Source of the DNA: Candidatus Effluviviaceae Genus V sp.
GTDB taxonomy: Bacteria > Joyebacterota > Joyebacteria > Joyebacterales > Joyebacteraceae
DNA: 64,000 nucleotides
Assembly: GCA_014728125.1 (NCBI GenBank)
Contig: WJMD01000097.1
Location: forward strand, 2,833 to 66,832
Reading direction: 5' to 3'
Within the stretch, counting starts at the first letter, position 1. Every line of letters starts with the position of its first letter. Under the pieces are notes generated by a model that had not been told where the DNA came from, did not search any database, and saw only the letters and a list, made by a program, of their open reading frames with translations. Of this stretch, positions 1 to 64,000 are shown piece by piece. The translations under genes and the position numbers were made by a program.

Positions 1-139
1 GTCGCCGGGGGCCTGCTCGCGCCGCGGGATCGTCCGATACCGACCGGAGCGACTGCCGGTCGTTAAGCGTCACTGGACCTTCACCCCATTCATACTCGCC
101 GCTTGCACGGCGGTCCGTTCTCGTACTCGGGGGGGCAGC

Positions 140-682
140 ATGAGGTGGGCATCGCTCATCACGGGACTCATTCTCGCGGCAGCCGTCGCGGCCGGTGCGC
201 AGACCGATGGCGCGACACCCGAACCGCCGGACACGGCCGAGGTCGGCCGGGAGGCGCGCGCCGACACGGCGACCGTTCCCGCGCCGTCGGACAGCGTGTC
301 GGCGGACGCGGGAGAGGGGGCGGAACCGGCGCCCGACGACGCCCCGGCCGGCGCCGGGCTCCGCGTGCTCCGAGCGTACGTCTGCAAGGGTATCGAGGAG
401 AGCGAGCCGGCCGAGGCGGGCCGGAGCTTCCTCTCGCCGGACGACGGGCTTCTGAGGCTCTGCTGCTTCAGCGAGATCGCCGCGACGGCGACCGACACCG
501 TTCTGCACGTCTGGTACTGGGGCGACAGGGAGATGGCCCGTGTGCCGCTCGAGGTCAGGGGCCCCCGTTGGAGGACCTGGAGCTCGAAGCGCATCATCGA
601 GGCGTGGCGCGGCGACTGGCGTGTCGATATAACGGACCGCGGGGGAGACGTGCTTGAGCGGCTCGACTTCTCGATCGAGTAG
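140..682 (+). CDS. hypothetical secreted protein (possibly DUF2914-like C-terminal domain)
   Basis: The N-terminus MRWASLITGLILAAAVAAGAQT is a signal peptide, followed by a low-complexity Ala/Pro/Asp linker. The C-terminal domain has conserved aromatics (VWYWGD, RTWSSKRI). GC3 is high in this frame. The DUF2914 family recall is from memory only. Confidence 0.55.
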   Translation: MRWASLITGLILAAAVAAGAQTDGATPEPPDTAEVGREARADTATVPAPSDSVSADAGEGAEPAPDDAPAGAGLRVLRAYVCKGIEESEPAEAGRSFLSPDDGLLRLCCFSEIAATATDTVLHVWYWGDREMARVPLEVRGPRWRTWSSKRIIEAWRGDWRVDITDRGGDVLERLDFSIE

Positions 683-826
683 CGCCTGCCCGTGCGAGCC
701 GCCTCGTACGGTGCTGACGCGCCCGGCGTTCCTGGGGACGCCGGGCGTTTCTGTGTCGTGCCCGGGCCGCTCGGCTCCCCGTCGTCAGGCGTCGGCCGGG
801 CACGAAGCCGCCCATCCACTTCTGAC

Positions 827-855
827 TTGACATGCATATATTCAGATTCTATAAT
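827..855 (+). promoter_or_regulatory. consensus sigma70 promoter (TTGACA-17nt-TATAAT) in an AT-rich island upstream of the arsR-trx operon
   Basis: TTGACA sits at 827-832, an exact 17-nt spacer follows, and TATAAT sits at 850-855. The surrounding 60 bp are AT-rich in a roughly 70% GC genome. Direct repeats TGCATA (833-838, 867-872) and ATATTC (838-843, 854-859) flank the -10 element. GGAGG at 887-891 lies 7 nt before the GTG at 899. Confidence 0.5.
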
Positions 856-898
856 ATTCTTAGTTTTGCATACTCAACGAGACACTGGAGGTTCTAAG

Positions 899-1216
899 GT
901 GGCCGGCTCGAAGCGGGCGGCGGGTGAGCGGCGTCAGCCGGACGATCCGGAGCGGACGGAGCGAGCGGCCGAGGTTCTGCGGGCGCTGGCGCATCCTGTG
1001 CGCGTCGAGATCGTGCGACTGCTCGGTGAAGGCGAACTCTGCGTCAAGAGGATCGAGGAGATCCTCGGCGTGCCGCAGCCGTCCGTGTCACAACACCTGG
1101 CGCGGTTGAAGTACGCCGGTGTCATCGAGTCGGAGCGGCGGGGGCATCTGGTCTGCTACCGACTCAGAAACACGGGCGCAGCCGACGCGGTCGATGCCGT
1201 GGTCAATGAGGAGTGA
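899..1216 (+). CDS. ArsR/SmtB-family transcriptional regulator
   Basis: A winged-HTH signature is present: LRALAHPVRVEIVRLL...LCVKRIEEILGVPQPSVSQHLARLKYAGVIESERRGHLVCYRL. The GTG start at 899 has an RBS. A single Cys sits in the alpha3 position (ELCVK). The upstream part of the longer ORF from 692 has no RBS or homology. Confidence 0.85.
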   Translation: MAGSKRAAGERRQPDDPERTERAAEVLRALAHPVRVEIVRLLGEGELCVKRIEEILGVPQPSVSQHLARLKYAGVIESERRGHLVCYRLRNTGAADAVDAVVNEE

Positions 1217-1261
1217 GTGCTGCGTGAGAGGAGAACCCCGAGTGGGGGAAGGGAGAGGCAC

Positions 1262-1594
1262 ATGGATTCGACGAACGCCGTGAACGTGACAGAGGCGACA
1301 TTCGAGAACGAGGTCACGAAGTCGGACACGCTGGTGCTGGCCGACTTCTGGGCTCCGTGGTGTGGTCCGTGCCGCATCGTCGGCCCGATCCTTGAGGAGG
1401 TCGCCGGCGAGAACGAGGGGAAGGTCAAGGTCGTCAAGATCAACGTCGACGACAATCCGGGGCTCGCTCAGCGGTTCGGCATCCGCGGAATCCCCACGAT
1501 GATCTTCTTCAAGGACGGCGAACAGAAGGACATGATGGTCGGAGCGGCCATGAAGGAGAAGATCCAGGAGAAGATCGACGCGCTGCTCGAGTAG
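1262..1594 (+). CDS. trxA: thioredoxin
   Basis: The canonical motif LADFWAPWCGPCRIVGPILEE is present. The protein is about 110 aa. The ATG at 1262 is preceded by GGGGGAAGGGAGAGG. The gene lies immediately downstream of arsR. Confidence 0.9.
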   Translation: MDSTNAVNVTEATFENEVTKSDTLVLADFWAPWCGPCRIVGPILEEVAGENEGKVKVVKINVDDNPGLAQRFGIRGIPTMIFFKDGEQKDMMVGAAMKEKIQEKIDALLE

Positions 1595-1617
1595 ATTCCC
1601 GAGGAAGGAGTGACCGG

Positions 1618-2217
1618 ATGAGACGAAGCACGTTGCTCGTTGCCGCGATGCTCGTGGCCGTCGCGGCGTTCAGTCTGCCGATGGCCGGGTGCGGCACGAC
1701 GGAGGAGACGCCCGGGACCGAGGAGACGAGCCGGGAGCCGGCAACGCCCGGGACCGGAGAGAACGACGATGTGACCGGAACGGCAGTCGGACAGTTCCCG
1801 CCCGAGTTCGAGCTTCCCGATCTCGACGACAACACCGTGACCCTGGCCGACTACGAGGGCGACGTCGTGATCATCGACCTCTGGGCGACGTGGTGCCCGC
1901 CGTGCCGCGAGGAGATCCCGTTCCTTATTGAGCTCTACGAGGAGCACAGGAACGACGGGCTCGTCGTGATCGGAATCGGACTCGACCAGGGCGGAGCGGA
2001 TGTGCTTCGGCCGTTCGCGGAGAAGCATGACATCTCCTATCCGATCCTCGTCGGCGGACGTGAGATATCGAGGACCTACAGGGCCTCGAGCATCCCGACA
2101 ACGTACATCATCGGTCGGGACGGCAGGATCGCGGCGCGCCACGTCGGTTTCCATCCATCGATGAAGGCGGAGATGCGCGAGATGGTCGAGGGGCTGCTCA
2201 AGCCTGTTGAGGCATAG
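1618..2217 (+). CDS. TlpA/ResA-like thiol-disulfide oxidoreductase lipoprotein (redoxin family)
   Basis: A signal peptide with lipobox LPMAGC is present. The thioredoxin-fold motif IIDLWATWCPPCREEIPFL is followed by a redoxin C-terminal region (GIPTTYIIGRDG). Confidence 0.85.
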   Translation: MRRSTLLVAAMLVAVAAFSLPMAGCGTTEETPGTEETSREPATPGTGENDDVTGTAVGQFPPEFELPDLDDNTVTLADYEGDVVIIDLWATWCPPCREEIPFLIELYEEHRNDGLVVIGIGLDQGGADVLRPFAEKHDISYPILVGGREISRTYRASSIPTTYIIGRDGRIAARHVGFHPSMKAEMREMVEGLLKPVEA

Positions 2218-2402
2218 GAGACCTGGGGGGTCCGTGTGAAGTGGAGCGGCATCCTCGTCCCGCTGGGCTTCGTCGCGCTGTGGATCATCCTGCAGCTCGT
2301 CGTGCTGCCCCGGCTGGGCGTGTCGACGTGACTCAGCCCGTCGTGCGGGCCCGCGGAGCGGGCCGAGTCGGAGGCTGAGGGGAACGATGAGGAGAGCGGC
2401 CT

Positions 2403-2795
2403 GTGAGCGGTTCGCGCGTCACGGTGCGCAAGTCCGCCGGCGAGCTGACGATCGAAGGGCCGGGTGGGGTGGAACGCTTCAGCGTGAGCATCGGCTCGAA
2501 CCCCGACCTCGCGGACAAGCTCGAGGTGGGAGACTGCAGGACGCCCGAGGGCGAGTTCCCGATCGTCTCGATCGAGGACTCCAGTGAGTGGGAGCATGAG
2601 GGCCGGCGGTCGTACGGGCGGTACTTCCTCCGGCTCTTGTGTCCCCCCTGGGAGGGCATCGGCATCCACGGCACCGACGAACCGGAGCGCCTCGGGACCC
2701 CCGCGTCGCGCGGCTGTATCCGCATGTCGGACGAAGGGCTCGCCCGCCTCGTCGAGCTCGTCGAGATCGGGACGATCGTGCGCATTGTCCCTTAG
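2403..2795 (+). CDS. L,D-transpeptidase catalytic-domain protein (YkuD-like)
   Basis: The catalytic signature GIHGTDEPERLGTPASRGCIRM (His...Cys of the YkuD fold) is present. The protein is short (130 aa) with no obvious signal peptide, so the start and topology are uncertain. Confidence 0.7.
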   Translation: MSGSRVTVRKSAGELTIEGPGGVERFSVSIGSNPDLADKLEVGDCRTPEGEFPIVSIEDSSEWEHEGRRSYGRYFLRLLCPPWEGIGIHGTDEPERLGTPASRGCIRMSDEGLARLVELVEIGTIVRIVP

Positions 2796-2920
2796 CGGGA
2801 GTGGACCGCCCCACAGCAAACAGGTTGACACGACCATGTGGCGGCGGGTACGATTCGCACTGCCTCGGTCGGCGCGCCGCGCCGGCCCATTCACGACCAC
2901 AACGAGATCCTGGAGCTTCG

Positions 2921-3595
2921 ATGTCGACGGGCCAGTTCGTCGCCGTCGCCGGCAACATCGGCGTGGGGAAGACCCACCTCACCACGCTCCTGGCTAACCA
3001 TCTGGGCTGGCGCGCGTACTACGAGCCGGTCATCGATAACCCGTATCTCGACGACTTCTACGCCGACATGAGGCGGTGGTCGTTCCACCTGCAGGTCTAC
3101 TTCCTTTCCCAGCGTTTCGAGATCCATCGCGCGATGCTCAGGACGCCCGGCCCGTGCATCCAGGACCGGACGATCTACGAGGACAAGGAGATCTTCGCCG
3201 AGACGCTGCACCGACGGGGACTGATGTCGGATCGCGACTATTCGAACTACCGGGCCCTCTTCGACGCCATGACGAGCTTCCTGCGCGCGCCCGATCTCGT
3301 CGTCTACCTCAGAGCGGATGTCGGCACGCTCGTCGACAGGATCTGCTCGAGGGGGCGGGACTGCGAGCGCGAGATCTCGCCGGACTACCTGGCGGAGCTC
3401 AACGATGCGTACGAGGCATGGTCCGAGAGGGCCGGCAGTCAGACGAGTGTGCTGGCCATCGAGACCGACGGGCTCGATCTGGTGACTGACGAGCAGGCCA
3501 TCAGGGACGTCCTGGAAGAGATCGTGGGCAGACTGGGGGTGGCCTCGGGGGGATCTCAGGCCGAGGACGTGCGGGAACGGGTCGTGGCTGCCTGA
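2921..3595 (+). CDS. deoxynucleoside kinase (dAK/dGK/dCK family)
   Basis: A P-loop VAVAGNIGVGKTHLTTLLA is present, followed by the dNK-family motifs YYEPVIDNPYLDDFY...FHLQVYFLSQRF...DRTIYED and a LID-like RICSRGRDCERE. The start was taken at the in-frame ATG 2921; the upstream part of ORF 2639 overlaps the Ldt gene. Confidence 0.85.
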   Translation: MSTGQFVAVAGNIGVGKTHLTTLLANHLGWRAYYEPVIDNPYLDDFYADMRRWSFHLQVYFLSQRFEIHRAMLRTPGPCIQDRTIYEDKEIFAETLHRRGLMSDRDYSNYRALFDAMTSFLRAPDLVVYLRADVGTLVDRICSRGRDCEREISPDYLAELNDAYEAWSERAGSQTSVLAIETDGLDLVTDEQAIRDVLEEIVGRLGVASGGSQAEDVRERVVAA

Positions 3596-3734
3596 AGTCG
3601 CGGTCCCGGGTCCGAATCCCACGCACATGAGCAACGTCCTGTTCCCCTGTGCGCTCGCCGCACGGGCGGGCCGGGAGAACCGTATCCCGGCGAACGAGGT
3701 TCGCGCGGCCGCACGCCGTAAGTACGGCATATTC

Positions 3735-3763
3735 TTGACGTTTGGGCATCGTGGTGGTATAAT
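3735..3763 (+). promoter_or_regulatory. consensus sigma70 promoter (TTGACG-17nt-TATAAT) upstream of the second TlpA-like gene
   Basis: TTGACG sits at 3735-3740, the spacer is 17 nt, and TATAAT sits at 3758-3763. The start codon ATG 3786 lies 23 nt downstream. Confidence 0.5.
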
Positions 3764-3785
3764 GAGCGTGAGAACAGGGGGGCCC

Positions 3786-4352
3786 ATGAAGAGCAGGAGA
3801 CGCGCCGTCCTTGCGACGGTTCTGGCGCTTGGTCTCGTGTTCGCGTGGACGTCTGTATCGTATTCCGACGACCGCGTGGCACCAGACTTCACACTCCCCA
3901 GCATCACCGGGGAGGATCTACAGCTTTCGGAGCTTCTTGAGGAAGGCCCGGTCATCGTGGACTTCTGGGCCACGTGGTGCAAGCCGTGCATCAAGGCCTT
4001 CCCGGAGCTTCAGTCGATCCTTGACAACTACACACACTGCGGTCTGAGGGTCGTCGCAGTCTCGATCGACGGTCCTCGTTCGAGCTCGAAGGTCCCTTCG
4101 TTCATAAAGTCGAAGGGGTTCACCTTCGACGTGGTGCTCGATCCCGGACAGAAGGTGGCGCGGAAGTACCACGTGACCTCTGTACCGCGGACGGTCCTGG
4201 TCGGACAGAACGGCCGGGAGATCTTCGCCTACACGGGCTACCGGCCGTCGCACCACAGGAAGATGGAGGAGGCGCTCGAGGAGCTTTTCCCGGAGGGCTG
4301 CGAGGAGCCGGAGGATGAAACGGCCGAGACGGCGGAGGATGCCGGTGAGTAG
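3786..4352 (+). CDS. TlpA-like periplasmic thiol-disulfide oxidoreductase
   Basis: MKSRRRAVLATVLALGLVFAWTSVSYS is a signal peptide. The motif VIVDFWATWCKPCIKAFPEL and a redoxin C-terminal part (VTSVPRTVLVGQNG) follow. An acidic C-terminal tail is present. The ATG at 3786 lies behind the perfect promoter. Confidence 0.85.
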   Translation: MKSRRRAVLATVLALGLVFAWTSVSYSDDRVAPDFTLPSITGEDLQLSELLEEGPVIVDFWATWCKPCIKAFPELQSILDNYTHCGLRVVAVSIDGPRSSSKVPSFIKSKGFTFDVVLDPGQKVARKYHVTSVPRTVLVGQNGREIFAYTGYRPSHHRKMEEALEELFPEGCEEPEDETAETAEDAGE

Positions 4353-5814
4353 ATACGCCACGATTCTCGCCGCGGCGCTCGCGCTGGCTCTGCCGCGGGC
4401 CGTCCCGGCCGACGAGATCTACGCGACGGGCGTCGTCACCTCCGAGTACGGCTATCACACCGAGGCGGAGGCGTCGCTCTTCGATGCCAGGGTCGAGCTC
4501 GACCTCGAGACCGGACCGGTCCGTCTGGGCTTCGTCCATCGCTTCTATGAGCCGAGCGACGAGGCGTATCCCGGCGCGCTCGACGTGCCGGGTTCCGAGT
4601 TCCGCCAGCGCTTCGCCGAGTTCACGAAGGACTCGTTCAGCGTGCGCGCGGGCGACTTCTTCGCCACGTTCGGGAACGGACTGACGCTCCGGAGCTACGA
4701 GGAGGTCGAGCTGGAGCACGACACCTCGCTCGACGGCGCGCTCGTCGAGATGGACCGGGGCAGCTTCTCGTTCCAGGGGCTCGCCGGGACGACCGAGGAG
4801 ACGGTGACGGCCTCGCGCGTTCGCGAGCACGTCGTCAGGGGTCTGAGGCTCAGCACGAACGTGGCCGGGAAGCTCGACATCGCGGCCAGCGCGGTCGGCA
4901 GGTCGTCGGAGCTTCAGGATGACGAGCAGGAACTGCCCGACGAGGTCGCCCATTTCGAGGACCGGACGCTGGGAGTCGAGACATCGGCATGGCTTGGTCC
5001 CGTGTCGTTCGCGGCCGAGTACGTCGGCCGCTCGGGCGAGAACCCATACGCGGAGACCGGTGACGTCGAGGGACACGGGACGTATCTCGCGACCACCGTC
5101 AACCTGCCGTGGGCGACGCTCTTCGGCGAGTACAAGGACTACTCCGAGCTCGGCCACTATCTGATCAACCCGCCGACCTGCGTGCGGGAGCACCTCTGGA
5201 CGCTGATGAACCGCGTGACCTACGAGATCGACCTCGAGGACGAACGCGGGTTTCTCGGCGAGATCAGCGCTCCGGTCGGGGACGCGCTCTACGTGACGGG
5301 CGGGGCCTCCGAGGCGCGCAGCCAGGACGGCGACCTGAGTCACTGGGAGATCTTCGGGCACGTCGACCACGCGTTCTCCGGCAGCATCTACGGCTCGTTC
5401 GCTGGCTCGTGGTCAAGGGAGTACCTGGGAAACGAGTATAACGACTTCACGGAGCACATGTCGGGCGCGGCCGAGCTGGTGCTCGTGCCGGCGTCGGGGC
5501 AGCCCGTGGAGCTGGTCGTCGAAGGACAACTGACCGAGGAGTTCTACGGGAGCGAGCACACTGATTACCTGTTCTCCTTCACGACCTATCCCGGTGACGG
5601 GATGACGTTCAGCGTCCTGGCCGAGACGACCGACGACGAGACGAGCGAGCGTACCGTGTGGACCTCCTTCGAGGTGCGGCGGCAGATCGTCAGGGACATC
5701 GAGGCGTCCTTCATGATGGGAACCGAGAGGGGCGGAAAGAAGTGCACCGGCGGGATCTGCTACAACGAGCCGGAGTTCGAGGGCGTTCGGGTCAGACTGA
5801 CCGGGTTCTTCTAG
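4345..5814 (+). CDS. putative outer-membrane beta-barrel protein (family unassigned)
   Basis: With the GTG start at 4345, GGAGG lies 6 nt upstream, giving MSRYATILAAALALALPRAVPA as a signal peptide. Alternative in-frame ATGs exist at 4315 and 4339. Alternating hydrophobic patterns run throughout and the protein ends in the aromatic residues LTGFF, typical of OMPs. The gene overlaps the TlpA-like stop. Confidence 0.5.
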   Translation: MSRYATILAAALALALPRAVPADEIYATGVVTSEYGYHTEAEASLFDARVELDLETGPVRLGFVHRFYEPSDEAYPGALDVPGSEFRQRFAEFTKDSFSVRAGDFFATFGNGLTLRSYEEVELEHDTSLDGALVEMDRGSFSFQGLAGTTEETVTASRVREHVVRGLRLSTNVAGKLDIAASAVGRSSELQDDEQELPDEVAHFEDRTLGVETSAWLGPVSFAAEYVGRSGENPYAETGDVEGHGTYLATTVNLPWATLFGEYKDYSELGHYLINPPTCVREHLWTLMNRVTYEIDLEDERGFLGEISAPVGDALYVTGGASEARSQDGDLSHWEIFGHVDHAFSGSIYGSFAGSWSREYLGNEYNDFTEHMSGAAELVLVPASGQPVELVVEGQLTEEFYGSEHTDYLFSFTTYPGDGMTFSVLAETTDDETSERTVWTSFEVRRQIVRDIEASFMMGTERGGKKCTGGICYNEPEFEGVRVRLTGFF

Positions 5815-5822
5815 GAGGGGTC

Positions 5823-7181
5823 GTGCCGAACACGCTCCGGACAACTCTCAGACGGGCCCTCGCGGTCGCGGCGCTCGCGGCCGTCGGCACAGCACTCGGC
5901 GGCGGCTGCGACTGGTTCGACGATCCGATCGAGCCGAACCTCACGCCCGAGACGTCAATGACGACCTGTCCGTCCCAGGTCGACGCCGGGACCTCGGTCA
6001 CGCTGTCGTGGACTGGGACCGACGTCGACGGCAGCGTGGTCGCCTACGCGTGGGCGTTCGACGACACGATCGACGGATACACGACGGAGACGACTGCCGT
6101 CTTCGACTCCGTGGATGCGGGGGCCCACACGTTCGAGGTCGCGGCGGTCGACGACGACGGCGACACCGACCCGTCGCCCGCGGTCTGCTCGTTCGTCGCG
6201 ATCGACGAGGAGGAGAACCTCCCGCCCGAGACCGAGATGATCACGTGTCCAGGAACGGTGTCGGTCGGAGACGACGTGACGCTCCGTTGGTCCGGCAGCG
6301 ATCTGGACGGAACGGTCGTCTCGTACCGTTGGACGCTGGACGGATCGGACGAGACGACGACGACCGACACGACGCTCGTCGTATCGGACGTCACGGAGGG
6401 CGGACATACCTTCAGCGTCGCGGCCGTCGATGACGACGGCGACGCCGACGGTACGCCCGCGACCTGCTCGTTCACCGCCACGGCGGCCGGGGAGCCGGTT
6501 CCGCGGATCGTGCTGGTCGAGCTCTTCACGACGCACTCGTGCGCGAACTGCCCGAACGCCGAGGAAGGGCTCCACATGATGCTCAGCGAGTACGGATCCG
6601 ACAGCCTCTGCGTCGTGGCCTACCACGACCTGGGGCCTCCGATCGGGCCGGACGTGCTGGCCACGCAGGAGATGATGGACAGGATCGACTGGTACACCGA
6701 CATCCACGGGTTCGAGGACCTGCATCCGCTGGCCCTCTTCGACGGGGACTTCTCGCGGCCGGTCCCGGGCGCGTTGAGTCCGGAGGCTGCCGCCGAGGAC
6801 TACCGTACGGAGATCGAGGTCAGCCGGAAGGTCCCGTCCGCTCTGTCGGTCGACCTGAGCGGGTCGCTGGACGGAGCGCGGGCGAGCGTGACGGTCCGGG
6901 TGCGCGCGCACGACGACCCCGGCGCCGGCGACCTGGTGCTCCGGACCGTGGTCGTCGAGGACGAGGTGCAATCGCAGGGGCGGGTGTTCGACTTCGTCGC
7001 CCGTGACCTTCTCCCGGACGAGCCTCTGACGATGACCGCAGTGGGTGATTCGGCCGTGGTGACCAGGTCGTTCGACGTGGGCCCCGGCTGGAACATGGAC
7101 CATATCGATGTGATCGCGTTCGTCCAGGACGACACGACGCAGGAGGTCATACAGGCCGGGCGACTCGCGACCGGCATGTAG
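5823..7181 (+). CDS. lipoprotein with two tandem Ig-like repeats and a C-terminal thioredoxin-like CxxC domain
   Basis: GTG 5823 follows AGGAGGGG. The lipobox is ALGGGC. Two 93-aa repeats are present (TCPxxV..VTLxWxGxDxDGxVVxYxW...HTFxVAAVDDDGD). The C-terminal domain carries IVLVELFTTHSCANCP and a region paralogous to the N-terminal domain of the next gene (FDFVARDLLP...DHIDVIAFVQDDTTQEVIQAG). Confidence 0.6.
   Translation: MPNTLRTTLRRALAVAALAAVGTALGGGCDWFDDPIEPNLTPETSMTTCPSQVDAGTSVTLSWTGTDVDGSVVAYAWAFDDTIDGYTTETTAVFDSVDAGAHTFEVAAVDDDGDTDPSPAVCSFVAIDEEENLPPETEMITCPGTVSVGDDVTLRWSGSDLDGTVVSYRWTLDGSDETTTTDTTLVVSDVTEGGHTFSVAAVDDDGDADGTPATCSFTATAAGEPVPRIVLVELFTTHSCANCPNAEEGLHMMLSEYGSDSLCVVAYHDLGPPIGPDVLATQEMMDRIDWYTDIHGFEDLHPLALFDGDFSRPVPGALSPEAAAEDYRTEIEVSRKVPSALSVDLSGSLDGARASVTVRVRAHDDPGAGDLVLRTVVVEDEVQSQGRVFDFVARDLLPDEPLTMTAVGDSAVVTRSFDVGPGWNMDHIDVIAFVQDDTTQEVIQAGRLATGM
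5946..6503 (+). repeat. tandem in-frame repeat (2 x 279 bp) encoding Ig-like modules
   Basis: PETSMTTCPSQV at 5946 and PETEMITCPGTV at 6225 begin two units that are similar at the protein and nucleotide level. The period is 279 bp. Confidence 0.6.
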
Positions 7182-7297
7182 ATACGACGACGACCGAAGA
7201 GAGTCAGCAAAGGGAAGAAGGAACACTGTCTCCACAGAGCGCACGGCGACAGGGGCCTCAGACAGTAGGAGTGAAATCGCCGCGAAAGGAGAGCAGC

Positions 7298-9316
7298 ATG
7301 ATGAAGCGAACGGCGATCGTGGCAGTGCTCTGCGCCGTACTGGTGGGAGTCTCAGTGAACGGGGTCGCGGCAGACCGCGTCGTCCTCGCCGAGATGTTCG
7401 GCGGGACGTGGTGCGGATACTGCCCCGACTCGTCAGGCGCCCTTCAGATCCTCAGGGGCGAGTTCAGGGACGACCAGTTCCTGGCCATTTACAATCACGT
7501 GGGCGGCGCCGACCCGTGGCGCACGTCCGAGTCCGAGAGCCGCGCCAGCTGGTACAGCGTCGGCGGCGTCCCGCACGTCGAGTTCGACGGGGTCACCGAC
7601 GTTGTCGGCTCGTACGGGTCGCCCGAGGCGACGGCCGACGCCTTCCGGCCGATCGTCAACAGCCGTCTGGGCGTCTCGGCTCCGCTGACGATCGAGGCCG
7701 TCGGCATCATCGGGTCGTCGGCCGGCTGGGTCGACGCCACCATCAAGGCGACCGAGTCGATCTCCCACACCGATCTCAGGGCGCAGTTCGTCCTCATCGA
7801 GAACGGGATGAGCTACGGCGGGAAGGACTACGACTTCACGGCCCGTGATTACCTGCCGGTCGAGAGTCTCTCGCTCTCCTCGCCCGGCGACTCCGTGGTG
7901 GTCAACAGGAACTTCACCATCGATCCGACCTGGGACCACACGAACATGGAGCTCGTCGTCTTCGTCGAGCGGACGACGGTCAAGCAGATCGTCAACGCCG
8001 GACTCATGACGAACCCCTATCAGTTCGACTTCGAGACGGAGGTCTACGCGGCCGAGGTGCCGCTGATGGGCGGCAGCGTCTTCACGACCGTTCTCAGGAA
8101 CACAGGAACGGTGACCGACACCATCACGGTCAACATCGAGAACGTCGAGATCCCCGACGGCGTCTCCTCGTTCGATTGGTTCGCGACCTACTGCGACGAG
8201 GAAGGTCTGTGCTACTTCGGCGAGCATGACTTCGTTCTGGCGCCTGGAGAGTTCGAGACGCTCGACGTGCACATGGACGACTACAATGGATCGGTCCCCG
8301 GCATGGCGGTCACTCGCCTCTTCGGCACCAGCGCCGGCGACACGACGGCGCTCGAGGAGGAGTACTACGCGACCTTCGTCGGCATGCCTTCCATCCTGGT
8401 CGTCGAGGACGACGGCGACGACACATACGGGACGTACATGAAGTCCGCTCTCGACAGCGTCGGATACGCCGGACACCTGTGGGACGCCCACACACTTGGG
8501 CGCCCGGGTGCGGACCGGCTGGCGTCGTACTGGGCCGTCCTGTGGACGACCGGCAACGGCGACGCCACCGACATCACGGCAGACGACGAGTCGGATCTCA
8601 TGAGCTTCCTCGACGACGGCGGCAACCTGTTCCTCGCCAGCATGAACTACCTGTCGTCGCGCGCCGCAACGAACACCTTCATCACCGACTACCTGAATGT
8701 CAGCTCGTGGACGGACGATGCCGGCGGCTTCGTGATGACGGGCGTGAGCGGCGACATCATCTCCGACGGCATGTCGCTCGGGCTTCTGGGCGGGGACTTC
8801 GCCCCGGGCGCGACCGACAAGTTCGTCATCTCCTCGCCGGCGGATTCGATCTTCTACGCCTCCAACGGCGTGCGCGGACTCAAGGTCGATGACGGCTACA
8901 AGGCCGTCTTCACCTCGTTCCCCTTCGAACTCGTGAAGACGACGACGGCCGACCCCGACAACCAGATGACGCTCATCGACCGCATCCTCACCTGGTTCCA
9001 GATGACGGGTGTCGACGATGTGATCCCGGGCGTGCAGAGGCTGTCGCTCGGCCAGAACTACCCGAACCCCTTCAACCCGGTGACGACCATCGAGTTCTCG
9101 GTGCCCGCGAGCGCGGAGCGCGTTGAGCTCGAGGTCTACAATGTGGCCGGAAGACTGGTCCGGACGCTCGTCGACGGCGAGCTCGAGGCCGGACCGCACA
9201 GGGTCATCTGGGACGGCACGGACGGGAACGGGAAGAGCTGCTCCTCCGGCATCTACTTCACCAGACTGACGGCCGGACGGGAGACGAAGACCGGGAAGAT
9301 GACGCTTCTCAAGTAG
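7298..9316 (+). CDS. T9SS cargo protein: N-terminal thioredoxin-like CxxC domain + uncharacterised middle domain + C-terminal T9SS sorting domain
   Basis: AAGGAG precedes ATG 7298, and MMKRTAIVAVLCAVLVGVSVNGVAA is a signal peptide. The N-terminal domain carries VVLAEMFGGTWCGYCP. The C-terminal 85 aa are GQNYPNPFNPVTTIEFSVP...VYNVAGRLVRTLVDG...GIYFTRL...KMTLLK, which is Por_Secre_tail/FlgD-Ig-like. Confidence 0.7.
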   Translation: MMKRTAIVAVLCAVLVGVSVNGVAADRVVLAEMFGGTWCGYCPDSSGALQILRGEFRDDQFLAIYNHVGGADPWRTSESESRASWYSVGGVPHVEFDGVTDVVGSYGSPEATADAFRPIVNSRLGVSAPLTIEAVGIIGSSAGWVDATIKATESISHTDLRAQFVLIENGMSYGGKDYDFTARDYLPVESLSLSSPGDSVVVNRNFTIDPTWDHTNMELVVFVERTTVKQIVNAGLMTNPYQFDFETEVYAAEVPLMGGSVFTTVLRNTGTVTDTITVNIENVEIPDGVSSFDWFATYCDEEGLCYFGEHDFVLAPGEFETLDVHMDDYNGSVPGMAVTRLFGTSAGDTTALEEEYYATFVGMPSILVVEDDGDDTYGTYMKSALDSVGYAGHLWDAHTLGRPGADRLASYWAVLWTTGNGDATDITADDESDLMSFLDDGGNLFLASMNYLSSRAATNTFITDYLNVSSWTDDAGGFVMTGVSGDIISDGMSLGLLGGDFAPGATDKFVISSPADSIFYASNGVRGLKVDDGYKAVFTSFPFELVKTTTADPDNQMTLIDRILTWFQMTGVDDVIPGVQRLSLGQNYPNPFNPVTTIEFSVPASAERVELEVYNVAGRLVRTLVDGELEAGPHRVIWDGTDGNGKSCSSGIYFTRLTAGRETKTGKMTLLK

Positions 9317-9339
9317 CGCCGCTTCGGAGCACACTGCAT

Positions 9340-9370
9340 CCCGGGCGCCCTGAAACGACGGGCGCCCGGG
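9340..9370 (+). terminator. GC-rich perfect hairpin (11-bp stem, 9-nt loop), likely intrinsic terminator
   Basis: CCCGGGCGCCC-tgaaacgac-GGGCGCCCGGG lies 24 nt after the stop of the T9SS cargo gene. There is no U-tract, as is common in high-GC genomes. Confidence 0.4.
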
Positions 9371-9409
9371 TGCCTTCCGGGGGGACGCACAGCTGAAAGG
9401 GCACGTTCG

Positions 9410-11734
9410 ATGCGACACGATTCGCGACTCCTGAGCCTTGTGCTCGCAGCGATCCTCGCCGTCACGCTTCAGGCCGCCGCCTATCCGAGGGACGATGCGG
9501 CTGTCGTCGAGATCGACGTCCATTCAAGGGCGGAGATCCACCATCTCAACGAGCTCGGCATGGACATCATGAACGTGCGGGACGGCGTTGCCGAGATCGC
9601 CGCCGTGCCCTCGGAGATCGACGTGCTGCGAGCCAACGGCTACATCCCGCGCATCGTCATGGAGCGCATGATCGACGGCGTGGCCTCGCTGCGTCTCGAG
9701 GACCGTGGGGAGTACCACAGCTACACCGAGCTGACGAACGACATGGCGGCGTGGGCTTCGGCCTATCCGAACATCACCGAGCTCGTCTCCATCGGTCAGA
9801 GCGTCCTCGGCCGCGAGCTCTGGGCGATGAAGATCACCGACAACCCGGCCATCGAGGAGTTCGAGCCGGAGATCCAGTGGATCGGGGCGCACCACGGCGA
9901 CGAGACGATCAGTGTCGAAGTGTGCTACTACATGATCGACCACCTTCTCGAGAACTACGGTACAGACCCCCAGGTCACGTGGCTCGTCGACGAACGCGAG
10001 ATCTGGATCATCCCGATGTTCAACCCCGACGGCCACACGAGCGGCTCCCGATACAACGGGAACGGCGAGGACCTCAACAGGGGCTACCTCTGTCCGTGCG
10101 GCTGCAACGCCGGCTCGGCCATGGCCCAGCCCGAGCACCAGGCGCTCGAGGCGTTCAACGAGCGGATGAACCCCGTGACGTCGCTCACGTTCCACTCGGG
10201 CGCGGTCTACGTCAACTACCTGTGGGACTACACGTATTCGGCCACGCCCGATGAGGCGATGCTCATCACGCTCTCCGAGGGCTACAGCTCGTACACGGGC
10301 CTCCCTGTGACGAACGGCGCCGACTGGTACATCGTCCACGGGAGCTGTCAGGACTGGTGCTACGACCAGCGCGGTGAGATCGACACGACCATCGAGGTCT
10401 CGACGACCAAGGACCCGCCCCAGTCTTCGATCGATCCGATCGTGTCGGACAACATCCCGGCGATGCTCTATCAGGCGCGGAAGTCGGGGAAGGGCATCCG
10501 GGGGCTTGTGACAGACGGCGAGACCGGCGAGCCGCTGTATGCGACGATCTCGATCCCCGAGATCGGAAAGGACGTCTACACGGACCCGGACGTCGGCGAC
10601 TACCACCGCATGGTCGAGTCGGGTACCTACACGGTTGTCTGTGAGGTCGAGGGATACCCCACCGAGACGGTCTACAACGTCTCGGCGAACCTCGACACGT
10701 TCGTCGTCGTCAACTTCGCCATGGAGCCTCCGCCCCGCGGCACGGTCGCGGGCTACGTCACCGACGAGCTCATGAACCCGATCGAGGCGACCGTCGAGGT
10801 CACCGACCTGACGGGCTACTCGGCCTCGTCGGACCCGGCGACCGGGTACTACGAGATCCCCTACATCCCGGCAGGCACGCACACGGTCCGGGCGAGCGCT
10901 CCGGGCTTCAGGACCGAGGAGCGGACCGGCGTCGAGGTTGTCGACAACACGACCTCGACGGAGAGCTTCGCGCTCGTCGCGCCGGTCTTCTACGACGACT
11001 TCGAGAGCGGGCTTTCGGGCTGGAACGGCTCGTGGGCGACGACCACCTCCGAGGCCATGAGTCCGACCCACTCGATGACCGACAGCCCGGGCGGCCAGTA
11101 CGGCAACAACGACTACACCGTGACCACACTGGCCAGCCCGGTCGATCTGACCGGTCATGCCGAGGCGGCGCTCGTCTTCTGGCACCGGTACGACACCGAG
11201 GCCGGATACGACATCTGCTACGTGGAGGTGAGTTCGGACGGCGGTTCGAGCTGGACGCAGGTCGGTTCGTACGACGGCCTGCAGAACGACTGGGTCGAGG
11301 AAGAGATCGACGTCTCTTCCTGGGCGGGGACGAGTCAGTTCCTCGTCAGGTTCACGCTGGACTCGGACGGCTGGATCACGGACGACGGATGGTACGTCGA
11401 CGACGTCCAGGTCTTCGGCGACCAGACGCTCTCGGGCATCGATGAGGAGATCGTCCGGGCCCCGCGCGTGGCCAACTACCCGAACCCGTTCAACCCGGTG
11501 ACCTCCGTGACCTACTCGGTACCGTCGCCCGGAAGCGTGACACTCGGGATCTACGACGTCTCGGGGCGGCTCGTCCGGACGCTGGTCGACGGAGCCGTCG
11601 AGGTCGCGGGCGAGCACAGCGCGACGTGGAACGGGACGGACGAGGGCGGCCGCTCGGTCGCCGGCGGCGTCTACTTCGCCCGTCTCGTGACCGACGCGGG
11701 GGAGGCCTCCTCGAAGCTCGTGCTGCTCAAGTAG
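9410..11734 (+). CDS. T9SS-secreted M14-family zinc carboxypeptidase with carboxypeptidase-regulatory-like domains
   Basis: A signal peptide is present. The M14 core is HSYTELT...ELWAMKITDNP...WIGAHHGDETIS (HxxE zinc ligands)...NRGY...FHSGA. Two CarboxypepD_reg-like beta-sandwich segments follow (GIRGLVTDGETGEPL; GTVAGYVTDELMNPIEATV). The C-terminal domain YPNPFNPVTSVTYSVP...VYFARL...KLVLLK is a T9SS sorting domain. Confidence 0.85.
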   Translation: MRHDSRLLSLVLAAILAVTLQAAAYPRDDAAVVEIDVHSRAEIHHLNELGMDIMNVRDGVAEIAAVPSEIDVLRANGYIPRIVMERMIDGVASLRLEDRGEYHSYTELTNDMAAWASAYPNITELVSIGQSVLGRELWAMKITDNPAIEEFEPEIQWIGAHHGDETISVEVCYYMIDHLLENYGTDPQVTWLVDEREIWIIPMFNPDGHTSGSRYNGNGEDLNRGYLCPCGCNAGSAMAQPEHQALEAFNERMNPVTSLTFHSGAVYVNYLWDYTYSATPDEAMLITLSEGYSSYTGLPVTNGADWYIVHGSCQDWCYDQRGEIDTTIEVSTTKDPPQSSIDPIVSDNIPAMLYQARKSGKGIRGLVTDGETGEPLYATISIPEIGKDVYTDPDVGDYHRMVESGTYTVVCEVEGYPTETVYNVSANLDTFVVVNFAMEPPPRGTVAGYVTDELMNPIEATVEVTDLTGYSASSDPATGYYEIPYIPAGTHTVRASAPGFRTEERTGVEVVDNTTSTESFALVAPVFYDDFESGLSGWNGSWATTTSEAMSPTHSMTDSPGGQYGNNDYTVTTLASPVDLTGHAEAALVFWHRYDTEAGYDICYVEVSSDGGSSWTQVGSYDGLQNDWVEEEIDVSSWAGTSQFLVRFTLDSDGWITDDGWYVDDVQVFGDQTLSGIDEEIVRAPRVANYPNPFNPVTSVTYSVPSPGSVTLGIYDVSGRLVRTLVDGAVEVAGEHSATWNGTDEGGRSVAGGVYFARLVTDAGEASSKLVLLK

Positions 11735-11761
11735 TTTTCGGAACGGTTCTGGCATTCTCAA

Positions 11762-11788
11762 GCGGGGCGGCTCATCGAGCCGCCCCGC
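11762..11788 (+). terminator. perfect 12-bp GC hairpin after the M14 gene
   Basis: GCGGGGCGGCTC-atc-GAGCCGCCCCGC lies 28 nt after the stop codon. Confidence 0.4.
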
Positions 11789-11807
11789 CGGTGTCTGTGG
11801 ACCGCCC

Positions 11808-11837
11808 TTGACACGCGGCGAGGGGCGGTGACATTAT
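11808..11837 (+). promoter_or_regulatory. putative sigma70 promoter for the transporter gene
   Basis: TTGACA sits at 11808-11813, an 18-nt spacer follows, and CATTAT sits at 11832-11837. The -10 element is weak. Confidence 0.3.
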
Positions 11838-11888
11838 CGCGCCCGTTGCGGAGACGGCGACTCGAAGAGGAAGGGACGCTTACTCTCG

Positions 11889-13274
11889 GTGAAGCGACGC
11901 AGGGTTCTGAGCATCCTGATCGCGCTGGTCGTCTGTGCGGGCATCATGCTGGCGCCGACGCCGTCCGGCCTCACGCGCGAGGGACAGAACGCGATCGCCA
12001 TCTTCGGGCTCTGTTTCGTTCTGTGGGTAGGGAACGCACTTCCCCTCTCCGTCACGAGTCTCTTCGCCATCGTCCTGCTCCCGACGCTCCGCGTGCTCCC
12101 GGCGTCGCGGTCGTTCGCCCTCTTCGGCAGCCCAGTCGTCTTCTTCATCCTCGGGGCCTTCATCCTGGCCGCGGCCATGATGCGGTCGGGTCTCTCGACG
12201 AGGCTGGCGCTCGCCTTCCTCAGACGTTTCGGTGGCAGTCCAGGCCAGCTGCTGGCCGGCGTCGTCTTCTCGGGCGGCTTCCTGGCCTTCTGGATGCCGT
12301 CGCACGCGGTCGCCGCGCTCCTGTTCCCGATCGTCCTCGAGATCGTCCACGCTCTTGAACTCCGTCCGATGCGGAGCGGCTACGGCCGCGCCCTGCTTCT
12401 CGCGCTCGCGTGGGGGGCCGTGATCGGCGGCGTCGCCACCTTCCTCGGCGGCGCCAGGAACCCGCTCGCGCTCGGCATCCTCCAGGAGCACTACGGGCAG
12501 TCGATCGGTTTCCTCGAGTGGATGATCGCCGTGGCCCCGTTCGCCGTGGCCCTCATGGGAGTCGGCTACCTCGTGCTCTCCAGGGGATGCAGGATCGAGA
12601 TCGACGACGTCTCGGAAGCCAGGCGGGCGCTCGACAGAAAGGCCACTGAGCTCGGGCCGCTGACGGCCAGGGAGAAGGGCGTCGCGACGATCATGGTCCT
12701 GACGATCGGCGCGTGGATCGTAGCCGGTCAGAACATGGGACTGGCCTCCATCTCTCTGCTCGCCGCTGTCTCGCTCTTCGTCTTCAACCTGATCGACTGG
12801 CAGAGCGTCGAGGAGTACGTCAACTGGGGCGTCATCCTGATGTACGGGGGTGCCATCGCGATCGCGACCGCGCTCCACGAGTCCGGCGGCGCGGCGTGGA
12901 TCGCGCAGGTAGCCGTCCAGCGCCTCTCGGGTCTGCCGCCCTTTGCGATGTTCATGGTCTTCGCGGTCGCCGCCATCTTCCTGACCGAGGCCATCAGCAA
13001 CGTCGCCGCCGTCGCACTCTTTCTTCCCATCGCCTTCGGGATCGCCGAGGGGAGCGGTCTCGCGCCGGTCCCGGTCGTCTTCGCCGTGGCGGTCCCCGCC
13101 GGTCTGGCGTTCGCGCTGCCGATGGGGACTCCGCCCAACGCGATCGCCTACTCGGCCGGCTACTACAGACTGAGGGACTCAGTGATTCTCGGAGCCGTCC
13201 TCAAGCTGGCCGCGCTCGCACTCCTGGCGCTCGCGGTGAAGGTCTACTGGCCGCTTCTCGGCATCGACATCTAG
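11889..13274 (+). CDS. DASS/SLC13-family anion:sodium symporter (CitT/ArsB-like permease superfamily)
   Basis: The protein is polytopic with duplicated halves. Recognisable motifs include FLTEAISNVAAVALFLPIA and GTPPNAIAYSAGYY, matching the SLC13/DASS hairpin-loop motifs. The start is GTG 11889. Confidence 0.7.
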   Translation: MKRRRVLSILIALVVCAGIMLAPTPSGLTREGQNAIAIFGLCFVLWVGNALPLSVTSLFAIVLLPTLRVLPASRSFALFGSPVVFFILGAFILAAAMMRSGLSTRLALAFLRRFGGSPGQLLAGVVFSGGFLAFWMPSHAVAALLFPIVLEIVHALELRPMRSGYGRALLLALAWGAVIGGVATFLGGARNPLALGILQEHYGQSIGFLEWMIAVAPFAVALMGVGYLVLSRGCRIEIDDVSEARRALDRKATELGPLTAREKGVATIMVLTIGAWIVAGQNMGLASISLLAAVSLFVFNLIDWQSVEEYVNWGVILMYGGAIAIATALHESGGAAWIAQVAVQRLSGLPPFAMFMVFAVAAIFLTEAISNVAAVALFLPIAFGIAEGSGLAPVPVVFAVAVPAGLAFALPMGTPPNAIAYSAGYYRLRDSVILGAVLKLAALALLALAVKVYWPLLGIDI

Positions 13275-13286
13275 GAGGAGGCCGTC

Positions 13287-13766
13287 GTGAAACGAATGCT
13301 GCTGCTGCTCTCGCCCGCGCGCGTCTCGCCGGTCTGCGTCGAGGAGGCTCTCGAGGAGGCGTCGACGTCCGACGCCGAGCTCGTCGCGTACTTCATTCTC
13401 GACACGACCATCAGCGAGGACCTCAGGAAGCGGATCCACGATACGGGGTTCCTCGGCGGCGCTCCGAGCGACGACTTCATGAAGGCGATGCGCCGGGAAC
13501 ACGAGCTTCAGGGGAGGGAGCAGCTGGAGCGCATCGGCGAGCGCGCCTCCGAGCTGGGGATACCCTACCGATCGGAGTTCGTCATCGGCGACTTCCTGAC
13601 GAGTTCGCTGGCGGCCGCCGACCGCGAGCATCCGGAGGCCATCTTCGTTTCGCGACGCGAACGGACGGCGATCGCCCGTCTGGTGGAGGGGTCCGCCGTC
13701 AGGGAACTCGAGGCGAGCGCCCCGTGCGAGGTTCTCGTGCACGACGAGGACAACGGTCTGGAGTGA
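13287..13766 (+). CDS. universal stress protein (UspA-like)
   Basis: The protein is about 160 aa and matches the Usp alpha/beta fold pattern (MKRMLLLLSPA..., C-terminal GSAVRELEASAPCEVLVH). Confidence 0.55.
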   Translation: MKRMLLLLSPARVSPVCVEEALEEASTSDAELVAYFILDTTISEDLRKRIHDTGFLGGAPSDDFMKAMRREHELQGREQLERIGERASELGIPYRSEFVIGDFLTSSLAAADREHPEAIFVSRRERTAIARLVEGSAVRELEASAPCEVLVHDEDNGLE

Positions 13767-13863
13767 CGCCGCCCGGGAACGTGAAAACGCCGCCCGGTTC
13801 TCGGCGCGTTTCTGCGCGCCTTGGGCCGGGCGGCGCCGTTCTGCCGAGCCTCGGTGGAATCGT

Positions 13864-16320
13864 CTAGCGCTTCTCCGAGCGGAGTCGCTCGAGCTCCTGC
13901 TCGAACGCGGCTCTGAGCCGCGGCCTTTCGGACAGCTCGATCGCCTTCTCCATCTCACGGATCGCCTCGTCGATGCGCCCGGTCTCCGCCAGGAGACTCG
14001 AGAGATTGGCGCGCGGAGACGGTGACTTCGGCGAGACGATGATCTCCTTCCGGAGCTCCTGCTCGGCCCGCTCCAGATCCCCCATGCGGTAGTAGGCCTG
14101 CGCGAGCCGCGTGTGTGCGTGCTCGACCCTCTGGTCGCCGGTCAGCGCCGCACGGAGAGCCTGGATGGCCTCGGGGTAGCGCTCCTGCGAGAGGTAGATG
14201 TCCGCGAGCCGCGACTGCGCGAGGCTGTTCCTCGGGTTGATAGCGATGGTCCGCTCGAGGTACTCGAGCTCCTGTTCGAGGTCACCCGTATCGAGATAGG
14301 TGAGCGCCAGCGTGTAGGCCGCGTCTGCGCTCGACGGATCGAGTTCGAGCGCCTTCTCGAGCGCCTCGATCGCGGCGTCCGGATTGCTCTGGAGCTTGAG
14401 CGTCTGCCCGAGCCCGACGTGGGCCGAGGCGTTCTCAGGATCGATCTCGATGGCCCTGCGGAAGACGCGGGCCGCCTCCGCCAGGCGGTCGAGCCGCATG
14501 TAGGCCGTTCCCAGGCTGACGTAGGCCGGACCGTATTCCGGATCGGCCTCGATGGCCTCCCTGAACGCCTCGACGGCCCCCTCGAAGTCGCCCGCACGGA
14601 ACATCTCGATCCCCCGGGAGAGCCGTCGCTGTTGCTCGGGCGAGAGACTCTCGTCGACCATCTCGAAGGTGCCGGAGGACCTCGTGACCTGCGCGAACGA
14701 GGTGTCATCGAGCTCGGATCTGAGGACCGGCAGGTCGGCCAGCCCGAGCGCCTGGAACGACACGAGAAGCGCGGCGCCGACGACCAGCAGGGCGGGCGCG
14801 AGAAGCTGCTTTCTGAGCGTCACCGTAAGCACGAAGCCCGCGGCTCCGGCGATGAGGCCCGCGATGAGAATGGAGGTCCGACCGAGCAGAGCTCCCGGAA
14901 GCGCACAGGCGATCAGGACGCAAGACGCCGCTATCCAGCTCGTGGCCGGGCTCTTGAGGGAGCCGAGGTTCCATCCGAAGCCGTACGACTTCGGGTCCTC
15001 CCAGAGACCCCGGGAGAGTGCGACGAGTGCCCCCGAGACAAGCGTGACGACGACCAGCGTCCTCGGCGTCCAGAGCGCGGCGGCGCCGCCCGCGTAGCCG
15101 CCGTATCCGAGAAGGAACGCGAAGAAGAGAGCGCTGGCTATCATGAGCTCCGCCAGCGGCGTGAACCGGCGGAGTTCGAAGGGCGGCGCGTAGTAGAAGT
15201 AGAAGATCGACAGCACACCGAGCACATAGGTGAGCGCGACGTAGCTCACCGAGAGCGCGAAGAGCGTCGACAATGAGAAGAGGAAGACCGAGGCGATGAG
15301 ACGCCGTCCCCGTTCGGGGTTGCCCGCGGGCGTCGCCGTCAGCCGTCGGAGAGAGGAGACCGTCAGTCCGGCCGAGCAGGACGCCGCCAGAAGCCCGATG
15401 ATCGAGATGGCATCGAACGGATGCGAGATCGCCAGCAGCCCCTCGCTCTGCATCAGAAGTCTGGCTCCGAAAGCCAGGCCCGCGAAAGTGACGAGCGGCA
15501 TCGAGACGGCGTGCACGAGGTCGAGCTCGCGGACGTCGGCCGCGAACCGCCCGGCGTCGTGGAGCCTGTACCAGAGGATGAGCACCGGTGTCACGACGAA
15601 CAGGTCGACGAGCGAGTTCGAAAGGTCGGAGAGCGCGAACGGCGTCACGTTCGCGAAGGCCCGGTGGATGTCGGCCCGGGCGAAGAACAGCTGGTAGACG
15701 TTCTCGATGTCGCCGCCGAACAGGTTGACCAGGGCCAGTGTGATCGGCGGGAGGGCGAAGAAGAAGAACATCGTCACGTAGATGACGAAGAACGACAGCA
15801 CGCTCCGGAGGACGTTCCGCGTCTTGAGAAAGACGTACCAGGCGCCGAGCAGGCAGCCGAGCGCTGCCTCCAGCCGGATGCCGACCGTCGTCCCCTGGAA
15901 ATCGTGGTAGGTCGGGTTGAGGAGGTTCAGGAACGCCCTGCCGATCGACCCGTCCTTCGGGATCAGATACCCGATGAGTTCGGGGGCATCGCCCGCCGAG
16001 GGAACGAGGAGATCGAGCACCGGCGGGAGCAGCGTCAGGAGCCAGGCGAAGAGCATGAGTCGCGTGACCCGCGCGATGCGCTCGCGCGACAGGAGCGCCA
16101 GGACGACCGAGAGCGCCAGAAGCGGCGCGATGTAGGCCAGAGGGTAGTGCAGGAAGTAGGAGAGGAAGTAGAGCGTTTTCTGCTGTCCGGAGACCTGCTC
16201 GAGGAAGTGCCTCAGGACGATGATCGACGCGAGGAAAAGGAGCCAGCGTCCCAGACCGATCTCGAGGTTCTCGATCCTCGACGAGATGGAGAGGACCCAT
16301 TCGTTGAGACTCTTCTTCAC
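13864..16320 (-). CDS. polytopic membrane protein with C-terminal TPR-repeat domain
   Basis: The N-terminal region of about 560 aa has 12 or more TM helices. The C-terminal region of about 250 aa has at least six TPR units (AYVSLGTAYMRLDRLAEAARVFRRAIEIDPENASAH...). GC3 is high in this frame, and the overlapping + ORFs are antisense artefacts. Confidence 0.7.
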   Translation of the reverse strand: MKKSLNEWVLSISSRIENLEIGLGRWLLFLASIIVLRHFLEQVSGQQKTLYFLSYFLHYPLAYIAPLLALSVVLALLSRERIARVTRLMLFAWLLTLLPPVLDLLVPSAGDAPELIGYLIPKDGSIGRAFLNLLNPTYHDFQGTTVGIRLEAALGCLLGAWYVFLKTRNVLRSVLSFFVIYVTMFFFFALPPITLALVNLFGGDIENVYQLFFARADIHRAFANVTPFALSDLSNSLVDLFVVTPVLILWYRLHDAGRFAADVRELDLVHAVSMPLVTFAGLAFGARLLMQSEGLLAISHPFDAISIIGLLAASCSAGLTVSSLRRLTATPAGNPERGRRLIASVFLFSLSTLFALSVSYVALTYVLGVLSIFYFYYAPPFELRRFTPLAELMIASALFFAFLLGYGGYAGGAAALWTPRTLVVVTLVSGALVALSRGLWEDPKSYGFGWNLGSLKSPATSWIAASCVLIACALPGALLGRTSILIAGLIAGAAGFVLTVTLRKQLLAPALLVVGAALLVSFQALGLADLPVLRSELDDTSFAQVTRSSGTFEMVDESLSPEQQRRLSRGIEMFRAGDFEGAVEAFREAIEADPEYGPAYVSLGTAYMRLDRLAEAARVFRRAIEIDPENASAHVGLGQTLKLQSNPDAAIEALEKALELDPSSADAAYTLALTYLDTGDLEQELEYLERTIAINPRNSLAQSRLADIYLSQERYPEAIQALRAALTGDQRVEHAHTRLAQAYYRMGDLERAEQELRKEIIVSPKSPSPRANLSSLLAETGRIDEAIREMEKAIELSERPRLRAAFEQELERLRSEKR

Positions 16321-16398
16321 AGATTCGTCCTCCGGAGTTCGGGCCCGAGCCGCAGGCGCTTCAGCCTACTCGCCGTCGCGGCGACCACGGTCGTACAG

Positions 16399-16587
16399 GG
16401 TCAGATAGATGGCGAACCCGAGGCACGCCATGGAGAACCGCCAGAGCGTCACGGGCGCCAGTCCTTGGGCGAAGCGCCCGCCGGAGAAGTTCACGATGAC
16501 GCCCAGAATGAAGACGATCGCCGCTACCGCGGCCAGTGCGAACGACACGAAGCGCACGAAGCACCCCCCTGACGGAACCGGGACCAC
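16399..16587 (-). CDS. small two-helix membrane protein (hypothetical)
   Basis: High-GC3 codons are present (MACLGFAIYLTLYDRGRRDGE at the C-terminus), along with two hydrophobic helices. The start is uncertain (ATG at 16587 or an internal GTG). Confidence 0.3.
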
Positions 16588-16730
16588 GCGACCTCAGACT
16601 TCGAGGGTACGTTCCCTGAATCCGGAGTGTCAAGCCACAAGGGCCGTTCCGCCTTGACCGGCCGGGCGCCACGGCGTAGAATCCGCGTAGGCACGTTACG
16701 GCACCCGAAGGAAGAGGATAGTGCAGGCAT

Positions 16731-17009
16731 ATGGACGACCGAACGTACGATCGCGAGATGGCCCAGCTCCTCGAGGAAGAGAACGAGAAGCTCGAGCAGC
16801 TTCGCGAGCTCGTCGACAGCGCGTGTGAGGAGATCCGGGGAGGTCGGCTCGACCGCCAGGAGGCGACGGTGCTCGCCCAGCGTGTTCGCAGGGAGGCCCG
16901 CGCGATCATCCCCGATCTGATGGACAAGTTCGACCTCATCTACAAGAGCCGCTTCGAGCGTCTCATCTCCCAGTACATCGACGAGGCCCGGAAGACCTCC
17001 GGTTCCTGA
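16731..17009 (+). CDS. hypothetical small acidic protein
   Basis: This 92-aa ORF shows coding-like GC3 and is charged and coiled-coil-like (LLEEENEKLEQLRELV). No homology was recognised. Confidence 0.35.
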   Translation: MDDRTYDREMAQLLEEENEKLEQLRELVDSACEEIRGGRLDRQEATVLAQRVRREARAIIPDLMDKFDLIYKSRFERLISQYIDEARKTSGS

Positions 17010-17183
17010 CCGTCTCGCACTCCCGTTCAAGGCCCGGATCCGCCGAGGGTCCGGGCGGTTCTGCGGCTGCGCGCAGCGGGCGAAACGTTTTGACCGAAGC
17101 CCGTGCCCTGTGGTACCTTGCGGGACCTGAACGTCCCGAGTCGGGGTCCGTTCCAGAGGAGCATCTGTGGCAATGGGGGAACG

Positions 17184-18014
17184 GTGACGATCGCAGTGCT
17201 GGCCAGCGGCAGTTCGGGGAACGCCATGGTCGTCTCTTCCGACGGCGTGAACCTCGTCATCGACGCCGGCGTCTCCGCGCGCCGTCTGGCGGGCGGTCTT
17301 CGGGAGCTGTCGATCGGGGAGGACGAGGTTTCGGCGGTGCTCGTCACGCACGAGCATCACGATCACGTCTGTGGGTTGGGCCCCGTGTCGAGACGTCTCG
17401 CTTCTCCGGTCGTCGCGACGCGCGGCACCCACGGCGCCGTGCGCTCGAGGCTCGGAGACGGCGGTATCGGCGTCACGATCTCCCCAGGCGACACCCTGAC
17501 GCTGGGCGGTCTCGAGGTCACCGCCTTCGCGACCAGCCACGACTGCGCGGAGCCCGTTGGGTATGCGATCACCGACGGCGAGGCGAGCGTCGCCGTCGCG
17601 ACCGACCTCGGCGTCGTCGACGGGGACGTACGGCGCCACCTGGCGAACGCCGACTGCGTCGTGCTCGAGTCGAACCACGACGAGAAGATGCTCGTCGACG
17701 GACGCTACCCCTGGCACCTCAAACGGCGCATCATGGGAAGGCTGGGGCATCTCTCGAACGCGGCCGCGGCCGCCGAGGTGACTGGGCTCACCGGCTCACC
17801 CCTCTCGCTTCTCGTTCTTGCGCACCTGTCGAAGGAGAACAACGACCCCGGGCTCGCTGTCGATATCGCGGCTGAGGCGCTCGACGGCGCGGGCCTCTCT
17901 GATGTGGAGCTTCACGTCGCCTCCCAGGAGCTGCTTCTCGGACCGCTCGACATCCCGGCCCGGCGTAGCGCCCGCGGGACCGCACCGGAGATGGAGCCAT
18001 CATGGACAAGATAG
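17184..18014 (+). CDS. MBL-fold metallo-hydrolase
   Basis: The HxHxDH motif LVTHEHHDHVCGL is present, with a downstream His/Asp pattern typical of the metallo-beta-lactamase fold. The start was taken at GTG 17184 (the ORF is open from 17103). The 3' end overlaps the ugd start by 13 nt. Confidence 0.7.
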   Translation: MTIAVLASGSSGNAMVVSSDGVNLVIDAGVSARRLAGGLRELSIGEDEVSAVLVTHEHHDHVCGLGPVSRRLASPVVATRGTHGAVRSRLGDGGIGVTISPGDTLTLGGLEVTAFATSHDCAEPVGYAITDGEASVAVATDLGVVDGDVRRHLANADCVVLESNHDEKMLVDGRYPWHLKRRIMGRLGHLSNAAAAAEVTGLTGSPLSLLVLAHLSKENNDPGLAVDIAAEALDGAGLSDVELHVASQELLLGPLDIPARRSARGTAPEMEPSWTR

Positions 18015-19330
18015 CAGTGGTCGGGACCGGGTACGTCGGGCTCGTCGGCGGCGCGGGACTGGCCGACTTCGGCAACACCGTCATCGGCGTCGACCTGGAC
18101 GAGTCCAAGATCCGGAAGCTGGAGAACGGACAGGTTCCCTTCTACGAGCCCGGACTCGCCGAGGTCGTCACGCGGAACGTCAAGGAGGGACGGCTCTCCT
18201 TCACGACCGACTTCGCGTCCGCCGTTGCGGAGTGCGGCATCATCTTCATAGCGGTCGGAACGCCGGAGGGCGAGGACGGCGCCGTCGATCTCTCCCAGGT
18301 CGACACGGTCGCCCGCGACATCGGCAGGCACATGACCGGCTACCGCGTCATCGTCCAGAAGAGCACCGTTCCGGTCGGCACGGCCGTCCGTCTACGCCGG
18401 ATTGTCGAAGAGAACCAGAGGGAGAAGCACCCGTTCGACGTCGTGTCGAACCCGGAGTTCCTGCGCGAGGGCTCGGCCGTCGAGGACTTCATGCGGCCGA
18501 ACCGTGTGGTCGTCGGCACGGAGAGCGAGAAGGCGCGCGAGATCATGCGGAACATCTACGCGCCGCTCTACCTCATCAAGACGCCGATCGTCGAGACCAC
18601 GTGCGAGACCGCGGAGCTCATCAAGTACGCCTCGAACGCCTTCCTCGCCACGAAGATCTCGTTCATCAACGAGATGGCGAACCTCTGTGAGAGGGTCGGG
18701 GCCGACGTCCAGACGCTGGCCTATGCCATGGGGCTCGACAAGCGCATCGGGCCGAAGTTCCTGCACGCCGGTGCCGGCTACGGCGGGTCGTGTTTTCCCA
18801 AGGACACCAAGGCGCTTGTGAAGATCGCCGAGGCCGCCGGTCGGGAGGCGAGCATCGTCGCCGCGGGGATCATAGTCAACGAAGCCCAGAAGCGGCGCAT
18901 GGTCGACAAGGTCCGTGAGGCGGCCGGCGGGAGCCTCGAGGGAAAGACGGTCGGCCTCCTCGGTCTCGCGTTCAAGCCCAACACGGACGACATGCGGTAC
19001 GCCGCCTCGGTCGTGCTGGCCGAGGGCGTGCGCGACGAGGGCGGGACCGTCCGGGCGTTCGACCCGGTCGCCGCTGAGAACGCCAGGGACCTCATGCCTT
19101 TCATCGAGTACTGCGACGATGCGTACTCGGTCGCGGAGGGCGCGGACGTGCTGGCCCTCGTGACCGAGTGGAACGAGTTCCGGCGGCTGGACATACCGCG
19201 GCTGAAGGATCTCATGGCCGCCCCGGTCGTCGTCGACTGCAGGAACGTCTACCATCCGTCCGATTTCGAGGAGCACGGGTTCACCTACGTCGGCGTCGGC
19301 CGCGGACGGTCGGAAGCCCAGGGTTCGTAG
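18002..19330 (+). CDS. ugd: UDP-glucose 6-dehydrogenase (nucleotide-sugar dehydrogenase family)
   Basis: A Rossmann motif MDKIAVVGTGYVGLV is present. The central domain carries the catalytic Cys region GGSCFPKD, and a C-terminal UDP-binding domain follows. Confidence 0.9.
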   Translation: MDKIAVVGTGYVGLVGGAGLADFGNTVIGVDLDESKIRKLENGQVPFYEPGLAEVVTRNVKEGRLSFTTDFASAVAECGIIFIAVGTPEGEDGAVDLSQVDTVARDIGRHMTGYRVIVQKSTVPVGTAVRLRRIVEENQREKHPFDVVSNPEFLREGSAVEDFMRPNRVVVGTESEKAREIMRNIYAPLYLIKTPIVETTCETAELIKYASNAFLATKISFINEMANLCERVGADVQTLAYAMGLDKRIGPKFLHAGAGYGGSCFPKDTKALVKIAEAAGREASIVAAGIIVNEAQKRRMVDKVREAAGGSLEGKTVGLLGLAFKPNTDDMRYAASVVLAEGVRDEGGTVRAFDPVAAENARDLMPFIEYCDDAYSVAEGADVLALVTEWNEFRRLDIPRLKDLMAAPVVVDCRNVYHPSDFEEHGFTYVGVGRGRSEAQGS

Positions 19331-19340
19331 GGGGGACGAC

Positions 19341-19847
19341 ATGTCGTCAGCAAGCGCGAGGAAGCTCCCGCCCGGCGTCCGGGCGAAGCGGCTCATCGAC
19401 GGTGTCGAGATCAAGGAGCTGCGCCTGATACCCGACGAGCGCGGCTATCTGATGGAGATGATGCGCGCCGACGATCCCTTCTTCACGAAGTTCGGGCAGG
19501 TCTACCTGTCGGTCGCCTATCCCGGCGTGGTCAAGGGCTGGCACTACCACAGGGTGCAGACCGACCACTTCACGATCGTCAAGGGCATGATGAAGGTCGT
19601 GCTCTACGACGACCGCGAGGACTCGCCGACGAAGGGCGAGGTCAACGAGTTCTTCATGGGCGAGCTCAACCCCATCCTCATCACGATTCCGCCCGGCGTT
19701 CTCCACGGCATGAAGGCCATAGGGACCGAGCCCGGCTACCTCGTCAACTGCCCGACCGAGACGTACGACTACGCGGAGCCCGACGAGTTCCGCGTCGACC
19801 CCCACGACAACGACATTCCCTACGATTGGGCACAGAAGGACGGGTAG
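19341..19847 (+). CDS. dTDP-4-dehydrorhamnose 3,5-epimerase-like cupin (RmlC family)
   Basis: DERGYLMEM...VKGWHYH...Q.KVV.V.KG...VV.D.R..SPT.G......L.......L.IP.G..HG matches the RmlC core pattern. Confidence 0.7.
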   Translation: MSSASARKLPPGVRAKRLIDGVEIKELRLIPDERGYLMEMMRADDPFFTKFGQVYLSVAYPGVVKGWHYHRVQTDHFTIVKGMMKVVLYDDREDSPTKGEVNEFFMGELNPILITIPPGVLHGMKAIGTEPGYLVNCPTETYDYAEPDEFRVDPHDNDIPYDWAQKDG

Positions 19848-19853
19848 GACCGG

Positions 19854-20813
19854 CTAGGACGCCGGTTCGCACGCGCCACGCACCGCCCGCAGCCGCGCTC
19901 GGGCGCGGCGGGCGCGCTCCGATGCCGCCTCGGAGGGCCTGATGGCGGCCAGCGCCGTCGTCAGGAGGGCGCGGACGGCGAGCGACGCGCGCAGGAGCGA
20001 CGCGTAGAGCCGGGCGCGGGCGGGCCCAGCGTGCTTCCTGACGAGGTCGGTCTTCGCGCGGAGGAGCCTGCGTTCGTACTCGGGGGAGACGTCGCCGGCC
20101 GTCGAGGACGCGCCACGCGAGTGGGCCACGACGGCGCGCTCATCGAGCACGACGCTCCATCCCCCGCGGCGGGCTCTCAGGCAGAAGTCCGCGTCCTCCG
20201 CGTAGAAGCGGAACGATTCATCGAATCCCCCCAGCTCCCGGAAGCACTCCCGCCTGATCGCCATGCAGGCCCCGTCGACATACTCCACCCGGCGCACCCG
20301 CCTCGGGCCGCCGGATGACCAGCGTGCCCCCGCCCGCCGCTCCGCGAGCGTATCCAGCAGGAACAGAGACCGGAGCGCCGAGAGGGCCGACGGAACGCGG
20401 CCCGACGCCCGCTGCCACCCGCCGTTCGGGTAGACGAGGGCCGGCCCCGCGACACCGACGTCCGGAGTCTCGAGCGTCTTGAGCAGCGGAGCGAGCGAGC
20501 CGTCGGATGTCCACTCGAGGTCGTTGTTCATGACGATGAGCACGCCGGTCGTCGCGCGGGAAACGCCGGCGTTGACCGCCGACGAGTAGGAGGGAGAGCG
20601 ACCCGTCTCGAGCACGAGGTCGACATCTCCCATCGAGGAGGCGTGCGCTGCGAGCGCGGCCGCTGAGAGCTCTCGAGTGTTGTCGACCACGATGAGCTCG
20701 CGCAGGAGCCGGGCGTCCGGGTGCGCGGCGAGCGTCTCGAGCAGTCTCGTGAGGATCTCACGCCGGCCGTAGTGAACGACCACCGCCGACGCCAATCCTC
20801 TCTCAGTCGTCAC
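19854..20813 (-). CDS. glycosyltransferase family 2
   Basis: A GT-A fold is indicated by SAVVVHYGRRE...LIVVDN...SSAVNAG...VMNNDLE...GACMAIRRECFRELGGFDE...FYAEDADFC. Confidence 0.8.
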   Translation of the reverse strand: MTTERGLASAVVVHYGRREILTRLLETLAAHPDARLLRELIVVDNTRELSAAALAAHASSMGDVDLVLETGRSPSYSSAVNAGVSRATTGVLIVMNNDLEWTSDGSLAPLLKTLETPDVGVAGPALVYPNGGWQRASGRVPSALSALRSLFLLDTLAERRAGARWSSGGPRRVRRVEYVDGACMAIRRECFRELGGFDESFRFYAEDADFCLRARRGGWSVVLDERAVVAHSRGASSTAGDVSPEYERRLLRAKTDLVRKHAGPARARLYASLLRASLAVRALLTTALAAIRPSEAASERARRARARLRAVRGACEPAS

Positions 20814-20942
20814 GCCGGACTCCTTCAGCCTTCAGTCAGGTGGCAATGGCGTCTTCATTCCGATAGAATCCACGGAGGCGCGGCCGCCGTGTCTCCGGCA
20901 TGATACACGACGACAGCCGCCTTCCCAAGCGGAGGAGAGCGG

Positions 20943-22463
20943 GTGCAGGAGAACCACGAGAACACGCTCAAGGTCGTCAAGGAGTCGGGCATCGGACTCA
21001 CGGGCCTGCTTTTCGGCACGGTCCTGAACTACGTCCTGCTGATGGTTCTGACGCGCTGGCTCGATACCGACGCCTTCGGCACGTTCGTCCTCGCCCAGTC
21101 GGTCGTGTGGCTCGCGGCCATCCTCGTGCTCTTCGGCAGTCCCCGCGCGCTCGATCGCTACATTCCGCTCTACAGGGCTAGAAACGAACCGGGGAGGGTC
21201 CGGACACTCGTCAGGTTCATTGCGATCATATCGATCGCGGTCGCCGTGCTGGCCGCGCTCGTGCTCTGGCTCCTGTCGCCCTGGCTCGCGGGCTCGGTCT
21301 TCCGGAACCCGCTTCTCGACGCGACCCTGGCGCTCATGGCATTGACGCTGCCGCTCATCGTCGTCGTGCGCCTCGTCTCGTTCGCCTTCGCCGGTCTCAA
21401 GGAGATGCGCTACGAGGTCTATCTGCAGCACCTGGCGACGCCGCTCTCGAAGATCGCGCTCGGCCTCGTCGTTCTCGCGCTCGGCCTCGGCTACATGGGC
21501 TGGCTGTGGGCCTACGTCGCCGCGCTGGCCTTCGTGGCGCTCCTGGCCGTATGGTTCGTCACGCGGCGGCTCCTGCCCGCCATCGGCTCCGGTCCTCGCG
21601 AACGGATAGACATTCGTGAGATCGTCGCCTACTCGTGGCCGCTCGGTCTGACCGGCGTCGTCGTCATGCTCCAGGGCCAGATCGATGTCCTCTTCCTGGG
21701 GCGCTACGGCCCACCGGCCGACGTGGGCATCTACCGCATCTACATCCAGATGTGCGCCCCGCTGCTGCTCGTCATGATGGCGTTCGCCCGCATCTACAAG
21801 CCGGTGCTCTGTGAGCTGATCGCCGGGGGCGGCACCCGCGACGCGCTCTCGCTCTACCGTCGCGTAGCTCGTTGGATCATGCTCGTCAACGCGCTCGGCT
21901 TCCTGCTGCTCGTTCTCTACGGTCGCGAGATCGTCGCCCTCGTCTTCCCCGTCGCCTACGCTGGTGCGCCGGCTGTCCTCGGGGTCCTGGTCGCCGGGCG
22001 CCTGGCCAACACGTCGTTCGGACCAGAGGGTATGACGCTGGAGGCCTTCGGCAACACGAAGCTCTCGCTCATGAACGCGGTTCTCATGCTGGCGGTGAAC
22101 GTCGGCGTCGACCTGGTTCTTGTTCCACGGATGGGTCTCCTGGGGGCCGCGATCGGGGCGACCTCCGCTACCACGATCGGGGGCCTCGCCGGGGTCATCG
22201 AGATACGCGTGCTTCACGGGTTTCAGCCCTACACCCGGCGGCACCTCGGGATCGCGGCGGCGATGGTGGCGGTCGTGGCTGCGGGACTGGGTGCCAGAAC
22301 GCTGCTGCCCGGGACCGGAGGGTTCTGGCTGGCCGCGCACCTCGCGATCGCCGTCGCCGTGTATGCGCTCGTCGTCCGCGTGACGGGTGTGCTCGATGAC
22401 ACCGACCGCGCGGTCGCGAGACGACTCGTGGACCGCGCGCGCGGGAACGGGAGACGAAGATGA
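20943..22463 (+). CDS. polysaccharide/O-antigen flippase (Wzx, MOP superfamily)
   Basis: The protein has about 14 TM helices and a polysaccharide-biosynthesis-protein-like N-terminus (KESGIGLTGLLFGTVLNYVLLMVLTRWLDTDAFGTF). Confidence 0.7.
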   Translation: MQENHENTLKVVKESGIGLTGLLFGTVLNYVLLMVLTRWLDTDAFGTFVLAQSVVWLAAILVLFGSPRALDRYIPLYRARNEPGRVRTLVRFIAIISIAVAVLAALVLWLLSPWLAGSVFRNPLLDATLALMALTLPLIVVVRLVSFAFAGLKEMRYEVYLQHLATPLSKIALGLVVLALGLGYMGWLWAYVAALAFVALLAVWFVTRRLLPAIGSGPRERIDIREIVAYSWPLGLTGVVVMLQGQIDVLFLGRYGPPADVGIYRIYIQMCAPLLLVMMAFARIYKPVLCELIAGGGTRDALSLYRRVARWIMLVNALGFLLLVLYGREIVALVFPVAYAGAPAVLGVLVAGRLANTSFGPEGMTLEAFGNTKLSLMNAVLMLAVNVGVDLVLVPRMGLLGAAIGATSATTIGGLAGVIEIRVLHGFQPYTRRHLGIAAAMVAVVAAGLGARTLLPGTGGFWLAAHLAIAVAVYALVVRVTGVLDDTDRAVARRLVDRARGNGRRR

Positions 22464-23941
22464 AACGTGTCCTCGTCATAGGACTGGACGGGGCCTGCTT
22501 CGATGTGATCGACCGTCTCGCGGACGGCGGCGCGGTGCCGACGCTCGAGAGGCTGATGCGTGACGGGGTGCGCGGGCCCCTCGAGAGCACCGTTCCGCCC
22601 ACGACGATCCCCGCATGGTTCAGCATGGCGACCGGGCTTCCGCCCGGGGAACTCGGCGTCAGCGATTTCCTGTACTTCGATCCACGTCAGGGGAGGATGC
22701 GCGGCGTCGGTTCGAGCATTCTCTGTGGACGGGCCGTCTGGGACGTGCTCGGCCGGGTCGGTTTGCGCGTCGGCCTTCTCAACTTCCCGCTTCTCTGGCC
22801 ACCGTGCCCCGTGAACGGGTTCGCCACGACGGGCGTCGGGGCCACCGCGGACGATGAGTACGCCTGGCCGCGCGAGCTGAAGCAGGAGATCGAGCGCGTG
22901 GCCGGAGGACGCTATCACCCCGTCGTGCCCTATCACAAACCCAGGTACGACGACCTCGACCTCTTCTTCGACGATCTCGAGACCGCCTTCGAGGGCCACG
23001 ACCGGGTCGCGACCCACTTCGCCCGGAAGGACGACTGGTCGCTCCTGTGGGTCGTCTTCTCCGCGACCGACTGGCTGCAGCACAGAACGTGGTCCGCGAT
23101 CGCCGGCGGATCGGACGGCGCCGAATCCGACACCCTCCGCCGGCACGACGCCTTCTGGACCCGGGTCGACCGCGCGATCGCCGGGCTCATCGAGGCGGCC
23201 GGCGATGGAACGACCGTGCTCGTCGTCTCCGACCACGGGTTCGGCTCGAACGACCTGGTGTTCAGGCTGAACGCGTGGCTCGAGCAGTGGGGATATCTCA
23301 CGAGGCGGGGGGAAGGGCGCGGCTCGACGGTGGCCGAGCGGTCGGCCAGGGCTGTCCGCGCCGTGGCGCGGGCCGTCGGCGTGCACCGGCTGGCGCCCGC
23401 GCTCTACGATCGAGGTCGGCGGGCCGCACGCCCCGCGTGGACGTCGGCGTCGCATCGCATCGACCTCGAGGAAAGCACGGCGTTCGATCCTGGGCATACC
23501 GTGCCGTTCGGCGGGATCTACGTGCGGGGGGCCGCGGACGAACCCGAACGTGCCGAGCGGATCGCGCGGGAGCTGTCGGAGTGGGGACGTGAGAACGGGG
23601 TCGAGATCGACTCCCGCGTACGACGTGGACAGCCCGTCTCAAACGGCAGACGCATGCCCGACATCATCGTCTCGGTCGAGGGGTGGTCCGGGGTGATTCT
23701 CAAAGAAGAGCTCGACGGTCCTCTGATCGAGCGCAGGCCCCTCTCGACGCGGCATACCGGCTCCCACCGGCCCGAGGGGATCCTCGTGGCGCACGGTCCG
23801 GGAGTCGCGAATGGCGTGCGCACCCGGGCCCGCATCACGCAGATCGCGCCGACGATTCTCCGATCCCTGGGGCTCGACGTGCCGCAGGAGATGACGGACG
23901 GAGTCATGTCGGAGTGCCTTCCGGACGACGACCGACCCTGA
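22460..23941 (+). CDS. alkaline-phosphatase-superfamily phosphodiesterase/nucleotide pyrophosphatase-like protein
   Basis: The N-terminal metal-site motif VLVIGLDGACFDVIDRL is present, with a later SDHGF. This matches the type I phosphodiesterase/NPP family pattern. Confidence 0.6.
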   Translation: MKRVLVIGLDGACFDVIDRLADGGAVPTLERLMRDGVRGPLESTVPPTTIPAWFSMATGLPPGELGVSDFLYFDPRQGRMRGVGSSILCGRAVWDVLGRVGLRVGLLNFPLLWPPCPVNGFATTGVGATADDEYAWPRELKQEIERVAGGRYHPVVPYHKPRYDDLDLFFDDLETAFEGHDRVATHFARKDDWSLLWVVFSATDWLQHRTWSAIAGGSDGAESDTLRRHDAFWTRVDRAIAGLIEAAGDGTTVLVVSDHGFGSNDLVFRLNAWLEQWGYLTRRGEGRGSTVAERSARAVRAVARAVGVHRLAPALYDRGRRAARPAWTSASHRIDLEESTAFDPGHTVPFGGIYVRGAADEPERAERIARELSEWGRENGVEIDSRVRRGQPVSNGRRMPDIIVSVEGWSGVILKEELDGPLIERRPLSTRHTGSHRPEGILVAHGPGVANGVRTRARITQIAPTILRSLGLDVPQEMTDGVMSECLPDDDRP

Positions 23942-23960
23942 CCGGTCGCCGGTCATCCCT

Positions 23961-25325
23961 TTACGCGTAACCCAGGTCCTTCAGTTTCTCGAGCGTTCTG
24001 CGGTCCTGCTCCACATCATCCTGTTCATCGCCGCCGCGGCTGGACCGTAAGAGTTCGATGTGCTCCCGAACATCTTCCGGCACATCAGGGCCCGGGCGCT
24101 CGTTGTGGCGCTCGAGCGGGTCTCGTGAAAGGTCATACCGCTCACTACCCGTGCGCTCGTCGTAGATGAACTTCTCCGTCGCGGTCCTCCGGGAGATCAC
24201 CCACTTCTCCTCCCATTCGAACTCGCTCCATGCCGCAGCGTCGGCGGCATCGACGTCACCCTCCGCTGAACTCAGGAGCGAGCGGCCCCGCATGCCCTCC
24301 GGCGGGAGGCCGGCCACCTCGAGCAGCGTCGGACCGATGTCGAGGTGCGACACGAGCCCGTCCTTCACCTCGGGCCGCCCGGAACCCGGCAGCTTGATCA
24401 GAAGCGGCACGTGGATGATCTCGTCGTAGAGCTTCGGTGTCGCGCCCATGTGTCCGTGACCGATCTCACCGTGCTCCCGGAACTCTTCGCCGTGGTCGGC
24501 CGTCACGACGATCGTCAGCCTGTCCAGCAGTCCCAGCTCCTCCAGGCCGTCGAGGAGGCGGCCGAGCTGGTCGTCGGCGGTGCGGATGTGCGCGTCGTAG
24601 AGGTCGATGAGCAGTTCGACGTCCTCCTTCGAGAGGCTCGCCTGCCGCGTCTCGACGTCGGCCATGACGCGCGCGAGTCTGCGCACGGACACCCGCCGTC
24701 GGAGGAAACACTCCCTGTGCTTCGGTATCGGAACGTAGGGTGAATGGGGCTCCGCGATGTGGAGCCACGCGAAGAAGGGAGCGTCGCCGTTCTCCCTGAT
24801 CCAGCTCAGGGCGCGATCCACGACCGAGCCGGCGGTCGGGTACGGCGGGATCCCGCTTCGAAGCTGCCTCGCGCGTTGCCACCTGAGAGCCGCGCGCGAG
24901 AGGGCGGGGAGCCCCCTGACGGCGGCGGCCGCTCTCCGCAGACGGGAGGGCGACGGTCCGTCCCCGGCAAGATCCGACTCGCCGACGAAGTCGTCGAAGC
25001 CGCGGTCCCAGCCGGCGCCGGGTGAGAGGAGCGGGTTGGAGACGACGGCGAGGGTCCGCGCTCCGGCGCTCCTGAACGTGTCCGGGACCGAACGCCGGAG
25101 ACCCGACAGCGAATCCGGGTCCGGCCGCTCGAGCGGGTAAGTCGAACTCAGGAGACCCTTCATGCACGATATCGTGGACGGCCCCGCGGCGAAGGCGCAC
25201 GAGTAGACGGTCGATCGCTCCGCCAGACGGCCGAGCGAAGGGGCCGTGTCGCGGTCGTACCGATGCCACGGTGTATGGTCGGCGCGCAGGCTGTCGAGCA
25301 CGACCAAGAGCACGCTGTCGTTCAA
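23961..25325 (-). CDS. sulfatase-family (AlkP-superfamily) hydrolase/transferase, soluble
   Basis: SVLLVVLDSLRADH is present at the N-terminus and TADHGE...GHGH later, which is a sulfatase-fold pattern. The canonical CxPxR formylglycine motif is not evident (SCAFAAGPST). There is no N-terminal membrane domain. Confidence 0.7.
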   Translation of the reverse strand: MNDSVLLVVLDSLRADHTPWHRYDRDTAPSLGRLAERSTVYSCAFAAGPSTISCMKGLLSSTYPLERPDPDSLSGLRRSVPDTFRSAGARTLAVVSNPLLSPGAGWDRGFDDFVGESDLAGDGPSPSRLRRAAAAVRGLPALSRAALRWQRARQLRSGIPPYPTAGSVVDRALSWIRENGDAPFFAWLHIAEPHSPYVPIPKHRECFLRRRVSVRRLARVMADVETRQASLSKEDVELLIDLYDAHIRTADDQLGRLLDGLEELGLLDRLTIVVTADHGEEFREHGEIGHGHMGATPKLYDEIIHVPLLIKLPGSGRPEVKDGLVSHLDIGPTLLEVAGLPPEGMRGRSLLSSAEGDVDAADAAAWSEFEWEEKWVISRRTATEKFIYDERTGSERYDLSRDPLERHNERPGPDVPEDVREHIELLRSSRGGDEQDDVEQDRRTLEKLKDLGYA

Positions 25326-25477
25326 CGCTTCACCCCCCGATGCTCCCTGCCCGCGTCCGGGCGACGCACGGCGGACCAGGTCATTGTAGCGGCTGGTCCG
25401 GCGATGACAACCCTCCAGTGGTGCTGCACTTGGGGCGTCCCTCGGCGCCGGAAAGCCTTTGACCGCGGCGGGTCACC

Positions 25478-27124
25478 ATGGTAGCCTCACCGGGGTTTGC
25501 CAGGCACCCCGAACGCCCGGCTCGATGCCGCGGTAAGGGAGGCGATGCCTTGTTGCCTCATGCGTTGCTGATCGGTCTCGCGACCGCCGTCCTCGGTCTC
25601 TCTCCAGGTGCGATGGACGAGGCCGACGCGCCGCGGAGCGAGCGGTCTCTCTCCTCGGTCCCCGCCGTGGCGGTCGACGCCCCGGTCGCCCGGGACCGGT
25701 ATGTCGTCGGGCCCGGAGACCGCTTCCTGCTCTCCGTCCTCGGTGATGTCACCGAGCTCCACACACTGACCGTCACGCCGACGGGCGCACTGACGCTTCC
25801 CGTCGGGGAGACCGTCGTGGTCGCCGGAGCCTCCATCCAGGATGCCGAGGCCGTCGTGCGGGACGTCCTGAGCGATTACTACCACGACGCTCGGATCACC
25901 CTGACGCTGGTCGGTGCGCGCCAGGTGATCGTCCACGTGACCGGCGCGGTCGAGAACCCGGGGATGCTCCGGCTTCCGGCCACAGCCCGCGTCTCGGCGG
26001 CGATCGATTCGGCGCTCGGGCCGCTCGAGACGGCCTCCATGCGACGAATCGAGGTCAAGGGGCCGGACGGCCGTTCGCAGCGGGCCGACCTGGTCCGCTT
26101 CGGGGCGCTCGGGGAGCTCGAGATGAACCCGCTCGTCGCCGCCGGGGCCGTGATCCATATCCCCCATCGCGCGTCGTGGGTCGAGGTGCTCGGAGCGGTC
26201 AACGCTCCCGGCGACTATGAACTTGTTGCAGGAGACGACGTCAGCACCCTGCTGGCGATCGCCGGCGGCTTCGCTCCCGGCGCGGATACGCTTCACATCG
26301 AGCTCGTGCGTTTTGATGAGGACGATCCCACCGAGTACCAGTCCTTCTCTCTGGACCTCACGGAGCTCGACCGGAGCGCAGTGCCGCTCCGGAACGGCGA
26401 CCGGCTCTTCGCGCGGTGGATCGAGGGCTGGCACCGCGAGGCTCACGTCGAGGTCATCGGTGAGGTCGAGTACCCCGGGGTCTATTCGATCCGGGAGGGG
26501 ACCGACCGTCTGAGCGACCTGATCGAGAGAGCCGGGGGCTTCACGGAAAGGGCGGACCTCAGCAGGGCGGCCGTCCTCAGGCGGAGCGCGGTCGCCAGGG
26601 AAACGGCCGTCGAGCGGAGCATCGAGTTCCTTTCGGAGAGCGATCCTGCCTCGCTGGGGCACACGGACTACGAGTTCCTGCGGCACGGCGTGGTCTCGCG
26701 ACGGGGTGCGCTCTCGATCGACTTCCGTAACGTCTTCGTGGTAGGCGAGGGGGCGGACGATGTCCTCCTGCGAGGGGGGGACTTCATCGATGTGCCGCGC
26801 CGCGTCGACGCGGTCGAGGTTGCGGGCGCGGTCTCCCGGCCCGGCCTGGTCGACTACGATCCCGACCACCACTACCGGGACTACATCAGGGCCGCCGGGG
26901 GCTTCACGAACTTCGCCGACCGGGGGCTTGCGAAGATCGTCCGCGGAGAGACGGGACAGCGCGAGCGCGCCACCGTGTCGGTCGAGATCGGGCCCGGCGA
27001 CGTCATCTGGGTACCGCCCGAGATCGAAACGGAGTTCGTGGAGACGTTGAAGGATGTCCTCGGCATCCTCGGCCAGCTGGCCACCATCTATCTGGTGATC
27101 GACAGCGTGCAGGACGGAAACTGA
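25478..27124 (+). CDS. polysaccharide export protein (Wza-like; Poly_export + SLBB domains)
   Basis: The Poly_export motif YVVGPGDRFLLSVLGD is present, followed by repeated soluble-ligand-binding beta-grasp segments (VHVTGAVENPGMLRL; VEVLGAVNAPGDYEL; VEVIGEVEYPGVYSI; VEVAGAVSRPGLV). The true start is probably internal, near 25550. Confidence 0.8.
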   Translation: MVASPGFARHPERPARCRGKGGDALLPHALLIGLATAVLGLSPGAMDEADAPRSERSLSSVPAVAVDAPVARDRYVVGPGDRFLLSVLGDVTELHTLTVTPTGALTLPVGETVVVAGASIQDAEAVVRDVLSDYYHDARITLTLVGARQVIVHVTGAVENPGMLRLPATARVSAAIDSALGPLETASMRRIEVKGPDGRSQRADLVRFGALGELEMNPLVAAGAVIHIPHRASWVEVLGAVNAPGDYELVAGDDVSTLLAIAGGFAPGADTLHIELVRFDEDDPTEYQSFSLDLTELDRSAVPLRNGDRLFARWIEGWHREAHVEVIGEVEYPGVYSIREGTDRLSDLIERAGGFTERADLSRAAVLRRSAVARETAVERSIEFLSESDPASLGHTDYEFLRHGVVSRRGALSIDFRNVFVVGEGADDVLLRGGDFIDVPRRVDAVEVAGAVSRPGLVDYDPDHHYRDYIRAAGGFTNFADRGLAKIVRGETGQRERATVSVEIGPGDVIWVPPEIETEFVETLKDVLGILGQLATIYLVIDSVQDGN

Positions 27125-28353
27125 TGGCACAACCGGACATCGATCTCCATTCCGACAGAGAGAAGTCGCTGACAGACTATCTCTACGTCATCGTGAAGCG
27201 CCGCAGGATGGTCTGTCTCAACGTCCTGGTGGTCGCGGTCATCACGGCGATCATCTCCCTGCTCGTCCCGAAGTGGTACGAATCGAGGGCTTCGCTTCTG
27301 CCCGACGAGACCATGGGGCTCGATTCGGGTCTCATGAGCTATGTCCAGAGCAACTTCCCGCTCTTCCAGCTGACCGGTGCCAGCACACCCGCGCAGGGTA
27401 CGGTCTCGATCCTGAAGAGCCGTCGCGTGGCCGAACAGGTGGTTCGTGCGAACGAGCTGACGGAAGTCTATGGAGCGGAGACGATGGACGCGGCCGTCGC
27501 GGCACTCCGAGAGCACCGTGACATTCTCATTGACGAGAACGGAACTGTCGTTCTGATCGTTGAGGCCCGCGATCCCCTGCGGGCGGCCGCGATGGCGCGT
27601 TCTCATCTGACGGCTCTCGAGGAGTACAACGCGGCGACGCGGGCGACGACCGGGAGGCGGATCAGGGAGTTCGTCGAGGAGCGTCTGGAGGAGACCGATT
27701 CGCGTCTCCGGGCGGCAGAGGATTCCCTGACGGCATTCCAGTCGAGGAACGCCACCTTTGAGATCTCCGAGCAGGCGCGAGCGATGATCAGCACGATGGC
27801 CGAGGTCGAGGCGAAGCTGACAATGGCCCAGATCCAGCTCGGGGTGATCCGCGCCTACGCGAGCGAGTCGCACCCGGAGGTCCGGAGGCTCCGGGCCGAG
27901 ATCGAGGAGTATCGCTCCCAGATCCGGAAGCTGACGGCGGGGGGAGACGAGCCGGGTTCCGGCGGTCCGCTCGGCACGCCGCTGACCGAGCTGCCGGACC
28001 TGGCGGTACGATACGCCCGCCTCATGAGAACGACCGAGGCCCTCGGGCAGGTCTACCTGTACCTTCTGCAGGAGTATGAGTCCGCGCGGATACAGGAGGC
28101 GCGCGACACGCCAACCGTCCAGATCCTCGACGAGCCGGAACCGCCGGAGCTCAGGGTCCGTCCGAAGCGCAAGGTGATGGTGGTCATCGGTGCGATGATC
28201 GGCCTTCTCGCCGGCGTGGTTGCGGCTCTGGGCATCGAGTACTACGAGTCGTCGGACCCCGACGAACCACACCGCCGGAACATCGATGCCGTCGTGCGCA
28301 TGCTGCGGTCGGATCTTCGCCGACTCACACCGGGCGGCGGGCGCGGGACCTGA
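27124..28353 (+). CDS. polysaccharide chain-length determinant protein (Wzz/GumC-like PCP, no kinase domain)
   Basis: The N-terminus reads DYLYVIVKRRRMV + TM. A long coiled-coil periplasmic region follows, then a second TM (VMVVIGAMIGLLAGVVAALGIEY). No Walker motifs are present. Confidence 0.7.
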   Translation: MAQPDIDLHSDREKSLTDYLYVIVKRRRMVCLNVLVVAVITAIISLLVPKWYESRASLLPDETMGLDSGLMSYVQSNFPLFQLTGASTPAQGTVSILKSRRVAEQVVRANELTEVYGAETMDAAVAALREHRDILIDENGTVVLIVEARDPLRAAAMARSHLTALEEYNAATRATTGRRIREFVEERLEETDSRLRAAEDSLTAFQSRNATFEISEQARAMISTMAEVEAKLTMAQIQLGVIRAYASESHPEVRRLRAEIEEYRSQIRKLTAGGDEPGSGGPLGTPLTELPDLAVRYARLMRTTEALGQVYLYLLQEYESARIQEARDTPTVQILDEPEPPELRVRPKRKVMVVIGAMIGLLAGVVAALGIEYYESSDPDEPHRRNIDAVVRMLRSDLRRLTPGGGRGT

Positions 28354-28456
28354 TGTGTCCGGCGCCGCCGGTTCTTCCCTTATCCCAGACTGACGAAGCC
28401 GGCCACTTGTTGTCTCCGAGGACGGGGCCGCGACCGTATCGAGAGCGGGAGTCCCC

Positions 28457-29962
28457 TTGACTGGCATGACCTTCCGCGACAGCGACCGAGCCTCGACGCG
28501 ACGAAGGGCCCTGCCCTTCGTCTTCGGCGTGGCGGTCGTTCTGCAAGTGCTCCTGGCGGTCTGGGGCTCGCGCGAGCCGGTGCTCCTGATCGGAGGCATC
28601 GTCTTCGCGATCGTGCTCTGTCTCTCGCTCGCGAACACGTTCGCGGGACTTATCGCGATCCTGCTGTTCCAGATACGCATCCTGCAGGGTTCCAGCGAGA
28701 TCGGCATCGACGAGCTCGCCTACGCAGCGCTTTTCGCCGCGACGTTCGGTGGTTGGCTGCTCCGGCACGGGCTCTCGTCGGAGTTTCGGCGGCTCCGATC
28801 GAGCCCCCTGACGGTTCCGCTCCTCGCGTTCTTCGTTGTCTGTGCTGTCTCCATCATCCCCTCGCTGGTCAACGGATACAGTCCCCTCTGGTGGTTCAGG
28901 GACCTGGTTCGGTTCTCGACGTTCCTCCTGATATTTCCCGTGGCGACGGTCGCGCGTTCCCGGAAGCGGGCCGCGGTCCTCGTCACCTGCTTCCTCGCCG
29001 TCGTTCTCTACTACGGGATCGATGCCTTCATGACATACCGGTCCATGCTGGAAGCAGCGAAGCACCTATGGCAGATGCAGTGGCAGCGCGCTCCCTCTCA
29101 CGAGGTGCTCCCGATGACGACGCTCGTCATCGCGCTCGCGGTCTTCCTGAGGACGAGGTCCTCGAGGGCGATGATCGCGTCCCTGTGCGTTGTCCTCATC
29201 TCGCTCGTCCCGCTGGCTGTCTCGCTCTCGCGCGGGTTCTGGGCCGCTTCAGGGCTCGCGATTCTGATCCTCCTGCTGGTCTCGAGGCCGGCCGCGCGCC
29301 GGGTCGTCGGCCTGGCCGTCACAACCACTGTCGGCGCGCTCATCGCGGGCTACATGGCGTTCGGGTGGCGCTTCGCCGGCGTGATCGAGAGCCTCACTGA
29401 GCGGTTCTCCTCGATCGCCTCGCCGCTGGCGGCGCTCTCGATCCAGGAGCGGCTGGCCGAGTCGTCGGCCCAGCTGGAACTCATCGCCGAGAACCCGATC
29501 ATCGGTCACGGTCTCGGGGCGACGCTCTCCTACATGTCGCCGATCGAGTCTCAGCTGATCACGAGCACGTACAGCCACAACGCCTATCTCTTCCTGATCT
29601 TCAAGCTCGGCATCGCCGGGCTTGTCGCGTTCCTCGCCTTCTACGTGAGAGGTGTTCTCCGCGTCAGAGCGGCGGCCCGCCGATCCGGATCGACGTTCGA
29701 GCGGACCCTGATGCTGGGCAGTCTCAGCCTGCTGATCGTGTTCCTGCCGCTCTCGATCACGTCGCCGCAGTTCTACGCGAAGACGTCGGTCCTCGTCATC
29801 GCGCTGATGTTCGGAATGGCCGAGGCCATCGTGGGACGGAGCGGGAGCGAGTCGGCCGAACCGGCTCCAAGAGCGCAGGGCGACCGGGCTGCTGCATCCG
29901 CTGTGCCTGAAGGCGGTCCGCGGGAGCATCGGTCCGCGGACGGCCCGGCGGAGGCGTCGTGA
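28457..29962 (+). CDS. O-antigen ligase/polymerase family membrane protein (Wzy/WaaL-like)
   Basis: The protein has at least 10 TM helices, with a large periplasmic loop between late helices typical of the Wzy_C domain. It lies immediately downstream of wzz. Confidence 0.6.
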   Translation: MTGMTFRDSDRASTRRRALPFVFGVAVVLQVLLAVWGSREPVLLIGGIVFAIVLCLSLANTFAGLIAILLFQIRILQGSSEIGIDELAYAALFAATFGGWLLRHGLSSEFRRLRSSPLTVPLLAFFVVCAVSIIPSLVNGYSPLWWFRDLVRFSTFLLIFPVATVARSRKRAAVLVTCFLAVVLYYGIDAFMTYRSMLEAAKHLWQMQWQRAPSHEVLPMTTLVIALAVFLRTRSSRAMIASLCVVLISLVPLAVSLSRGFWAASGLAILILLLVSRPAARRVVGLAVTTTVGALIAGYMAFGWRFAGVIESLTERFSSIASPLAALSIQERLAESSAQLELIAENPIIGHGLGATLSYMSPIESQLITSTYSHNAYLFLIFKLGIAGLVAFLAFYVRGVLRVRAAARRSGSTFERTLMLGSLSLLIVFLPLSITSPQFYAKTSVLVIALMFGMAEAIVGRSGSESAEPAPRAQGDRAAASAVPEGGPREHRSADGPAEAS

Positions 29963-31149
29963 GGGTCCTCTTTCTCACATCGCGACTCCCGTTCCCCCCG
30001 GACCGCGGCGACAAGGTCAGAACGCACAATCTGCTGAGGGCGTTCGCCGCGCGCCACGACGTGAAGCTCATCTCCTTCGTCGACGGCGGCGAACCCGGGG
30101 AAGGGGAGGAGATACTCCGGCAGTGGTGCGACGTCGAGACGGTTCATCTCCCGTCGTTCCGCTCGGTGCTCAACGCGGGCGCGGGCCTTCTGCGTAGACT
30201 GCCGCTTCAGGCTTGCTACTACTCGTCAGGAGAGATGTCGGAGCTCGTGCGAAGCGCACTTCGGGACGGTTGCGACGCGCTCTACGTGCACCTCTTCCGG
30301 ATGGCGCCGTTCGCGCTCGGTGCCCTCGGCGACGTTCATGCGCGGGCCGGACGCCCGGCCACCATCCTCGACCTGACCGACGCTATCTCGCGCGAGATCG
30401 AGCTGTCCCTTCCGAGGAGACGACCGCTCTCGCGGGCGGTCTACACGATCGAGCATCGCAGGGTGCGAAGCTACGAGGCGGCCATCTCGCCGCGCTTCGA
30501 CGACGTGTGGACGATCTCGGGAGCGGACGCCGACATCATCCGAAGCGCGGCGCCGACGTCGAACGTCACCGTCGTTCCCAACGGCGTCGACGACTCGCTC
30601 TTCGCGCTCGGGATTCCCGCCGAGCGACCGGTCTCCGTCCTGTTCGTCGGGAACTTCCGTGTGCCCCACAACGTGGACGCCGCGGCCTGGCTGGCCGGAG
30701 AGATCGCGCCGGCGGTGGCCGCCGAGGTCCCCGGCGTCGAGTTCGTGCTGGCCGGCGCGGCCTCCGACGAGGTCGTTCTGCCCGAACGGGGTGTCGTCTG
30801 GCGCCGCAGGGGCTTTGTGCCGGCGCTGAAGGACGTCTACGGTGGGGCCGGTGTTTTCGCCGCCCCGATGCGGTTCGCGGCGGGCGTTCAGAACAAGATC
30901 CTCGAGGCGATGGCTGCGGGCCTCCCCGTTGTCACAACATCGATCGCGAACGCCGGTCTCGGCGCCCGGCCCGATTCCGAACTTCTTGTCCGGGACGGGG
31001 CGCGGGCCTTCGCCGACGGCATCGTGGACCTGCTGTCGAAGAGGGAACTCGCGGGAGGGATCGCGGAGCGGGGACGCGCGTTCGTCAGGGAACGCTTCAC
31101 CTGGGACAGGGCTCTGGAACGACTCGAGGAGGTCTCGGCCGGCCTATGA
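29959..31149 (+). CDS. glycosyltransferase family 4 (resembles PEP-CTERM/EpsH1-associated sugar transferase subfamily)
   Basis: The N-terminus MRVLFLTSRLPFPPDRGDKVRTHNLLRAFA and the C-terminal GT-B EX7E region (KILEAMAAGLPVVTT) are present. Confidence 0.8.
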   Translation: MRVLFLTSRLPFPPDRGDKVRTHNLLRAFAARHDVKLISFVDGGEPGEGEEILRQWCDVETVHLPSFRSVLNAGAGLLRRLPLQACYYSSGEMSELVRSALRDGCDALYVHLFRMAPFALGALGDVHARAGRPATILDLTDAISREIELSLPRRRPLSRAVYTIEHRRVRSYEAAISPRFDDVWTISGADADIIRSAAPTSNVTVVPNGVDDSLFALGIPAERPVSVLFVGNFRVPHNVDAAAWLAGEIAPAVAAEVPGVEFVLAGAASDEVVLPERGVVWRRRGFVPALKDVYGGAGVFAAPMRFAAGVQNKILEAMAAGLPVVTTSIANAGLGARPDSELLVRDGARAFADGIVDLLSKRELAGGIAERGRAFVRERFTWDRALERLEEVSAGL

Positions 31150-32457
31150 GGAGCGGCCGCGCCCTCGAGCAAGACGCTCGCAGGCCTTCACGAGCGGGGA
31201 GTCGTCCGACGTCGCATCGTGCTCGGCGAACGCGAGTTTCCTCGCCGCCGCTCCGAGCCGCTCTCTCAGGCCGTCGTCATCGAGGACGGAGGTCACCTCC
31301 CTCGCGAACGACCTCGGATCGTCGGCCATCCTCACCTCTCTGTCGTGCTCGACGTGCAGTCCCTCGCAGCCCTTCGTCGTCGTGACGACCGCCTTGCCCA
31401 TCGCCATCGCCTGGATGATCTTGACCCTCACGCCGCTTCCGATGCGCAGCGGAACGACCAGGACGCGCGACCGGGCGAAGTGTTCGAACACGTCATCGAC
31501 GTCGCCGACGAACGATACCCTTCCGTCGCCGCCGGCCAGAAGCGACGCCCACTGGGGCACGGGGGAACCGACGACGGTCACCGTCGTACCGGGTCGTGTC
31601 GCCCGAATGGCCGGGAGGATCTCTTCGAGGAACCAACGCAGGCTGTCCTGGTTTGGGCGCCAGCCGAACGAGCCGACGAAGAGAACGTCGTTCTCCTCGG
31701 CGTGTGGCGGCTCCGGCAGGGCTCCGACGTCGATCGCGAGCGGTACGGCCTCGACCCGGGCTTCCTCGGACATCTCCTCCAACGCTCGCCGGTCGACGTC
31801 ACTGAAGGTGAGCGTCAGGTCGAAGAGCGGCAGGACGGAGGCCTCGTATCGCTCCATGCGCCGCCACTGCAGCGTCGCGTAGAGGCGGGCGGCGGACGAC
31901 GCCTGGAAGTCCGCGAAGAGCCTCATCACGGTCGACTGGACGTTGTGTTCGAAGAGCACGGCTGGCGCATCCGAGGCAGCGCCCGCGGCGGGGAGCGCCG
32001 GAGCGCTGTGAAGGCTGTTGAAGAAGATGAGGTCGTAGCGCTCCGCGGCCGCCTCCGCGACCCTCGCGAGGAAGCGCCGCGATGTGTAGCGTCGAATGGG
32101 GACGGGGAGCGGGTCGGTGAGCCCCCTCAGATAGCCGGCGGTCGAGACCTTCGGCAGCTCGGGCACGGCGATGACGTCGGCGAGTCCGCCGAGCTCCGCG
32201 TCCTGCGACACCGTACCGTCCGGGACGATCGTCAGGAATGTGACGCCGTGCCCCGCCCGGGCAAGCTGCGAGATCTGGTAGAACGTGGCGATCTGACCAC
32301 CTGTTCTGCGCCTGCCGGGCAGATCCTGTCCGATGAAGAGGACACGCAACGCTATAGTCTCCCGGTTGAGCGTGACGGCGTCGGCGGAGGCTCCGCCGGA
32401 CGACCGCCCGAAGCTAGCGCAGGACGGCGGCGCGGTCAAGAGCCTCGAGCCGGGCAT
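31144..32457 (-). CDS. glycosyltransferase family 4
   Basis: The GT-B pattern LRVLFIGQDLPGRRRTGGQ...VLFVGSFGWRPNQDSLRWF...RVKIIQAMAMGKAVVTT is present. The true start is probably an internal TTG near 32349; the ORF is open to 32457. Confidence 0.75.
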   Translation of the reverse strand: MPGSRLLTAPPSCASFGRSSGGASADAVTLNRETIALRVLFIGQDLPGRRRTGGQIATFYQISQLARAGHGVTFLTIVPDGTVSQDAELGGLADVIAVPELPKVSTAGYLRGLTDPLPVPIRRYTSRRFLARVAEAAAERYDLIFFNSLHSAPALPAAGAASDAPAVLFEHNVQSTVMRLFADFQASSAARLYATLQWRRMERYEASVLPLFDLTLTFSDVDRRALEEMSEEARVEAVPLAIDVGALPEPPHAEENDVLFVGSFGWRPNQDSLRWFLEEILPAIRATRPGTTVTVVGSPVPQWASLLAGGDGRVSFVGDVDDVFEHFARSRVLVVPLRIGSGVRVKIIQAMAMGKAVVTTTKGCEGLHVEHDREVRMADDPRSFAREVTSVLDDDGLRERLGAAARKLAFAEHDATSDDSPLVKACERLARGRGRSS

Positions 32458-32607
32458 GACGATTGCACGTGGAGGGGACCGGGAGAAAGGTGCTTGCTCG
32501 ACGGTGCGGCGGGCTGTATACTCCGTCTTCTAACTGAGGGGTGAAGAATATCTGTCGCAGCCCGTCGTACGAGCGTGCTGACGACGCGACTTCATGGGAA
32601 GACACGG

Positions 32608-33567
32608 ATGAAAGCACTCGTCACCGGCGGCGCTGGGTTCATCGGTTCGCATCTGGTCGAGGCGCTCCTCGACCGGGGCGACCGCGTGTGGGTCATCGAC
32701 GACCTCTCGACCGGCCGCTTTGAGAACATCGCCCACCTCGAGGGAAACCCGGACTTCAGCTACGTCATCGACACGATCCTCGACGAGGAGATCGTCGCCG
32801 AGCTGACGTCCAAGGTCGACGTGGTCTTCCATCTCGCGGCGGCCGTCGGCGTCGCCTACATCATCGAGAACCCGTTGAAGTCGCTCGAGACGAACATACA
32901 GGGCACCGAGATCGTCCTTCAGAAGGCGAACGAGGGGAAGAAGAAGGTCGTTCTCTTCTCGACCTCGGAGATCTACGGCAAGGCCGACTCCCAGCCGTGC
33001 AGCGAGACCGACGATCGGATCCTGGGCTCGACGATGATCGCCCGCTGGGGCTACTCCTCCTCGAAGGCGATCGACGAGTTCCTGGCGCTGGCATACCATC
33101 GCGAGAAGCAGCTCCCGGTGGTCATCGTGCGATGCTTCAACACCTGCGGACCGCGCCAGACCGGTCAGTACGGCATGGTCATCCCGCGTTTCGTCAAGCA
33201 GGCGCTGCTCGACCATCCGATCACGGTCTACGGGGACGGACAGCAGACCCGCTGCTTCTGCGACGTGTCCGATGTGATTCGCGGCGTCCTGGCCCTGGTC
33301 GACGAGCCCTCGGCGAACGGCGAGGTCTTCAACATCGGGAGCGACGAGGAGACGACGATCGAGGCGCTCGCCGAGAGGATCAAGGAGCTCACGGGAAGCC
33401 AGTCGGTCGTGGAGCACATTCCCTACGAGAAGGCGTACGAGGAGGGATTCGAGGACATGCGGCGCCGCATTCCCGATCTCGCGAAGATCCGCGAGACCGT
33501 GGGATACGAGCCGCAGATCGGGCTCTCGGAGCTCCTGGAACGCATCGTAGCGCACTTTAAGAAGTAA
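32608..33567 (+). CDS. NAD-dependent epimerase/dehydratase (UDP-sugar 4-epimerase / UDP-glucuronate decarboxylase family)
   Basis: MKALVTGGAGFIGSHL is present, with the SDR catalytic motifs STSEIYG and YSSSK. Confidence 0.85.
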   Translation: MKALVTGGAGFIGSHLVEALLDRGDRVWVIDDLSTGRFENIAHLEGNPDFSYVIDTILDEEIVAELTSKVDVVFHLAAAVGVAYIIENPLKSLETNIQGTEIVLQKANEGKKKVVLFSTSEIYGKADSQPCSETDDRILGSTMIARWGYSSSKAIDEFLALAYHREKQLPVVIVRCFNTCGPRQTGQYGMVIPRFVKQALLDHPITVYGDGQQTRCFCDVSDVIRGVLALVDEPSANGEVFNIGSDEETTIEALAERIKELTGSQSVVEHIPYEKAYEEGFEDMRRRIPDLAKIRETVGYEPQIGLSELLERIVAHFKK

Positions 33568-33676
33568 ACTGAGGCCGCCGTACACGGGAGGGCGTACAGA
33601 ACGAGCTTGACAGCTACGAATGAGTCCTGAATAATCCCGATTCCGACGTTTGGCAGGGATCTGTCAGGAAACTGTC

Positions 33677-34840
33677 ATGATCTTCATCTGTGCGTTCGGC
33701 CTGTCGCTTCTGGCGGTCTTGGCGCTCACCCCGGCGGTGCGCACCCTCGCCACCAGGCTCAGGTTTCTGGACTACCCCAATCGGGCGAAGGCCCATCGGC
33801 GGCCCACGCCGCTGATGGGCGGTCTCGCCGTCGCCATCGCGAGCCTCGCCGCCGCGGCGAGCGCGCTGGCGCTGATTCGTTCTCCCTACAGCGCACGGAT
33901 CGTCGGCTTCATGTCCGGCGGACTGATCGTCGTGGTGCTCGGTCTGGCCGACGACGCCAACGGCATGAGGCCCCGCGTCAAATTGGCCGGCCAGGCCGCG
34001 GCCGCCACCGTCATGCTGCTCTCGGGCGGCATCGACGGCATCCCGCTGCCGCTTCCGCTCGCCTTCGGGCTCGCCCTCCTCTGGATGGTCGGGCTCATGA
34101 ACGCGTTCAACTTCCTGGACAACATGGACGGTATCACGTCCGGTCTGGCGTCGATCGCCTCGTTCGGCATCTTCTCGCTGGCGCTCGGCCACGGCCACAT
34201 CCATACCGCGATCGCGGCCATCTCCGTGGCCGGCGGGGCGCTCGGGTTCCTCAGGTACAACTTCTCCCCGGCCTCGATCTTCCTCGGGGACGCCGGCAGT
34301 CTCTTCCTCGGATATGTCGTTGGTGGACTGTCCCTCAGGGCTGTATCGTATGCGGGGGCCGACCCGACCGCGCTCCTGATACCCGTCCTGATGCTCGGCT
34401 ACCCCATTTTCGATGCGACGCTCGTCACGGTCGCGCGGCTGACCGACGGCCGGGACGTCGCGCAGGGCGGCACCGACCACAGCTCGCATCGGCTGGCGCG
34501 GCTCGGACTGAGCGCCAGGCAGACGGCTCGAACGATCTACACCATATCCGCCCTCCTTACGGGAACGGCGGTCTATCTCTCGCTCGCCCACAGCGGTCGC
34601 ACCGGTCTCCTCGGCCTGGCGGCTCTGGCGGCCGGGGGCGGCATGCTGCTGCTCGGCATGCGTCTCGTCCGCGTTCCCATCGCAGCGCGGTCGGACAAGG
34701 TGGCCCGCAGCGTTCGGATCCTGCGGGAGCTGTCGGACGAGGAGATGGTGCTCCTCTCGGGACACCGGCAGGAACCCGCCGACGCCGAGACGAGAGAGCC
34801 CTCAGAGACGAAGACCCGCGAAAAAGTCGCGTCGAGGTAA
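33677..34840 (+). CDS. undecaprenyl-phosphate N-acetylhexosamine-1-phosphate transferase (WecA/MraY family)
   Basis: The MraY/WecA motifs NAFNFLDNMDGI and FLGDAGSLFLGY are present in a polytopic membrane protein. Confidence 0.8.
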   Translation: MIFICAFGLSLLAVLALTPAVRTLATRLRFLDYPNRAKAHRRPTPLMGGLAVAIASLAAAASALALIRSPYSARIVGFMSGGLIVVVLGLADDANGMRPRVKLAGQAAAATVMLLSGGIDGIPLPLPLAFGLALLWMVGLMNAFNFLDNMDGITSGLASIASFGIFSLALGHGHIHTAIAAISVAGGALGFLRYNFSPASIFLGDAGSLFLGYVVGGLSLRAVSYAGADPTALLIPVLMLGYPIFDATLVTVARLTDGRDVAQGGTDHSSHRLARLGLSARQTARTIYTISALLTGTAVYLSLAHSGRTGLLGLAALAAGGGMLLLGMRLVRVPIAARSDKVARSVRILRELSDEEMVLLSGHRQEPADAETREPSETKTREKVASR

Positions 34841-34888
34841 CGGCCCGGTGGTTCCCCCCGAGGGGAGCTCCGGCCCGTGGAGGAGTCT

Positions 34889-36160
34889 ATGCTGGACCTG
34901 AAGTACGTCCGTGCTCATCCCGACGATGTGCGCCGCGCCGTCGAGAACAAGGGTGAGAACGCCGACATCGACCGGCTGCTCGCTCTCGACGAGAAGCTCC
35001 GGGGCCTCATCGTGGAGGCCGACGAGCTCAAGCAGCAGCGGAACGAGGAGAGCGACCGCATCGCCCTGCTCAAGAAGGCGGGCGAGGACGCGTCGGACAC
35101 GATCGCCCGCATGCGGGAGGTCTCGGCGCGCATCAAGGAGTTCGACCGTGAGATGTCCGAACTCCGCGAAGAGCTGGCGACGCTCGAGCTGACCGTCCCC
35201 AACATCCCTCATGAGTCCGTCCCGGTCGGGAAGGACGAAGACGACAACGTGCTCGTCCGGGAGTGGGGTGAGCCCAGTTCTCTTGTCAGTGAACCGGCAC
35301 CCCACTGGGAGGTCGGGGAATCGCTCGACATCCTCGATATCACGGCCGGGAGCCGCGTGGCCGGTTCGGGCTTCGTCGCGCTCAAGGGTCTGGGCTCTCG
35401 CCTCAGCCGCGCGCTCATCTCGTTCATGCTCGATGTTCACACGAAGGAGCACGGGTACCGGGAGGTCTCGCCGCCGTATCTGGCCGACCGGCAGGCGATG
35501 ACCGGCACCGGTCAGCTCCCGAAGCTCGAGGAGGACATGTACCTGGCGGAGACGGACGATCTCTTCCTGATCCCGACGGCCGAGGTGCCCCTGACGAACC
35601 TGCATCGGGACGAGATCCTCGAGCCGGGAACCCTGCCGCTCCGCTACACAGCGCACACGCCGTGCTTCCGCCGCGAGGCGGGGTCGTACGGGAAGGACAC
35701 GCGCGGGCTCATCCGGGTGCATCAGTTCGACAAGGTCGAGCTCGTCCAGGTCGTCGAGCCGGAGTCGTCGTACGATGTGCTCGAGACGCTGACGGGCCAC
35801 GCCGAGACGATCCTCCAGCGCCTGGAGCTTCCGTACCGAGTCAAGGTGCTCTGCACGGGCGACCTCTCCTTCGCCGCCGCGAAGTGCTACGATATCGACG
35901 TCTGGGCGGCCGGCATCGGCCGCTGGCTCGAGGTATCGTCCTGCTCGAACTTTGAGGATTTCCAGGCGAGGCGGGCCGGGATCAGATACCGCCCGGAGGA
36001 CGGCGGCAAGGCCCGGTACGCACACACCCTTAACGGCTCCGGCGTCGCGCTCCCGAGGACCATCATCGCCATCCTCGAGAACTACCAGACCGACCGAGGC
36101 ACTGTCGCCGTGCCGGACGCGCTTCACCCCTATATGGACGGCCTGGACGAGATCGCGTGA
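34889..36160 (+). CDS. serS: seryl-tRNA synthetase
   Basis: MLDLKYVRAHPDDVRRAVENKG opens the N-terminal coiled-coil arm. The class II core is present (GSRVAGSGF..., TPCFRREAGSYGKDTRGLIRVHQFDKVE, motif 3 GSGVALPRTIIAILENYQ). Confidence 0.9.
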   Translation: MLDLKYVRAHPDDVRRAVENKGENADIDRLLALDEKLRGLIVEADELKQQRNEESDRIALLKKAGEDASDTIARMREVSARIKEFDREMSELREELATLELTVPNIPHESVPVGKDEDDNVLVREWGEPSSLVSEPAPHWEVGESLDILDITAGSRVAGSGFVALKGLGSRLSRALISFMLDVHTKEHGYREVSPPYLADRQAMTGTGQLPKLEEDMYLAETDDLFLIPTAEVPLTNLHRDEILEPGTLPLRYTAHTPCFRREAGSYGKDTRGLIRVHQFDKVELVQVVEPESSYDVLETLTGHAETILQRLELPYRVKVLCTGDLSFAAAKCYDIDVWAAGIGRWLEVSSCSNFEDFQARRAGIRYRPEDGGKARYAHTLNGSGVALPRTIIAILENYQTDRGTVAVPDALHPYMDGLDEIA

Positions 36161-36200
36161 CCGTGGACCGCCGTCCGTCCTCCGCCCGGAGGAGCCCGGA

Positions 36201-37337
36201 TTGCGCATCGCCTTTCTGACGACCGGAGATCCCAGACGGAGGGATTTCTGGTCCGGCACACCGTACTCGATGCTGCACTCGCTGCGCCGCCGGTGCGGCG
36301 AGGTTGTGCCGCTCGGCCCTCTCCGATCGGTGACGCGTGAGGTCGTACGCGCGTGCGTGGGGGCGAGAAACCGGCTGACGAGGGGCCGTTTCGACCACAC
36401 GCACTCGCGCGTCGTCGCGCGGGCTTACGCGAGAGCGGCCGGGCGCCGGCTCAGTGAGGGACGATACGACATCATCGTGGCCCCGGCGGCGAGCGAGGCC
36501 GTCGCCTACCTCGAGACGGACCTGCCGATCGTCTACCTCTCCGACGCGACATTCCGGCTGATGGTGGACTACTACCCGGCGTTCTCCTCTCTCACCAGGG
36601 CCTCACTCTCCCAAGGTGAGGAGATCGAACGACGCGCCATCGAACGATCGTGCGCTGTCGTCCATCCGACGCGGTGGAGCGCTCGGTCGGTCGTCGAGGA
36701 CTACGGCGCCGACCCGTCACGCGTGCACGTGATCCCCTACGGTCCGAACCTCGACGCGATTCCCGATGCGGCGGTCGCCCGGCGTCATTCGACCGACGTC
36801 TGCAGGTTGCTCTTCATCGGCGTCGACTGGGTCCGCAAGGGCGGGGACATAGCGCTGGGGACCCTTCGCGCGCTCAGGGAGCGTGGCATACCGGCCGAAC
36901 TCGTCATCGTCGGTTGTGCGCCACCCGACGACCCCGACGTTCCCGGCGTGCGTCTCATGGGCAGACTCGACAAGTCCTCGACCAGGGACGTCCGGGTGCT
37001 CGACGAGCTGTTCGCATCGTCCACCTTCCTCCTGCTTCCGACGCGGGCGGAGTGTTCCGGAATCGTCTTCGCCGAGGCCTCGGCCTACGGGCTCCCGTCG
37101 ATCGCCAACAGAACGGGTGGCGTGCCCGATGTCGTACTGGATGGCAGAAACGGATTCCTGCTCGATCCCGACGCCGGTCCGCGCGAGTACGCCTCGCTGA
37201 TTGGTTCGGTCTGCGGGGACGCGCAGGAGTATCAGGATCTCTGCAGAAGAGCCCGGGGAGAGTACGAGACCCGCCTGAACTGGGATGCCTGGGCGCGTCG
37301 CACGGTCGCCGTCCTCGAATCGTGCCTGGGCTCCTGA
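36201..37337 (+). CDS. glycosyltransferase family 4
   Basis: TTG 36201 has GGAGG 7 nt upstream. The start is LRIAFLTTGDP. The GT-B C-terminal domain is present (RLLFIGVDWVRKGGDIAL...ECSGIVFAEASAYGLPSIANRTGGVPDVV). Confidence 0.75.
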   Translation: MRIAFLTTGDPRRRDFWSGTPYSMLHSLRRRCGEVVPLGPLRSVTREVVRACVGARNRLTRGRFDHTHSRVVARAYARAAGRRLSEGRYDIIVAPAASEAVAYLETDLPIVYLSDATFRLMVDYYPAFSSLTRASLSQGEEIERRAIERSCAVVHPTRWSARSVVEDYGADPSRVHVIPYGPNLDAIPDAAVARRHSTDVCRLLFIGVDWVRKGGDIALGTLRALRERGIPAELVIVGCAPPDDPDVPGVRLMGRLDKSSTRDVRVLDELFASSTFLLLPTRAECSGIVFAEASAYGLPSIANRTGGVPDVVLDGRNGFLLDPDAGPREYASLIGSVCGDAQEYQDLCRRARGEYETRLNWDAWARRTVAVLESCLGS

Positions 37338-37478
37338 CGCGTGGCGGGTTTCTTGACTGCCGTCGCGGCCGTGCTAGACTGACGTCGTAGGGAGTTTCAG
37401 GGTCGCCTGAATGGGGGCAAGGTGGCAAACCGTACGCGAGGAAGCTGGCGGGATCCCGACGCGATCGGCGCGCCGAGA

Positions 37479-38705
37479 ATGCGCGCCTACGTCTTCGTCG
37501 CCGTCTCCGTGCTCGCGATCGCCATCTTCCTCTATACGAACAGCCTCATCAGGCGGCTCGAGGTTCAGGCGGCCACCCTCTCCCGGTCGATCGCCGGGCT
37601 CTGCGCCACGGCGACCTATGCTGCGAGGGAGAACGAGGAACTCCGTGTGATCTTCACGGAGCTCATCGAGACGATCAACTTCCCGATCGTCATCACCGAC
37701 GTCAGAGGAGTCCCGATCACGTGGAAGGGGCTCCCGATGGAGATCGACCCGTACGACGTCACGCACGAGGACTACCTCAACGCCGATCCCCAGGCCGGTG
37801 ACGAGACACCGCTGGGCGAGATCATGGCGTTCACGAGAGAGCTCGACCGCAAGCAGTCCCCGATTCCGATGACGCATCTCGGCGACGACACGGTGCTCGG
37901 CTACATTCACTACGGCGAGTCGAGCATGATCCGCGAGATGCGGTACGTCCCGCTCCTGGAGCTTCTGGCCTTCGGGATCCTCGTTGCGCTGGGTTTCCTG
38001 GGGTTCCGGAACGCGAAGCTCGCGGAGCTCAGGTCGATCTGGGTCGGCATGGCCAAGGAGACCGCACACCAGCTGGGCACGCCGATCTCCTCTCTGATGG
38101 GGTGGGTCGAGCTTCTCAGAAGCAGCGCTGACGAGGACTGCGTGGCCTGCAGCCGGATGAGCGGCATGGCCGACGAGATGCAGCGCGACCTGGAGCGGCT
38201 CGAAAAGATATCGCTCAGGTTCAACCAGATCGGCTCGATCCCGAAGACGAAACGTCAGGACGTCGTCATCGTCCTCAGAGAGGCGGTCGACTATCTCAGG
38301 CGGCGGCTCCGGGCGCTCGGCAAGGACGTCGCTCTCGAGGAGCTCTATCACGAGGTTCCGCCGGTCGACGTCAACCGCGAACTGATGGAATGGGTCGTCG
38401 AGAACCTGGTCAAGAACTCGACCGAGGCCCTGCCGCCCGAGGGAGGCAGGATCGTCATCTCGACGGAGTACGATCCGAAGCAGGGCTGCGTCCGCCTGCT
38501 CTTCACCGACAACGGCAAGGGACTCTCGCAGTCTGAGCGCCGCCGGATCTTCCTGCCCGGCTACTCCACCAAACGGCGGGGATGGGGCCTCGGACTGGCC
38601 CTCGCGCGGCGCATCATCGAGGAGTATCACAAGGGTCGGCTCTACGTCGGGTGGTCCGAGCCCGGCAAGGGGACGACCTTCGTCATATCGCTTCCGGCGA
38701 CGTAG
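37479..38705 (+). CDS. sensor histidine kinase (PorY-like)
   Basis: Two TM helices are present (MRAYVFVAVSVLAIAIFLY; LLAFGILVALGFLGF). The HisKA motif is ETAHQLGTPISSLMGW, and the HATPase_c motifs are ENLVKNSTEA...TDNGKGL...GWGLGLALARRI. Confidence 0.8.
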   Translation: MRAYVFVAVSVLAIAIFLYTNSLIRRLEVQAATLSRSIAGLCATATYAARENEELRVIFTELIETINFPIVITDVRGVPITWKGLPMEIDPYDVTHEDYLNADPQAGDETPLGEIMAFTRELDRKQSPIPMTHLGDDTVLGYIHYGESSMIREMRYVPLLELLAFGILVALGFLGFRNAKLAELRSIWVGMAKETAHQLGTPISSLMGWVELLRSSADEDCVACSRMSGMADEMQRDLERLEKISLRFNQIGSIPKTKRQDVVIVLREAVDYLRRRLRALGKDVALEELYHEVPPVDVNRELMEWVVENLVKNSTEALPPEGGRIVISTEYDPKQGCVRLLFTDNGKGLSQSERRRIFLPGYSTKRRGWGLGLALARRIIEEYHKGRLYVGWSEPGKGTTFVISLPAT

Positions 38706-38759
38706 CGTGGCCGCTTCGGCGCGCACGCCGCAGAGGGGTGTGATGGGAGGGGAGGACAC

Positions 38760-40325
38760 ATGAACGGTCCCGTGAGGCGCATCCTCTGGGTCGACGACGA
38801 GATCGACCTCCTGAAGCCCCACATCATCTTCCTTGAGGGAAAGGGATACGAGGTCGGCACGGCGACGGGCGGCGAGGAAGCTGTCGAGATGATCCGTGAG
38901 AAGCCGTACGACATCGTGTTGCTGGACGAGATGATGGTCGGCATGGACGGACTGGAGACGCTCGGGCTCATCAAGGAGATCGACCCGGCACTCCACGTCG
39001 TCATGGTGACCAAGAGTGAGGAAGAGGAACTGATGAACGATGCGCTCGGGCGGCGCATCGACGACTTCCTGATCAAGCCGGTCAAGCCGACGCAGGTGCT
39101 TCTGGCGATCAAGCGCATCCTGGACGGGCGAAAGATGCGGCGCGACCAGACCGCCCAGAGCTACGCATCCGAGTTCAACGAGCTCCAGCGCCGACTGATG
39201 GAGCCGATGAACTGGGAGGAGTGGATCCAGCTCTACGTGCGTCTGGTGCACTGGGATCTCGAGCTCGACAAGAACCGCGATCCCGGACTTCAGCAGACGC
39301 ACGGAGACCTCAGACAGACCGCCAACGCGGAGTTCGGGCGCTTCGTCTCCGGGGAGTACGGGGCCTGGGTCAACGACGAGATCGACCGTCCCACGCTGTC
39401 GGTCGACATCTTCGAACGCTTCGTGGCGCCGCTTCTCAAGGCGCGAAAGAAGGTCTACTTCGTCGTTCTGGACTGCATGCGGCTCGATCACTGGCTGAGC
39501 ATCCAGAGCGACCTCGAAGGACTTTTCTCGATCACGAACAGCTACTACTACTCGATCCTGCCGACGGCCACGCCGTTCTCGAGGAACTCGCTCTTCGCGG
39601 GCCTGTGGCCGGTCGAGATCACGCAGTACGTGCCGGATCTCTGGGCGACCCCGGCGCGCGACGAGTTCAGCAAGAACCGGCATGAGCGGAGGCTCATGGA
39701 CCTGCAGATCGACCGCCACGGACTCCGCTTCTCGCCGGAGCACAAGTACGTGAAGATCTACGAGAAGGACGAGGCCGAGAACGTCAAACGGCAGATGGCC
39801 TCGTTCGTCGACCGGCGGTTCGTCTCGCTGGTCTATAACTTCGTCGACATCCTCTCGCACTCGCGTTCCGAGTCGGAGATCCTCCAGGAGATCGCGCCGG
39901 ACGAGGCGGCGTTCCGCTCCCTCGTGCGGTCATGGTTCAACCACTCGGCGCTCTACGACATCATCGCGGAGATGGCCAGGCAGGGCGCGACGGTCGTCCT
40001 GACCACCGACCACGGCGCGGTGCTCGGCAGGAGGGCAGCGCTGATCCGCGGCAACCGCGACACCTCGACCAACCTGCGCTACAAGTTCGGCAGCAACCTC
40101 GGATGCGACGAGAAGGAGACGTTCCTCATCAAGGAGCCGGCGAGGTTCAAACTCCCGGCCGACGGCGCCAGCAAGCAGTACGCGATCGCCAAGGAGGACT
40201 ACTACTTCGTCTACCCGACGGAGTTCCACCGTTACGAGCGGCAGTACAAGGGCAGCTTCCAGCACGGCGGCATCTCGCTCGAGGAGATGATCCTGCCGTG
40301 CGCCGTCATGGAGCCGAGATCGTGA
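38760..40325 (+). CDS. response regulator with receiver domain and C-terminal PglZ (alkaline-phosphatase-like) domain (PorX-like)
   Basis: The receiver domain is RILWVDDEIDLLKPHIIFLEGKGYEVGTATGGEEAVEMIREKPYDIVLLDEMMVGMDG...DFLIKP (the phospho-acceptor is likely the Asp in LLDEMM). The C-terminal 330 aa have PglZ-like metal-site residues (VVLDCMRLDHW; TTDHGAV). The total length is 521 aa. Confidence 0.8.
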   Translation: MNGPVRRILWVDDEIDLLKPHIIFLEGKGYEVGTATGGEEAVEMIREKPYDIVLLDEMMVGMDGLETLGLIKEIDPALHVVMVTKSEEEELMNDALGRRIDDFLIKPVKPTQVLLAIKRILDGRKMRRDQTAQSYASEFNELQRRLMEPMNWEEWIQLYVRLVHWDLELDKNRDPGLQQTHGDLRQTANAEFGRFVSGEYGAWVNDEIDRPTLSVDIFERFVAPLLKARKKVYFVVLDCMRLDHWLSIQSDLEGLFSITNSYYYSILPTATPFSRNSLFAGLWPVEITQYVPDLWATPARDEFSKNRHERRLMDLQIDRHGLRFSPEHKYVKIYEKDEAENVKRQMASFVDRRFVSLVYNFVDILSHSRSESEILQEIAPDEAAFRSLVRSWFNHSALYDIIAEMARQGATVVLTTDHGAVLGRRAALIRGNRDTSTNLRYKFGSNLGCDEKETFLIKEPARFKLPADGASKQYAIAKEDYYFVYPTEFHRYERQYKGSFQHGGISLEEMILPCAVMEPRS

Positions 40326-40825
40326 CCGGACCACCAGCAGAAGAGGGTGCGCTCAGGTTCAGGACGACGTCGCCGGACGAGACGCGTGAGCTGGGCCGTC
40401 GTGTGGGTCAACGCGTCGAACCGGGTGCGTTCATCGGCCTGATCGGCGACCTCGGCAGCGGGAAGACCGTCTTCGTGCAGGGACTCGCGCTCGGTCTCGA
40501 GTGCGACGAACCTGTGTCCAGCCCGACCTTCGTGATCATCAACGAGTACTCCGGCAGGCTTCCCGTCCATCACGTCGACCTCTACCGGTTGACGGACGAG
40601 GCGGCGGTCGAGTCGCTCGGTTACCGTGAGCTCTTCTGGAGCGACGGCGTGACCGTCGTCGAGTGGGCCGAGAGGGCGGGCGCGCTGGTGCCCGACGACC
40701 GACTCGACATTCGGCTCGGCCATGTTTCGGAGTCCGTTCGGTCGTTCGATGTCCGCGCGACAGGTCCGTCCTCGTCGGCGCTCCTGTCGCTGCTCGAAGC
40801 GGCGGTCGGGGGAGAAGACACATGA
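40322..40825 (+). CDS. tsaE: tRNA threonylcarbamoyladenosine biosynthesis ATPase TsaE
   Basis: The P-loop GLIGDLGSGKTVFVQGLA is present, with SPTFVIINEY and VHHVDLYRL. The GTG start overlaps the porX-like stop by 4 nt. Confidence 0.8.
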   Translation: MTGPPAEEGALRFRTTSPDETRELGRRVGQRVEPGAFIGLIGDLGSGKTVFVQGLALGLECDEPVSSPTFVIINEYSGRLPVHHVDLYRLTDEAAVESLGYRELFWSDGVTVVEWAERAGALVPDDRLDIRLGHVSESVRSFDVRATGPSSSALLSLLEAAVGGEDT

Positions 40826-41499
40826 AGGCGCTGACGATCGAAACATCGACAGAGCTCGAGTGCGTCGGCCTGGTGGTCGACAACGAGCTTGTGAGCGAGC
40901 GGAGCGTCGAGGCCGGGAGAGGACGGGACCTCGAACTGCTCGAGGTGGTGCGCGAGGTGCTCGCCGGCGCCGGCATGCGACCCGGTGATCTCGATCTCGT
41001 GGCCGTCTCGTCGGGGCCGGGGCGCTTCACGGGCCTCCGGGTCGGCATGGCCACCGCCAAGGGACTGGCGGCGCCCGGCGGACCGGACGTTGTTGCGGTC
41101 TCGACGCTGAGGGCCCTGGCTGCCTCGTCGGGCCTGGCCGGCACGGTCGCGCCGCTTCTCGACGCGCGGCGTGGCGAGGTCTACGCGGCGCTCTTCGAGG
41201 GCGGCCGGAGGCTCTCGGACGACATCGCCTGTGCGCCGGGCGAGCTGGGACGCGCGCTCCCGAAGGTGGACGGCGCGATCGCGTGCGTCGGCGGCGGCGC
41301 GCTGGCCTACCGGGACGCGGTCGCCGACGCGCTGGGAACCTCCGCGGTCATCGTCGAGGAGGCGCCCGTGAGACCCGATCCGGGCGCGCTCGCACGTCTC
41401 GCTGAGACGGCTCCGCCTACCGCTCTCGCGGACATCGAGCCGATCTATGTTCGTGGCGTGGGGGCCGTGAAGCCGGTTCCCCCGAGGGACTCCGGATGA
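40822..41499 (+). CDS. tsaB: tRNA threonylcarbamoyladenosine biosynthesis protein TsaB (YeaZ)
   Basis: MKALTIETSTELECVGLV and VAVSSGPGRFTGLRVGMATAKGLA are present. The gene has a 4-nt ATGA overlap with tsaE. Confidence 0.8.
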   Translation: MKALTIETSTELECVGLVVDNELVSERSVEAGRGRDLELLEVVREVLAGAGMRPGDLDLVAVSSGPGRFTGLRVGMATAKGLAAPGGPDVVAVSTLRALAASSGLAGTVAPLLDARRGEVYAALFEGGRRLSDDIACAPGELGRALPKVDGAIACVGGGALAYRDAVADALGTSAVIVEEAPVRPDPGALARLAETAPPTALADIEPIYVRGVGAVKPVPPRDSG

Positions 41500-41954
41500 G
41501 CGAGGTGACCGTGCGCCCGATGCGGTTCACCGACCTCGAGGCGGTCGAGGCCATCGAGCAGAAGGTCTTCTCGACGCCTTGGAGCCTGAGCTCGTTCCGG
41601 GAGGGGCTCGCCGCCGGCGCCTCGTTCTCGTGGACGGCCGAGGAACGGGGCCGAGTCGTCGGGTATCTTGTCTCCTGGGTGGTCGAGGACGAGCTTCACA
41701 TCGGCAATCTGGCCGTCGCCCCGGCACACCAGGGGCGTGGGATCGCCAGACGGATGGTCGAGCACGCACTCGGCGACGCCGCCGGGCGCGGGGTCACTTG
41801 GGCCGCTCTCGAGGTGCGCCGCTCGAACGTCAGGGCCCAGCGACTCTACGCATCGTTCGGGTTCAGCCGGGTCGGCGTTCGCCGCAGATACTACTCGGAC
41901 GATGGGGAGGACGCGATCGTCATGGGGCTCGAGGTGCGCGGGGGAGCGCGATGA
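41496..41954 (+). CDS. rimI: ribosomal-protein-alanine N-acetyltransferase (GNAT)
   Basis: The GNAT motif is IGNLAVAPAHQGRGIARRMVEHAL. The conserved tsaB-rimI linkage is present, with a 4-nt overlap. Confidence 0.8.
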   Translation: MSEVTVRPMRFTDLEAVEAIEQKVFSTPWSLSSFREGLAAGASFSWTAEERGRVVGYLVSWVVEDELHIGNLAVAPAHQGRGIARRMVEHALGDAAGRGVTWAALEVRRSNVRAQRLYASFGFSRVGVRRRYYSDDGEDAIVMGLEVRGGAR

Positions 41955-42742
41955 GCCGCTCCCGCGTTCGGGAGGCTGCGGCCGAGCTCAGGCGCTTCGG
42001 TGTCGAGGCGCCCGCGGCCGGCATCGTGCTCGGCTCCGGGCTGTCGTCGTTCGTCGACGGCCTCGCAGGTCCGATGTCGCTTCCGCTGGCGGAGCTCCCT
42101 GGCGCTCCGGTCACCAGCGTCGGCGGACACCGCGGCGCGGTCGTCCGCGGCTCGCTCGCGGGGCGCGAGGTCGTCGCTCTCGCGGGCCGCGTTCACTACT
42201 ACGAAGGGCGAGGCGTCGACGAGGTCGCGTTCGGGGTTCGGCTTCTGGCGGAGCTCGGCGTGGAGACGCTCATCCTGACGAACGCGTCAGGCGGCATCGA
42301 CACAGGCTTCTCGGTCGGCGACCTGGTGCTGATCGCGGACCAGATAGGCCTCATCTGGGGCAGAGCGGTTCCCGGCGAGACGTTCCGCGCGGCGGGCGCC
42401 TACTCGAAGCGACTGCGCGCGCTGGCCCGGGACGCCGCGTTCGACGCGGGCGTCCCGGTCAGAGACGGTGTCTACCTCGGCGTGCTGGGTCCCTCATACG
42501 AGACGCCCGCGGAGATAGCGTTCGCGAGGCGCACCGGGGCGTCCTGCATCGGCATGTCGACCGTCACGGAGGCCGCGGAGGCCCACAGGCTGGGGCTTGA
42601 GCTCCTCGGTGTGGCGCTCGTGACGAACATCCCGCTGCCGGGGCGGGCCGAGGAGACGACGCACGACGAGGTGCTCGCCTCGGGACGGACGGGGGCGAAG
42701 CGGCTCCTTTCCCTCGTATCCGGGGTGCTCGAGCGTCTATAA
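41951..42742 (+). CDS. purine nucleoside phosphorylase (PNP/MTAP family 1)
   Basis: The family motifs GIVLGSGLSSF...GHRGAVVRGSLAGREVVALAGRVHYYEG...CIGMSTVTEA are present. The gene has a 4-nt overlap with rimI. Confidence 0.8.
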   Translation: MSRSRVREAAAELRRFGVEAPAAGIVLGSGLSSFVDGLAGPMSLPLAELPGAPVTSVGGHRGAVVRGSLAGREVVALAGRVHYYEGRGVDEVAFGVRLLAELGVETLILTNASGGIDTGFSVGDLVLIADQIGLIWGRAVPGETFRAAGAYSKRLRALARDAAFDAGVPVRDGVYLGVLGPSYETPAEIAFARRTGASCIGMSTVTEAAEAHRLGLELLGVALVTNIPLPGRAEETTHDEVLASGRTGAKRLLSLVSGVLERL

Positions 42743-42806
42743 TGGATGCGCGGACGCGCCACCACCTCGAGGCGGGCGAAGCGCTCGGCGACTGGAGGAG
42801 ACCACG

Positions 42807-43706
42807 ATGGACGGCATATCCTGGCTGAGACGCCGCAAACCGGGCATCAAGGAGACCGCCAAGCGGGAGGTGCCCGACGGCCTCTGGAGGAAGTGCGACG
42901 CCTGCGGCGAGATCATCTACCACAAGGAACTCGAACGGAACCTGTGGACCTGCCCGTCGTGCGGGTACCACTTCCGGATCTCTGCGCCGCAGTACCGGGA
43001 CATCCTGGTCGACACCGGGAGCTTCGTCGAACTCCTCTCAGGCATCGAGTCGGTCGACCCCCTGGGGTTCGTCGACTCGAAGAAGTACACGGACAGGCTC
43101 GAAGCCGCCAGGCAGAAGACCGGGCAGCGCTCGGCCGTCATGACCGGCAGCGGCCGCATGGACGGTCATCTCGTGATGCTCGGGATCCTCGACTTCCGTT
43201 TTCTCGGCGGCAGCATGGGCTCAGTGATGGGTGAGAAGCTCGCCAGGCTCACCCGAATGGCTATCGAGGAGCGGGTTCCGCTCGTCACGCTGTCGAGCAC
43301 GGGCGGCGCCAGAATGCAGGAGGGGATCCTCTCTCTCATGCAGATGGCCAAGACGAGCGCCATGCTGGCACGTCTCCACGACGATGGGTTGCTGCACGTC
43401 GCCATCCAGGCGCACCCCACGACCGGGGGCGTGACGGCGAGCTTCGCGTCGCTCGGCGACGTCATCATTGCCGAGCCCGGGGCGCTCATCGGCTTCGCCG
43501 GGCCGCGCGTCATTCAGCAGACCATCAGGGCCGAGCTGCCGGAGGGGTTCCAGCGTTCCGAGTTCCTGCTGGAGCACGGGATGGTCGACATGGTCGTTCA
43601 CAGGAAGGAACTCAAGAACGCCGTCGTGAGGCTCCTCAGGTTCTTCGAGGAGGAGCGGAGCGGGACGGAGGACGCGCTTGGACAGGCAAGAAGGCAGGGC
43701 CTTTAG
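42807..43706 (+). CDS. accD: acetyl-CoA carboxylase carboxyltransferase beta subunit
   Basis: The zinc ribbon is CDACGEIIYHKELERNLWTCPSCGYHFR. The carboxyltransferase domain carries GGSMGSVMGEK...GGARMQEG. Confidence 0.9.
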   Translation: MDGISWLRRRKPGIKETAKREVPDGLWRKCDACGEIIYHKELERNLWTCPSCGYHFRISAPQYRDILVDTGSFVELLSGIESVDPLGFVDSKKYTDRLEAARQKTGQRSAVMTGSGRMDGHLVMLGILDFRFLGGSMGSVMGEKLARLTRMAIEERVPLVTLSSTGGARMQEGILSLMQMAKTSAMLARLHDDGLLHVAIQAHPTTGGVTASFASLGDVIIAEPGALIGFAGPRVIQQTIRAELPEGFQRSEFLLEHGMVDMVVHRKELKNAVVRLLRFFEEERSGTEDALGQARRQGL

Positions 43707-44994
43707 TTCGTATCGGGCGTGCCTCGACTGGCTCTTCGCCCGGCATCGCTTCGTCATGAAGCCGGGGCTTGAGCGCGTCGAGCGGCTGCTCTCATCGGTG
43801 GGTTCGCCCCATCGGAAGTTCCGCATCGTCCACGTCGGAGGCACCAACGGGAAGGGCTCCACGGCCTGCCTGATCGCATCCATCCTCACCGAGCACGGGC
43901 TCCGGACGGGACTCTACATGTCGCCGCACGTCACGAGCTTCGTTGAGCGGATGTCGATCGACGGCCGGGCCATCGCACCCGAGCGTGTCCTCGACATCGT
44001 CGAGCGTCTCAAACCGGCCGCCGACGAGATCGAGGCCACGTTCTTCGAGATAACGACCGCCGCGGCAGCCGTCTACTTTGCGGAAGAGGGGGTCGACATC
44101 GTCGTGGCGGAGGTCGGTCTCGGCGGGAGGCTCGACGCGACGAACGCCCTCGAATCGGCTCTGTCGGTCATCACGCGGGTCGCGATCGACCACGCCGACA
44201 TCCTCGGGAGCGACGTGGCGGCCATCGCCGCAGAGAAGGCCGGGATCATCCGGCAGAGCGGCTCCGTGGTCTGCGGCGCCGAGGGCGACGCCCTCGACGT
44301 GGTCCGGGGTGTCGCGGCCGCCAGGAAGGCCCGGTTCATCGATGTCCGCGACGCGTCGAAGCTCTCCGGGATCCAGGTGTCGACGAACGGCAGTTCGTTC
44401 GACTTCACGTACGGAGACCGGAGCTACGAAGAGCTCTCGATCTCGATGCTGGGAGGCTTCCAGCTGGAGAACGCGCGTGTCGCGCTCGTGGCCGCGCACG
44501 AGCTGGACCGCCTGGGGATCGTCACACTCAACGAGCCCGCGCTCAGGAGAGGGCTTCTCGAGGGAAGCTGTCTGGGCCGCATGCAGATCATCGACCGACG
44601 CCCGACCATCGTGGCCGACGTCGCGCACAACCCCGACGGCGCCCACGCACTCATGGTCTCGGTCGGCGAGGTCGTCAAGTACGAGAGGATGATCGTCGTC
44701 CTGGGCATCATGGGCGACAAGGACATCAAGGGCTTCGTTGCCGCTCTCGTCGACTACGTTGACCTCGTGATCGCGACAGCGCCGTCGGCGGACCGCGCCG
44801 CGGACGCGGAGGAGCTGGCTGAGGCCGCGCGCGAAGTGGGCATCGAGGCGAGGGCGGTTCCCTCGCCCGGCGCCGCCATCGAGCAGGCGATCTCCGAGGC
44901 CCGGGAGGGTGACCTTGTCTTGGTGACGGGTTCCCACTACACTGTTGGCGATGTCATGACGAGTCTGGGCGTCGGTCAGACGCTGGGCGCATAG
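43678..44994 (+). CDS. folC: bifunctional folylpolyglutamate synthase / dihydrofolate synthase
   Basis: The Mur-ligase-family P-loop VHVGGTNGKGST is present, with the FolC patterns GLYMSPHV and VAEVGLGGRLDATN. Confidence 0.8.
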   Translation: MDRQEGRAFSSYRACLDWLFARHRFVMKPGLERVERLLSSVGSPHRKFRIVHVGGTNGKGSTACLIASILTEHGLRTGLYMSPHVTSFVERMSIDGRAIAPERVLDIVERLKPAADEIEATFFEITTAAAAVYFAEEGVDIVVAEVGLGGRLDATNALESALSVITRVAIDHADILGSDVAAIAAEKAGIIRQSGSVVCGAEGDALDVVRGVAAARKARFIDVRDASKLSGIQVSTNGSSFDFTYGDRSYEELSISMLGGFQLENARVALVAAHELDRLGIVTLNEPALRRGLLEGSCLGRMQIIDRRPTIVADVAHNPDGAHALMVSVGEVVKYERMIVVLGIMGDKDIKGFVAALVDYVDLVIATAPSADRAADAEELAEAAREVGIEARAVPSPGAAIEQAISEAREGDLVLVTGSHYTVGDVMTSLGVGQTLGA

Positions 44995-45013
44995 GCACGG
45001 CTGGGAGGAAGCA

Positions 45014-46129
45014 ATGGCGAACGTCGTCCTCAAGGGAGTCACGAAGGTCTTCGACGGCGACGTCGTCGCGGTCGACAACGTGAGCCTCGAGGTCCAGGAC
45101 CGGGAGTTCGTCGTCCTTGTCGGACCATCGGGGTGCGGCAAGTCGACGCTTCTGAGGATGATCGCAGGGCTCGAGGAGATCACGGAGGGCGAGATCTCCA
45201 TCGACGATAGGATCGTGAACGACGTGCCCCCGAAGGACCGCGACATCGCCATGGTCTTCCAGAACTACGCTCTCTACCCTCACATGTCGGTCTACGACAA
45301 CATGGCGTTCGGGCTGAAGCTCAGGAAGCTCCCGAAGGACGAGATCGACGCGAGGGTCCGTGAGGCGGCAGAGATCCTCGGGATCGAGCAGCTTCTCGAC
45401 CGGAGGCCGAAGGCTCTCTCCGGCGGCCAGCGCCAGCGCGTGGCGGTCGGCCGCGCCATCGTGCGGAAGCCGAAGGTGTTCCTCTTCGACGAGCCGCTGT
45501 CGAATCTCGACGCGAAGCTCAGGGTCCAGACCCGGACGGAGATCTCGAAGCTGCACGAGCGTCTCAAGGCCACCATCATCTACGTCACGCACGACCAGAC
45601 GGAAGCCATGACGATGGGAAGCCGGATCGTCGTTCTGAAGGACGGCCTGGCCCAGCAGGTGGCGGGTCCTCTCGAGATCTACCAGAAGCCGGTCAACCGC
45701 TTCGTCGCCGGCTTCATCGGGAGCCCCGCGATGAACTTCATCGAGGGGAAGCTCGAGCGCGAGAACGGCCGCGTACGCTTCGTCTCGGAGGGCATCGAGG
45801 CGGACGTACCGGAAGCACGTGCCGCGGGCCTCGGAGGCACCGAGAGCGCGGTCGTCTTCGGCATCCGCCCGGAGGACATCTTCGACGCGTCCGAGGAGTC
45901 GAGGCTCGAGAACAGCACCCGAATCTCGGCGAAACTCGATGTCGTCGAACCCATGGGGAACGAGATCTACCTCTACTTCAAGCTCGGCGGTCAGGACATG
46001 GTCGCGCGGATCGACGTGCGTGAGCCCCCGGCGGTCAACACCACCCTCGATCTGGTCATCGACATGGACAGCGCTCACTTCTTCGATCTCGAAAGCGGCC
46101 GTTCGCTGGTCGCCGACGGTGAGGAGTGA
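45014..46129 (+). CDS. sugar ABC transporter ATP-binding protein (MalK/UgpC/MsmK family), orphan
   Basis: Walker A GPSGCGKST is present, with the signature LSGGQRQRVAVGRA, Walker B VFLFDEPLSNLD, and a C-terminal TOBE/MalK regulatory domain. No permease or binding-protein genes lie nearby. Confidence 0.85.
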   Translation: MANVVLKGVTKVFDGDVVAVDNVSLEVQDREFVVLVGPSGCGKSTLLRMIAGLEEITEGEISIDDRIVNDVPPKDRDIAMVFQNYALYPHMSVYDNMAFGLKLRKLPKDEIDARVREAAEILGIEQLLDRRPKALSGGQRQRVAVGRAIVRKPKVFLFDEPLSNLDAKLRVQTRTEISKLHERLKATIIYVTHDQTEAMTMGSRIVVLKDGLAQQVAGPLEIYQKPVNRFVAGFIGSPAMNFIEGKLERENGRVRFVSEGIEADVPEARAAGLGGTESAVVFGIRPEDIFDASEESRLENSTRISAKLDVVEPMGNEIYLYFKLGGQDMVARIDVREPPAVNTTLDLVIDMDSAHFFDLESGRSLVADGEE

Positions 46130-47076
46130 GCGGTCCCTTGCCTCACACGCTCGGTATCGACATAGGCGGAACGAACGTCCGGGTCGCCGTCGTCGACGAC
46201 GACGGCCGTCCGGATGAACTCGAGGGCAGCGGCTGGAGCGGCGGCGCGCCCGAGGAGTGCGTGTCGGTCGTCTCCTCGCTCGTCGAGCGCGTCGGTCCGT
46301 CCGGCCCCCTCGCCGTGGCGGGATGCGGCTGCGCCGGTCTGGTCGACCATGACCACGGCATCGTCACGAGCTCTCCGAATCTCCCGTTGTGGCGCGACGT
46401 CCCACTGGGCGCGATGCTGAGCTCCAGACTCGACATGCCCGTCATTATCGAGAACGACGCCAACGCGGCAGCGTACGGAGAGTACGCGGCCGGCGCCGCG
46501 GCCGGAGCGAGGAACGCCGTGATGCTGACCCTGGGTACGGGACTCGGCGCCGGATTCGTCCTGGGCGGTCGTCTCTACCGTGGGAGCCACGGACTCGCGG
46601 CCGAGTACGGACACACGACGATCGAGGTCTCCGGCGAGCCCTGCGCCTGCGGGGGGTCGGGCTGCCTCGAGAACCTCGTCAGCGCCGGTGCCCTGACGGC
46701 CCGCGCCCGAAGGCTCATCGCCTCGGGGCGGCAGAGCTCGCTCGGCGAGGCCGGAGACGAGTTCACCGCGGCCGAGGGCGGCCGCGCGGCGTCTTCGGGC
46801 GATGCTGTCGCACTGGACGCCCTCGCCGAGACCGGCCGCTATCTGGGCGTCGGTCTGGCCAACCTCGTCAGGACGCTCGATCCCGATGTGGTCGTGATCG
46901 GCGGCGGCGTCGCCGGCGCGGGTCAAACGCTTCTCACCCCCGCCCGCGAGGAACTCGAACGCCGGCTCTCCGGCTGTCCATCCCCGCTGCCGCGGCTCGT
47001 CTTCGCCGAGCTGGGGAACGCGGCCGGCGTGGTCGGCGCGGCTCTTCTGGCGCGCGCCTCGCTGGCCGGTTCCTGA
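46126..47076 (+). CDS. ROK-family sugar kinase (glucokinase-like)
   Basis: LGIDIGGTNVRVA is present, together with the ROK zinc motif CACGGSGCLE. Confidence 0.8.
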   Translation: MSGPLPHTLGIDIGGTNVRVAVVDDDGRPDELEGSGWSGGAPEECVSVVSSLVERVGPSGPLAVAGCGCAGLVDHDHGIVTSSPNLPLWRDVPLGAMLSSRLDMPVIIENDANAAAYGEYAAGAAAGARNAVMLTLGTGLGAGFVLGGRLYRGSHGLAAEYGHTTIEVSGEPCACGGSGCLENLVSAGALTARARRLIASGRQSSLGEAGDEFTAAEGGRAASSGDAVALDALAETGRYLGVGLANLVRTLDPDVVVIGGGVAGAGQTLLTPAREELERRLSGCPSPLPRLVFAELGNAAGVVGAALLARASLAGS

Positions 47077-47142
47077 CGCCCGGCGTGGACGTGGGACGCA
47101 GGCCGCGGCGCCGGGGGTTCTCCGAGGACGCGAGGCGGTAAC

Positions 47143-50100
47143 GTGATCCCCATCCTCTTTCTTGCGCTCGCCCTGTCAGCGACCTCCCCGCAGCAGGCGG
47201 GGGGCGATGACGGCTTCATCATCTCAGCCGACACGGTCGAGGGAAGCGAGGGCCCCGAGGGAAGGGTCGTCGAACTCTACGGGAACGTCTCGATCACGCG
47301 TCGCGGCGCCGTCCTCACCGGCGCTCGAGGCACGGTCTACGAGGACACCGGACTCGCCGTCATCAGGGGGAACGTGCGCGGAACCGACGGGCCCGCCTCG
47401 ATCGCATGCGACTCGCTCAGATACTATCGTGACGACGACGTGGCCGTTCTGACCGGGAATGCGTCGTACGCCGACACATCGGTCGTCGCCCGCGCGCGCC
47501 GCATCGACATCTACCGTCTGGACGAGATCGCTGTCTTCTCGGGGGACGTCGTGGCCGAGGACGTCGACGGCGAGGCCGAGCTCACCGCGCAGCGGCTCGT
47601 CTACGACGCCGCCCGCGGCGAGGCCCGATCGTACGGGGATCCAGTCCTCACGACCTATGACGATGAGGGTGCGATCGATGCCGTGCTTCGTGGAGACGTC
47701 ATCGAGATGGCCACGGAGACGGAGACGATCAGGGCCTTCGGAAGCACGCGGATCGAGACGCGCGACGTCATGGCGCGGGCCGGGGTGGCGACACTCTTCG
47801 GGGAGGACGAGAGGATCGTGCTCGACGGCTCGCCGTCGGTGCAGCAGGACACCGACCGGATGAGCGGCGGGCGCGTGGTCGTCGCGACGGCGGACGGCGA
47901 GATCGAGCGCGTCGACGTGACGGGGGGTGCGCGAGCCGACTACACGATCGAACCCGACGAGCCCGGAGGTGACCTTGAGTCCGGCTACGTCGCGGGCGAC
48001 AGTCTGACGATGTACTTCGCGAACGGGGATCCGGTCAGGACCTTCGTCCGCGGTCGGGCCGAGAGCGAGCACGCCGTCGGGCTCTCCGGCGAGCGCAACA
48101 CGCTGTCGGCGCGGACCATCGACGTCAGGTTCTCCGAGGGCAGGATCAACCGGGCGACCTTCCGCGGGAACGCCCAGGGCGTCTACGTCTTCGTCCCGGA
48201 GGATGGGGGAGAGACGGCCGGGAGCGACACGACGGCCTTCGACCGGGTGGCCTACGCGTCGACGACGATCGACTACTACGTTCCCAGGAACAGGATCGTC
48301 CTCACGAAAGGAGCCCGGGTCGAGTACAAGAGCACCGAGCTCAGGGCCGGGCGGATCGAGTTCGACCCAGAAGAGGAACTGATGATCGCGAGCGAGAGTC
48401 CTGACCTCCTTGAGGAGGGCGAGCGACTCGTGGGGTCGCGTCTCGGCTACGACCTGAGCGACGAGTCGGGCGCCGTCGTCGGTGGCGTCACGACATTCGA
48501 GGAGGGGCTCTACGCCGGCGACTGGATCGTACGCGAGTCCGACGGCTCACTGAGCGTCAGGGACGGCGTCTACACGACGTGCGCCGACGAGCACCCGCAC
48601 TATCGGCTGGTCGCGTCGCGGATGCGCATCTACCTCGATGACAAGGTCGTCGCGCGGCCCGTCATCCTCTACATCGGTGAGATCCCGGTGCTGGCACTCC
48701 CGTTCTATGTCTTTCCCATCCGCAAGGACAGGCACTCGGGGTTCCTCATTCCGACCATCGAGGTCGGCCTGTCCGGGGACAAGGGCCGGTTCGTGCGGAA
48801 CTTCGGCTACTACTGGGCCCCGAACGACTACGTCGACGTCTCCGCCTGGGCCGACTACTACGAGCAGACGAGATGGGTCGGTCACCTCAAGGCGCGCTAC
48901 AAGGTGCGCTATGCCCTGTCCGGATCGGTCGAGTCGTCGTTCACCGACGAGCTGGCGGGCGGAAAGCGCCGCTGGGACCTCAAGGTCACCCACCGCCAGG
49001 AGTTCGGCCGCCACTGGACGGCCGGCGCCTCCGGGGACTTCCGGAGCGATGCCGCGTACGCCACCGACACGAACCAGACGATCGAGGAGAGCGTCAACAG
49101 GAGCCTCCACTCCCAGCTGTGGTTCCGGGGGCGGTGGAGCGGTGTCTCGGTCGGCGTGACGCTCGACCGCAGGGAGGAGCTCGACCAGGACCGCGTGTCG
49201 GAGCTCCTGCCCAAGGCCGACATCTCGTTCTCGTCGAAGCCCATTCTGTCGGCGGAGAGGGACGACGGCGCGTTCAGAAAACTGCTCTCCGAGATATCCG
49301 TCGGCTGGAGGGCGCTCGCCGTCAACGACAGGGACACCTCGGGAGACGACGAGGAGGTGCACCAGGGCGTGGGGGTGTCGATGTCCCTGCGTTCGAGCAT
49401 CAAGGCGTTCCGGTGGGTCAACCTGACCCCGCGGCTCAACATCAGGGCGAACGTCTACGACCGGGGCCGCGACGGCGGGGAGTTCCCGACGAGGGTGACC
49501 TACGACGCGGGTGTCTCGGCCGGCACGACGGTCTACGGGACCTTCATGCCCGAGATCGGCCCCGTCAGAGGGGTGCGCCACATCGTGGAGCCGTCGGCCT
49601 CCTTCTCCTGGACCCCGGAGTTTTCGCAGTACTTCGAAGAGGACGGGACCGACCGCTTCTACTCCTTCAGCGGGTTCGGAGGCACGCCGGGGGCGAGGAA
49701 GTCCCTGAGCCTCTCGCTCGTGAACAGGCTTCAGGTGAAGCTCTCCTCTGGTGACGACACCCGCAAGCTGGACAATCTGGCGAGGCTGTCGTTCCGGAGC
49801 AGCTACGACTTCCGTCGCGACGACGAACGGTGGTCCGATCTGTCATCGGGGTTCGAGCTTCGCCCGGGCCGGGCGCTCTCCTTCCGGTGGTCGGGACGCC
49901 ACGACCCGTACGACGGCTGGGCCATTCAGAACTCCAGTCTGACGACGACGGTCACGCTGAACGGGAGCGCACCGGCGGCCGACCGGACGTGGGAGGACCG
50001 CGTGCAGGACATGGCGTCTCCGAGCCCGGTCGACGAGCTGAGACAGCAGATCGCGGAGCGCGCGAGATCGGGACTCACGACGCTGAAGCCGTGGAGCGCC

Positions 50101-50406
50101 TCGATGACCTTCCGGTACTCGAGAGGAGCGTCGTCCGCCAGCGAATCGTACTGGGTCGACGGCAGCGTGGCCTTCTCGCCGACGCCGAAGTGGCGGCTCA
50201 ACTACTCGCTGCACTACGATCTCGAGGCCGGCGAGGTCGCCAGCCAGGAGTACACGATCTATCGTGACCTCCACTGCTGGGAGGCCCAGTTCACGCGCCG
50301 CTACTACAACGACGAGTGGCAGTACTACTTCAGGATCAGTGTCAAGGCGCTTCCCGAGCTCCAGGCCGAGTCCGGCGAGCGCTACCTTTCACGAGGAATC
50401 CGCTAG
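47143..50406 (+). CDS. lptD: LPS-assembly protein LptD-like outer-membrane protein (extended N-terminal OstA-like repeats + C-terminal beta-barrel)
   Basis: A signal peptide is present. Repeated OstA/LptA-like beta-jellyroll segments follow (LYGNVSITRRGAVLTGARG; VFSGDVVAEDVDGEAELTAQRLVYD...). The C-terminal portion of about 500 aa is LptD_C-like (GFLIPTIEVGLSGDKGRFVRNFGYYWAPNDYVD...). At 1087 aa it is longer than E. coli LptD. Confidence 0.65.
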   Translation: MIPILFLALALSATSPQQAGGDDGFIISADTVEGSEGPEGRVVELYGNVSITRRGAVLTGARGTVYEDTGLAVIRGNVRGTDGPASIACDSLRYYRDDDVAVLTGNASYADTSVVARARRIDIYRLDEIAVFSGDVVAEDVDGEAELTAQRLVYDAARGEARSYGDPVLTTYDDEGAIDAVLRGDVIEMATETETIRAFGSTRIETRDVMARAGVATLFGEDERIVLDGSPSVQQDTDRMSGGRVVVATADGEIERVDVTGGARADYTIEPDEPGGDLESGYVAGDSLTMYFANGDPVRTFVRGRAESEHAVGLSGERNTLSARTIDVRFSEGRINRATFRGNAQGVYVFVPEDGGETAGSDTTAFDRVAYASTTIDYYVPRNRIVLTKGARVEYKSTELRAGRIEFDPEEELMIASESPDLLEEGERLVGSRLGYDLSDESGAVVGGVTTFEEGLYAGDWIVRESDGSLSVRDGVYTTCADEHPHYRLVASRMRIYLDDKVVARPVILYIGEIPVLALPFYVFPIRKDRHSGFLIPTIEVGLSGDKGRFVRNFGYYWAPNDYVDVSAWADYYEQTRWVGHLKARYKVRYALSGSVESSFTDELAGGKRRWDLKVTHRQEFGRHWTAGASGDFRSDAAYATDTNQTIEESVNRSLHSQLWFRGRWSGVSVGVTLDRREELDQDRVSELLPKADISFSSKPILSAERDDGAFRKLLSEISVGWRALAVNDRDTSGDDEEVHQGVGVSMSLRSSIKAFRWVNLTPRLNIRANVYDRGRDGGEFPTRVTYDAGVSAGTTVYGTFMPEIGPVRGVRHIVEPSASFSWTPEFSQYFEEDGTDRFYSFSGFGGTPGARKSLSLSLVNRLQVKLSSGDDTRKLDNLARLSFRSSYDFRRDDERWSDLSSGFELRPGRALSFRWSGRHDPYDGWAIQNSSLTTTVTLNGSAPAADRTWEDRVQDMASPSPVDELRQQIAERARSGLTTLKPWSASMTFRYSRGASSASESYWVDGSVAFSPTPKWRLNYSLHYDLEAGEVASQEYTIYRDLHCWEAQFTRRYYNDEWQYYFRISVKALPELQAESGERYLSRGIR

Positions 50407-50790
50407 CCGCCACATCGATCCCCGGGGCCCCGCCGGTCACCCCTCAGCTCGAGCGGTGTACGGAGGTCTTCTCTCCGCTACGAAGGGCATCCCACGGCCT
50501 GACCCCCGCAGGGCGGGCGGCTTCTGCATTCGAGACCGCCCTCCCGTGTCACGCGTCCGCCGGACGACCGAAGCCGCACGTTGCGCGCCGCGGTTCGACG
50601 GGGTCTCGGCCCCGGTCCAGTGTCGACCAGATACGCCTCTAAGTGGCCATGGGACAAGTCCTTACAGATTTAGCGCGCGACCCCACGAGGGGGGGCCAAC
50701 ACGGCCGGTGCCGCCTTGTGAAAAGGCCCGTTCGATGGGGCCTTCCTCAGGGGGGTGCGCCGGAAGCGCCAGCCAGTAGGGGAATTCCTG

Positions 50791-50819
50791 TTGACAGAAT
50801 GAGGGGTGTGTTGTAGCGT
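50791..50819 (+). promoter_or_regulatory. putative sigma70 promoter for hup
   Basis: TTGACA sits at 50791-50796, a 17-nt spacer follows, and TAGCGT sits at 50814-50819. This lies 69 nt before the hup ATG. Confidence 0.3.
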
Positions 50820-50887
50820 GTCCCCAACTTCGTCAGCTTGAGCGGATGTGGTGCTTGTGAGACTGGTTCCTGAGAGGGGGTTGCAGG

Positions 50888-51172
50888 ATGAACAAGGCGG
50901 AACTCATCGAGAAGGTCGCGCAGCGTTCAGGGCTTTCGAACCGTGCAGCGAAGGACGTCGTCGACTCGATCTTCGCGGTCGACAACGGGATCATCGCCGA
51001 GGAGCTCAAGAGCCGCGGCAAGGTCCAGATCACGGGCTTCGGCACCTTCCAGGCCGACAAGCGCAACGCCCGCGACTGGCGGATCCCCGGCACCGACAGG
51101 ACGAAGCACGTGCCGGAGCACTTCGCGCCGAAGTTCAAGGCCGGTAAGTCGCTGAAGGACACGGTCAAGTAG
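50888..51172 (+). CDS. hup: HU-family nucleoid DNA-binding protein
   Basis: MNKAELIEKVAQRSGLSNRAAKDVVDSIFAV...GFGTF......R.P.T is the HU/IHF fold signature. The protein is 94 aa. Confidence 0.9.
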   Translation: MNKAELIEKVAQRSGLSNRAAKDVVDSIFAVDNGIIAEELKSRGKVQITGFGTFQADKRNARDWRIPGTDRTKHVPEHFAPKFKAGKSLKDTVK

Positions 51173-51281
51173 AACGACCCGAGCAGGGTACACGACTCAA
51201 CGGGGAGCGGAGAGTCCTGGACTCTTCTCTCCCCGTTTCTCTTTGCTCGCCGGATGACGCACGTCCGGCGGGAGGACGAGT

Positions 51282-52649
51282 ATGCAGCAGCTGGTCGCTA
51301 CCGTCATCAGGCGGACCGAGACCGGGCGCCGGACGACGTCCACGGGGCTGTCGGCGAGACGGCTGTCGCTCCGCGTCAGGGTCGAGGGGCCCGTCGAGAA
51401 GGCCCTCGCCGTTCCTGACCGGGTGAAGGGCAGGGAGATGACCATCGTGCGCGAGGTGCCGGGTCGATGGGGCATCCGCCGGGGCGACACGATCGTGCTC
51501 AGCCGGAAGGAGAGCGCGAGGGCGCTGTGTCCAAGGAGGGCATCGCTTCCCGAGCTCCCGTCGGGCGCCGACGCGGTGAGGCTCGACACCGGCGACATCG
51601 ACAGAGACGGCTTCGAGGAGGACCGTCTCTCGAACGCCTTCGTGGAGGCGGTGCTCAAGCCCCACCGCGGCGCGCGCCTCGCATCGCTCAGGGACTGCGG
51701 CGGCGTCGACCGCTTCGCGCAGCCCTTCGAGCACATCATGGCGGGGAAGTACGTGCTCCTCGGGGGCGCCGAGGACCTCATCTTCGAATCGGGTTCGCCC
51801 GGGAAGCTCTGGAACGCCGCCCTCGAACGCGAGCAGGGCGGGGCCGGCGAGGCCGTGTACGGAACGAAGCTCAAGAGCCCCGCCCACGTTCGCCTCCGGA
51901 AGCGCGCGTGGACGGAGCCGGGTCTCCCCGGTGTCATCACCGAGGTCCGCATCCGGTATGACGGTACGTCGAACGACGAGGCCGGACGGGAGAGCGCGGA
52001 CGAGGACAGGACGGCGATCTCGTACGGCATCAGGCTCTCGACGGCGGTCACCGGAACCGCGTCGAGGAACGTCTTCGACGTCCCCGGCCCCGGCGGCGTC
52101 AAGGTCGTCCGGTACGTCAGGCCGCCTCACGGCAGGCGCTGGCGATGGCGCGACTGGAGGGACGAGAGCTTCGGGCTGAGGGGAGGCTTCCTGATCAGCC
52201 GTCACGAGGTGCTCGGGCGCCCTCTCATGGTGCTTTTCAGCGCCCGCCGGGCGCTCTGCGTGGGCATCCGGAACGACCTTCCGGGGCCGGAGGTCGTGCT
52301 GCGGCACAGGACGGTCCGCCTCAGAGCGGATGCTGAGCGGCCGTGGGGCGCGGCCTTTCTGTCGGGCGATGCCTCGTGCGCGTCCGGTAAGAGCGCGCTG
52401 CTTCTTTCCCGCGACAGAACGGGCACAAGACTTGCGGTCAGCGTCCGGACGGCGCGACGTGTCGAGCGGATCCGGGCCTCGCTTCTGACGGCGGGCGGAC
52501 GGCGGCGGCTGACGCTCCGCCCCGTCGAGGTCCCGTACGCCGGACATCTGCATACGGGCGTGCTCGAGGACCTGGACGCCATGAGGCGGCTGGCATGCCG
52601 CGTGCGCGTCGCCGACGACGTGCTCCGCGCGGCGCTGGAGGACGCATGA
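51282..52649 (+). CDS. hypothetical protein (translationally coupled to the downstream GCS2 ligase)
   Basis: This 455-aa ORF has coding-like GC3. The opposite-strand ORF is antisense-like. The stop TGA overlaps the ATG of the next gene (ATGA). No family was recognised. Confidence 0.5.
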   Translation: MQQLVATVIRRTETGRRTTSTGLSARRLSLRVRVEGPVEKALAVPDRVKGREMTIVREVPGRWGIRRGDTIVLSRKESARALCPRRASLPELPSGADAVRLDTGDIDRDGFEEDRLSNAFVEAVLKPHRGARLASLRDCGGVDRFAQPFEHIMAGKYVLLGGAEDLIFESGSPGKLWNAALEREQGGAGEAVYGTKLKSPAHVRLRKRAWTEPGLPGVITEVRIRYDGTSNDEAGRESADEDRTAISYGIRLSTAVTGTASRNVFDVPGPGGVKVVRYVRPPHGRRWRWRDWRDESFGLRGGFLISRHEVLGRPLMVLFSARRALCVGIRNDLPGPEVVLRHRTVRLRADAERPWGAAFLSGDASCASGKSALLLSRDRTGTRLAVSVRTARRVERIRASLLTAGGRRRLTLRPVEVPYAGHLHTGVLEDLDAMRRLACRVRVADDVLRAALEDA

Positions 52650-53884
52650 TAAGGGCGCTCGAACCCCTGACGCTCGGATACGACTGGGAGATGGCCGTTC
52701 TCAGGCCGTCGGGTGAGAACGTGTCCGAGAAGGACGTCACCGAGCTGGGCGACGACCTGCGCTCGAAGCTGTCCTGGGCGGAGACCGGCACCGATTTGGA
52801 GCTTCTGGAGAGCCGGATCGGCGCGGTCCGGAGCTTCGGTGAACTCCTGAAGAAGAGCGAGCGCTTCGACGAGGTGCTCACGGAGGAACTCGAGCGCCGA
52901 GGGTGGGGGCTGCTCCGGCTCGGAGCGAGGCCGTTCCAGATGGAGCCCGTCGGGGCGCACGTCCACGTGGGGACCGTGTCGAGCACGCGGGCGGCGATCG
53001 GTATCCAGAACGGGATGATCCCGTACACTGCGCCTCTCGCCGCGCTCTGCGTCAACAGCGCCGTCTACCGGTCGCGCTGGGGCGACTACAAGAGCTACCG
53101 CGTCGCGTCGTTCGCGGAGGGCTGCTCGACCCCACAGGGCGTCTACCGACCCGAGACGTCGCAGTGGATCTGGGGTACGGACGTCAACGCGAAGCATGCC
53201 TGGGGCTCGACCGTCGAGCTCCGGGTCGCAGACTGTACAGGGTCGGTCCGCCTGATGTGCGAGGTCACCGCGTTCGTCGCGGGCATGATGTTCCACGTCG
53301 CGGAGCACGGGCTCGACCGCGAGGTCGGCACGGACGAGTATCGCGAGTTCCTCGTGAACCGCTGGCGGGCCGCTCGGCACGGTCTTCAGGCCGTGTTCGA
53401 GCGGAACGGACGAGGGATCGAGGTCGTCTCACTGTTGACAGAGATGCTGGAGATGGCGCAGGATGGCCTTGAACTCCTCGGGACGTCCGTCGGAGATCTG
53501 AAGGTCGTCCGGGCCATGCTCAGGAAGCGCCAGACGCAGGCCGACTTCCAGAGGGCGCTTTTCGAGATGGACGGGTGCGATCCCTATCGCCACACGCGGA
53601 CCATGATGAACGTTCAGAGGGATCCCAGGGCCTTCGAGCGCTACCTGCGGACGGCGCCGATGCTCGAAGCACTCGAGCCCGAGGACCACGACGCGTTCCT
53701 CCTCGGCCTGGTCGAGGTCGAGACGCCCTACCATATGCTGCTCCGTGCGACTCCGCTCGGACCGGACGCTCTCGACCGTCTGCTCGAGCGTCTCGTGCGC
53801 GAGGGCCTCGTCGTCGAGGGGCGGGACCCCATGGGGGTCAGAACGTATACGCGGGCCGGCGCCCTGCCCGAGCAGCCGAACTGA
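52646..53884 (+). CDS. glutamate-cysteine ligase family 2 (GCS2/YbdK-type carboxylate-amine ligase)
   Basis: LTLGYDWEMAVLRPSG and the GCS2 hallmark GAHVHVGTVSS are present, with the later ELRVAD pattern. The start was set at ATG 52646; the ORF is open from 52595. Confidence 0.7.
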   Translation: MIRALEPLTLGYDWEMAVLRPSGENVSEKDVTELGDDLRSKLSWAETGTDLELLESRIGAVRSFGELLKKSERFDEVLTEELERRGWGLLRLGARPFQMEPVGAHVHVGTVSSTRAAIGIQNGMIPYTAPLAALCVNSAVYRSRWGDYKSYRVASFAEGCSTPQGVYRPETSQWIWGTDVNAKHAWGSTVELRVADCTGSVRLMCEVTAFVAGMMFHVAEHGLDREVGTDEYREFLVNRWRAARHGLQAVFERNGRGIEVVSLLTEMLEMAQDGLELLGTSVGDLKVVRAMLRKRQTQADFQRALFEMDGCDPYRHTRTMMNVQRDPRAFERYLRTAPMLEALEPEDHDAFLLGLVEVETPYHMLLRATPLGPDALDRLLERLVREGLVVEGRDPMGVRTYTRAGALPEQPN

Positions 53885-53913
53885 CGGCCGGGGCGTCCGC
53901 CGGGAGGTGACGC

Positions 53914-54261
53914 ATGGGAGAGGTGTCCAGCATGGTCGAGCTTCTGGGAGTGCTCCTGAGGCTTCTGGGACTCGATCGGAACGCCCTGCTGCCGGCCGTC
54001 GCGCTGCTCATACTCTTCTTCCTTCTGGCGGTCCCCGCGGGTCTCCTCGCGCAGTCCCGCAGGATCGCCACGGGGCGACAGGGGATCGTCGGCGAGCGGG
54101 GAAGGACGGTCGGCGCACTGGACCCGGAGGGCAAGGTCTTCGTCCACAGCGAGTACTGGAACGCCGTCGCCGACGAGCCGATCGGTGAAGGAGAACGGAT
54201 CGTCGTGACCGGCGTCGACGGCATGAGGCTCAGGGTCGAGCGGGATCCTCAAGGGAGGTAG
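53914..54261 (+). CDS. NfeD-family membrane protein (stomatin partner, OB-fold C-terminus)
   Basis: The N-terminus has TM helices. The C-terminus is GIVGERGRTVGALDPEGKVFVHSEYWNAVADEPIGEGERIVVTGVDGMRLRVE, the NfeD OB-fold pattern. The gene lies directly upstream of the SPFH gene. Confidence 0.7.
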   Translation: MGEVSSMVELLGVLLRLLGLDRNALLPAVALLILFFLLAVPAGLLAQSRRIATGRQGIVGERGRTVGALDPEGKVFVHSEYWNAVADEPIGEGERIVVTGVDGMRLRVERDPQGR

Positions 54262-54264
54262 CGC

Positions 54265-55020
54265 ATGGTTGGAACCGTCATACTCATACTGGTCGTGCTC
54301 GTCCTGCTCGCGAAGTCGGTCTACGTGCTTCGCGAGTACGAGCGCGGCGTCGTCTTCCGGCTCGGCCGGTTCACCGGCGTCAGGGGCCCGGGCTTCATCC
54401 TCATTATCCCGTTCATCGACCGACTCGTCCGCGTGGGGCTTCGGATCATCGCCATGGACGTCCCGCCGCAGGATGTGGTGACGAGGGACAACGTCTCCGT
54501 CAAGGTGAATGCGGTCGTCTACTACCGGGTGTTCGAGCCGAATCTCGCCATCATCGAGGTCGAGGATTTCGACTACGCGACCTCCCAGCTCTCGCAGACG
54601 ACGCTTCGAAGCGTGATCGGTTCTGTAGAGCTCGACGAGCTATTGTCCGAGCGGGACAAGATCAACCAGGAGCTGCAGTCGATCCTCGACAAGCAGACCG
54701 ACAGCTGGGGCATCAAGGTCTCGGCGGTCGAGGTCAAGCACGTCGACCTGCCCGAGGGCATGCAGCGCGCCATCGCCCGCCAGGCCGAGGCCGAGCGCGA
54801 GCGCCGCGCAAAGATCATCCACGCCGAGGGCGAGCTCCAGGCTTCAGAGAAGCTCTCTCAGGCCGCGACGGTCCTCGCCAAGGAGCCGTCCTCGATGCAG
54901 CTCCGTTTCCTGTCGACATTGACCGAGATCTCGGCCGAGAAGAATTCGACGATCATCTTCCCCGTGCCGATCGATCTGGTCGAGGCGTTCATGAAGAGAT
55001 TCAGACCGAACGAGTCCTGA
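54265..55020 (+). CDS. SPFH/band-7 stomatin-like protein
   Basis: [12 protein letters not shown]...[13 protein letters not shown]...[31 protein letters not shown] is present. Confidence 0.9.
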
Positions 55021-55087
55021 CCTCTCTACGAAGGGGGAGAACGACACATCGGCCGGGCGGCGCGCCGCCCGGCCGAGCGTCGAGACC

Positions 55088-56755
55088 ATGCGCTATCAGG
55101 GAGAACGCTACATCTGGGAGCACGAGGAGCCTGACGCCGCCACGGTCGAGCGGGTCGCCCGGGCGGCCGGGGTCTCCGGGATCCTCGCCCGCGTGCTCGC
55201 TTCCCGCGGTATCGAGACCGGCGAGGCGGCCGAGGCGATGCTCGACCCGGGAAGGAACAGACTGCCTCACCCTCACCTCCTTCCGGACGCCGACCGCGCC
55301 GTCGAACGCGTGCGGCGGGCGCTCCTCGGAAGGGAACGCATCTGCGTGCACGGCCACGACGACGCCGACGGCGTCACGGCCACGACGATCGTGACGGAGG
55401 CGCTGGCGCAGCTCGGAGCCGAGGCGCTGACCTACATCCCCGACCGCCGGACCGAGGGTCACGGACTGAACCGGGCGGAGATCGACGGACTGAAGACCGA
55501 GGGCGTCAGGCTCATCGTCACGGTCGACAGCTGCGTCAGCGATGTCCGTGAGATCGAGTACGCCCGGTCGGTCGGCATCGACGTCGTCGTCACCGACCAT
55601 CACGAGATCCCTCCGACGCTCCCGCCGGCGGCCGCCATCGTCAACCCGAAGCTCGAGCACGGCGCCTACCCCTACAGGTTGATGGCCGGGGCCGGCGTCG
55701 CGCTGCGCTTCGCGGAGCTTCTCACGGACGAGCTGGGCGGCACGTTTCCACCCCTGCCGGCCGGGGCGCCGTGGTACGGACCCGGATGGCTCGACGAGGC
55801 GTTCGCCGTGGCGACGATCGGTACGATCGCGGACAAGGTCCCCCTGACGGGGGACAACCGCTCGATCGTTGCGGAGGGGCTCGATGCGATGGCCGCGTCT
55901 GCGAGGCCGGCCATCCGGGCCATGCTCGATGACGCGGGGCTCGGCGGGAAGAGGATCGAGGTCGGCGACGTGCGGGAGTCGGTGGCGCCGCTCTTCGGCA
56001 GGGTCTCCGACGGTTCGGGCGGCAACCCCGCGCTCGACCTCATGCTCGAGCGGGACGGAGACAGGGCGCTCATTCTGGTCGCCCGACTCGGGGCCCGACG
56101 TGACGAGTGGCGACGGAAGGCGCAGACGGCCTGGCGGGAAGCATCGAAGGCCCTCGACTCCCCGGGCGACGAGCGGGTCGTCGTCACGGAGCTCGACGCG
56201 CCGGTCGAGGTTCTCGGCTACGTCACCTCGCGACTGGCCGACGAGATGGGTCGGCCCGCGTTCGTTCTCTCCCGCACGTCCGGGGGGTTCATGGCCGAGG
56301 CCCGCGGACCGGAGGGGTTCGACCTGGTGTCGGCGCTCCGGTCGATGGACGGGCTCTTCGAGGGGTACGGGGGGCATCCCCGCGCGGCCGGGTTCACCAT
56401 CTCGGCCGACCGGGTTGAGCGCTTCCGCGAGGGGCTGGCACGGTACGTGGAGGAACACCCTCCGACCCCGACGCCGCGGCGCTTCGATGCGTACGTGGAC
56501 CTCGGCGACGTCTCCCTCGAACTGGCCGGCGAGCTGGACCGCATGAAGCCGTTCGGCCACGGGCACTGGCCGGCCGCGCTCTACGCGCGAGTGGTCAGGC
56601 GCGACGACGTCGAGGCCGTGAGAGAGCGCGGCGTCCGGTTCGCAACGCCGCCGCCCGTATCGAAAGCGCCGGTCGGACTCGTCTACCGCCTCCGCGAGAC
56701 CGGAGGCGTCCCGAGCCTCAGCGTGATCGACACGGTACGGACGTCGTCCGACTGA
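55088..56755 (+). CDS. recJ: single-stranded-DNA-specific exonuclease RecJ
   Basis: The DHH motifs are ICVHGHDDADGVTA and IVTVDSCVSDV...VVVTDHHE. A DHHA1 region (GGHPRAAG) is also present. Confidence 0.85.
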   Translation: MRYQGERYIWEHEEPDAATVERVARAAGVSGILARVLASRGIETGEAAEAMLDPGRNRLPHPHLLPDADRAVERVRRALLGRERICVHGHDDADGVTATTIVTEALAQLGAEALTYIPDRRTEGHGLNRAEIDGLKTEGVRLIVTVDSCVSDVREIEYARSVGIDVVVTDHHEIPPTLPPAAAIVNPKLEHGAYPYRLMAGAGVALRFAELLTDELGGTFPPLPAGAPWYGPGWLDEAFAVATIGTIADKVPLTGDNRSIVAEGLDAMAASARPAIRAMLDDAGLGGKRIEVGDVRESVAPLFGRVSDGSGGNPALDLMLERDGDRALILVARLGARRDEWRRKAQTAWREASKALDSPGDERVVVTELDAPVEVLGYVTSRLADEMGRPAFVLSRTSGGFMAEARGPEGFDLVSALRSMDGLFEGYGGHPRAAGFTISADRVERFREGLARYVEEHPPTPTPRRFDAYVDLGDVSLELAGELDRMKPFGHGHWPAALYARVVRRDDVEAVRERGVRFATPPPVSKAPVGLVYRLRETGGVPSLSVIDTVRTSSD

Positions 56756-56773
56756 TCGGGAGGCGGTGAGCAC

Positions 56774-57463
56774 ATGGCGGATCGGCCTGGAACGGGCACG
56801 CTCTATCTGGTGGCGACTCCGATAGGCAACCTCGGGGACGTGACCCGGAGAGCGCTCGACATCCTGGGCACGGTCGACTCGATCGCCTGCGAGGACACGA
56901 GGCGCACCCGGAAGCTCCTGTCACACTACGACATCGATACGAAGCTCACGGCCTACCACGACCACAACGAAGAGAGGGCCTCGCGCGGGATCGTCGAGCG
57001 TCTGCGCGAAGGGAAGGACGTCGCCCTCGTCACCGACTCGGGGACACCCCTCATTTCCGACCCGGGTTACCGCCTGGTCTCGATGGCCGTCGAGGAGGGC
57101 CTCGACGTGGTTCCCGTTCCGGGCCCGTCGGCCGTCGTCGCGGCGCTCTCCGCGGCGGGGCTTCCGCCGCATCCGTTCCTGTTCGCGGGCTTTCTCCCCA
57201 GGAAATCGGGGGCACGGAGACGCCGCATCGAAGAGCTGGGCGCCGTGCACGCCACCCTCGTTCTCTATGAGTCTCCGCACAGGATCGCCGCGGCGCTCGC
57301 CGACCTCGCCGACGTTCTGGGCGATCGGCGCGGGGCCGTCCTGAGGGAGCTCACGAAGGTCCACGAGGAGATCCTGCGCGGTACGCTCCCGGAACTGGCG
57401 GATGAGGTTTCCCGGCGTCGGCTCAAGGGAGAGATCGTCATCGTCATCGGCCCCGGCGCCTGA
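56774..57463 (+). CDS. rsmI: 16S rRNA (cytidine1402-2'-O)-methyltransferase
   Basis: GTLYLVATPIGNLGDVTRRALDIL...ACEDTR...VALVTDSGTPLISDPG is the tetrapyrrole-methylase-fold RsmI signature. Confidence 0.85.
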   Translation: MADRPGTGTLYLVATPIGNLGDVTRRALDILGTVDSIACEDTRRTRKLLSHYDIDTKLTAYHDHNEERASRGIVERLREGKDVALVTDSGTPLISDPGYRLVSMAVEEGLDVVPVPGPSAVVAALSAAGLPPHPFLFAGFLPRKSGARRRRIEELGAVHATLVLYESPHRIAAALADLADVLGDRRGAVLRELTKVHEEILRGTLPELADEVSRRRLKGEIVIVIGPGA

Positions 57464-57482
57464 GCGTCCGGAGGGGGGCGGA

Positions 57483-58559
57483 GTGAGCGTCCTGAGCGTG
57501 GTTGTGGCCCTGGTGCTGGCCGTAACGCCGGCTGAGGAGCGGGAACTCGATCGGATCGCCACGCTGGGCTACGTGGCGGGCTCGGTTCCCGCCGTCGATA
57601 CGACCGGCGTGCTGGTGCGCGAGCCGGACCGAATGGCTTCAGGCCTGACGCTCTACACGCCCTCGGCGGGTCCGGAGGCGCTCCTCATCGACTCGGAGGG
57701 CAGGACCGTTCACCGCTGGAGCCTGCGCGGCTCGTCGTACTGGGCCAGGGTCAGGATGATGGACGACGGTTCGCTCCTCGTCATCACGTGTGACCCGGCG
57801 CGGCTCATGAAGATCGACCACACCTCGGAGAGGCTCTGGCGCGCCTCGGGGACCGCCCACCACGATCTCGACGTCGACTCGGAAGGCAGGATCTACGTCC
57901 TCATGCGGGAGGCCGTGACGCGGGACGGCATCCACGACGGCGGTAACATCCTCGACGACGAGATCGCGATCCTCGACCAGTATGGCAAGGGTCTGGGGAC
58001 GGTGTCGATACTTGACGCGTTCCGTGCGTCCGACAGGTACGCCTCGTGGGTCTCCGACGACGCCCTGCCCGAGGGACCGGACATCCTCCACACGAACTCG
58101 ATCGAGGTCTACGAACGGGACGGTCGGAGAGAGGCTCTGGTGTCGATCAGGAGCATCGGAACGATAGCCCTCATCGACCTCGACGGGGGCGGTCTCGTCT
58201 GGGCCCTGCGTGGAGCGTGGCGGATGCAGCACGAAGCGCACTTCGTCTCGGACCGCATCCTGCTCTTCGACAACCTCGGACTCGGTGACGACCGGTCGCG
58301 GGTCATCGAGGTCGACCCCGCGAGCGGGGAGATCCTCTGGGAGTGGACCGAGCCGGGCTTCTTCTCACGGGGAGCGGGAGCGGTCCAGAGGCTCTCGAAC
58401 GGCAACACGCTCATCACGGAGTCGGAGAACGGCCGGATCATCGAGATCGACCCATCCGGCTCGGTCGTCTGGGAGTATCTCAATCCGGTGACGATCGACC
58501 GGGGCCGGACGCTCACTCTGGGGATCATGCGCGCCGAGCGCATCGAGCAGAGTCCCTAG
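57483..58559 (+). CDS. arylsulfotransferase (ASST)-like beta-propeller protein
   Basis: GTG 57483 follows GGAGGGGGG, and the signal/anchor is VSVLSVVVALVLAV. Repeated propeller blades are present, with HHDLDVDSEGRIYVL, ILHTNSIEVYERDG and NGNTLITESENGRIIEID. Confidence 0.55.
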   Translation: MSVLSVVVALVLAVTPAEERELDRIATLGYVAGSVPAVDTTGVLVREPDRMASGLTLYTPSAGPEALLIDSEGRTVHRWSLRGSSYWARVRMMDDGSLLVITCDPARLMKIDHTSERLWRASGTAHHDLDVDSEGRIYVLMREAVTRDGIHDGGNILDDEIAILDQYGKGLGTVSILDAFRASDRYASWVSDDALPEGPDILHTNSIEVYERDGRREALVSIRSIGTIALIDLDGGGLVWALRGAWRMQHEAHFVSDRILLFDNLGLGDDRSRVIEVDPASGEILWEWTEPGFFSRGAGAVQRLSNGNTLITESENGRIIEIDPSGSVVWEYLNPVTIDRGRTLTLGIMRAERIEQSP

Positions 58560-58654
58560 GCCGCGGCCGCCTGCTTGACACCTCTTTCGCGGCGGTGCTA
58601 GACTGCGCCGTTCGGCAGACACCTCGTCGGAAGGAACCCGGGGCTTCAGTTCCC

Positions 58655-59263
58655 ATGGCTGTGAAGGGCATCAAGGCACGGGCCCGTTCCGTGCTCGATC
58701 CGGTGGCTCGATTCGCGGCCGACGTCGGGGTGACGCCCGCGGGGCTGACGCTGGCCGGACTGGCGTTGTCCGGTCTGGCGGGGTTCAGCATCGCCCACGG
58801 CAGGTTCCCTGTCGCGGGCGTGCTGCTCGTGCTGGCCGGTGTCTGCGACATGCTCGACGGTGCGGTAGCGCGCCTGTCGAACCGGACGAGCGACGAAGGT
58901 GCCTTCCTCGACTCGACGGTCGACAGGTATGCCGAGGCCGTGGTGCTCCTCGGGGCGCTTCACTACTACCTCTTCCGGTCCGCGACCGCCCCTGAGACCG
59001 CGACGGCGATCGCGATCTTCCTGGCGTTCTGGGGCTCTTTGCTCGTGAGCTACACGCGGGCGCGGGCCGAGGGGCTCGGGAGGAGCTGCACCGTCGGAAT
59101 AGCCGAGAGACCCGAGCGTGTCGTGCTGCTGATCGTCGGGGCGCTCCTGGGTTCCGGCGTCATGCGGATCGTGTTGTGGGTCCTGGTCGTTCTCACCCAC
59201 CTCACGGCGCTCCAGCGTATCCTCCATGTTCTCTATGCGGGCGGAGGGCGGCCGCGCTCCTAG
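58655..59263 (+). CDS. CDP-alcohol phosphatidyltransferase (probable phosphatidylinositol-phosphate synthase-type)
   Basis: The D-G-x2-A-R...G...D-x3-D motif appears as CDMLDGAVARLSN...GAFLDSTVDRYAE. The protein is 202 aa with several TM helices. Confidence 0.75.
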   Translation: MAVKGIKARARSVLDPVARFAADVGVTPAGLTLAGLALSGLAGFSIAHGRFPVAGVLLVLAGVCDMLDGAVARLSNRTSDEGAFLDSTVDRYAEAVVLLGALHYYLFRSATAPETATAIAIFLAFWGSLLVSYTRARAEGLGRSCTVGIAERPERVVLLIVGALLGSGVMRIVLWVLVVLTHLTALQRILHVLYAGGGRPRS

Positions 59264-59296
59264 CGTAGCCCCCGTGCCCGGGGAGACGGACAACTT

Positions 59297-60466
59297 ATGT
59301 CGAAGAACAAGGTACGTGTCGCGATCATAGGCATCGGCAACTGCGCATCGTCGCTGGTCCAGGGCGTCCAGTACTACAAGGACGCTCCCGAGGACGCCTT
59401 CGTGCCCGGTCTCATGCATGTCAACCTGGGCGGCTATCACGTGGGCGACGTCGAGTTCTCGGCGGCGATCGACATCGACAGGAACAAGGTCGGTAAGGAC
59501 CTCTCCGAGGCCATCTTCATCGAGCCCAACAACACCTACAGGTTCTCCGACGTTCCGAAGCTCGATGTTCCGGTCGTACGCGGCATGACCCACGACGGTC
59601 TCGGCAAGTACCTCTCCGAGATCATCGAGAAGGCGCCCGGGCCGACGGACGACATCACGGGCATTCTGAAGGAAACGAAGACGGACGTCGTCGTCAACTT
59701 CCTGCCGGTCGGCAGCGAGGAGGCGACGAAGTGGTACGTGGAGCAGATCCTCGATGCCGGATGCGGCTTCGTGAACGGCATCCCCGTCTTCATCGCGCGG
59801 GAGCGGTACTGGCAGCAGCGCTTCGAAAAGAAGGGCCTGCCCGTCATGGGAGACGACATCAAGTCTCAGGTCGGCGCGACGATCGTCCACCGGGTCCTGA
59901 CGCGGCTCTTCCGCGACCGCGGCGTCAGGCTCGAGAGAACGAGCCAGCTCAACGTGGGCGGCAACACGGACTTTCTGAACATGCTCGAGCGGTCCCGGCT
60001 CGAGTCGAAGAAGATCTCGAAGACCGGCGCCGTCACCTCGCAGCTCGACTACGACATCGGCAAGGGCAACGTCCACATCGGTCCCTCGGACTACGTCGAG
60101 TGGCTCTCCGACCGGAAGTGGGCCTATGTGCGGATGGAGGGACGGACGTTCGGCGACGTGCCGCTCAACGCCGAACTCAAGCTCGAGGTCTGGGATTCGC
60201 CGAACTCGGCCGGCGTCATGATCGACGCCGTCAGGTGCATGAAGCTTGCGATGAACCACGGGCTCTCGGGCGCAATAGCGGCGCCGTCCTCGTACTTCTT
60301 CAAATCTCCTCCAGTGCAGTACACGGACGACGAAGCCCGGCACCTGACCGAGCGCTTCATCGAGGAGCACGCTCTCGACGCCGGCAGGGAGACCGACGCC
60401 GGGATCGGGTCCGACGGGGAATCCGGACCGCAGGAGGAGCTGATCAAGGAGCCGTCCGGTTCCTGA
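59297..60466 (+). CDS. ino1: myo-inositol-1-phosphate synthase (bacterial/archaeal type)
   Basis: A Rossmann motif [18 protein letters not shown] is present. The MIPS core motifs are [19 protein letters not shown] and SYFFKSPP. The protein is 389 aa. Confidence 0.8.
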
Positions 60467-60539
60467 GCGTCCCGGCGGGACGCGACGGCGGACTGTCGGG
60501 CCGGGCGACGCCCGGCCCGCTCGCTGGAACGGAGCGCGC

Positions 60540-61205
60540 ATGTCGGCGTGGAGCGGTCTCTTCATAACCTTTGAGGGCGTTGAGGGGTCCGGCAAGTCGA
60601 CCCAGGCGGACGCTCTCGCTCGCTCGCTTTCGGAGTTCGGGCTCGAGGTCGTGCGCTCCAGAGAGCCCGGCGGCACGCCGCTCGGCGAGCGGATCCGCGA
60701 GATACTGCTCGACCGGTCGGTGTCCGGGATGGAGCCCAGGGCGGAGCTCATGCTCTTCCTGGCGTCCCGGGCCGAGCATGTCGAGAGGCTGGTCCTGCCG
60801 GCCCTGAGGCGCGGGGCGGTCGTGATCTCGGATCGGTACGCCGACGCGAGCGTCGCCTATCAGGGTGGTGGACGGGAACTTGGTACCGATCTCGTCGAAC
60901 GGTTGAACGAAACGGCCACGGGCGGCGTCCAACCGGATGTGACCTTTCTCATCGACGTCACCCCCGAGGCGGGTCAACGACGGAAGTCGCGCGACCCGCA
61001 CGCTCCCGACCGCATCGAGGAGGAGACCCTCGCGTTTCACGAGCGGGTCAGGAACGCCTACCTCGGGCTGGCGTCGCGCGAGCCCTCACGCTTCGTCATC
61101 GTGAACGGCGAGCGCGACCGCGATGAAATTGCCGACGAGATCCTGGCGCGGACGCGGGATCTCATGAAGACGCGGCGCACCGGCCGCGGGGAAGGAAGGA
61201 CATGA
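60540..61205 (+). CDS. tmk: thymidylate kinase
   Basis: FITFEGVEGSGKSTQ and DRY are present, with a lid region and the Tmk C-terminus. Confidence 0.85.
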   Translation: MSAWSGLFITFEGVEGSGKSTQADALARSLSEFGLEVVRSREPGGTPLGERIREILLDRSVSGMEPRAELMLFLASRAEHVERLVLPALRRGAVVISDRYADASVAYQGGGRELGTDLVERLNETATGGVQPDVTFLIDVTPEAGQRRKSRDPHAPDRIEEETLAFHERVRNAYLGLASREPSRFVIVNGERDRDEIADEILARTRDLMKTRRTGRGEGRT

Positions 61206-62779
61206 CACGGCGACTCAGACGACACGGCCTCGTCCTTGTTGCTCTCTGCGTGGGGTTCCTGCTGGGCGGTCTGACCGTCGGGACCGTCAGCGCGCGCCGG
61301 GAGCTGCTGTCGTATCTCGACCTCTTCAACGACGCGCTGGCGAAGGTCGAGGGAACGTACGTCGAGGAGGTCGATTCTCAGCAGATCATGTACGGCGCCA
61401 TCCGCGGAATGCTCTCGTCCCTGGACCCGTATTCGATGTTCCTCGATGAGGAGTCGTTCGAGGAGTTTCAGGTGACGACCGAGGGCGAGTTCGGCGGACT
61501 CGGCATACAGATCACGGTGAGGGACGGCGTGCTCACGGTCGTCAGTCCGATCGAGGGAACGCCCGCCTACGACCTCGGGATCCTGTCCGGCGACCGCATC
61601 ATCGCCATAGAGGAGGAGTCGACCCGCGGGATCACGGTCGACGAGGCGATCGAGAAGCTCCGCGGCGAGCCGGGGACCGACGTGGACATCACCATCAGAC
61701 GCGAGGGCGTCGAGGAGCCTCTGGACTACACGGTGACGCGCGAGATCATCAGGATCGACAGCGTACCGTACGCCTTCATGATGGACGACGGCGTGGGCTA
61801 CGTCCGCATTTCGCGGTTCTCGAGGACGACGGCGGAGGAACTCCGGGAGAGTCTCGGTCAGCTCCGCGACCAGGGCATGGAGCGGCTCGTGCTCGATCTC
61901 AGATCGAATCCCGGCGGGCTCCTGTCCCAGGCGGTCGACGTCACCGACGTCTTCCTGGAGACCGGAGAGCTCATCGTGAGCACGAAGGGCCGCATCAGCG
62001 AACAGAACCAGGAGTTCCACGCGCGCACCCCCGCCATGTTCGATCGAGGATTCCCGATCGTCGTGCTGATCAACGGCGGCAGCGCGAGCGCGTCCGAGAT
62101 TCTCGCCGGCGCCATCCAGGACTGGGACCGCGGTCTGGTCGTCGGCACGACGAGTTTCGGCAAGGGCTCAGTGCAGACGTTGATGCGTCTGAGACCTCTC
62201 ACCAAGGGCTGCGCGATGAAGATCACGACGGCCAAGTGGTACATCGCGAGCGGCCGGGCCATCGAGAAGCCCGAGCGCTGGATGGTCGAGGGTGAGGGCG
62301 AGGACGAGGAACCGGAACGCCCCGAGTACCTTACGGCCGCGGGCCGGACCGTTTACGGCGGCGGCGGCGTGACGCCCGATGTCGAGATCGAGTTCGAACG
62401 CCGGGCCGACGTGCTGGTCGACCTCGAGCGCCGGCGCGAGTTCTTCGAGTTCGCCATCGAATACACGGCGGAGCATCCGATCGAGAGCGTCGATTTCGAA
62501 GTGACCGCCCCGATGTGGGATGCATTCATCGATTTCCTCGGCGAGGACGGCTTCGAGTACGACGCGGAGGCGCTCGAGGAGCACCGCGACGAGGTCGAGC
62601 TGGCCATCAAGCGGGACATGATCCGCAAATCGTTCGGCCGCGAGGAGGCGTACGAGGCGGCCGTCAGGGGCGACGACCAGTTGTCGAGGACCGCCGAGCT
62701 GGCCGCCGAGGCCGGCACAGTGGACGACCTCTTCCGCACCGCGGCCGACCTCGCGGAGGCCGAGGTCACCGAGGAGTAG
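61202..62779 (+). CDS. ctpA: carboxyl-terminal processing protease (S41 family)
   Basis: A TM anchor and a PDZ domain (GDRIIAIEEES) are present. The S41 catalytic region is LDLRSNPGGLL...GSASASEILAGA...GKGSVQT. The gene has a 4-nt overlap with tmk. Confidence 0.85.
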   Translation: MTRRLRRHGLVLVALCVGFLLGGLTVGTVSARRELLSYLDLFNDALAKVEGTYVEEVDSQQIMYGAIRGMLSSLDPYSMFLDEESFEEFQVTTEGEFGGLGIQITVRDGVLTVVSPIEGTPAYDLGILSGDRIIAIEEESTRGITVDEAIEKLRGEPGTDVDITIRREGVEEPLDYTVTREIIRIDSVPYAFMMDDGVGYVRISRFSRTTAEELRESLGQLRDQGMERLVLDLRSNPGGLLSQAVDVTDVFLETGELIVSTKGRISEQNQEFHARTPAMFDRGFPIVVLINGGSASASEILAGAIQDWDRGLVVGTTSFGKGSVQTLMRLRPLTKGCAMKITTAKWYIASGRAIEKPERWMVEGEGEDEEPERPEYLTAAGRTVYGGGGVTPDVEIEFERRADVLVDLERRREFFEFAIEYTAEHPIESVDFEVTAPMWDAFIDFLGEDGFEYDAEALEEHRDEVELAIKRDMIRKSFGREEAYEAAVRGDDQLSRTAELAAEAGTVDDLFRTAADLAEAEVTEE

Positions 62780-62863
62780 TCGTTCTCGACCGCTCTGATC
62801 CCGGAACACGCATGCGCCCGCTTCCTTGACCGGAGGAGGCGGGCGCTTCATACTCGCCTGGTC

Positions 62864-63853
62864 ATGATGATCGAATCCGTGCAGATTGAGCCGAACGTCG
62901 TTCTCGCGCCGCTGGCCGGCTACACCGACAGTCCGATGCGCCGCATCGCGCGTTCGATGGGCGCGGGGCTCGTCTGGACCGAGATGGTCAGCGCGGAGGG
63001 CCTCGTTCGGGACAGTCGCAGGTCCATGGACCTGCTCCGCTTCGAACCGGAGGAGCGTCCGATCGCCGCGCAGCTCTTCGGCGCCCGACCCGAGGCGTTC
63101 CGCGGCGCCGCGCGTATGGTCTCTTCGCTCCGACCGGATCTCATCGACATCAACGCGGGGTGTCCCGCCAGGAAGGTCGTGAAGTCCGGCTCGGGCGCGG
63201 CGCTCATGCTCGATACGGGACGCGTGCGCGAGATCGTCGAGGCGACGGTCGAGGGCGCGGGCGACATCCCGGTCACGATCAAGACCCGGAGCGGCTGGTC
63301 GGACGACGAACCCTCCGCCGTCGAGACCGCGCTCGCAGCGGTCGCCGGGGGGGCAAGGGCGGTCGCGGTCCACCCGAGGACCAGGACGCAGGGTTTCAAG
63401 GGGCGGGCGGACTGGTCGGTCATCCGTGCGGTCAACGACGCGGTCGGGGTCCCCGTGATGGGCAGCGGCGATGTAGCGACGCCCGGGGACGCGATACGGA
63501 TGCTGGACGAGACCGGCGCGGCCGCCGTGATGATCGGCCGCGCGGCCGTCGGAAACCCCTGGCTGCTCGAGCGGTCGGCGGCGGCCCTGGCCGGCGAACG
63601 GCCGCCTCCCGAGCCCGACCTCGGCGGGAGGCTCCGTGTGGCGCGCCGTCACTTCACCCTGATGCTTGAATGGAAGGGCCGGCCGAAGGGCGTTTTCGAG
63701 ATGAGGAAGCACTTCGTGGCGTACCTCAGGGGTTTTCCGGGCGTCTCCGATCTCCGGAAGAGGATCGTGCTGATCGACGATCCGGACGAGGTGCTGGCGC
63801 TTCTCGACGACGCCCTTCGGAAGGTCGGCCCGGAAGCCGGAGGGAGTCCATGA
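62864..63853 (+). CDS. dusB: tRNA-dihydrouridine synthase (DusB-like)
   Basis: VLAPLAGYTDSPMRR, AQLFG and IDINAGCPARKVVKSGSGAALM (catalytic Cys) are present in a TIM-barrel Dus pattern. Confidence 0.8.
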   Translation: MMIESVQIEPNVVLAPLAGYTDSPMRRIARSMGAGLVWTEMVSAEGLVRDSRRSMDLLRFEPEERPIAAQLFGARPEAFRGAARMVSSLRPDLIDINAGCPARKVVKSGSGAALMLDTGRVREIVEATVEGAGDIPVTIKTRSGWSDDEPSAVETALAAVAGGARAVAVHPRTRTQGFKGRADWSVIRAVNDAVGVPVMGSGDVATPGDAIRMLDETGAAAVMIGRAAVGNPWLLERSAAALAGERPPPEPDLGGRLRVARRHFTLMLEWKGRPKGVFEMRKHFVAYLRGFPGVSDLRKRIVLIDDPDEVLALLDDALRKVGPEAGGSP

Positions 63854-64000
63854 CTCCGCTACGAGTGAGGACCGCGCTCGTTGCCGCGGCCATCGGGCTG
63901 GCGGCGACCCTCATGCAGGGCTGCGCCGGATACTGGGAGACGAGCGGAAGCGGCGGACGTGCGACCGAGACCGTCGTGCACACGGTCGGCTCGGGAGAGA
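63850..64000 (+). CDS. lipoprotein, 5' partial (truncated by window end)
   Basis: The N-terminus is MTPLRVRTALVAAAIGLAATLMQGCAG, a signal peptide plus lipobox. The gene has a 4-nt overlap with dusB and runs off the window. Confidence 0.4.
   Translation, partial: MTPLRVRTALVAAAIGLAATLMQGCAGYWETSGSGGRATETVVHTVGSGE

Follow-up and report, generated by a model that had tools for sequence, protein, structure and literature searches.

Do the thiol-redox genes gathered within 8.5 kb of this DNA form a single chain, or more than one system? The original prediction took the former view, namely one ArsR-controlled redox chain reaching from the cytoplasm to the cell surface across the whole 8.5 kb, in which ArsR would sense a metal or oxidant, and thioredoxin together with both TlpA-like proteins would keep the exported CxxC proteins reduced. 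The window (the entire stretch analysed, 64,000 nucleotides) comes from a Candidatus Eisenbacteria metagenome-assembled genome. All the genes previously listed are present on the + strand, and the layout of ArsR, trxA, two TlpA-like genes, an outer-membrane protein and two CxxC proteins was confirmed. GC3 is 0.79-0.91 for the genes measured, and the ArsR frame listed from 692 lies outside the GC3 filter. Two unrelated genes between TlpA1 and TlpA2, encoding YkuD and a deoxynucleoside kinase, had been omitted. The features are as follows:

140-682: DUF2914 gene, upstream neighbour (profile assignment)
719..748, +: terminator-like GC-rich hairpin with T-rich tail (13-pair stem, 10 GC pairs), ending the DUF2914 gene
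827..855, +: sigma-70-type promoter, perfect TTGACA-17-TATAAT, driving ArsR-trxA-TlpA1
899..1216, +: ArsR/SmtB-family HTH regulator, 105 aa (NF033788, 86 bits, cutoff 55; HTH_5)
1262..1594, +: TrxA, cytoplasmic thioredoxin, WCGPC (TIGR01068, 125.8 bits, cutoff 96.8; PF00085, 108 bits)
1618..2217, +: TlpA1, TlpA/ResA-like thiol-disulfide oxidoreductase lipoprotein (AhpC-TSA, Redoxin and Thioredoxin_8 matches)
2403..2795, +: YkuD-type L,D-transpeptidase domain protein (PF03734, 62.8 bits)
2921..3595, +: deoxynucleoside kinase (PF01712, 177.6 bits), with its own promoter-like site at 2825-2854
3735..3763, +: extended -10 promoter, TTGACG-17-TGGTATAAT (11/12 to consensus, TG present)
3786..4352, +: TlpA2, exported TlpA-like oxidoreductase (type-I signal peptide, WATWCKPC)
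4345..5814, +: DUF6029 outer-membrane beta-barrel (PF19494, 81.7 bits)
5823..7181, +: gene 9, lipoprotein with two PKD domains and a C-terminal HBP35/Omp28-like domain
7298..9316, +: gene 10, with signal peptide, HBP35-like domain, middle region and T9SS type A C-terminal domain
9410..11734, +: M14 zinc carboxypeptidase with T9SS/FlgD_ig tail, conserved downstream neighbour in Eisenbacteria

Two Transcription Units

Position 827, the first coordinate of the region as originally described, is in fact the -35 box of its promoter, and the gene itself (899-1216) begins with a GTG codon preceded by the Shine-Dalgarno sequence GGAGG. The promoter is flanked by an inverted repeat, ATKCR ... YGMAT, which is kept in 9 Eisenbacteria loci and is a candidate ArsR operator. 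ArsR contains two conserved cysteines (ELCV and VCYRL), not the single one that had been described. TlpA1 has a conserved lipobox (MAGC), an acidic linker and a WCPPC site, and its match to the ResA subfamily (E=1e-28) falls under the cutoff. Unit 1 (827-2217) would thus consist of an autoregulated ArsR-family repressor co-transcribed with a cytoplasmic thioredoxin and a TlpA-like lipoprotein.

The second TlpA-like gene does have its own promoter, as had been proposed, and this site is kept in 10 Eisenbacteria loci; although it is as well conserved there as the ArsR promoter, the ArsR-type inverted repeat is absent from it. Because YkuD and the kinase intervene, the TlpA2 promoter is independent and the operator is not common to both promoters, ArsR-trxA-TlpA1 is most probably a transcription unit separate from the TlpA2 operon. 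The position of the YkuD gene between the redox units is conserved, with no evident redox role.

These observations bear directly on the idea of a single ArsR-controlled chain. The genes share one strand, the block is conserved throughout Eisenbacteria, ArsR-trxA-TlpA1 are closely spaced after one strong promoter, and the usual ultimate donor to TlpA-type proteins is cytoplasmic thioredoxin, through DsbD/CcdA pathways. However, the two parts are split by YkuD, the kinase and an additional promoter-like site, and the near-consensus TlpA2 promoter carries no ArsR-type repeat. Moreover, where TlpA, DUF6029 and a CxxC domain occur as a unit in Marinimicrobia, at Stahlbacteria-like loci and elsewhere, ArsR, Trx and TlpA1 are missing. 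Each of the 10 distinct Eisenbacteria contexts whose flanks are long enough contains the block (from 12 locus records, three of which are one sequence), but the flanking DUF2914, M14, symporter and TPR genes are equally conserved within the phylum; therefore, co-conservation there implies no function, and within-phylum synteny is uninformative. Overall, we regard a single 8.5-kb module under ArsR as quite improbable.

HBP35-Like Domains in Genes 9 and 10

Genes 9 and 10 each carry a domain of ~220 aa in which a thioredoxin part is joined to a beta-sandwich (6498-7178 and 7370-8026, respectively), with the motif SCANCP in gene 9 (Cys codons 6540-6542 and 6549-6551) and WCGYCP in gene 10 (7412-7414 and 7421-7423). 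The two domains share 29% identity (E=1e-32 across 221 aa) and are, judging from this similarity, paralogues. Modelled with AF2, residues 25-243 of gene 10 (pLDDT 94) display thioredoxin topology followed by a beta-sandwich, with the CxxC at the N-terminus of helix 1 and an invariant proline before strand 3, in agreement with the proposal that the CxxC segments are thioredoxin-type active sites. The expected likeness to thioredoxin/Omp28-like folds was also seen: Foldseek returned HBP35 (5y1a, E=1.4e-11, TMq 0.77) as the best match of the gene 10 domain and the Omp28 domain (2r2c) as the second. Elsewhere in these proteins, the lipid-attachment motif of gene 9, in which GGC is followed by DWFxDP, is invariant, and gene 10 ends in its T9SS domain at 9071-9316; for the middle region (8027-9070), searches for family and PDB matches returned none.

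HBP35 of Porphyromonas gingivalis and gene 10 have the WCGYCP site in common, HBP35 residues 36-54 (VVLEVFTAEWCGYCPGG) aligning with gene 10 on the active-site motif, and both are of the T9SS type. HBP35 is a T9SS cargo (PMC2907840; PMC3120885) whose reduction of insulin requires C48/C51 (PMC2907840). Since it is thus a T9SS cargo with proven thioredoxin activity, a T9SS-delivered surface thioredoxin is not new in kind, and the suggestion that such a protein would be unusual does not stand. In addition, earlier work cited in PMC2907840 showed that hbp35 complemented an Escherichia coli dsbA mutant, so HBP35 is able to oxidize as well.

Selenocysteine in Relatives

A search at E<=1e-3 yielded 9144 representatives of the HBP35/Omp28-like family, and the CxxC is kept in 131 of the 134 that cover the region. 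Among Eisenbacteria, nine gene-10-type (T9SS-tailed) genes have TGA in place of the first Cys codon (L004, L014, L015 twice, and L018-L022), and in these genes the upstream signal peptide remains in frame. An invariant hairpin, CGCC-CGUGC-GGCG, follows the UGA codon at a distance of 18-30 nt, counted from its U, and is missing from the Cys forms. Further UxxC forms occur at L028 (three tandem genes), L099 and L105. The exchange of TGA and Cys codons at the first active-site position, together with the hairpin, marks a selenocysteine/cysteine pair.

The TlpA2-DUF6029 Operon and its Linkage Across Genomes

The 8-nt overlap of the barrel gene with the TlpA2 stop was reproduced: the best DUF6029 start is GTG 4345 (alternative, ATG 4315), and the TlpA2 stop is TAG 4350-4352. 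Because start and stop overlap, the two genes appear to be translationally coupled. The gap between DUF6029 and gene 9 is likewise 8 nt; a scan of 5803-12000 revealed no terminator-like site, and a weak 5-pair one lies at 5790-5802, within the 3' end of the DUF6029 gene. The M14 carboxypeptidase is an unproven member of this unit. The AF2 model of DUF6029 (pLDDT 89.8) has ~22-24 strands and matches generic large barrels only; neither a plug domain nor a TonB box was found in it, with ~10 residues between the signal peptide and strand 1. A Cys477/Cys482 hairpin before the final strand is invariant in 45 Eisenbacteria sequences and four other lineages.

Co-localization of TlpA, the outer-membrane protein and CxxC domains in relatives, an expectation of the original prediction, recurs beyond the phylum. 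The order TlpA-DUF6029-A1 domain is found in Marinimicrobia L026, L027, L090, L104 and L110, and the components are reshuffled in Stahlbacteria L024/L025, L030, L031 and L080, where T9SS-tailed and lipoprotein forms both occur. The TlpA genes of Marinimicrobia, Stahlbacteria and L027 are nearer to TlpA2 than to TlpA1, which identifies TlpA2 as the member corresponding to the TlpA of this cross-phylum unit. All loci were found through the CxxC-domain anchor. In an 80-locus metagenome set, TlpA is present at all four DUF6029-bearing loci and at 2 of the 76 others (p ~1e-5, our hypergeometric estimate). HBP35/Omp28-like genes are mostly solitary (76 of the 80 loci, which belong to one clade, have no DUF6029), and L028, L032 and the Eisenbacteria selenocysteine paralogues at L018, L019 and L022 also have neither TlpA nor DUF6029 nearby; therefore, partnership with TlpA and DUF6029 is not obligatory for the HBP35-like domain.

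Might this adjacency be no more than inherited gene order, DUF6029 being a Wzi-like, polysaccharide-related barrel and the TlpA paralogues doing ordinary periplasmic work for pathways whose genes lie elsewhere (cytochrome c, copper proteins or methionine sulfoxide reductase)? DUF6029 resembles the Wzi barrel by HHpred (PMC9603273), its gene is followed 12-25 kb downstream by a cluster for polysaccharide export, and GlnRS-type genes, present upstream at Eisenbacteria loci and again at Marinimicrobia loci, hint at ancestral synteny. However, Wzi is just one among many equally good barrel matches, the three components co-occur with changed flanks and internal order (Stahlbacteria-like loci, L027 and L080), the presence of TlpA goes with DUF6029 and not simply with the CxxC domain, and the gene overlap implies coupling. 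This explanation is accordingly very unlikely.

A third possibility is ligand acquisition, in which the surface HBP35-like proteins would chiefly bind heme, a metal or a selenium/sulfur compound, with DUF6029 as the uptake channel, the lipoprotein paralogue as its lid, and TlpA2 merely servicing cysteines, for example in ligand release or protein maturation. In the FCB group, surface lipoproteins are commonly paired with a barrel (SusCD, BtuBG), and gene 9 has an acidic stretch after its lipid-modified cysteine. The known physiological role of HBP35 is heme use: its C-terminal part (M135-P344) binds hemin without need of the Cys pair, and an hbp35 mutant grows poorly under limiting hemin (PMC2907840), but its hemin-binding residues are not defined. 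Against this reading, Sec/Cys exchange at the first cysteine typifies catalytic redox residues rather than passive binding, the barrel has no plug or TonB box, and heme, siderophore and TonB/ExbBD genes were not found nearby. We consider it unlikely.

Proposed Mechanism and Implications

We lean, by a little more than an even chance, toward two separate thiol-redox units, the second being TlpA2-driven reduction of HBP35-like domains with DUF6029 as partner. No ccm, res, CcdA or DsbD genes were detected by a Pfam scan of the GC3-supported ORFs across the whole 64-kb window, which upholds the claimed absence of ccm and res genes and leaves the TlpA paralogues without an explanation of that kind. 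No CcdA/DsbD-type electron importer occurs in the window or the syntenic flanks; a membrane protein of this type, encoded elsewhere, would reduce TlpA2. Unit 2 (3735-9316) would then comprise exported TlpA2, the coupled plug-less barrel and the two HBP35/Omp28-like paralogues. At the outer membrane, TlpA2 may hand electrons to, and so reduce, the HBP35-like domains, with DUF6029 as their likely partner there; gene 9 is a lipoprotein, and gene 10 would be exported and surface-anchored through type IX secretion. We know of no mechanism for bringing reducing power to the external side of the outer membrane.

The HBP35-like domains could thus function as disulfide/selenenyl-sulfide oxidoreductases acting on an envelope or extracellular substrate. 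The Sec/Cys exchange and the retention of the CxxC provide new evidence for a redox function of HBP35-like domains.

Gene Organization

The window belongs to a MAG of Candidatus Eisenbacteria; an NCBI protein entry under that name has 100% identity to the product of 7298-9316, and a separate exact-sequence look-up of the window proteins gave no records. Genes were chosen by third-position GC (GC3) together with family searches, the G+C content of the source genome being 66-69%, and the features that concern us here are as follows.

140-682, + strand, DUF2914 gene
719-748, + strand, terminator-like hairpin
827-855, + strand, sigma-70 consensus promoter (12/12 match)
899-1216, + strand, ArsR gene
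1262-1594, + strand, trxA
1618-2217, + strand, TlpA1, a TlpA-like lipoprotein
2403-2795, + strand, YkuD L,D-transpeptidase
2921-3595, + strand, deoxynucleoside kinase (dNK), with a promoter-like site at 2825-2854
3735-3763, + strand, extended -10 promoter (11/12 match)
3786-4352, + strand, TlpA2
4345-5814, + strand, DUF6029 barrel
5823-7181, + strand, gene 9, a lipoprotein with two PKD domains and a CxxC domain
7298-9316, + strand, gene 10, with a CxxC domain, a middle region, and a T9SS C-terminal domain
9410-11734, + strand, M14 carboxypeptidase with a T9SS tail

The original prediction took 827-9316 for a single 8.5-kb thiol-redox module under ArsR control. Its layout is accurate, including the 8-nt overlap between TlpA2 and the barrel gene (GTG at 4345 vs. 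TAG at 4350-4352, with GGAGG at 4334-4338), and the genes that it listed are all present; however, it omitted the YkuD and dNK genes between the two TlpA paralogues, and position 827, given as the start of the ArsR gene, belongs to the promoter at 827-855.

The rest of the window encodes housekeeping functions, polysaccharide biosynthesis and export, LptD, and similar functions, and no tRNA genes were found in it. Two adjoining, well-supported ORFs at 51282-53884 (455 and 429 aa, GC3 0.86-0.88) gave no significant hit in Pfam. The gene at 38760-40325, which adjoins a histidine kinase (37422-38705), joins a PglZ domain to a response regulator receiver domain.

Fold and Family of the CxxC Domains

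The CxxC domains of genes 9 and 10 are paralogues (29% identity, E=1e-32) with the active sites SCANCP and WCGYCP, respectively, the latter being that of HBP35, the 35-kDa haemin-binding protein of P. gingivalis. An AlphaFold (AF2) model of residues 25-243 of gene 10 (pLDDT 94, pTM 0.91) has the topology b-a-b-a-b-b-a followed by 8-9 strands, which corresponds to a thioredoxin fold plus a beta-sandwich, with the CxxC at the N-terminus of helix 1 and an invariant Pro ahead of strand 3. This confident model bears out the proposal that the CxxC segments are thioredoxin-fold active sites. In Foldseek searches of the PDB, the best match to the gene 10 domain was HBP35 (5y1a; E=1.4e-11, TMq 0.77, 248 columns), over its whole length, and the second was the Omp28 domain 2r2c, in which the beta-sandwich corresponds. 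Sequence profiles place the CxxC of the family on C48/C51 of HBP35 (WCGYCPGG), within residues 36-54, VVLEVFTAEWCGYCPGG.

Both window domains match Omp28-type models (PF11551, NF033782, and NF045500) significantly, with E down to 1.8e-18. Because their scores nevertheless all fall below the curated cut-offs, including those for Pfam Omp28 (PF11551; 24.9 bits for gene 9 and 22.4 bits for gene 10 vs. a gathering threshold of 34.9) and for NCBIfam NF045500 "Omp28-related selenoprotein" (53.3 and 67 bits vs. 200 required), the proteins are named here HBP35/Omp28-like rather than members of either family.

Recombinant HBP35 reduces insulin faster than E. coli thioredoxin, an activity that is lost in the C48S/C51S mutant, and it binds haemin via its C-terminal part (PMC2907840). 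It is a T9SS cargo, secreted and glycosylated by this system (PMC2907840, PMC3120885), and hbp35 was described as a 1.1-kb transcript in a 2010 paper. Gene 10 shares with it a signal peptide, a thioredoxin domain with WCGYCP, a beta-sandwich, and a T9SS C-terminal domain, although identity is only about 17% and gene 10 is longer by a region of about 350 aa. Unlike HBP35, gene 9 is a lipoprotein with PKD domains in place of the T9SS tail, and the window genes differ further in that a TlpA-like reductase and a DUF6029 barrel are encoded in their operon. A T9SS-delivered surface thioredoxin, initially regarded as unusual, therefore has a precedent in HBP35, which is such a protein as well as the best structural match.

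Gene 10 combines an N-terminal signal peptide with a T9SS C-terminal domain (FlgD_ig 48.7 bits; Por_Secre_tail 29.9, cutoff 27; TIGR04183 28.7, cutoff 23), whereas gene 9 has a lipobox and no T9SS C-terminal domain. The lipobox of gene 9 and the residues that follow are invariant and acidic (GGC/DWFxDP, where C is the lipobox Cys; 5823-5900 and orthologues), a stretch that is, by analogy, reminiscent of the surface-export signals of Bacteroidota lipoproteins. By E. coli rules, the Asp at position +2 of gene 9 would predict retention in the inner membrane. The middle region of gene 10 (8027-9070, about 350 aa) has no Pfam or PDB sequence match; because it is combined with other N-terminal domains in other Eisenbacteria proteins, for example, a metallophosphatase (P0070-P0074), it resembles a stalk or anchor module that can be reused ahead of the T9SS tail.

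Probable Catalytic Cysteine and Selenocysteine Forms

An exhaustive profile search gave 9144 cluster representatives at E<=1e-3, of which 2810 remain at E<=1e-10; among the best 150 of the 9144, the CxxC is kept in 131 of the 134 that cover the motif. Many homologues appear truncated at the N-terminus because TGA replaces the first Cys codon, as is seen in the DNA. The orthologue at L004 (an Eisenbacteria contig) has such a TGA with a signal peptide in frame upstream (...AELFGSTG*GYCPNA). Nine Eisenbacteria gene-10-type genes carry TGA at the first Cys (L004:9971; L014:9744; L015:1066 and 3183; L018:10043; L019:1328; L020:2076; L021:2247; L022:6960) and 13 carry TGC or TGT. The window counterpart is the TGC at 7412, the window genes having TGC at both Cys positions, and the gene-9-type lipoproteins always have Cys, with no Sec forms. 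Gene callers stop at the in-frame TGA and cut these orthologues to about 621-626 aa, so that both the signal peptide and the redox motif are missing from their public annotations. Some Eisenbacteria genomes hold a Cys copy in the conserved locus and a Sec copy elsewhere, and the Sec paralogues on L018, L019, and L022 are of this displaced kind, with no TlpA or DUF6029 partners.

In these orthologues, then, an in-frame UGA is aligned with Cys and the frame is kept on both sides, as in bacterial selenoproteins. An invariant apical hairpin, CGCC-CGUGC-GGCG, lies 18-30 nt from the U of UGA in all nine TGA genes; two outer pairs covary, and the folding z-score is -2.2 to -3.2 in three of the four sequences folded. 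At the corresponding position, the Cys forms encode other residues and the hairpin is absent. These properties are those of a SECIS, and we regard the hairpin as a SECIS-like candidate element.

Beyond the Eisenbacteria loci, UxxC forms with a signal peptide in frame upstream were found in three genes of contig L028 and in L099 and L105. The L028 genes are tandem paralogues (3824-7181; motifs YUGTC, GUGAC, and SUSYC), each of which gene callers break into an ORF of 37-39 aa and a larger one, and no TlpA or DUF6029 gene is near them. The name of the NCBIfam model "Omp28-related selenoprotein" agrees with these findings; Sec forms occur in that model and in the orthologues, whereas the window proteins use Cys.

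A Sec/Cys pair is a standard comparative sign of a redox-active residue in selenoproteome studies. The conservation of CxxC together with the Sec/Cys exchange is evidence that the first Cys of the motif is probably catalytic, and it is the motif and this exchange only that bear on a putative reductase activity of the gene 9 and gene 10 domains. Separately, six tandem HBP35-like genes stand before or around TlpA and DUF6029 at L031:124-8135, and one copy without CxxC (TWSENGP) suggests a non-catalytic paralogue.

DUF6029 Barrel

The barrel protein matches DUF6029 (PF19494) with 81.7 bits vs. a gathering threshold of 27, and its AF2 model is all-beta, ends in a C-terminal F, and matches outer-membrane barrels. 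An invariant pair, C477/C482 (5743-5760), lies in a G-G-x-x-C-x-G-G-x-C hairpin just before the last strand; it is kept in 45 sequences from Eisenbacteria as well as in the proteins of Marinimicrobia, of the Stahlbacteria-like loci, and of L027 (a marine contig), that is, in four or more lineages. Outer-membrane barrels seldom have conserved cysteines. A third Cys, in a PPTC motif at about residue 289, is kept in some lineages only.

A specific identity with Wzi, an usher, a TonB-dependent transporter, or MtrB was rejected, as all of these are comparable generic barrel matches (TM about 0.45-0.5); the likeness to MtrB is no better than that to ushers, TonB-dependent transporters, and porins. 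A large polysaccharide biosynthesis and export cluster (18002-34840), encoding UDP-glucose dehydrogenase, a flippase, a sulfatase/phosphodiesterase, a Wza-like OPX protein, Wzz, Wzy, and glycosyltransferases, begins some 12 kb downstream of the DUF6029 gene and bears only on a Wzi-like reading of the barrel.

TlpA-Like Proteins and ArsR

TlpA1 and TlpA2 match AhpC-TSA, Redoxin, and Thioredoxin_8 and are exported thioredoxin-fold proteins with a WCxxC motif, like TlpA/ResA/CcmG: WCPPC in the lipobox protein and WCKPC in the signal-peptide protein. In NCBIfam they match ResA, StoA, and TlpA best, though below every equivalog or subfamily cut-off (ResA 100 and 92 bits, cutoff 170; TlpA 58 and 44, cutoff 230; DsbE 49 and 45, cutoff 123). 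Periplasmic reductases of the TlpA/ResA/CcmG (DsbE) type are fed by CcdA/DsbD. When the GC3-supported genes of the 64-kb window were scanned with Pfam, none was a ccm, res, sco/cox, CcdA, or DsbD gene, as the original prediction had it for ccm and res, so that the TlpA genes are not explained there by cytochrome maturation, and no ccm/res or CcdA/DsbD genes were found in the syntenic flanks of relatives. Unlike those of TlpA/ResA/CcmG, the conserved partners here are the DUF6029 barrel and HBP35-like proteins rather than ccm/res.

The regulator is an ArsR-family protein (NF033788, 86.1 bits, cutoff 55) with the HTH_5 domain common to ArsR/SmtB regulators (PF01022, 51.4, cutoff 22). BigR is a thiol-based member of this family, and the BigR equivalog score is 62 vs. 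a cutoff of 155. Two Cys are invariant among orthologues, in ELCV and VCYRL; alpha3 (ELCVKR) has a single Cys, in contrast to the CxC of ArsR, and the orthologue alignment contains neither canonical metal site (alpha3 CxC or an alpha5 His/Asp/Glu cluster).

The ArsR gene adjoins thioredoxin-type genes, and all genes from 827 to 9316 lie on one strand, an arrangement with which a single ArsR-controlled chain would be compatible. The ArsR and TlpA2 promoters are each conserved across Eisenbacteria. At the ArsR promoter (826-875), an inverted repeat ATKCR-N~21-YGMAT brackets the -10 box at nine Eisenbacteria loci (ATGCA ... TGCAT in the window) and is a candidate ArsR operator, as expected under autoregulation. 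The TlpA2 promoter (TTGAC-17-TGnTATAAT) has no ArsR-type inverted repeat; as the two promoters thus share no operator, the second operon is not regarded as being under ArsR control. ArsR, Trx, and TlpA1 are, moreover, missing from the TlpA-DUF6029-HBP35-like units of other phyla. A single ArsR-controlled chain is accordingly considered unlikely, and 827-2217 is treated as a separate thiol-related operon whose link to the second operon would at most be indirect, for example, with cytoplasmic Trx as the ultimate electron donor.

Gene Linkage Across and Beyond Eisenbacteria

In Eisenbacteria, the block from DUF2914 to the M14 peptidase is kept at every locus with enough flanking sequence (10 distinct contexts in 12 locus records). 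Within-phylum synteny was rejected as evidence of function; it says little on the point because the flanks (DUF2914, M14, symporter, and TPR protein) are equally conserved. A narrower CxxC-domain alignment searched against genome contigs gave Eisenbacteria matches only. The triad of TlpA, DUF6029 barrel, and HBP35-like gene(s) recurs outside the phylum, however, which argues against inherited synteny as the whole explanation and shows that the TlpA-OMP-CxxC link extends to other phyla. A Marinimicrobia locus (L026) has a TlpA-like gene, DUF6029, and a T9SS-tailed HBP35-like gene, arranged as they are in the window; the marine contig L027 (63% G+C) encodes an HBP35-like T9SS protein, TlpA, DUF6029, and a second HBP35-like protein; and loci of Stahlbacteria and related lineages (L024/L025, L030, and L031) have TlpA-like and DUF6029 genes with between two and six HBP35-like genes, some encoding T9SS-tailed proteins and others lipoproteins, in an order and with flanks that differ from the window. 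The TlpA proteins of all these loci are nearer to TlpA2 than to TlpA1.

In a survey of 80 metagenome loci of the HBP35-type "CPGAAMG" clade, for which sampling was anchored on the CxxC domain and not on DUF6029, four loci had the triad and 76 had no DUF6029; a TlpA-like gene was present at 4/4 DUF6029 loci vs. 2/76 others. These counts point to a TlpA-DUF6029 association in the presence of HBP35-like proteins. A universal link of the CxxC domain to TlpA and DUF6029 was rejected on the same counts, and L032 has neither partner.

Two class-I GlnRS/GluRS-type genes stand just upstream of the unit in both Marinimicrobia (L026:1105-4247) and Eisenbacteria (L001:1-2977), and this shared pair may be a remnant of a cross-phylum ancestral gene order. 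In one Eisenbacteria lineage (L001:13881-15773), a Mur-ligase-like (CapB-type) gene, CapC, and a small ORF lie between M14 and the Na/sulfate symporter; these inserted CapB-type/CapC genes are of the poly-gamma-glutamate synthesis type and are absent from the window.

Functional Implications

Taken with the predicted folds, the active site, the operon signals, and the gene association, the second operon is, we are inclined to think with modest confidence, an outer-membrane or surface thiol/selenol oxidoreductase unit. In such a unit, TlpA2 would be the periplasmic reductant, passing electrons to the HBP35-like domains; the lipid-anchored and the T9SS-anchored HBP35-like protein would serve as its catalytic end-points, presumably exposed at the surface to their substrate; and DUF6029 would be their outer-membrane partner, possibly in a physical complex. 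The rival readings, all held less likely, are ligand uptake of the kind suggested by the part of HBP35 in haem use, the single ArsR-controlled chain, and inherited synteny alone. Haemin binding by HBP35 speaks for the first of them, and the conserved, Sec-exchangeable active site fits the oxidoreductase reading.

A bolder reading, which we consider rather unlikely, is that the oxidoreductase unit relays electrons across the outer membrane by way of thiols or selenols and would thus be a "porin-thioredoxin" equivalent of the porin-cytochrome conduits. TlpA2 would then reduce the gene 9 HBP35-like domain or the DUF6029 Cys pair, which would be lodged in a wide, plug-less barrel, and the barrel-lodged component would in turn reduce the T9SS-anchored surface HBP35-like (Cys or Sec) protein. 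The likeness to MtrCAB conduits would be a functional ("works-like") analogy only, as the redox centres here are CxxC/UxxC and not haem; no haem-binding motif, cytochrome c family match, or haem-related Pfam match was found on the unit's proteins. If true, the relay would enable the cell to reduce extracellular disulfides or oxidants.

HBP35-type T9SS thioredoxins, TlpA-type reductases, and ArsR are already known, and Sec Omp28-related forms have been flagged by curators. Our literature searches gave no report of a conserved TlpA-DUF6029-HBP35-like arrangement in which a lipoprotein is paired with a T9SS form, nor of the invariant C477/C482 pair, nor of Sec and Cys forms alternating, with a SECIS-like hairpin, in Eisenbacteria; nothing was found on the Omp28-related selenoprotein form or its gene partners, and no relevant paper connected Omp28/HBP35-like proteins with selenoproteins, with T9SS selenoproteins, or with thioredoxins of Eisenbacteria.

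HBP35 has long been a puzzle: it shows thioredoxin activity yet is placed on the cell surface, a site for which, to our knowledge, no reductant is known. The family to which it is related is very large (about 9000 clusters at 50% identity), selenocysteine takes the place of its active-site Cys in several lineages, and its genes are encoded with a periplasmic TlpA-type reductase and a Cys-bearing DUF6029 barrel in at least four lineages. The unit gives DUF6029 a first functional context and, even if the link concerns only maturation or nutrient uptake, provides a useful annotation of three poorly named families in uncultured phyla. Overall, it is a testable candidate for the delivery of reducing power to the outer membrane or surface in T9SS-using FCB-group phyla.

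Follow-up and report, generated by a model that had tools for sequence, protein, structure and literature searches.

Related Proteins and Pathways

The described systems closest to the proteins considered here include HBP35 of Porphyromonas gingivalis (the 35 kDa hemin-binding protein; PGN_0659/PG0616; PDB 5Y1A), which is displayed at the surface and joins a thioredoxin (Trx) fold and a beta-sandwich, framed by a signal peptide at one end and a T9SS C-terminal domain (CTD) at the other. HBP35 is a T9SS cargo whose insulin reduction depends on C48 and C51, and it complements an E. coli dsbA mutant (PMC2907840). The same module is joined to a lipoprotein anchor in the Omp28 lipoproteins (PF11551; NF033782; PDB 2R2C for the domain), and P. 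gingivalis, with Omp28 and HBP35, already provides an example of both lipoprotein and T9SS-cargo deployment. DUF1223 proteins (PF06764; Atu2684, PDB 2AXO) share the two-part Trx and beta-sandwich module; they stand alone, measure about 250 aa and come mostly from Proteobacteria and Acidobacteria. The "Omp28-related selenoprotein" family NF045500 belongs to the same superfamily, and in some of its members selenocysteine (Sec) takes the place of a Cys in the active site. Omp28, HBP35 and DUF1223 are widespread (>4500 cluster representatives), without an agreed physiological role.

The locus lies in a 64 kb window (the whole stretch of DNA analyzed, 64,000 nucleotides) and contains two adjacent plus-strand genes that carry this module, one encoding a probable lipoprotein (5823-7181) and the other a T9SS-cargo-type protein (7271-9316). 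The kind of domain is already known; its architecture and operon context are new. The T9SS copy resembles HBP35 in its Trx and beta-sandwich arrangement, the identical WCGYCP motif with Cys at 48 and 51, the signal peptide and the CTD, whereas the lipoprotein has the motif SCANCP and no CTD. The identity with HBP35 is only 17%, and the profile E-value is 7e-4. Moreover, HBP35 lacks the Ig-like and amidotransferase-like passenger found between module and CTD in the T9SS copy, and it has not been described in a TlpA-DUF6029 operon. Unlike the Omp28 lipoproteins, the window lipoprotein has PKD repeats between anchor and module and an invariant CDWF beginning at the putative lipid-anchored Cys. 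As in TlpA/ResA/CcmG-type pathways, the gene for a membrane-tethered periplasmic Trx-fold reductase stands beside that of a presumed Trx-fold client or partner; however, TlpA/ResA proteins are known to serve cytochrome c maturation, ScoI and CoxB, while here the neighbors are a DUF6029 barrel and Omp28-like modules, with no CcdA/DsbD nearby.

Regarding family membership, a first, sequence-only reading had tentatively pointed to a resemblance to the Bacteroidetes Omp28-like family with its conserved CP motif. The module does fall within the Omp28/HBP35/DUF1223 superfamily, but both proteins stay below the curated Pfam and NCBIfam cutoffs. On PF11551 they score 25.3 and 22.4 bits against a gathering threshold of 34.9, and on NF033782 the lipoprotein reaches 51 and the T9SS protein 21.8 bits against a cutoff of 150. 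Neither attains the PF06764 threshold of 30.7 bits (22.1 for the lipoprotein), and on NF045500, where both window proteins have Cys rather than Sec, the scores are 53.8 and 67 bits against 200. Expressed as E-values, in each case for a score short of the model's cutoff, the lipoprotein module matches NF045500 at 2e-14, NF033782 at 1e-13, PF11551 at 1.6e-5 and PF06764 at 1.7e-4. The NF033782 match spans the CxxC region, and relatives positive for Pfam Omp28 retain the CxxC.

Paralogy of the Two Modules

The reading had proposed homology between the lipoprotein's C-terminal domain and the N-terminal one encoded by the following gene, quoting one peptide string from each; translating 5823-7181 (+) and 7271-9316 (+) yields both strings. 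BLASTP gives a single strong local alignment between lipoprotein residues 228-448 and T9SS-protein residues 36-246, with 65 of 221 positions identical (29%). With an E-value of 7e-29 the match is far beyond chance and not of low complexity, and the domains are true paralogues. The lipoprotein module covers residues 226-448 (6498-7166, +), with the CxxC formed by C241-A-N-C244 at 6543-6554, and the T9SS-protein module covers residues 35-247 (7373-8011, +), with the Trx fold at about 35-133, the beta-sandwich at about 139-246 and C48-G-Y-C51 at 7412-7423. A tblastn search of the 64 kb window with either domain returned no third copy.

Homologues were gathered by an exhaustive profile search, a word-indexed single-domain search having given none, and the module family comprises 4515 cluster representatives. 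In Candidatus Eisenbacteria-like genomes the two copies constitute separate orthologue groups, which indicates that the duplication behind them is old. Median identities within the groups are 51% and 44%, compared with 31% (maximum 38%) between them.

Architecture of the Two Copies

The lipoprotein had been described as a lipobox followed by two Ig-like repeats; the two repeats are confirmed, and the lipobox is a putative one. The N-terminal signal ends in ...LGGG|CDWF, with Cys29 opening the sequence CDWFDDP. In 17/17 orthologues the n-region is basic, the h-region hydrophobic, positions -1 and -2 hold small residues and the Cys is invariant; all of them also retain C-D-W-F after the signal. 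Position -3 is occupied by G, S or A instead of L, which is non-canonical with respect to [LVI][ASTVI][GAS]C. Two PKD/Ig-like repeats follow (residues 42-116 and 145-208; 5946-6446, +), each with a Cys pair and both above the Pfam cutoffs (PF22352, 35.4 bits vs 27; PF00801, 27.5 vs 23.5; two stretches each). Most orthologues have one repeat; the window lipoprotein and that of locus L002 have two. In E. coli, Asp at +2 directs retention of a lipoprotein in the inner membrane. In Bacteroidota, acidic residues following the lipid-anchored Cys act as a surface-export signal (PMC5080379). Since the two rules disagree, three places come into question for the lipoprotein: the inner membrane, the outer membrane with the protein facing the periplasm, or the surface beside the T9SS copy.

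The T9SS copy is 681 aa long when read from GTG 7271. Its true start is probably ATG 7298 or 7301, as suggested by orthologue N-termini reading MxKR(T/S)A, and the paralogy is unaffected by this choice. Full-length orthologues with 50-80% identity occur at loci L002-L007. Behind its module the reading had seen an unknown middle domain and a T9SS tail. The tail is borne out by a type A sorting domain (FlgD_ig/Por_Secre_tail; residues 597-681; 9059-9316, +) that exceeds its cutoffs (TIGR04183, 28.7 bits vs 23; PF18962, 29.9 vs 27; PF13860, 48.7 vs 27), and an N-terminal signal peptide is also present. The middle region, by contrast, can be described from Foldseek matches as an Ig-like sandwich followed by a ThuA-like domain. 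The sandwich (residues ~252-370; 8024-8380, +; AF2 pLDDT 92.9) gives PapD-like and MSP matches. The second part (residues ~375-577; 8393-9001, +) is an alpha/beta domain resembling class-I glutamine amidotransferases and ThuA-like proteins (1t0b, ThuA-like, TMt 0.56; 1i7q_B, TMt 0.68). Its invariant residues include D, G, S211, S252 and D253 and no Cys or His, and a canonical glutamine amidotransferase was therefore rejected. The only Pfam hint, DUF2194, is not significant (E 0.015). Stand-alone homologues consist of a signal peptide, this middle region (both the Ig-like and the amidotransferase-like part) and a CTD.

The different anchoring of the two copies, as lipoprotein and as T9SS cargo, had been read as the same chemistry placed in two compartments. 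Since several locations are conceivable for the lipoprotein, this is no more than a possibility. Dual deployment is not unusual for the family.

Fold, Predicted Active Site and Probable Selenocysteine

The model of the module (pLDDT 95.9) has a beta-alpha-beta-alpha-beta-beta-alpha fold followed by the sandwich. In model numbering, C16 and C19 begin helix 1 (19-32), and P69, corresponding to P101 of the T9SS protein and a candidate cis-Pro, lies directly before strand 70-73. The predicted structure thus has the features of the thioredoxin-like superfamily: the core fold, a CxxC that opens helix 1 and a candidate cis-Pro. Across both paralogue groups C48, C51 and P101 are invariant; among 31 diverse family members E41, C48, C51, R91 and E177 are. 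Conservation of the Cys pair, on which the first reading depended, is evident from its presence in 143/144 complete homologous domains.

At the position of the first Cys, an in-frame TGA is found in 6 of 17 T9SS-copy orthologues and in four more distant relatives (W-U-G-Y-C-P), with the upstream signal peptides intact; both window copies have Cys (TGC) there. A SECIS-like hairpin of 7 bp begins 12 nt past the UGA and shows compensatory changes in four pairs. Because this conserved hairpin lies 3' of the in-frame UGA, the encoded residue is probably selenocysteine. The UGYCP orthologues resemble NF045500 in this respect; on that model, the orthologue of Eisenbacteria type at L025, which bears Sec, attains no more than 27.8 bits, so the Sec forms found here lie outside the curated family. 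A literature search for Omp28 together with selenoprotein gave no paper. The replacement of the first Cys by Sec in orthologues points to that Cys as the catalytic residue, which a T9SS cargo alternating between Cys and Sec would thus pinpoint. The thioredoxin fold, an invariant Pro where a cis-Pro is expected and the Sec substitution strongly suggest that the domain is redox-active, as had been supposed.

Gene Neighborhood

The cluster is preceded by a promoter-like site at 3735-3763 (+; TTGACG, 17 nt spacer, TG-TATAAT; 11/12 match with extended -10), 22 nt 5' of the probable start of the first gene, ATG 3786, which has AGGGGGG just ahead of it. That gene (3786-4352, +; frame open from 3627) encodes a TlpA/ResA-like periplasmic thiol:disulfide reductase with a WCKPC motif, whose probable N-terminus, MKSRRRAVLATV..., is a signal peptide or signal anchor. 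The protein matches AhpC-TSA at 1e-22, Redoxin at 3e-18 and the ResA-like model NF002854 at 3e-26, the last under its cutoff. Overlapping its 3' end is the start of a DUF6029 gene (4315-5814, +; PF19494, 6e-23, 81.7 bits vs cutoff 27). The product, which ends in ...ERGGKKCTGGICYNEPEFEGVRVRLTGFF, is a predicted outer-membrane beta-barrel of the Wzi-like type to which DUF6029 has been linked (PMC9603273); in five sequences its Cys pair C477/C482 and terminal aromatic residue are invariant or conserved. The two module genes come next, followed by a gene for an M14 zinc carboxypeptidase with CarboxypepD_reg and MAM-like domains and a T9SS CTD (9410-11734, +; PF00246, 2.7e-47; TIGR04183, 32.7 bits). 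The genes overlap or are separated by short gaps, and no strong terminator was found up to 11734 or between the 3735-3763 site and the next promoter-like site at 11808-11837. The TlpA-like, DUF6029, lipoprotein and T9SS-copy genes appear to be co-transcribed.

The order TlpA, DUF6029, lipoprotein copy, T9SS copy, M14 peptidase is preserved down to about 50% identity, the peptidase being the syntenic last gene, located downstream in L002-L006, L012, L017-L019, L022 and L025. The position of the TlpA-like gene immediately 5' of DUF6029 is likewise conserved across loci. In an independent metagenome scan seeded with DUF6029, a TlpA-like gene accompanied it at 23/23 assessable loci and an Omp28-like gene at 17 of the 19 loci with enough flank, including loci whose barrels are only 22-33% identical; the two long-flank loci lacking it are L031 and L035. 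At L009 the order is TlpA, Omp28-like lipoprotein, DUF6029. The 64 kb window contains no CcdA/DsbD-type membrane electron donor, no T9SS core genes (PorU/V, SprA, PorK-N) and no Sec machinery, and its Rfam and tRNA scans gave no matches. A literature search for T9SS in Eisenbacteria found no paper.

Proposed Function

The two modules are probably exported thiol-disulfide exchange (thioredoxin-like) copies, one in a T9SS cargo and one in a lipoprotein, encoded beside TlpA and DUF6029. Both copies are encoded in a conserved operon that also includes a periplasmic thiol reductase and an outer-membrane barrel, so the two genes, TlpA and the barrel plausibly form an envelope redox module whose building block is a known family of domains. 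Both products are exported forms of one two-part unit in which a CxxC thioredoxin fold packs on a beta-sandwich. Attack on a substrate disulfide or another oxidized sulfur or selenium species would come from the first Cys, C241 of the lipoprotein and C48 of the T9SS copy, and the second Cys would resolve the mixed intermediate. The lipoprotein copy would be tethered by its N-terminal lipid anchor, with the PKD repeats acting as spacers before the module. The T9SS copy, fused to its Ig-like and amidotransferase-like passenger, would use type IX secretion for surface display or release. The TlpA-like protein may keep at least the lipoprotein copy reduced. We infer catalytic activity, the direction of electron flow, the partnership with TlpA and DUF6029 and where each copy ends up. 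Against this reading stand the sub-cutoff scores on every Omp28/DUF1223 model, the absence from the 64 kb window of a CcdA/DsbD-type donor and of T9SS core genes, the two long-flank DUF6029 loci without an Omp28-like gene, the non-canonical -3 position of the lipobox and the want of an evident reductant for a thioredoxin displayed at the surface.

Through the conserved gene order, a TlpA-type reductase and an uncharacterized DUF6029 barrel become connected with the module, and the locus offers a testable hypothesis of envelope and surface thiol redox chemistry in FCB-group bacteria. A more ambitious and improbable version takes the five-gene cluster as a relay of reducing power from periplasm to cell surface. 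It would run from the TlpA-like protein to the lipid-anchored module, associated with the DUF6029 barrel or threaded through it by the invariant CDWF...P N-terminus, and on to a T9SS-displayed (seleno)thioredoxin outside the outer membrane. If true, DUF6029, Omp28 and HBP35-type proteins would share one function.

A challenge to the idea that TlpA feeds reducing power to the modules is that HBP35 also complements a dsbA oxidase defect, so that the chemistry may run in either direction. The modules might instead be DsbA/DsbC-like oxidases or isomerases of exported proteins, with the Cys-pair PKD repeats, the C-terminal CxGGxC of DUF6029 and T9SS cargo as possible clients. We consider this unlikely, even though HBP35 rescues E. 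coli dsbA defects (PMC2907840) and the neighboring gene products contain conserved Cys pairs. The close and conserved pairing is with a TlpA/ResA-type protein, a family that normally donates reductant, and the cluster lacks a DsbB-like reoxidizing partner. Furthermore, Sec occupies the N-terminal attacking position, an arrangement associated more with chemistry of the reductase or peroxidase type.

Less likely still is a role mainly in ligand binding at the surface, with the beta-sandwich capturing heme or another nutrient and the CxxC as an accessory. The precedent is again HBP35, with which the entire two-part module is shared: its residues 135-344 bind hemin without need of the Cys pair, and the hbp35 mutant grows poorly without hemin (PMC2907840). 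However, the HBP35 His clusters (H204-206, H252-253, H261), only proposed as hemin residues, have no counterpart here. The His residues of the window modules are scattered, and neither HH/HxH clusters nor invariant sandwich His were found in either copy or the orthologues. Conservation is highest at the Trx active-site elements and not in the sandwich, and the Sec substitution indicates catalysis. It is very improbable that the domain is a non-catalytic scaffold or adhesin in a coincidental neighborhood, with the CxxC forming a structural disulfide or binding metal: Ig-like/PKD spacers typical of surface scaffolds occur in both proteins, but the motif occupies the canonical place of the thioredoxin active site, a Cys-to-Sec swap with a SECIS-like hairpin is unexpected for a structural disulfide, and the TlpA/DUF6029 association recurs in distant lineages.

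As for the annotation of the Sec-containing forms, gene callers routinely cut these proteins short at the UGA, and many database entries begin right after the motif.

Fold and Relationship of the Two Modules

The C-terminal domain of the predicted lipoprotein (5823-7181, + strand) and the N-terminal domain of the following T9SS protein (7271-9316, + strand) share 29% identity across a 221-residue alignment (E=7e-29), which confirms, as written, the homology proposed in the sequence-only reading. A tblastn search of the window detects no third copy of the module. The median identity within each group of orthologues (51% for the lipoprotein type and 44% for the T9SS type) exceeds that observed between the groups (median 31%, maximum 38%), thus indicating that the duplication is older than the divergence of these lineages.

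Curated models match both copies solely under threshold: PF11551 (Omp28) gives 25.3 and 22.4 bits for the two copies vs a cutoff of 34.9, NF045500 ("Omp28-related selenoprotein") 54 and 67 vs 200, NF033782 51 vs 150, and PF06764 (DUF1223) 22.1 vs 30.7. Among solved structures, a profile built from both copies matches HBP35 (5y1a, E=7e-4) at either end of the module; a further match is the DUF1223 structure 2axo (E=2e-3). AlphaFold, given 31 aligned sequences, models residues 33-250 of the T9SS protein with very high confidence (pLDDT 95.9, pTM 0.92) as a thioredoxin fold and, after it, a beta-sandwich. HBP35 is itself a T9SS cargo of P. gingivalis (PMC2907840), and the T9SS copy carries the same WCGYCP motif. 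Taken together with the sub-threshold Omp28 scores, these matches, the model and the HBP35 precedent show that the resemblance to Omp28 noted in the earlier reading was a correct lead at the superfamily level; among characterised proteins, HBP35 is the nearest to the T9SS copy. Domains of this kind are already known, both on lipoproteins and on T9SS cargo (Omp28, HBP35). An exhaustive profile search recovers 4515 cluster representatives at E<=1e-3, with very diverse architectures. In one relative, P0153 (402 aa), a Thr/Pro-rich linker precedes a C-terminal hydrophobic helix and a basic tail; this terminus looks like a membrane or sortase-type anchor and, if so, would represent a third tethering mode for the same module.

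Cysteine Pair and Probable Selenocysteine-Containing Orthologues

Among the best 150 proteins of the profile search, the cysteine pair is retained in 143 of 144 complete domains. Residues E41, C48, C51, R91 and E177 (T9SS protein numbering) are invariant in 31 diverse members, and in both paralogue groups P101, which occupies the cis-Pro position, never varies. About ten database proteins start with a Met located just past the motif (e.g., P0035, P0040, P0049, P0067 and P0124), and one starts with VYCP; the DNA was consequently inspected. In ten loci from public genomes and metagenomes, the first Cys codon is replaced by an in-frame TGA (W-U-G-Y-C-P), preceded by an intact signal peptide and followed by the remainder of the domain (L007:1066, L007:3183, L008:7342, L017:10866, L019:10748, L025:9980, L025:12102, L030:6418, L037:5549 and L037:9711). 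A 7-bp hairpin begins 12 nt past the UGA, with four pairs showing compensatory changes across lineages, as would be expected for a bacterial SECIS. The TGA-bearing genes probably encode selenoproteins cut short by gene callers. Six of the ten are orthologues of the T9SS copy; both window copies, as well as all 16 lipoprotein-type orthologues examined, encode Cys. L007 (3057-4832) and L025 (12105-13730) contain a second, tandem T9SS-type copy (module, middle region and CTD), and both copies of each tandem carry UGA at the first Cys. Since the L025 orthologue reaches only 27.8 bits against NF045500, these Sec-bearing T9SS-type proteins lie outside this curated family, and they appear undescribed in the searchable literature.

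In selenoproteins generally, the interchange of Sec and Cys at the attacking position is characteristic of a residue with a catalytic redox function. It is reasonably probable that both modules are Cys-dependent thiol-disulfide oxidoreductases, whose activity, direction and partners we infer; the TlpA-like protein encoded upstream probably reduces at least the lipoprotein copy. The insulin-reducing activity of HBP35 depends on C48 and C51, and the protein also complements an E. coli dsbA mutant (PMC2907840); an oxidase or isomerase role of the modules is considered unlikely. Hemin is bound by the later part of HBP35 (PMC2907840), and a similar ligand-binding role is less likely still, while a purely structural role, set beside the Sec/Cys exchange, is highly improbable.

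Anchoring and Domain Architecture

The putative lipoprotein signal is conserved but non-canonical at position -3. It is followed by C-D-W-F-x-x-P-x-x-x-N (5907-5927), invariant in 17 of 17 orthologues. Asp at +2 leads to inner-membrane retention in E. coli. In Bacteroidota, lipoproteins are sent to the surface when acidic residues follow the lipid-anchored Cys (PMC5080379). The two copies may therefore occupy different compartments, as the sequence-only reading suggests, or the same one. The Asp and the W-F pair near the anchor point to a role in sorting or docking. The two Ig-like repeats noticed earlier score over the Pfam cutoffs as PKD repeats (5946-6446), and their number between anchor and module varies: two in the window and in L002 (anchor-to-module distance ~197 aa), one in the other orthologues compared (L003, L005 and L011-L025; ~104 aa). 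The suggested T9SS sorting tail is borne out as a type A sorting domain over the TIGR04183 and PF18962 cutoffs, and this copy should be surface-attached or secreted, provided that the organism has a T9SS.

A confident model (pLDDT 92.9) of the middle region of the T9SS protein combines an Ig-like sandwich with a class-I amidotransferase-like/ThuA-like alpha/beta domain. This region contains no invariant Cys or His, so a canonical amidotransferase was rejected. Many proteins consist of a signal peptide, this middle region and the CTD, without the thioredoxin module. In another lineage (L001:5362-8778) the pieces are split: a short redoxin ORF is followed by a protein of 523 aa homologous to the C-terminal half of the T9SS protein (residues 350-681; alpha/beta domain and CTD), the adjoining gene for a module + CTD protein (P0151) and a further module gene. 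The window protein is thus a fusion of two units also found as neighbours. The specific domain fusions appear undescribed in the searchable literature.

Gene Cluster and Conserved Order

Five close-packed genes occupy 3.7-11.7 kb of the + strand. The first encodes a TlpA/ResA-like redoxin with a WCKPC motif; its ORF is open from 3627 and probably starts at 3786. The gene for a DUF6029 protein (4315-5814) comes next and overlaps the stop codon of the first; it is followed by the genes for the lipoprotein, the T9SS protein and, last, an M14 carboxypeptidase (9410-11734) that also bears a T9SS tail. Immediately 5' of ATG 3786, at 3735-3763, lies a promoter-like site close to the consensus, with an extended -10. 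Since the next such site is found only at 11808, with no convincing terminator between the two, a single transcription unit is likely. A second thiol-redox set is located 5' of the cluster (692-2217), comprising an ArsR-family regulator (692-1216), a cytoplasmic-type thioredoxin (1217-1594) beginning directly after its stop codon, and an exported AhpC/TSA-redoxin (1618-2217); the latter two are also syntenic in L002, L003, L005, L012, L014, L017, L019 and L025.

The order dNK, TlpA, DUF6029, lipoprotein, T9SS copy, M14 is kept in L002, L003, L005 and many metagenome contigs. Co-occurrence was assessed by a scan seeded with DUF6029 alone, the flanks then being searched with six-frame profiles. 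All 23 loci having upstream DNA carry a TlpA-like gene alongside DUF6029, directly upstream in 22; in L029 an Omp28-like lipoprotein gene lies between them. Of the 19 loci whose downstream flank extends for 1 kb or more, 17 contain the Omp28-like module, including L029, L030, L032 and L037, whose barrels are just 22-33% identical to that of the window; L031 and L035 lack the module. The order in L009 is TlpA, Omp28-like lipoprotein, DUF6029. This conserved TlpA-DUF6029-Omp28-like association appears undescribed in the searchable literature.

DUF6029 has been compared to the Wzi 18-stranded outer-membrane barrel, and a role as a Wzi-like porin in the vicinity of OPX genes has been proposed for it (PMC9603273). 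In contrast to this proposal, the window gene sits 20 kb from the OPX gene and is tied to TlpA instead. That OPX/SLBB export protein (25478-27124) belongs to a large polysaccharide biosynthesis/export cluster (18002-34840) with a UDP-glucose dehydrogenase, a Wzx-like flippase, Wzz/GNVR, a Wzy-like protein and several glycosyltransferases. The DUF6029 C-terminus carries an invariant CxGGxC, which could be a redox client of the adjacent TlpA-like protein or a structural disulfide; a redox relay across the outer membrane via the barrel is improbable. The full invariant motif reads ERGGxxCxGGxC(Y/H)xEPxFxGxR (C477-C482 in the window, 5743-5760), with the Cys pair just ahead of the C-terminal strand.

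The window has a G+C content of 67%. In public genomes its nearest relatives, which have full-length orthologues of 50-80% identity, are MAGs labelled Candidatus Eisenbacteria or "uncultured bacterium". Two adjacent ORFs of 455 and 429 aa (51282-53884) show coding-type GC3 but match nothing in Pfam at E<=1e-5. The presence at 47143-50406 of a long LptD homologue (1087 aa) confirms a diderm, LPS-containing envelope.

Follow-up and report, generated by a model that had tools for sequence, protein, structure and literature searches.

A porX ortholog behind a sensor kinase gene in an apparent five-gene operon of a Candidatus Eisenbacteria-like genome

Which kinase controls PorX, and what does PorX control in turn? 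In Porphyromonas gingivalis, porX is an orphan gene and its pairing with the kinase PorY is disputed (PMC9757075, discussion). The stretch of DNA analysed here (64,000 nt, 67% GC; hereafter the window) raises this question for a very different setting, in which porX follows a sensor kinase gene within an apparent operon. We read the locus as an operon of five genes, encoding a sensor kinase, PorX, TsaE, TsaB and RimI, whose Candidatus Eisenbacteria-like host employs type IX secretion (T9SS) and which acts by the mechanism proposed below, and we put the probability of this reading at roughly 80%.

The regulator gene (38760–40325, + strand) encodes a 521-aa protein consisting of a receiver domain (residues 7–120), a helical linker and a phosphodiesterase domain of the PglZ/alkaline-phosphatase superfamily. 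The receiver–PglZ architecture of PorX, recognized by the initial annotation, is recovered by Pfam (Response_reg, residues 8–117, 82 bits; PglZ, residues 230–423, 62 bits), which finds these two domains only and no DNA-binding output domain. The protein scores 661.3 bits against the NCBIfam model NF052313 ('T9SS response regulator signal transducer PorX'; cutoff 300), with residues 7–520 aligning to positions 2–513 of the 513-position profile, and matches the solved PorX structure PDB 7PV7 with an E-value of 1.5e-138. Because the equivalog model is passed and PorX structures align, the regulator is, by sequence, a true PorX ortholog and not just a PorX-like protein. The length criterion described for PorX is 500–530 aa (PMC9757075). 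An exact-sequence look-up of the protein returned no record.

Both catalytic centres of this ortholog are intact. The receiver has D12, D13, the phospho-acceptor D56, T84 and K106, none of which varies across 81 sequences. In the PglZ domain, the zinc ligands (D238, T271, D363, H367, D417, H418 and H502) and the nucleotide contacts R275 and N360 are all conserved, being invariant or present in 80 of 81 homologs, and Thr271 is the predicted nucleophile. The metal and nucleophile site of P. gingivalis PorX is formed by D239, T272, D361, H365, D415, H416 and H500, its nucleotide contacts are R276 and N358, and its phospho-acceptor is D58 (residue roles: PMC9757075). PorX has been shown to cleave signaling oligonucleotides in vitro (PMC9757075). 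With zinc ligands, nucleophilic Thr and nucleotide contacts fully conserved, the earlier suggestion that this regulator has an enzymatic output appears well founded.

PglZ is also the hallmark domain of BREX systems, and the regulator produces sub-threshold matches to BREX-3 PglZ (93.6 bits) and BREX-2 PglZ (49.8 bits), so that it might be read as part of a BREX or Pgl-type phage-defense system. These scores are far below the respective cutoffs of 250 (BREX_PglZ_3) and 200 (BREX_PglZ_2), against 661 for the PorX model. The BREX PglZ proteins (the closest being BREX-3) share the PglZ/alkaline-phosphatase fold and metal ligands with the window PorX, but they lack a receiver domain, are longer (at least 600 aa (PMC9757075), against 521 aa with an N-terminal receiver here) and are accompanied by brx genes, whereas brx/pgl genes are absent from the window. 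Family scores and gene context effectively rule out a role in phage defense, to which we assign a negligible probability.

The nearest PorX-bearing genomes are Candidatus Eisenbacteria metagenome-assembled genomes (MAGs; 73–78% identity), which bears out the earlier view that this genome lies outside the Bacteroidota; JALGZD010000219 and JAUWCJ010000004 belong to close relatives. A PorX from outside the Bacteroidota comes as no surprise, because PorX was already reported only from the FCB group, where it is co-distributed with T9SS (PMC9757075). In the NCBI taxonomy, Eisenbacteria are filed among the 'candidate phyla' and have no formal place in the FCB group, and a literature search found no paper on type IX secretion in Eisenbacteria. 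By itself, the locus extends the known PorX family by one member of Eisenbacteria type. P. gingivalis PorX (PGN_1019; PDB 7PV7, 7PVA and 7PVK; 518 aa) has the same three-part architecture, with an identity of 42.7% across 510 aligned positions. Both proteins have the same phospho-acceptor Asp, T/K switch residues, seven zinc ligands, nucleophilic Thr and nucleotide-contacting Arg and Asn, and they also agree in the serines at the PglZ dimer interface, whereas I129 at the receiver dimer interface is replaced by Arg127. Their hosts differ as well: a Bacteroidia pathogen on the one hand and an uncultured, high-GC candidate-phylum bacterium of soil or sediment on the other. A second full-length homolog, with the same domain order (E = 6e-131), is PorX of the gliding Bacteroidota species Flavobacterium johnsoniae (PDB 8TED, 8TEF, 8TFF and 8TFM; also 8P6F).

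The sensor histidine kinase gene (37422–38705, + strand) precedes porX and encodes 427 aa counted from the GTG at 37422. The gene was previously taken to start at the ATG at 37479; we replace this start with GTG 37422 as the most likely one, because homologous kinases run to 425–426 aa. Kinase and porX both occupy genuine coding frames in the + strand ORF list, with GC3 values of 0.88 and 0.91, respectively. Across the two genes runs an 828-aa minus-strand ORF (37374–39860), which we rejected as an antisense shadow ORF because it falls below the GC3 of >0.78 reached by all real genes in the window.

The kinase comprises a cytoplasmic tail (residues 1–21), a first transmembrane helix (TM1, ~22–42), a periplasmic PAS/PDC-like sensor (~43–173) and a second transmembrane helix (TM2, ~174–196) that continues directly as the DHp helix, HAMP being absent. 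In the AlphaFold model, two predicted membrane-spanning helices flank a periplasmic module of ~130 aa. Pfam detects HATPase_c at 67 bits and HisKA at 22.7 bits, slightly short of the cutoff of 26.9, while the kinase alignment shows the H, N, G1, F and G2 boxes to be intact and invariant (H-box KETAH216QLGTP; N-box N328/N332; G1 box D363–G367; G2 box G387–L392). The sensor motifs are conserved in 36/36 kinases compared. Residues 1–200 matched no NCBIfam family at E ≤ 10, and the kinase thus falls under no curated model for PorY or for the sensor.

This predicted layout (~400 aa, a small periplasmic domain of ~115–130 aa between two transmembrane helices, then a HisKA–HATPase core) agrees with the initial annotation, which had likened the kinase to PorY. 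P. gingivalis PorY (PGN_2001/PG0052) has ~394 aa, two membrane segments, a periplasmic region from A35 to R149 and a kinase core from ~179 onwards (PMC4800418, PMC12152298), making it comparable in size and layout to the 427-aa window kinase with its sensor at ~43–173 and its His216, and each has been proposed as a PorX partner. The genes are arranged differently, as the PorY gene lies far from porX in P. gingivalis, whereas the window kinase gene adjoins porX on the same strand. The kinase family numbers 238 clusters at 50% identity. It was searched with the window kinase, an orphan Chlorobiota member and a 'Bacteroidota bacterium' member as queries, and with a sensor-only profile against 1.84 billion representatives. 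These homology searches stayed among uncultured FCB lineages or were saturated by close MAG relatives, and did not reach P. gingivalis PorY. The family members sampled were all MAGs, assigned to Chlorobiota, Marinimicrobia, Ignavibacteria or 'Bacteroidota bacterium', with none from Porphyromonas or cultured Bacteroidia among them.

Gene order across related genomes bears on the pairing. A full-length homolog of the kinase is encoded directly 5′ of porX in 34 loci and at a distance of 780 nt in one more, amounting to 35/68 assessable loci, from Eisenbacteria, Latescibacterota, Zixibacteria, Gemmatimonadota and Ignavibacteria-labelled MAGs. The paired kinases share just 36–47% identity, with porX on the same strand and short gaps in between. 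Because this operon structure is conserved across phyla, genomic inference makes the window kinase very likely the cognate partner of PorX, as had been proposed. It could instead serve another response regulator, with PorX being phosphorylated by an unlinked kinase, acetyl phosphate or TsaE/UbK: an adjacent kinase is missing in 33 of the 68 assessable loci, kinases of the same family are encoded away from porX in Chlorobiota as well as in Ignavibacteria- or Bacteroidota-labelled MAGs, and the kinase of the orphan P. gingivalis porX is debated. That the two genes have stayed together in 35 loci spanning at least five candidate phyla, despite such low kinase identity, is however what one typically sees for cognate pairs, and the operon encodes no further response regulator, which makes a non-partner kinase very improbable.

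Roughly half of the related loci, in at least five FCB candidate phyla, have porX in an apparent operon with a dedicated kinase from a small, specific family, and thus PorX would ancestrally be an ordinary two-component regulator. In Bacteroidota/Ignavibacteria-type loci, the position of the kinase 5′ of porX is occupied by sprA, a T9SS translocon gene; sprA/sov lies directly 5′ of porX in 23 loci of sister lineages. The kinase family is a concrete candidate against which PorY can be compared, and gene order may help to resolve by which kinase PorX is controlled. The operonic kinase–porX pairs, coming from hosts without pathogen biology, could suit phosphotransfer and phosphodiesterase assays.

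Transcription of the operon may start from a sigma-70-like promoter candidate 5′ of the kinase gene (37353–37380, + strand; TTGACT, 16 nt, TG-TAGACT). It is the sole promoter-like site between 36900 and 43000, compared with an average of 0.4 in shuffled sequences, although the sigma-70 consensus may not be that of the host. No terminator-like site was found from the kinase region through rimI. Kinase and porX are separated by a 54-nt spacer (38706–38759, + strand), which carries a strong ribosome-binding site (GGGAGGGGAGG) before the porX ATG. Downstream, four-nucleotide overlaps join porX, tsaE, tsaB and rimI, all on the + strand. The GTG start of tsaE (40322–40825), which encodes a P-loop ATPase/kinase of the UbK/YdiB family, overlaps the porX stop (GTGA). 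The ATG of tsaB (40822–41499; t6A biosynthesis, TsaD/TsaB family; PF00814, 81.8 bits) overlaps the tsaE stop, and the start of a rimI-type GNAT acetyltransferase gene (41496–41954; Acetyltransf_1, 73.9 bits) overlaps the tsaB stop. tsaB follows tsaE in most loci, and rimI, the final gene of the apparent operon, keeps its position in many. At gathering thresholds, Rfam identified no RNA family over the whole 64-kb window, which leaves no sign of a riboswitch or leader.

The link between porX and tsaE reaches further than that between porX and the kinase. A tsaE/ubK gene lies directly 3′ of porX in 78/80 loci, across phyla. The window tsaE product scores 126.5 bits against Pfam TsaE (cutoff 26.6) and carries the Walker A motif GDLGSGKT, SSPTF (SPT), HHVDLYR (HxDxYR) and EW, with core residues conserved at ~100% in 78 sequences including that of the window. 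In P. gingivalis, the gene for UbK1 also lies 3′ of porX, and UbK1 phosphorylates PorX (PMC13241743). The cross-phylum linkage thereby broadens an observation previously confined to P. gingivalis strains. The window resembles that system in having a TsaE-family gene with intact motifs directly 3′ of porX, but it differs in that the mapped UbK1 target of P. gingivalis PorX, Tyr79, is Ala77 in the window PorX, a Tyr being present in only 4/81 homologs. Furthermore, tsaB and rimI come after the window tsaE, as in the classical t6A operon, and this tsaE may therefore simply be the housekeeping gene.

We can speculate how these arrangements arose. An ancestral FCB cassette may have combined the kinase, PorX and TsaE/UbK, with PorX integrating His–Asp phosphotransfer from a dedicated kinase with a PAS/PDC sensor and a second input from the TsaE/UbK ATPase-kinase, or a coupling to it; Bacteroidota and related lineages would then have moved the kinase elsewhere (giving an 'orphan' PorY) and placed sprA upstream. 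We offer this scenario tentatively and consider it the less probable course of events. If PorY does belong to the 238-cluster kinase family, comparative genomics would settle the disputed PorY–PorX pairing, and the porX–tsaE linkage would then suggest a conserved tie between T9SS regulation and TsaE beyond one species.

Phosphotransfer, phosphodiesterase activity and T9SS control by the window proteins would be expected from homology to P. gingivalis and F. johnsoniae. In the mechanism that we propose, the PAS/PDC-like domain of the kinase would sense a periplasmic cue, which may be a protein, in the way that P. gingivalis PorY has PorA as its ligand. The kinase would autophosphorylate on His216 and pass the phosphoryl group to Asp56 of PorX. 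Phosphorylated PorX would dimerize, rendering the two-zinc PglZ phosphodiesterase site active with Thr271 as its putative nucleophile, and would then be able to cleave cyclic or linear oligonucleotides. PorX may also make protein contacts with the T9SS motor, with an ECF sigma factor or with both, thereby raising T9SS expression and activity.

Evidence for the T9SS side of this scheme within the window comes from two cargo candidates. An Omp28-like protein (7271–9316, + strand) has a C-terminal type A sorting domain at residues 597–677 (TIGR04183, 28.7 bits, cutoff 23; Por_Secre_tail, 29.9 bits, cutoff 27). An M14 zinc carboxypeptidase (9410–11734, + strand; Peptidase_M14, 162 bits) has one at residues 690–771 (TIGR04183, 32.7 bits, cutoff 23). 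Sorting domains had been claimed for two proteins; TIGR04183 supports both, whereas Por_Secre_tail scores the M14 protein at 20.2 bits, short of the Pfam cutoff of 27. Both C-termini score better on the related Ig-like FlgD_ig model. The cargo pair is indeed in the window, as the initial annotation stated, but not next to the kinase and porX genes, lying 26–30 kb upstream. Family-model searches found no T9SS core genes in the 64-kb window, and no ECF sigma factor is encoded within it.

The conserved neighbors of porX in the window, serS upstream and tsaE, tsaB and rimI downstream, are translation-related and not secretion genes. PorX could thus be mainly a nucleotide-signaling or growth-state module tied to tsaE, tsaB, rimI and serS, with T9SS control secondary or absent. 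The porX–tsaE(–tsaB) neighborhood is the only one kept in all lineages (78/80 loci), four-nucleotide overlaps couple the genes from porX to rimI, T9SS core genes are missing from the window, PorX cleaves signaling oligonucleotides in vitro (PMC9757075) and it is phosphorylated by UbK1/TsaE in P. gingivalis (PMC13241743). We nevertheless regard such a role as unlikely: PorX reportedly does not occur beyond the FCB group and is never missing where T9SS is found (PMC9757075), sprA adjoins porX in 23 loci, the window holds T9SS cargo genes, and the UbK1 target Tyr79 is an Ala in the window PorX and a Tyr in only 4/81 homologs. T9SS control through a kinase–PorX pair remains our preferred reading.

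The T9SS link as a whole draws on the two cargo proteins of the window, the 23 sprA–porX loci and the co-distribution in the FCB group (PMC9757075). Two other window proteins were considered as secretion components and rejected. An 818-aa TPR protein (13864–16320) scores 29.7 bits as PorW/SprE against a cutoff of 250, which reflects generic TPR similarity, and a 1087-aa outer-membrane protein (47143–50406), considered as a truncated SprA, is LptD.

The regulator encoded downstream of the sensor kinase (porX; 38760-40325, + strand, 521 aa) consists of a receiver domain (residues 8-117) and a PglZ domain (residues 230-423) with no other Pfam domains, the architecture proposed in the initial annotation. 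It matches NF052313, the NCBIfam equivalog model for the T9SS regulator PorX, from end to end with 661 bits (cutoff 300), and scores 94 and 50 bits with the BREX PglZ models (cutoffs 250 and 200). The best matches among solved structures are PorX of P. gingivalis (7PV7, E = 1.5e-138) and of F. johnsoniae (8TED, E = 6e-131), with alignments spanning residues 7-520. On sequence grounds, the regulator is a PorX ortholog, with an overall identity of 42.7% to the P. gingivalis protein.

The functional residues of P. gingivalis PorX have been defined in a structural paper (PMC9757075), and we used its positions for mapping onto the window protein. The phospho-acceptor D58 corresponds to D56, the switch residues T86 and K108 to T84 and K106, the nucleotide contacts R276 and N358 to R275 and N360, and the metal ligands D239, T272, D361, H365, D415, H416 and H500 to D238, T271, D363, H367, D417, H418 and H502; the serines of the PglZ dimer interface are also present. 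The mapped positions are invariant or present in 80 of 81 aligned homologs. The enzyme-output role suggested earlier for this regulator is well founded, with its activity predicted by homology.

In a scan of relatives with one genome per GTDB species, at least 590 stretches encode PorX. The ten closest relatives (72-78% identity) come from Candidatus Eisenbacteria or unclassified MAGs, which places the genome outside the Bacteroidota, as had been supposed. At around 50% identity follow Latescibacterota, Zixibacteria, Gemmatimonadota, KSB1, Calditrichota, Ignavibacteria, Chlorobiota and Bacteroidota. The occurrence of PorX beyond the Bacteroidota is an already known distribution, and T9SS genes have been reported from several non-Bacteroidota FCB phyla (PMC11285876). 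A literature search for Eisenbacteria together with T9SS returned no paper. The main interest of the locus is comparative: a kinase-porX operon conserved in non-Bacteroidota FCB phyla bears on which kinase controls PorX.

The kinase ORF (37422-38705, + strand) encodes 427 aa, or 408 aa when read from ATG 37479, the start originally assigned. Since homologs measure 425-426 aa, translation probably begins at GTG 37422 instead. All catalytic boxes are present (H-box KETAH216QLGTP, N-box, G1, F and G2) and invariant in 28 relatives. In an AlphaFold model built from the alignment (mean pLDDT 77), the first membrane helix extends into the periplasm, residues 89-164 form a small alpha/beta module, and the second membrane helix runs directly on into the DHp helix. 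Only ~20 residues of this model separate the membrane from His216 (residues about 174-216, encoded by 37941-38069), leaving no room between TM2 and DHp for a HAMP domain, which the window kinase is thus predicted to lack. Relatives carry the contrary NCBI label 'HAMP domain-containing'. P. gingivalis PorY has been described as a protein of about 394 aa in which A35-R149 is periplasmic and the kinase core starts at about residue 179; its size and layout agree with those of the window kinase, in line with the PorY-like organization first read from the sequence.

A 54-nt spacer with a strong ribosome-binding site lies between the kinase gene and porX. From there on, each stop codon overlaps the next start: that of porX the GTG of tsaE (GTGA), that of tsaE the ATG of tsaB, and that of tsaB the start of rimI. 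A sigma-70-like site (TTGACT-16 nt-TAGACT, 37353-37380), the sole such site in 36900-43000, lies just 5' of the kinase, and no terminator-like site was found from there through rimI. Given the overlaps, the single promoter-like site and this lack of a terminator, the five genes look like one transcription unit, with apparent translational coupling from porX onward.

We compared gene order in 80 porX loci, 68 of which have sufficient upstream sequence. In 34 of these 68, the gene immediately preceding porX encodes a full-length homolog of the window kinase (36-78% identity); in one more, the homolog is found 780 nt upstream. These loci belong to Eisenbacteria, Latescibacterota, Zixibacteria, Gemmatimonadota and some Ignavibacteria-labelled genomes, often with serS further upstream. 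The adjacency holds across phyla at only 36-47% kinase identity, the usual signature by which cognate pairs are predicted. This kinase is missing from all 13 assessable loci that carry the labels Bacteroidota, Bacteroidetes, Cytophagia or Chitinophagaceae. In 23 Bacteroidota/Ignavibacteria-type loci (L036, L040, L044-L047, L050, L054-L056, L059, L064, L066-L071, L074, L076-L078 and L080; for instance L044:2097-9776 and L066:1962-8813), the gene immediately preceding porX, in the same orientation, is sprA/sov, which encodes the T9SS translocon and takes the place that the sensor kinase has in the Eisenbacteria type. All exceed 1000 bits with TIGR04183, two of them with 1070 and 1039 bits. This gene order provides an independent link between the PorX family and T9SS.

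Within the sensor, P88 and G96 are invariant in the 36 porX-adjacent kinases, and conservation reaches 90% or more at P98, W101, D142, P147, H163 and G165, which suggests a shared ligand or partner. A sensor-only profile retrieved only 238 clusters from 1.84 billion representative proteins (E <= 0.001), the mark of a small and specific family; most full-length matches are kinases some 390-445 aa long whose sensor spans roughly residues 35-170. Among the members sampled, those with names belong to Chlorobiota (Candidatus Thermochlorobacter, Chloroherpeton thalassium), Marinimicrobia, Kryptoniota, Ignavibacteria and 'Bacteroidota bacterium' MAGs, with no Porphyromonas or cultured Bacteroidia protein among them, and the profile recognises 116 of 119 proteins of a Chlorobiota-related set (library-scaled E-values 1e-6 to 1e-12). 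The kinase is not beside porX in Thermochlorobacter (L081) or on a 'Bacteroidota bacterium' contig (L083), an orphan state shared with P. gingivalis PorY. The latter label may follow the broad GTDB usage of the phylum, including Ignavibacteria and Chlorobia. On L083 (3845-4510 on the minus strand, 6001-7200 and 12999-13200), the orphan kinase has a pair of genes for an ECF sigma factor and a LiaF-like protein at a distance of ~1.5 kb and a T9SS cargo gene (Por_Secre_tail) in the vicinity, a grouping that could be a SigP-like arrangement.

On the other side of porX, tsaE (UbK/YdiB family; 40322-40825 in the window) follows directly in 78 of the 80 loci and in every lineage. UbK1, the TsaE-family kinase of P. 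gingivalis, is always downstream of porX in 81 strains and phosphorylates PorX on Tyr79 (2026 paper, PMC13241743), the sole paper linking PorX with UbK/TsaE that our literature search found. The adjacency crosses phyla, far more broadly than the published P. gingivalis strains. Its basis may be a functional connection that has been conserved, or nothing more than co-transcription with housekeeping genes: the window TsaE carries all four UbK motifs, Tyr79 is replaced by Ala77 in the window PorX and is Tyr in only 4 of 81 homologs, and tsaB and rimI complete a classical t6A operon.

The two T9SS sorting-domain proteins expected as cargo are indeed encoded in the window, as secreted-enzyme candidates: an Omp28-like protein (7271-9316) and an M14 carboxypeptidase (9410-11734), both with a C-terminal type A sorting domain above the TIGRFAM cutoff. 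First described as next to the two-component genes, their genes in fact lie 26-30 kb upstream. Only the Omp28-like protein passes the Pfam Por_Secre_tail cutoff, and the C-terminal 80 residues of the two score higher with FlgD_ig (48.7 and 36.6 bits) than with Por_Secre_tail (29.9 and 20.2); this lineage may have a divergent subtype of sorting domain. Family profile searches of the 64-kb window found neither an ECF sigma factor nor any core component of the T9SS.

GC content is 64-70% across the window, and nearly all real genes, distinguished from shadow ORFs by a third-codon-position GC (GC3) filter, lie on the + strand. Opposite the kinase and porX, and overlapping both, an ORF of 828 aa (37374-39860) fails this filter and was rejected as an antisense artefact. 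No Rfam family reached its gathering score in 1-64000. The gene content runs from thioredoxin-like genes through an exopolysaccharide cluster (about 17-35 kb), serS, a GT4 glycosyltransferase and the operon to housekeeping genes and lptD. The GT4 gene (36164-37337, with a provisional start codon) separates serS from the kinase. Among relatives, this insertion occurs in only a subset (L002, L005), and in most Eisenbacteria-type loci the kinase comes sooner after serS. Directly upstream of serS, the surface-glycan cluster (about 17100-34840) encodes a UDP-glucose dehydrogenase, flippase-like and sulfatase-like proteins, a Wza/EpsE-type exporter, a chain-length determinant, a Wzy-type polymerase, two PEP-CTERM/XrtA-associated-type glycosyltransferases, a sugar dehydratase and a WecA-like initiating transferase. 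The cargo genes are preceded by a gene run (1217-7181) that encodes thioredoxin and ResA/TlpA-like thiol-disulfide oxidoreductases (1217-1594, 1618-2217, 3627-4352), a DUF6029 protein (4315-5814) and, at 5658-7181, a PKD plus Omp28-like protein; secreted proteins may have a cell-surface or redox-maturation neighbourhood here.
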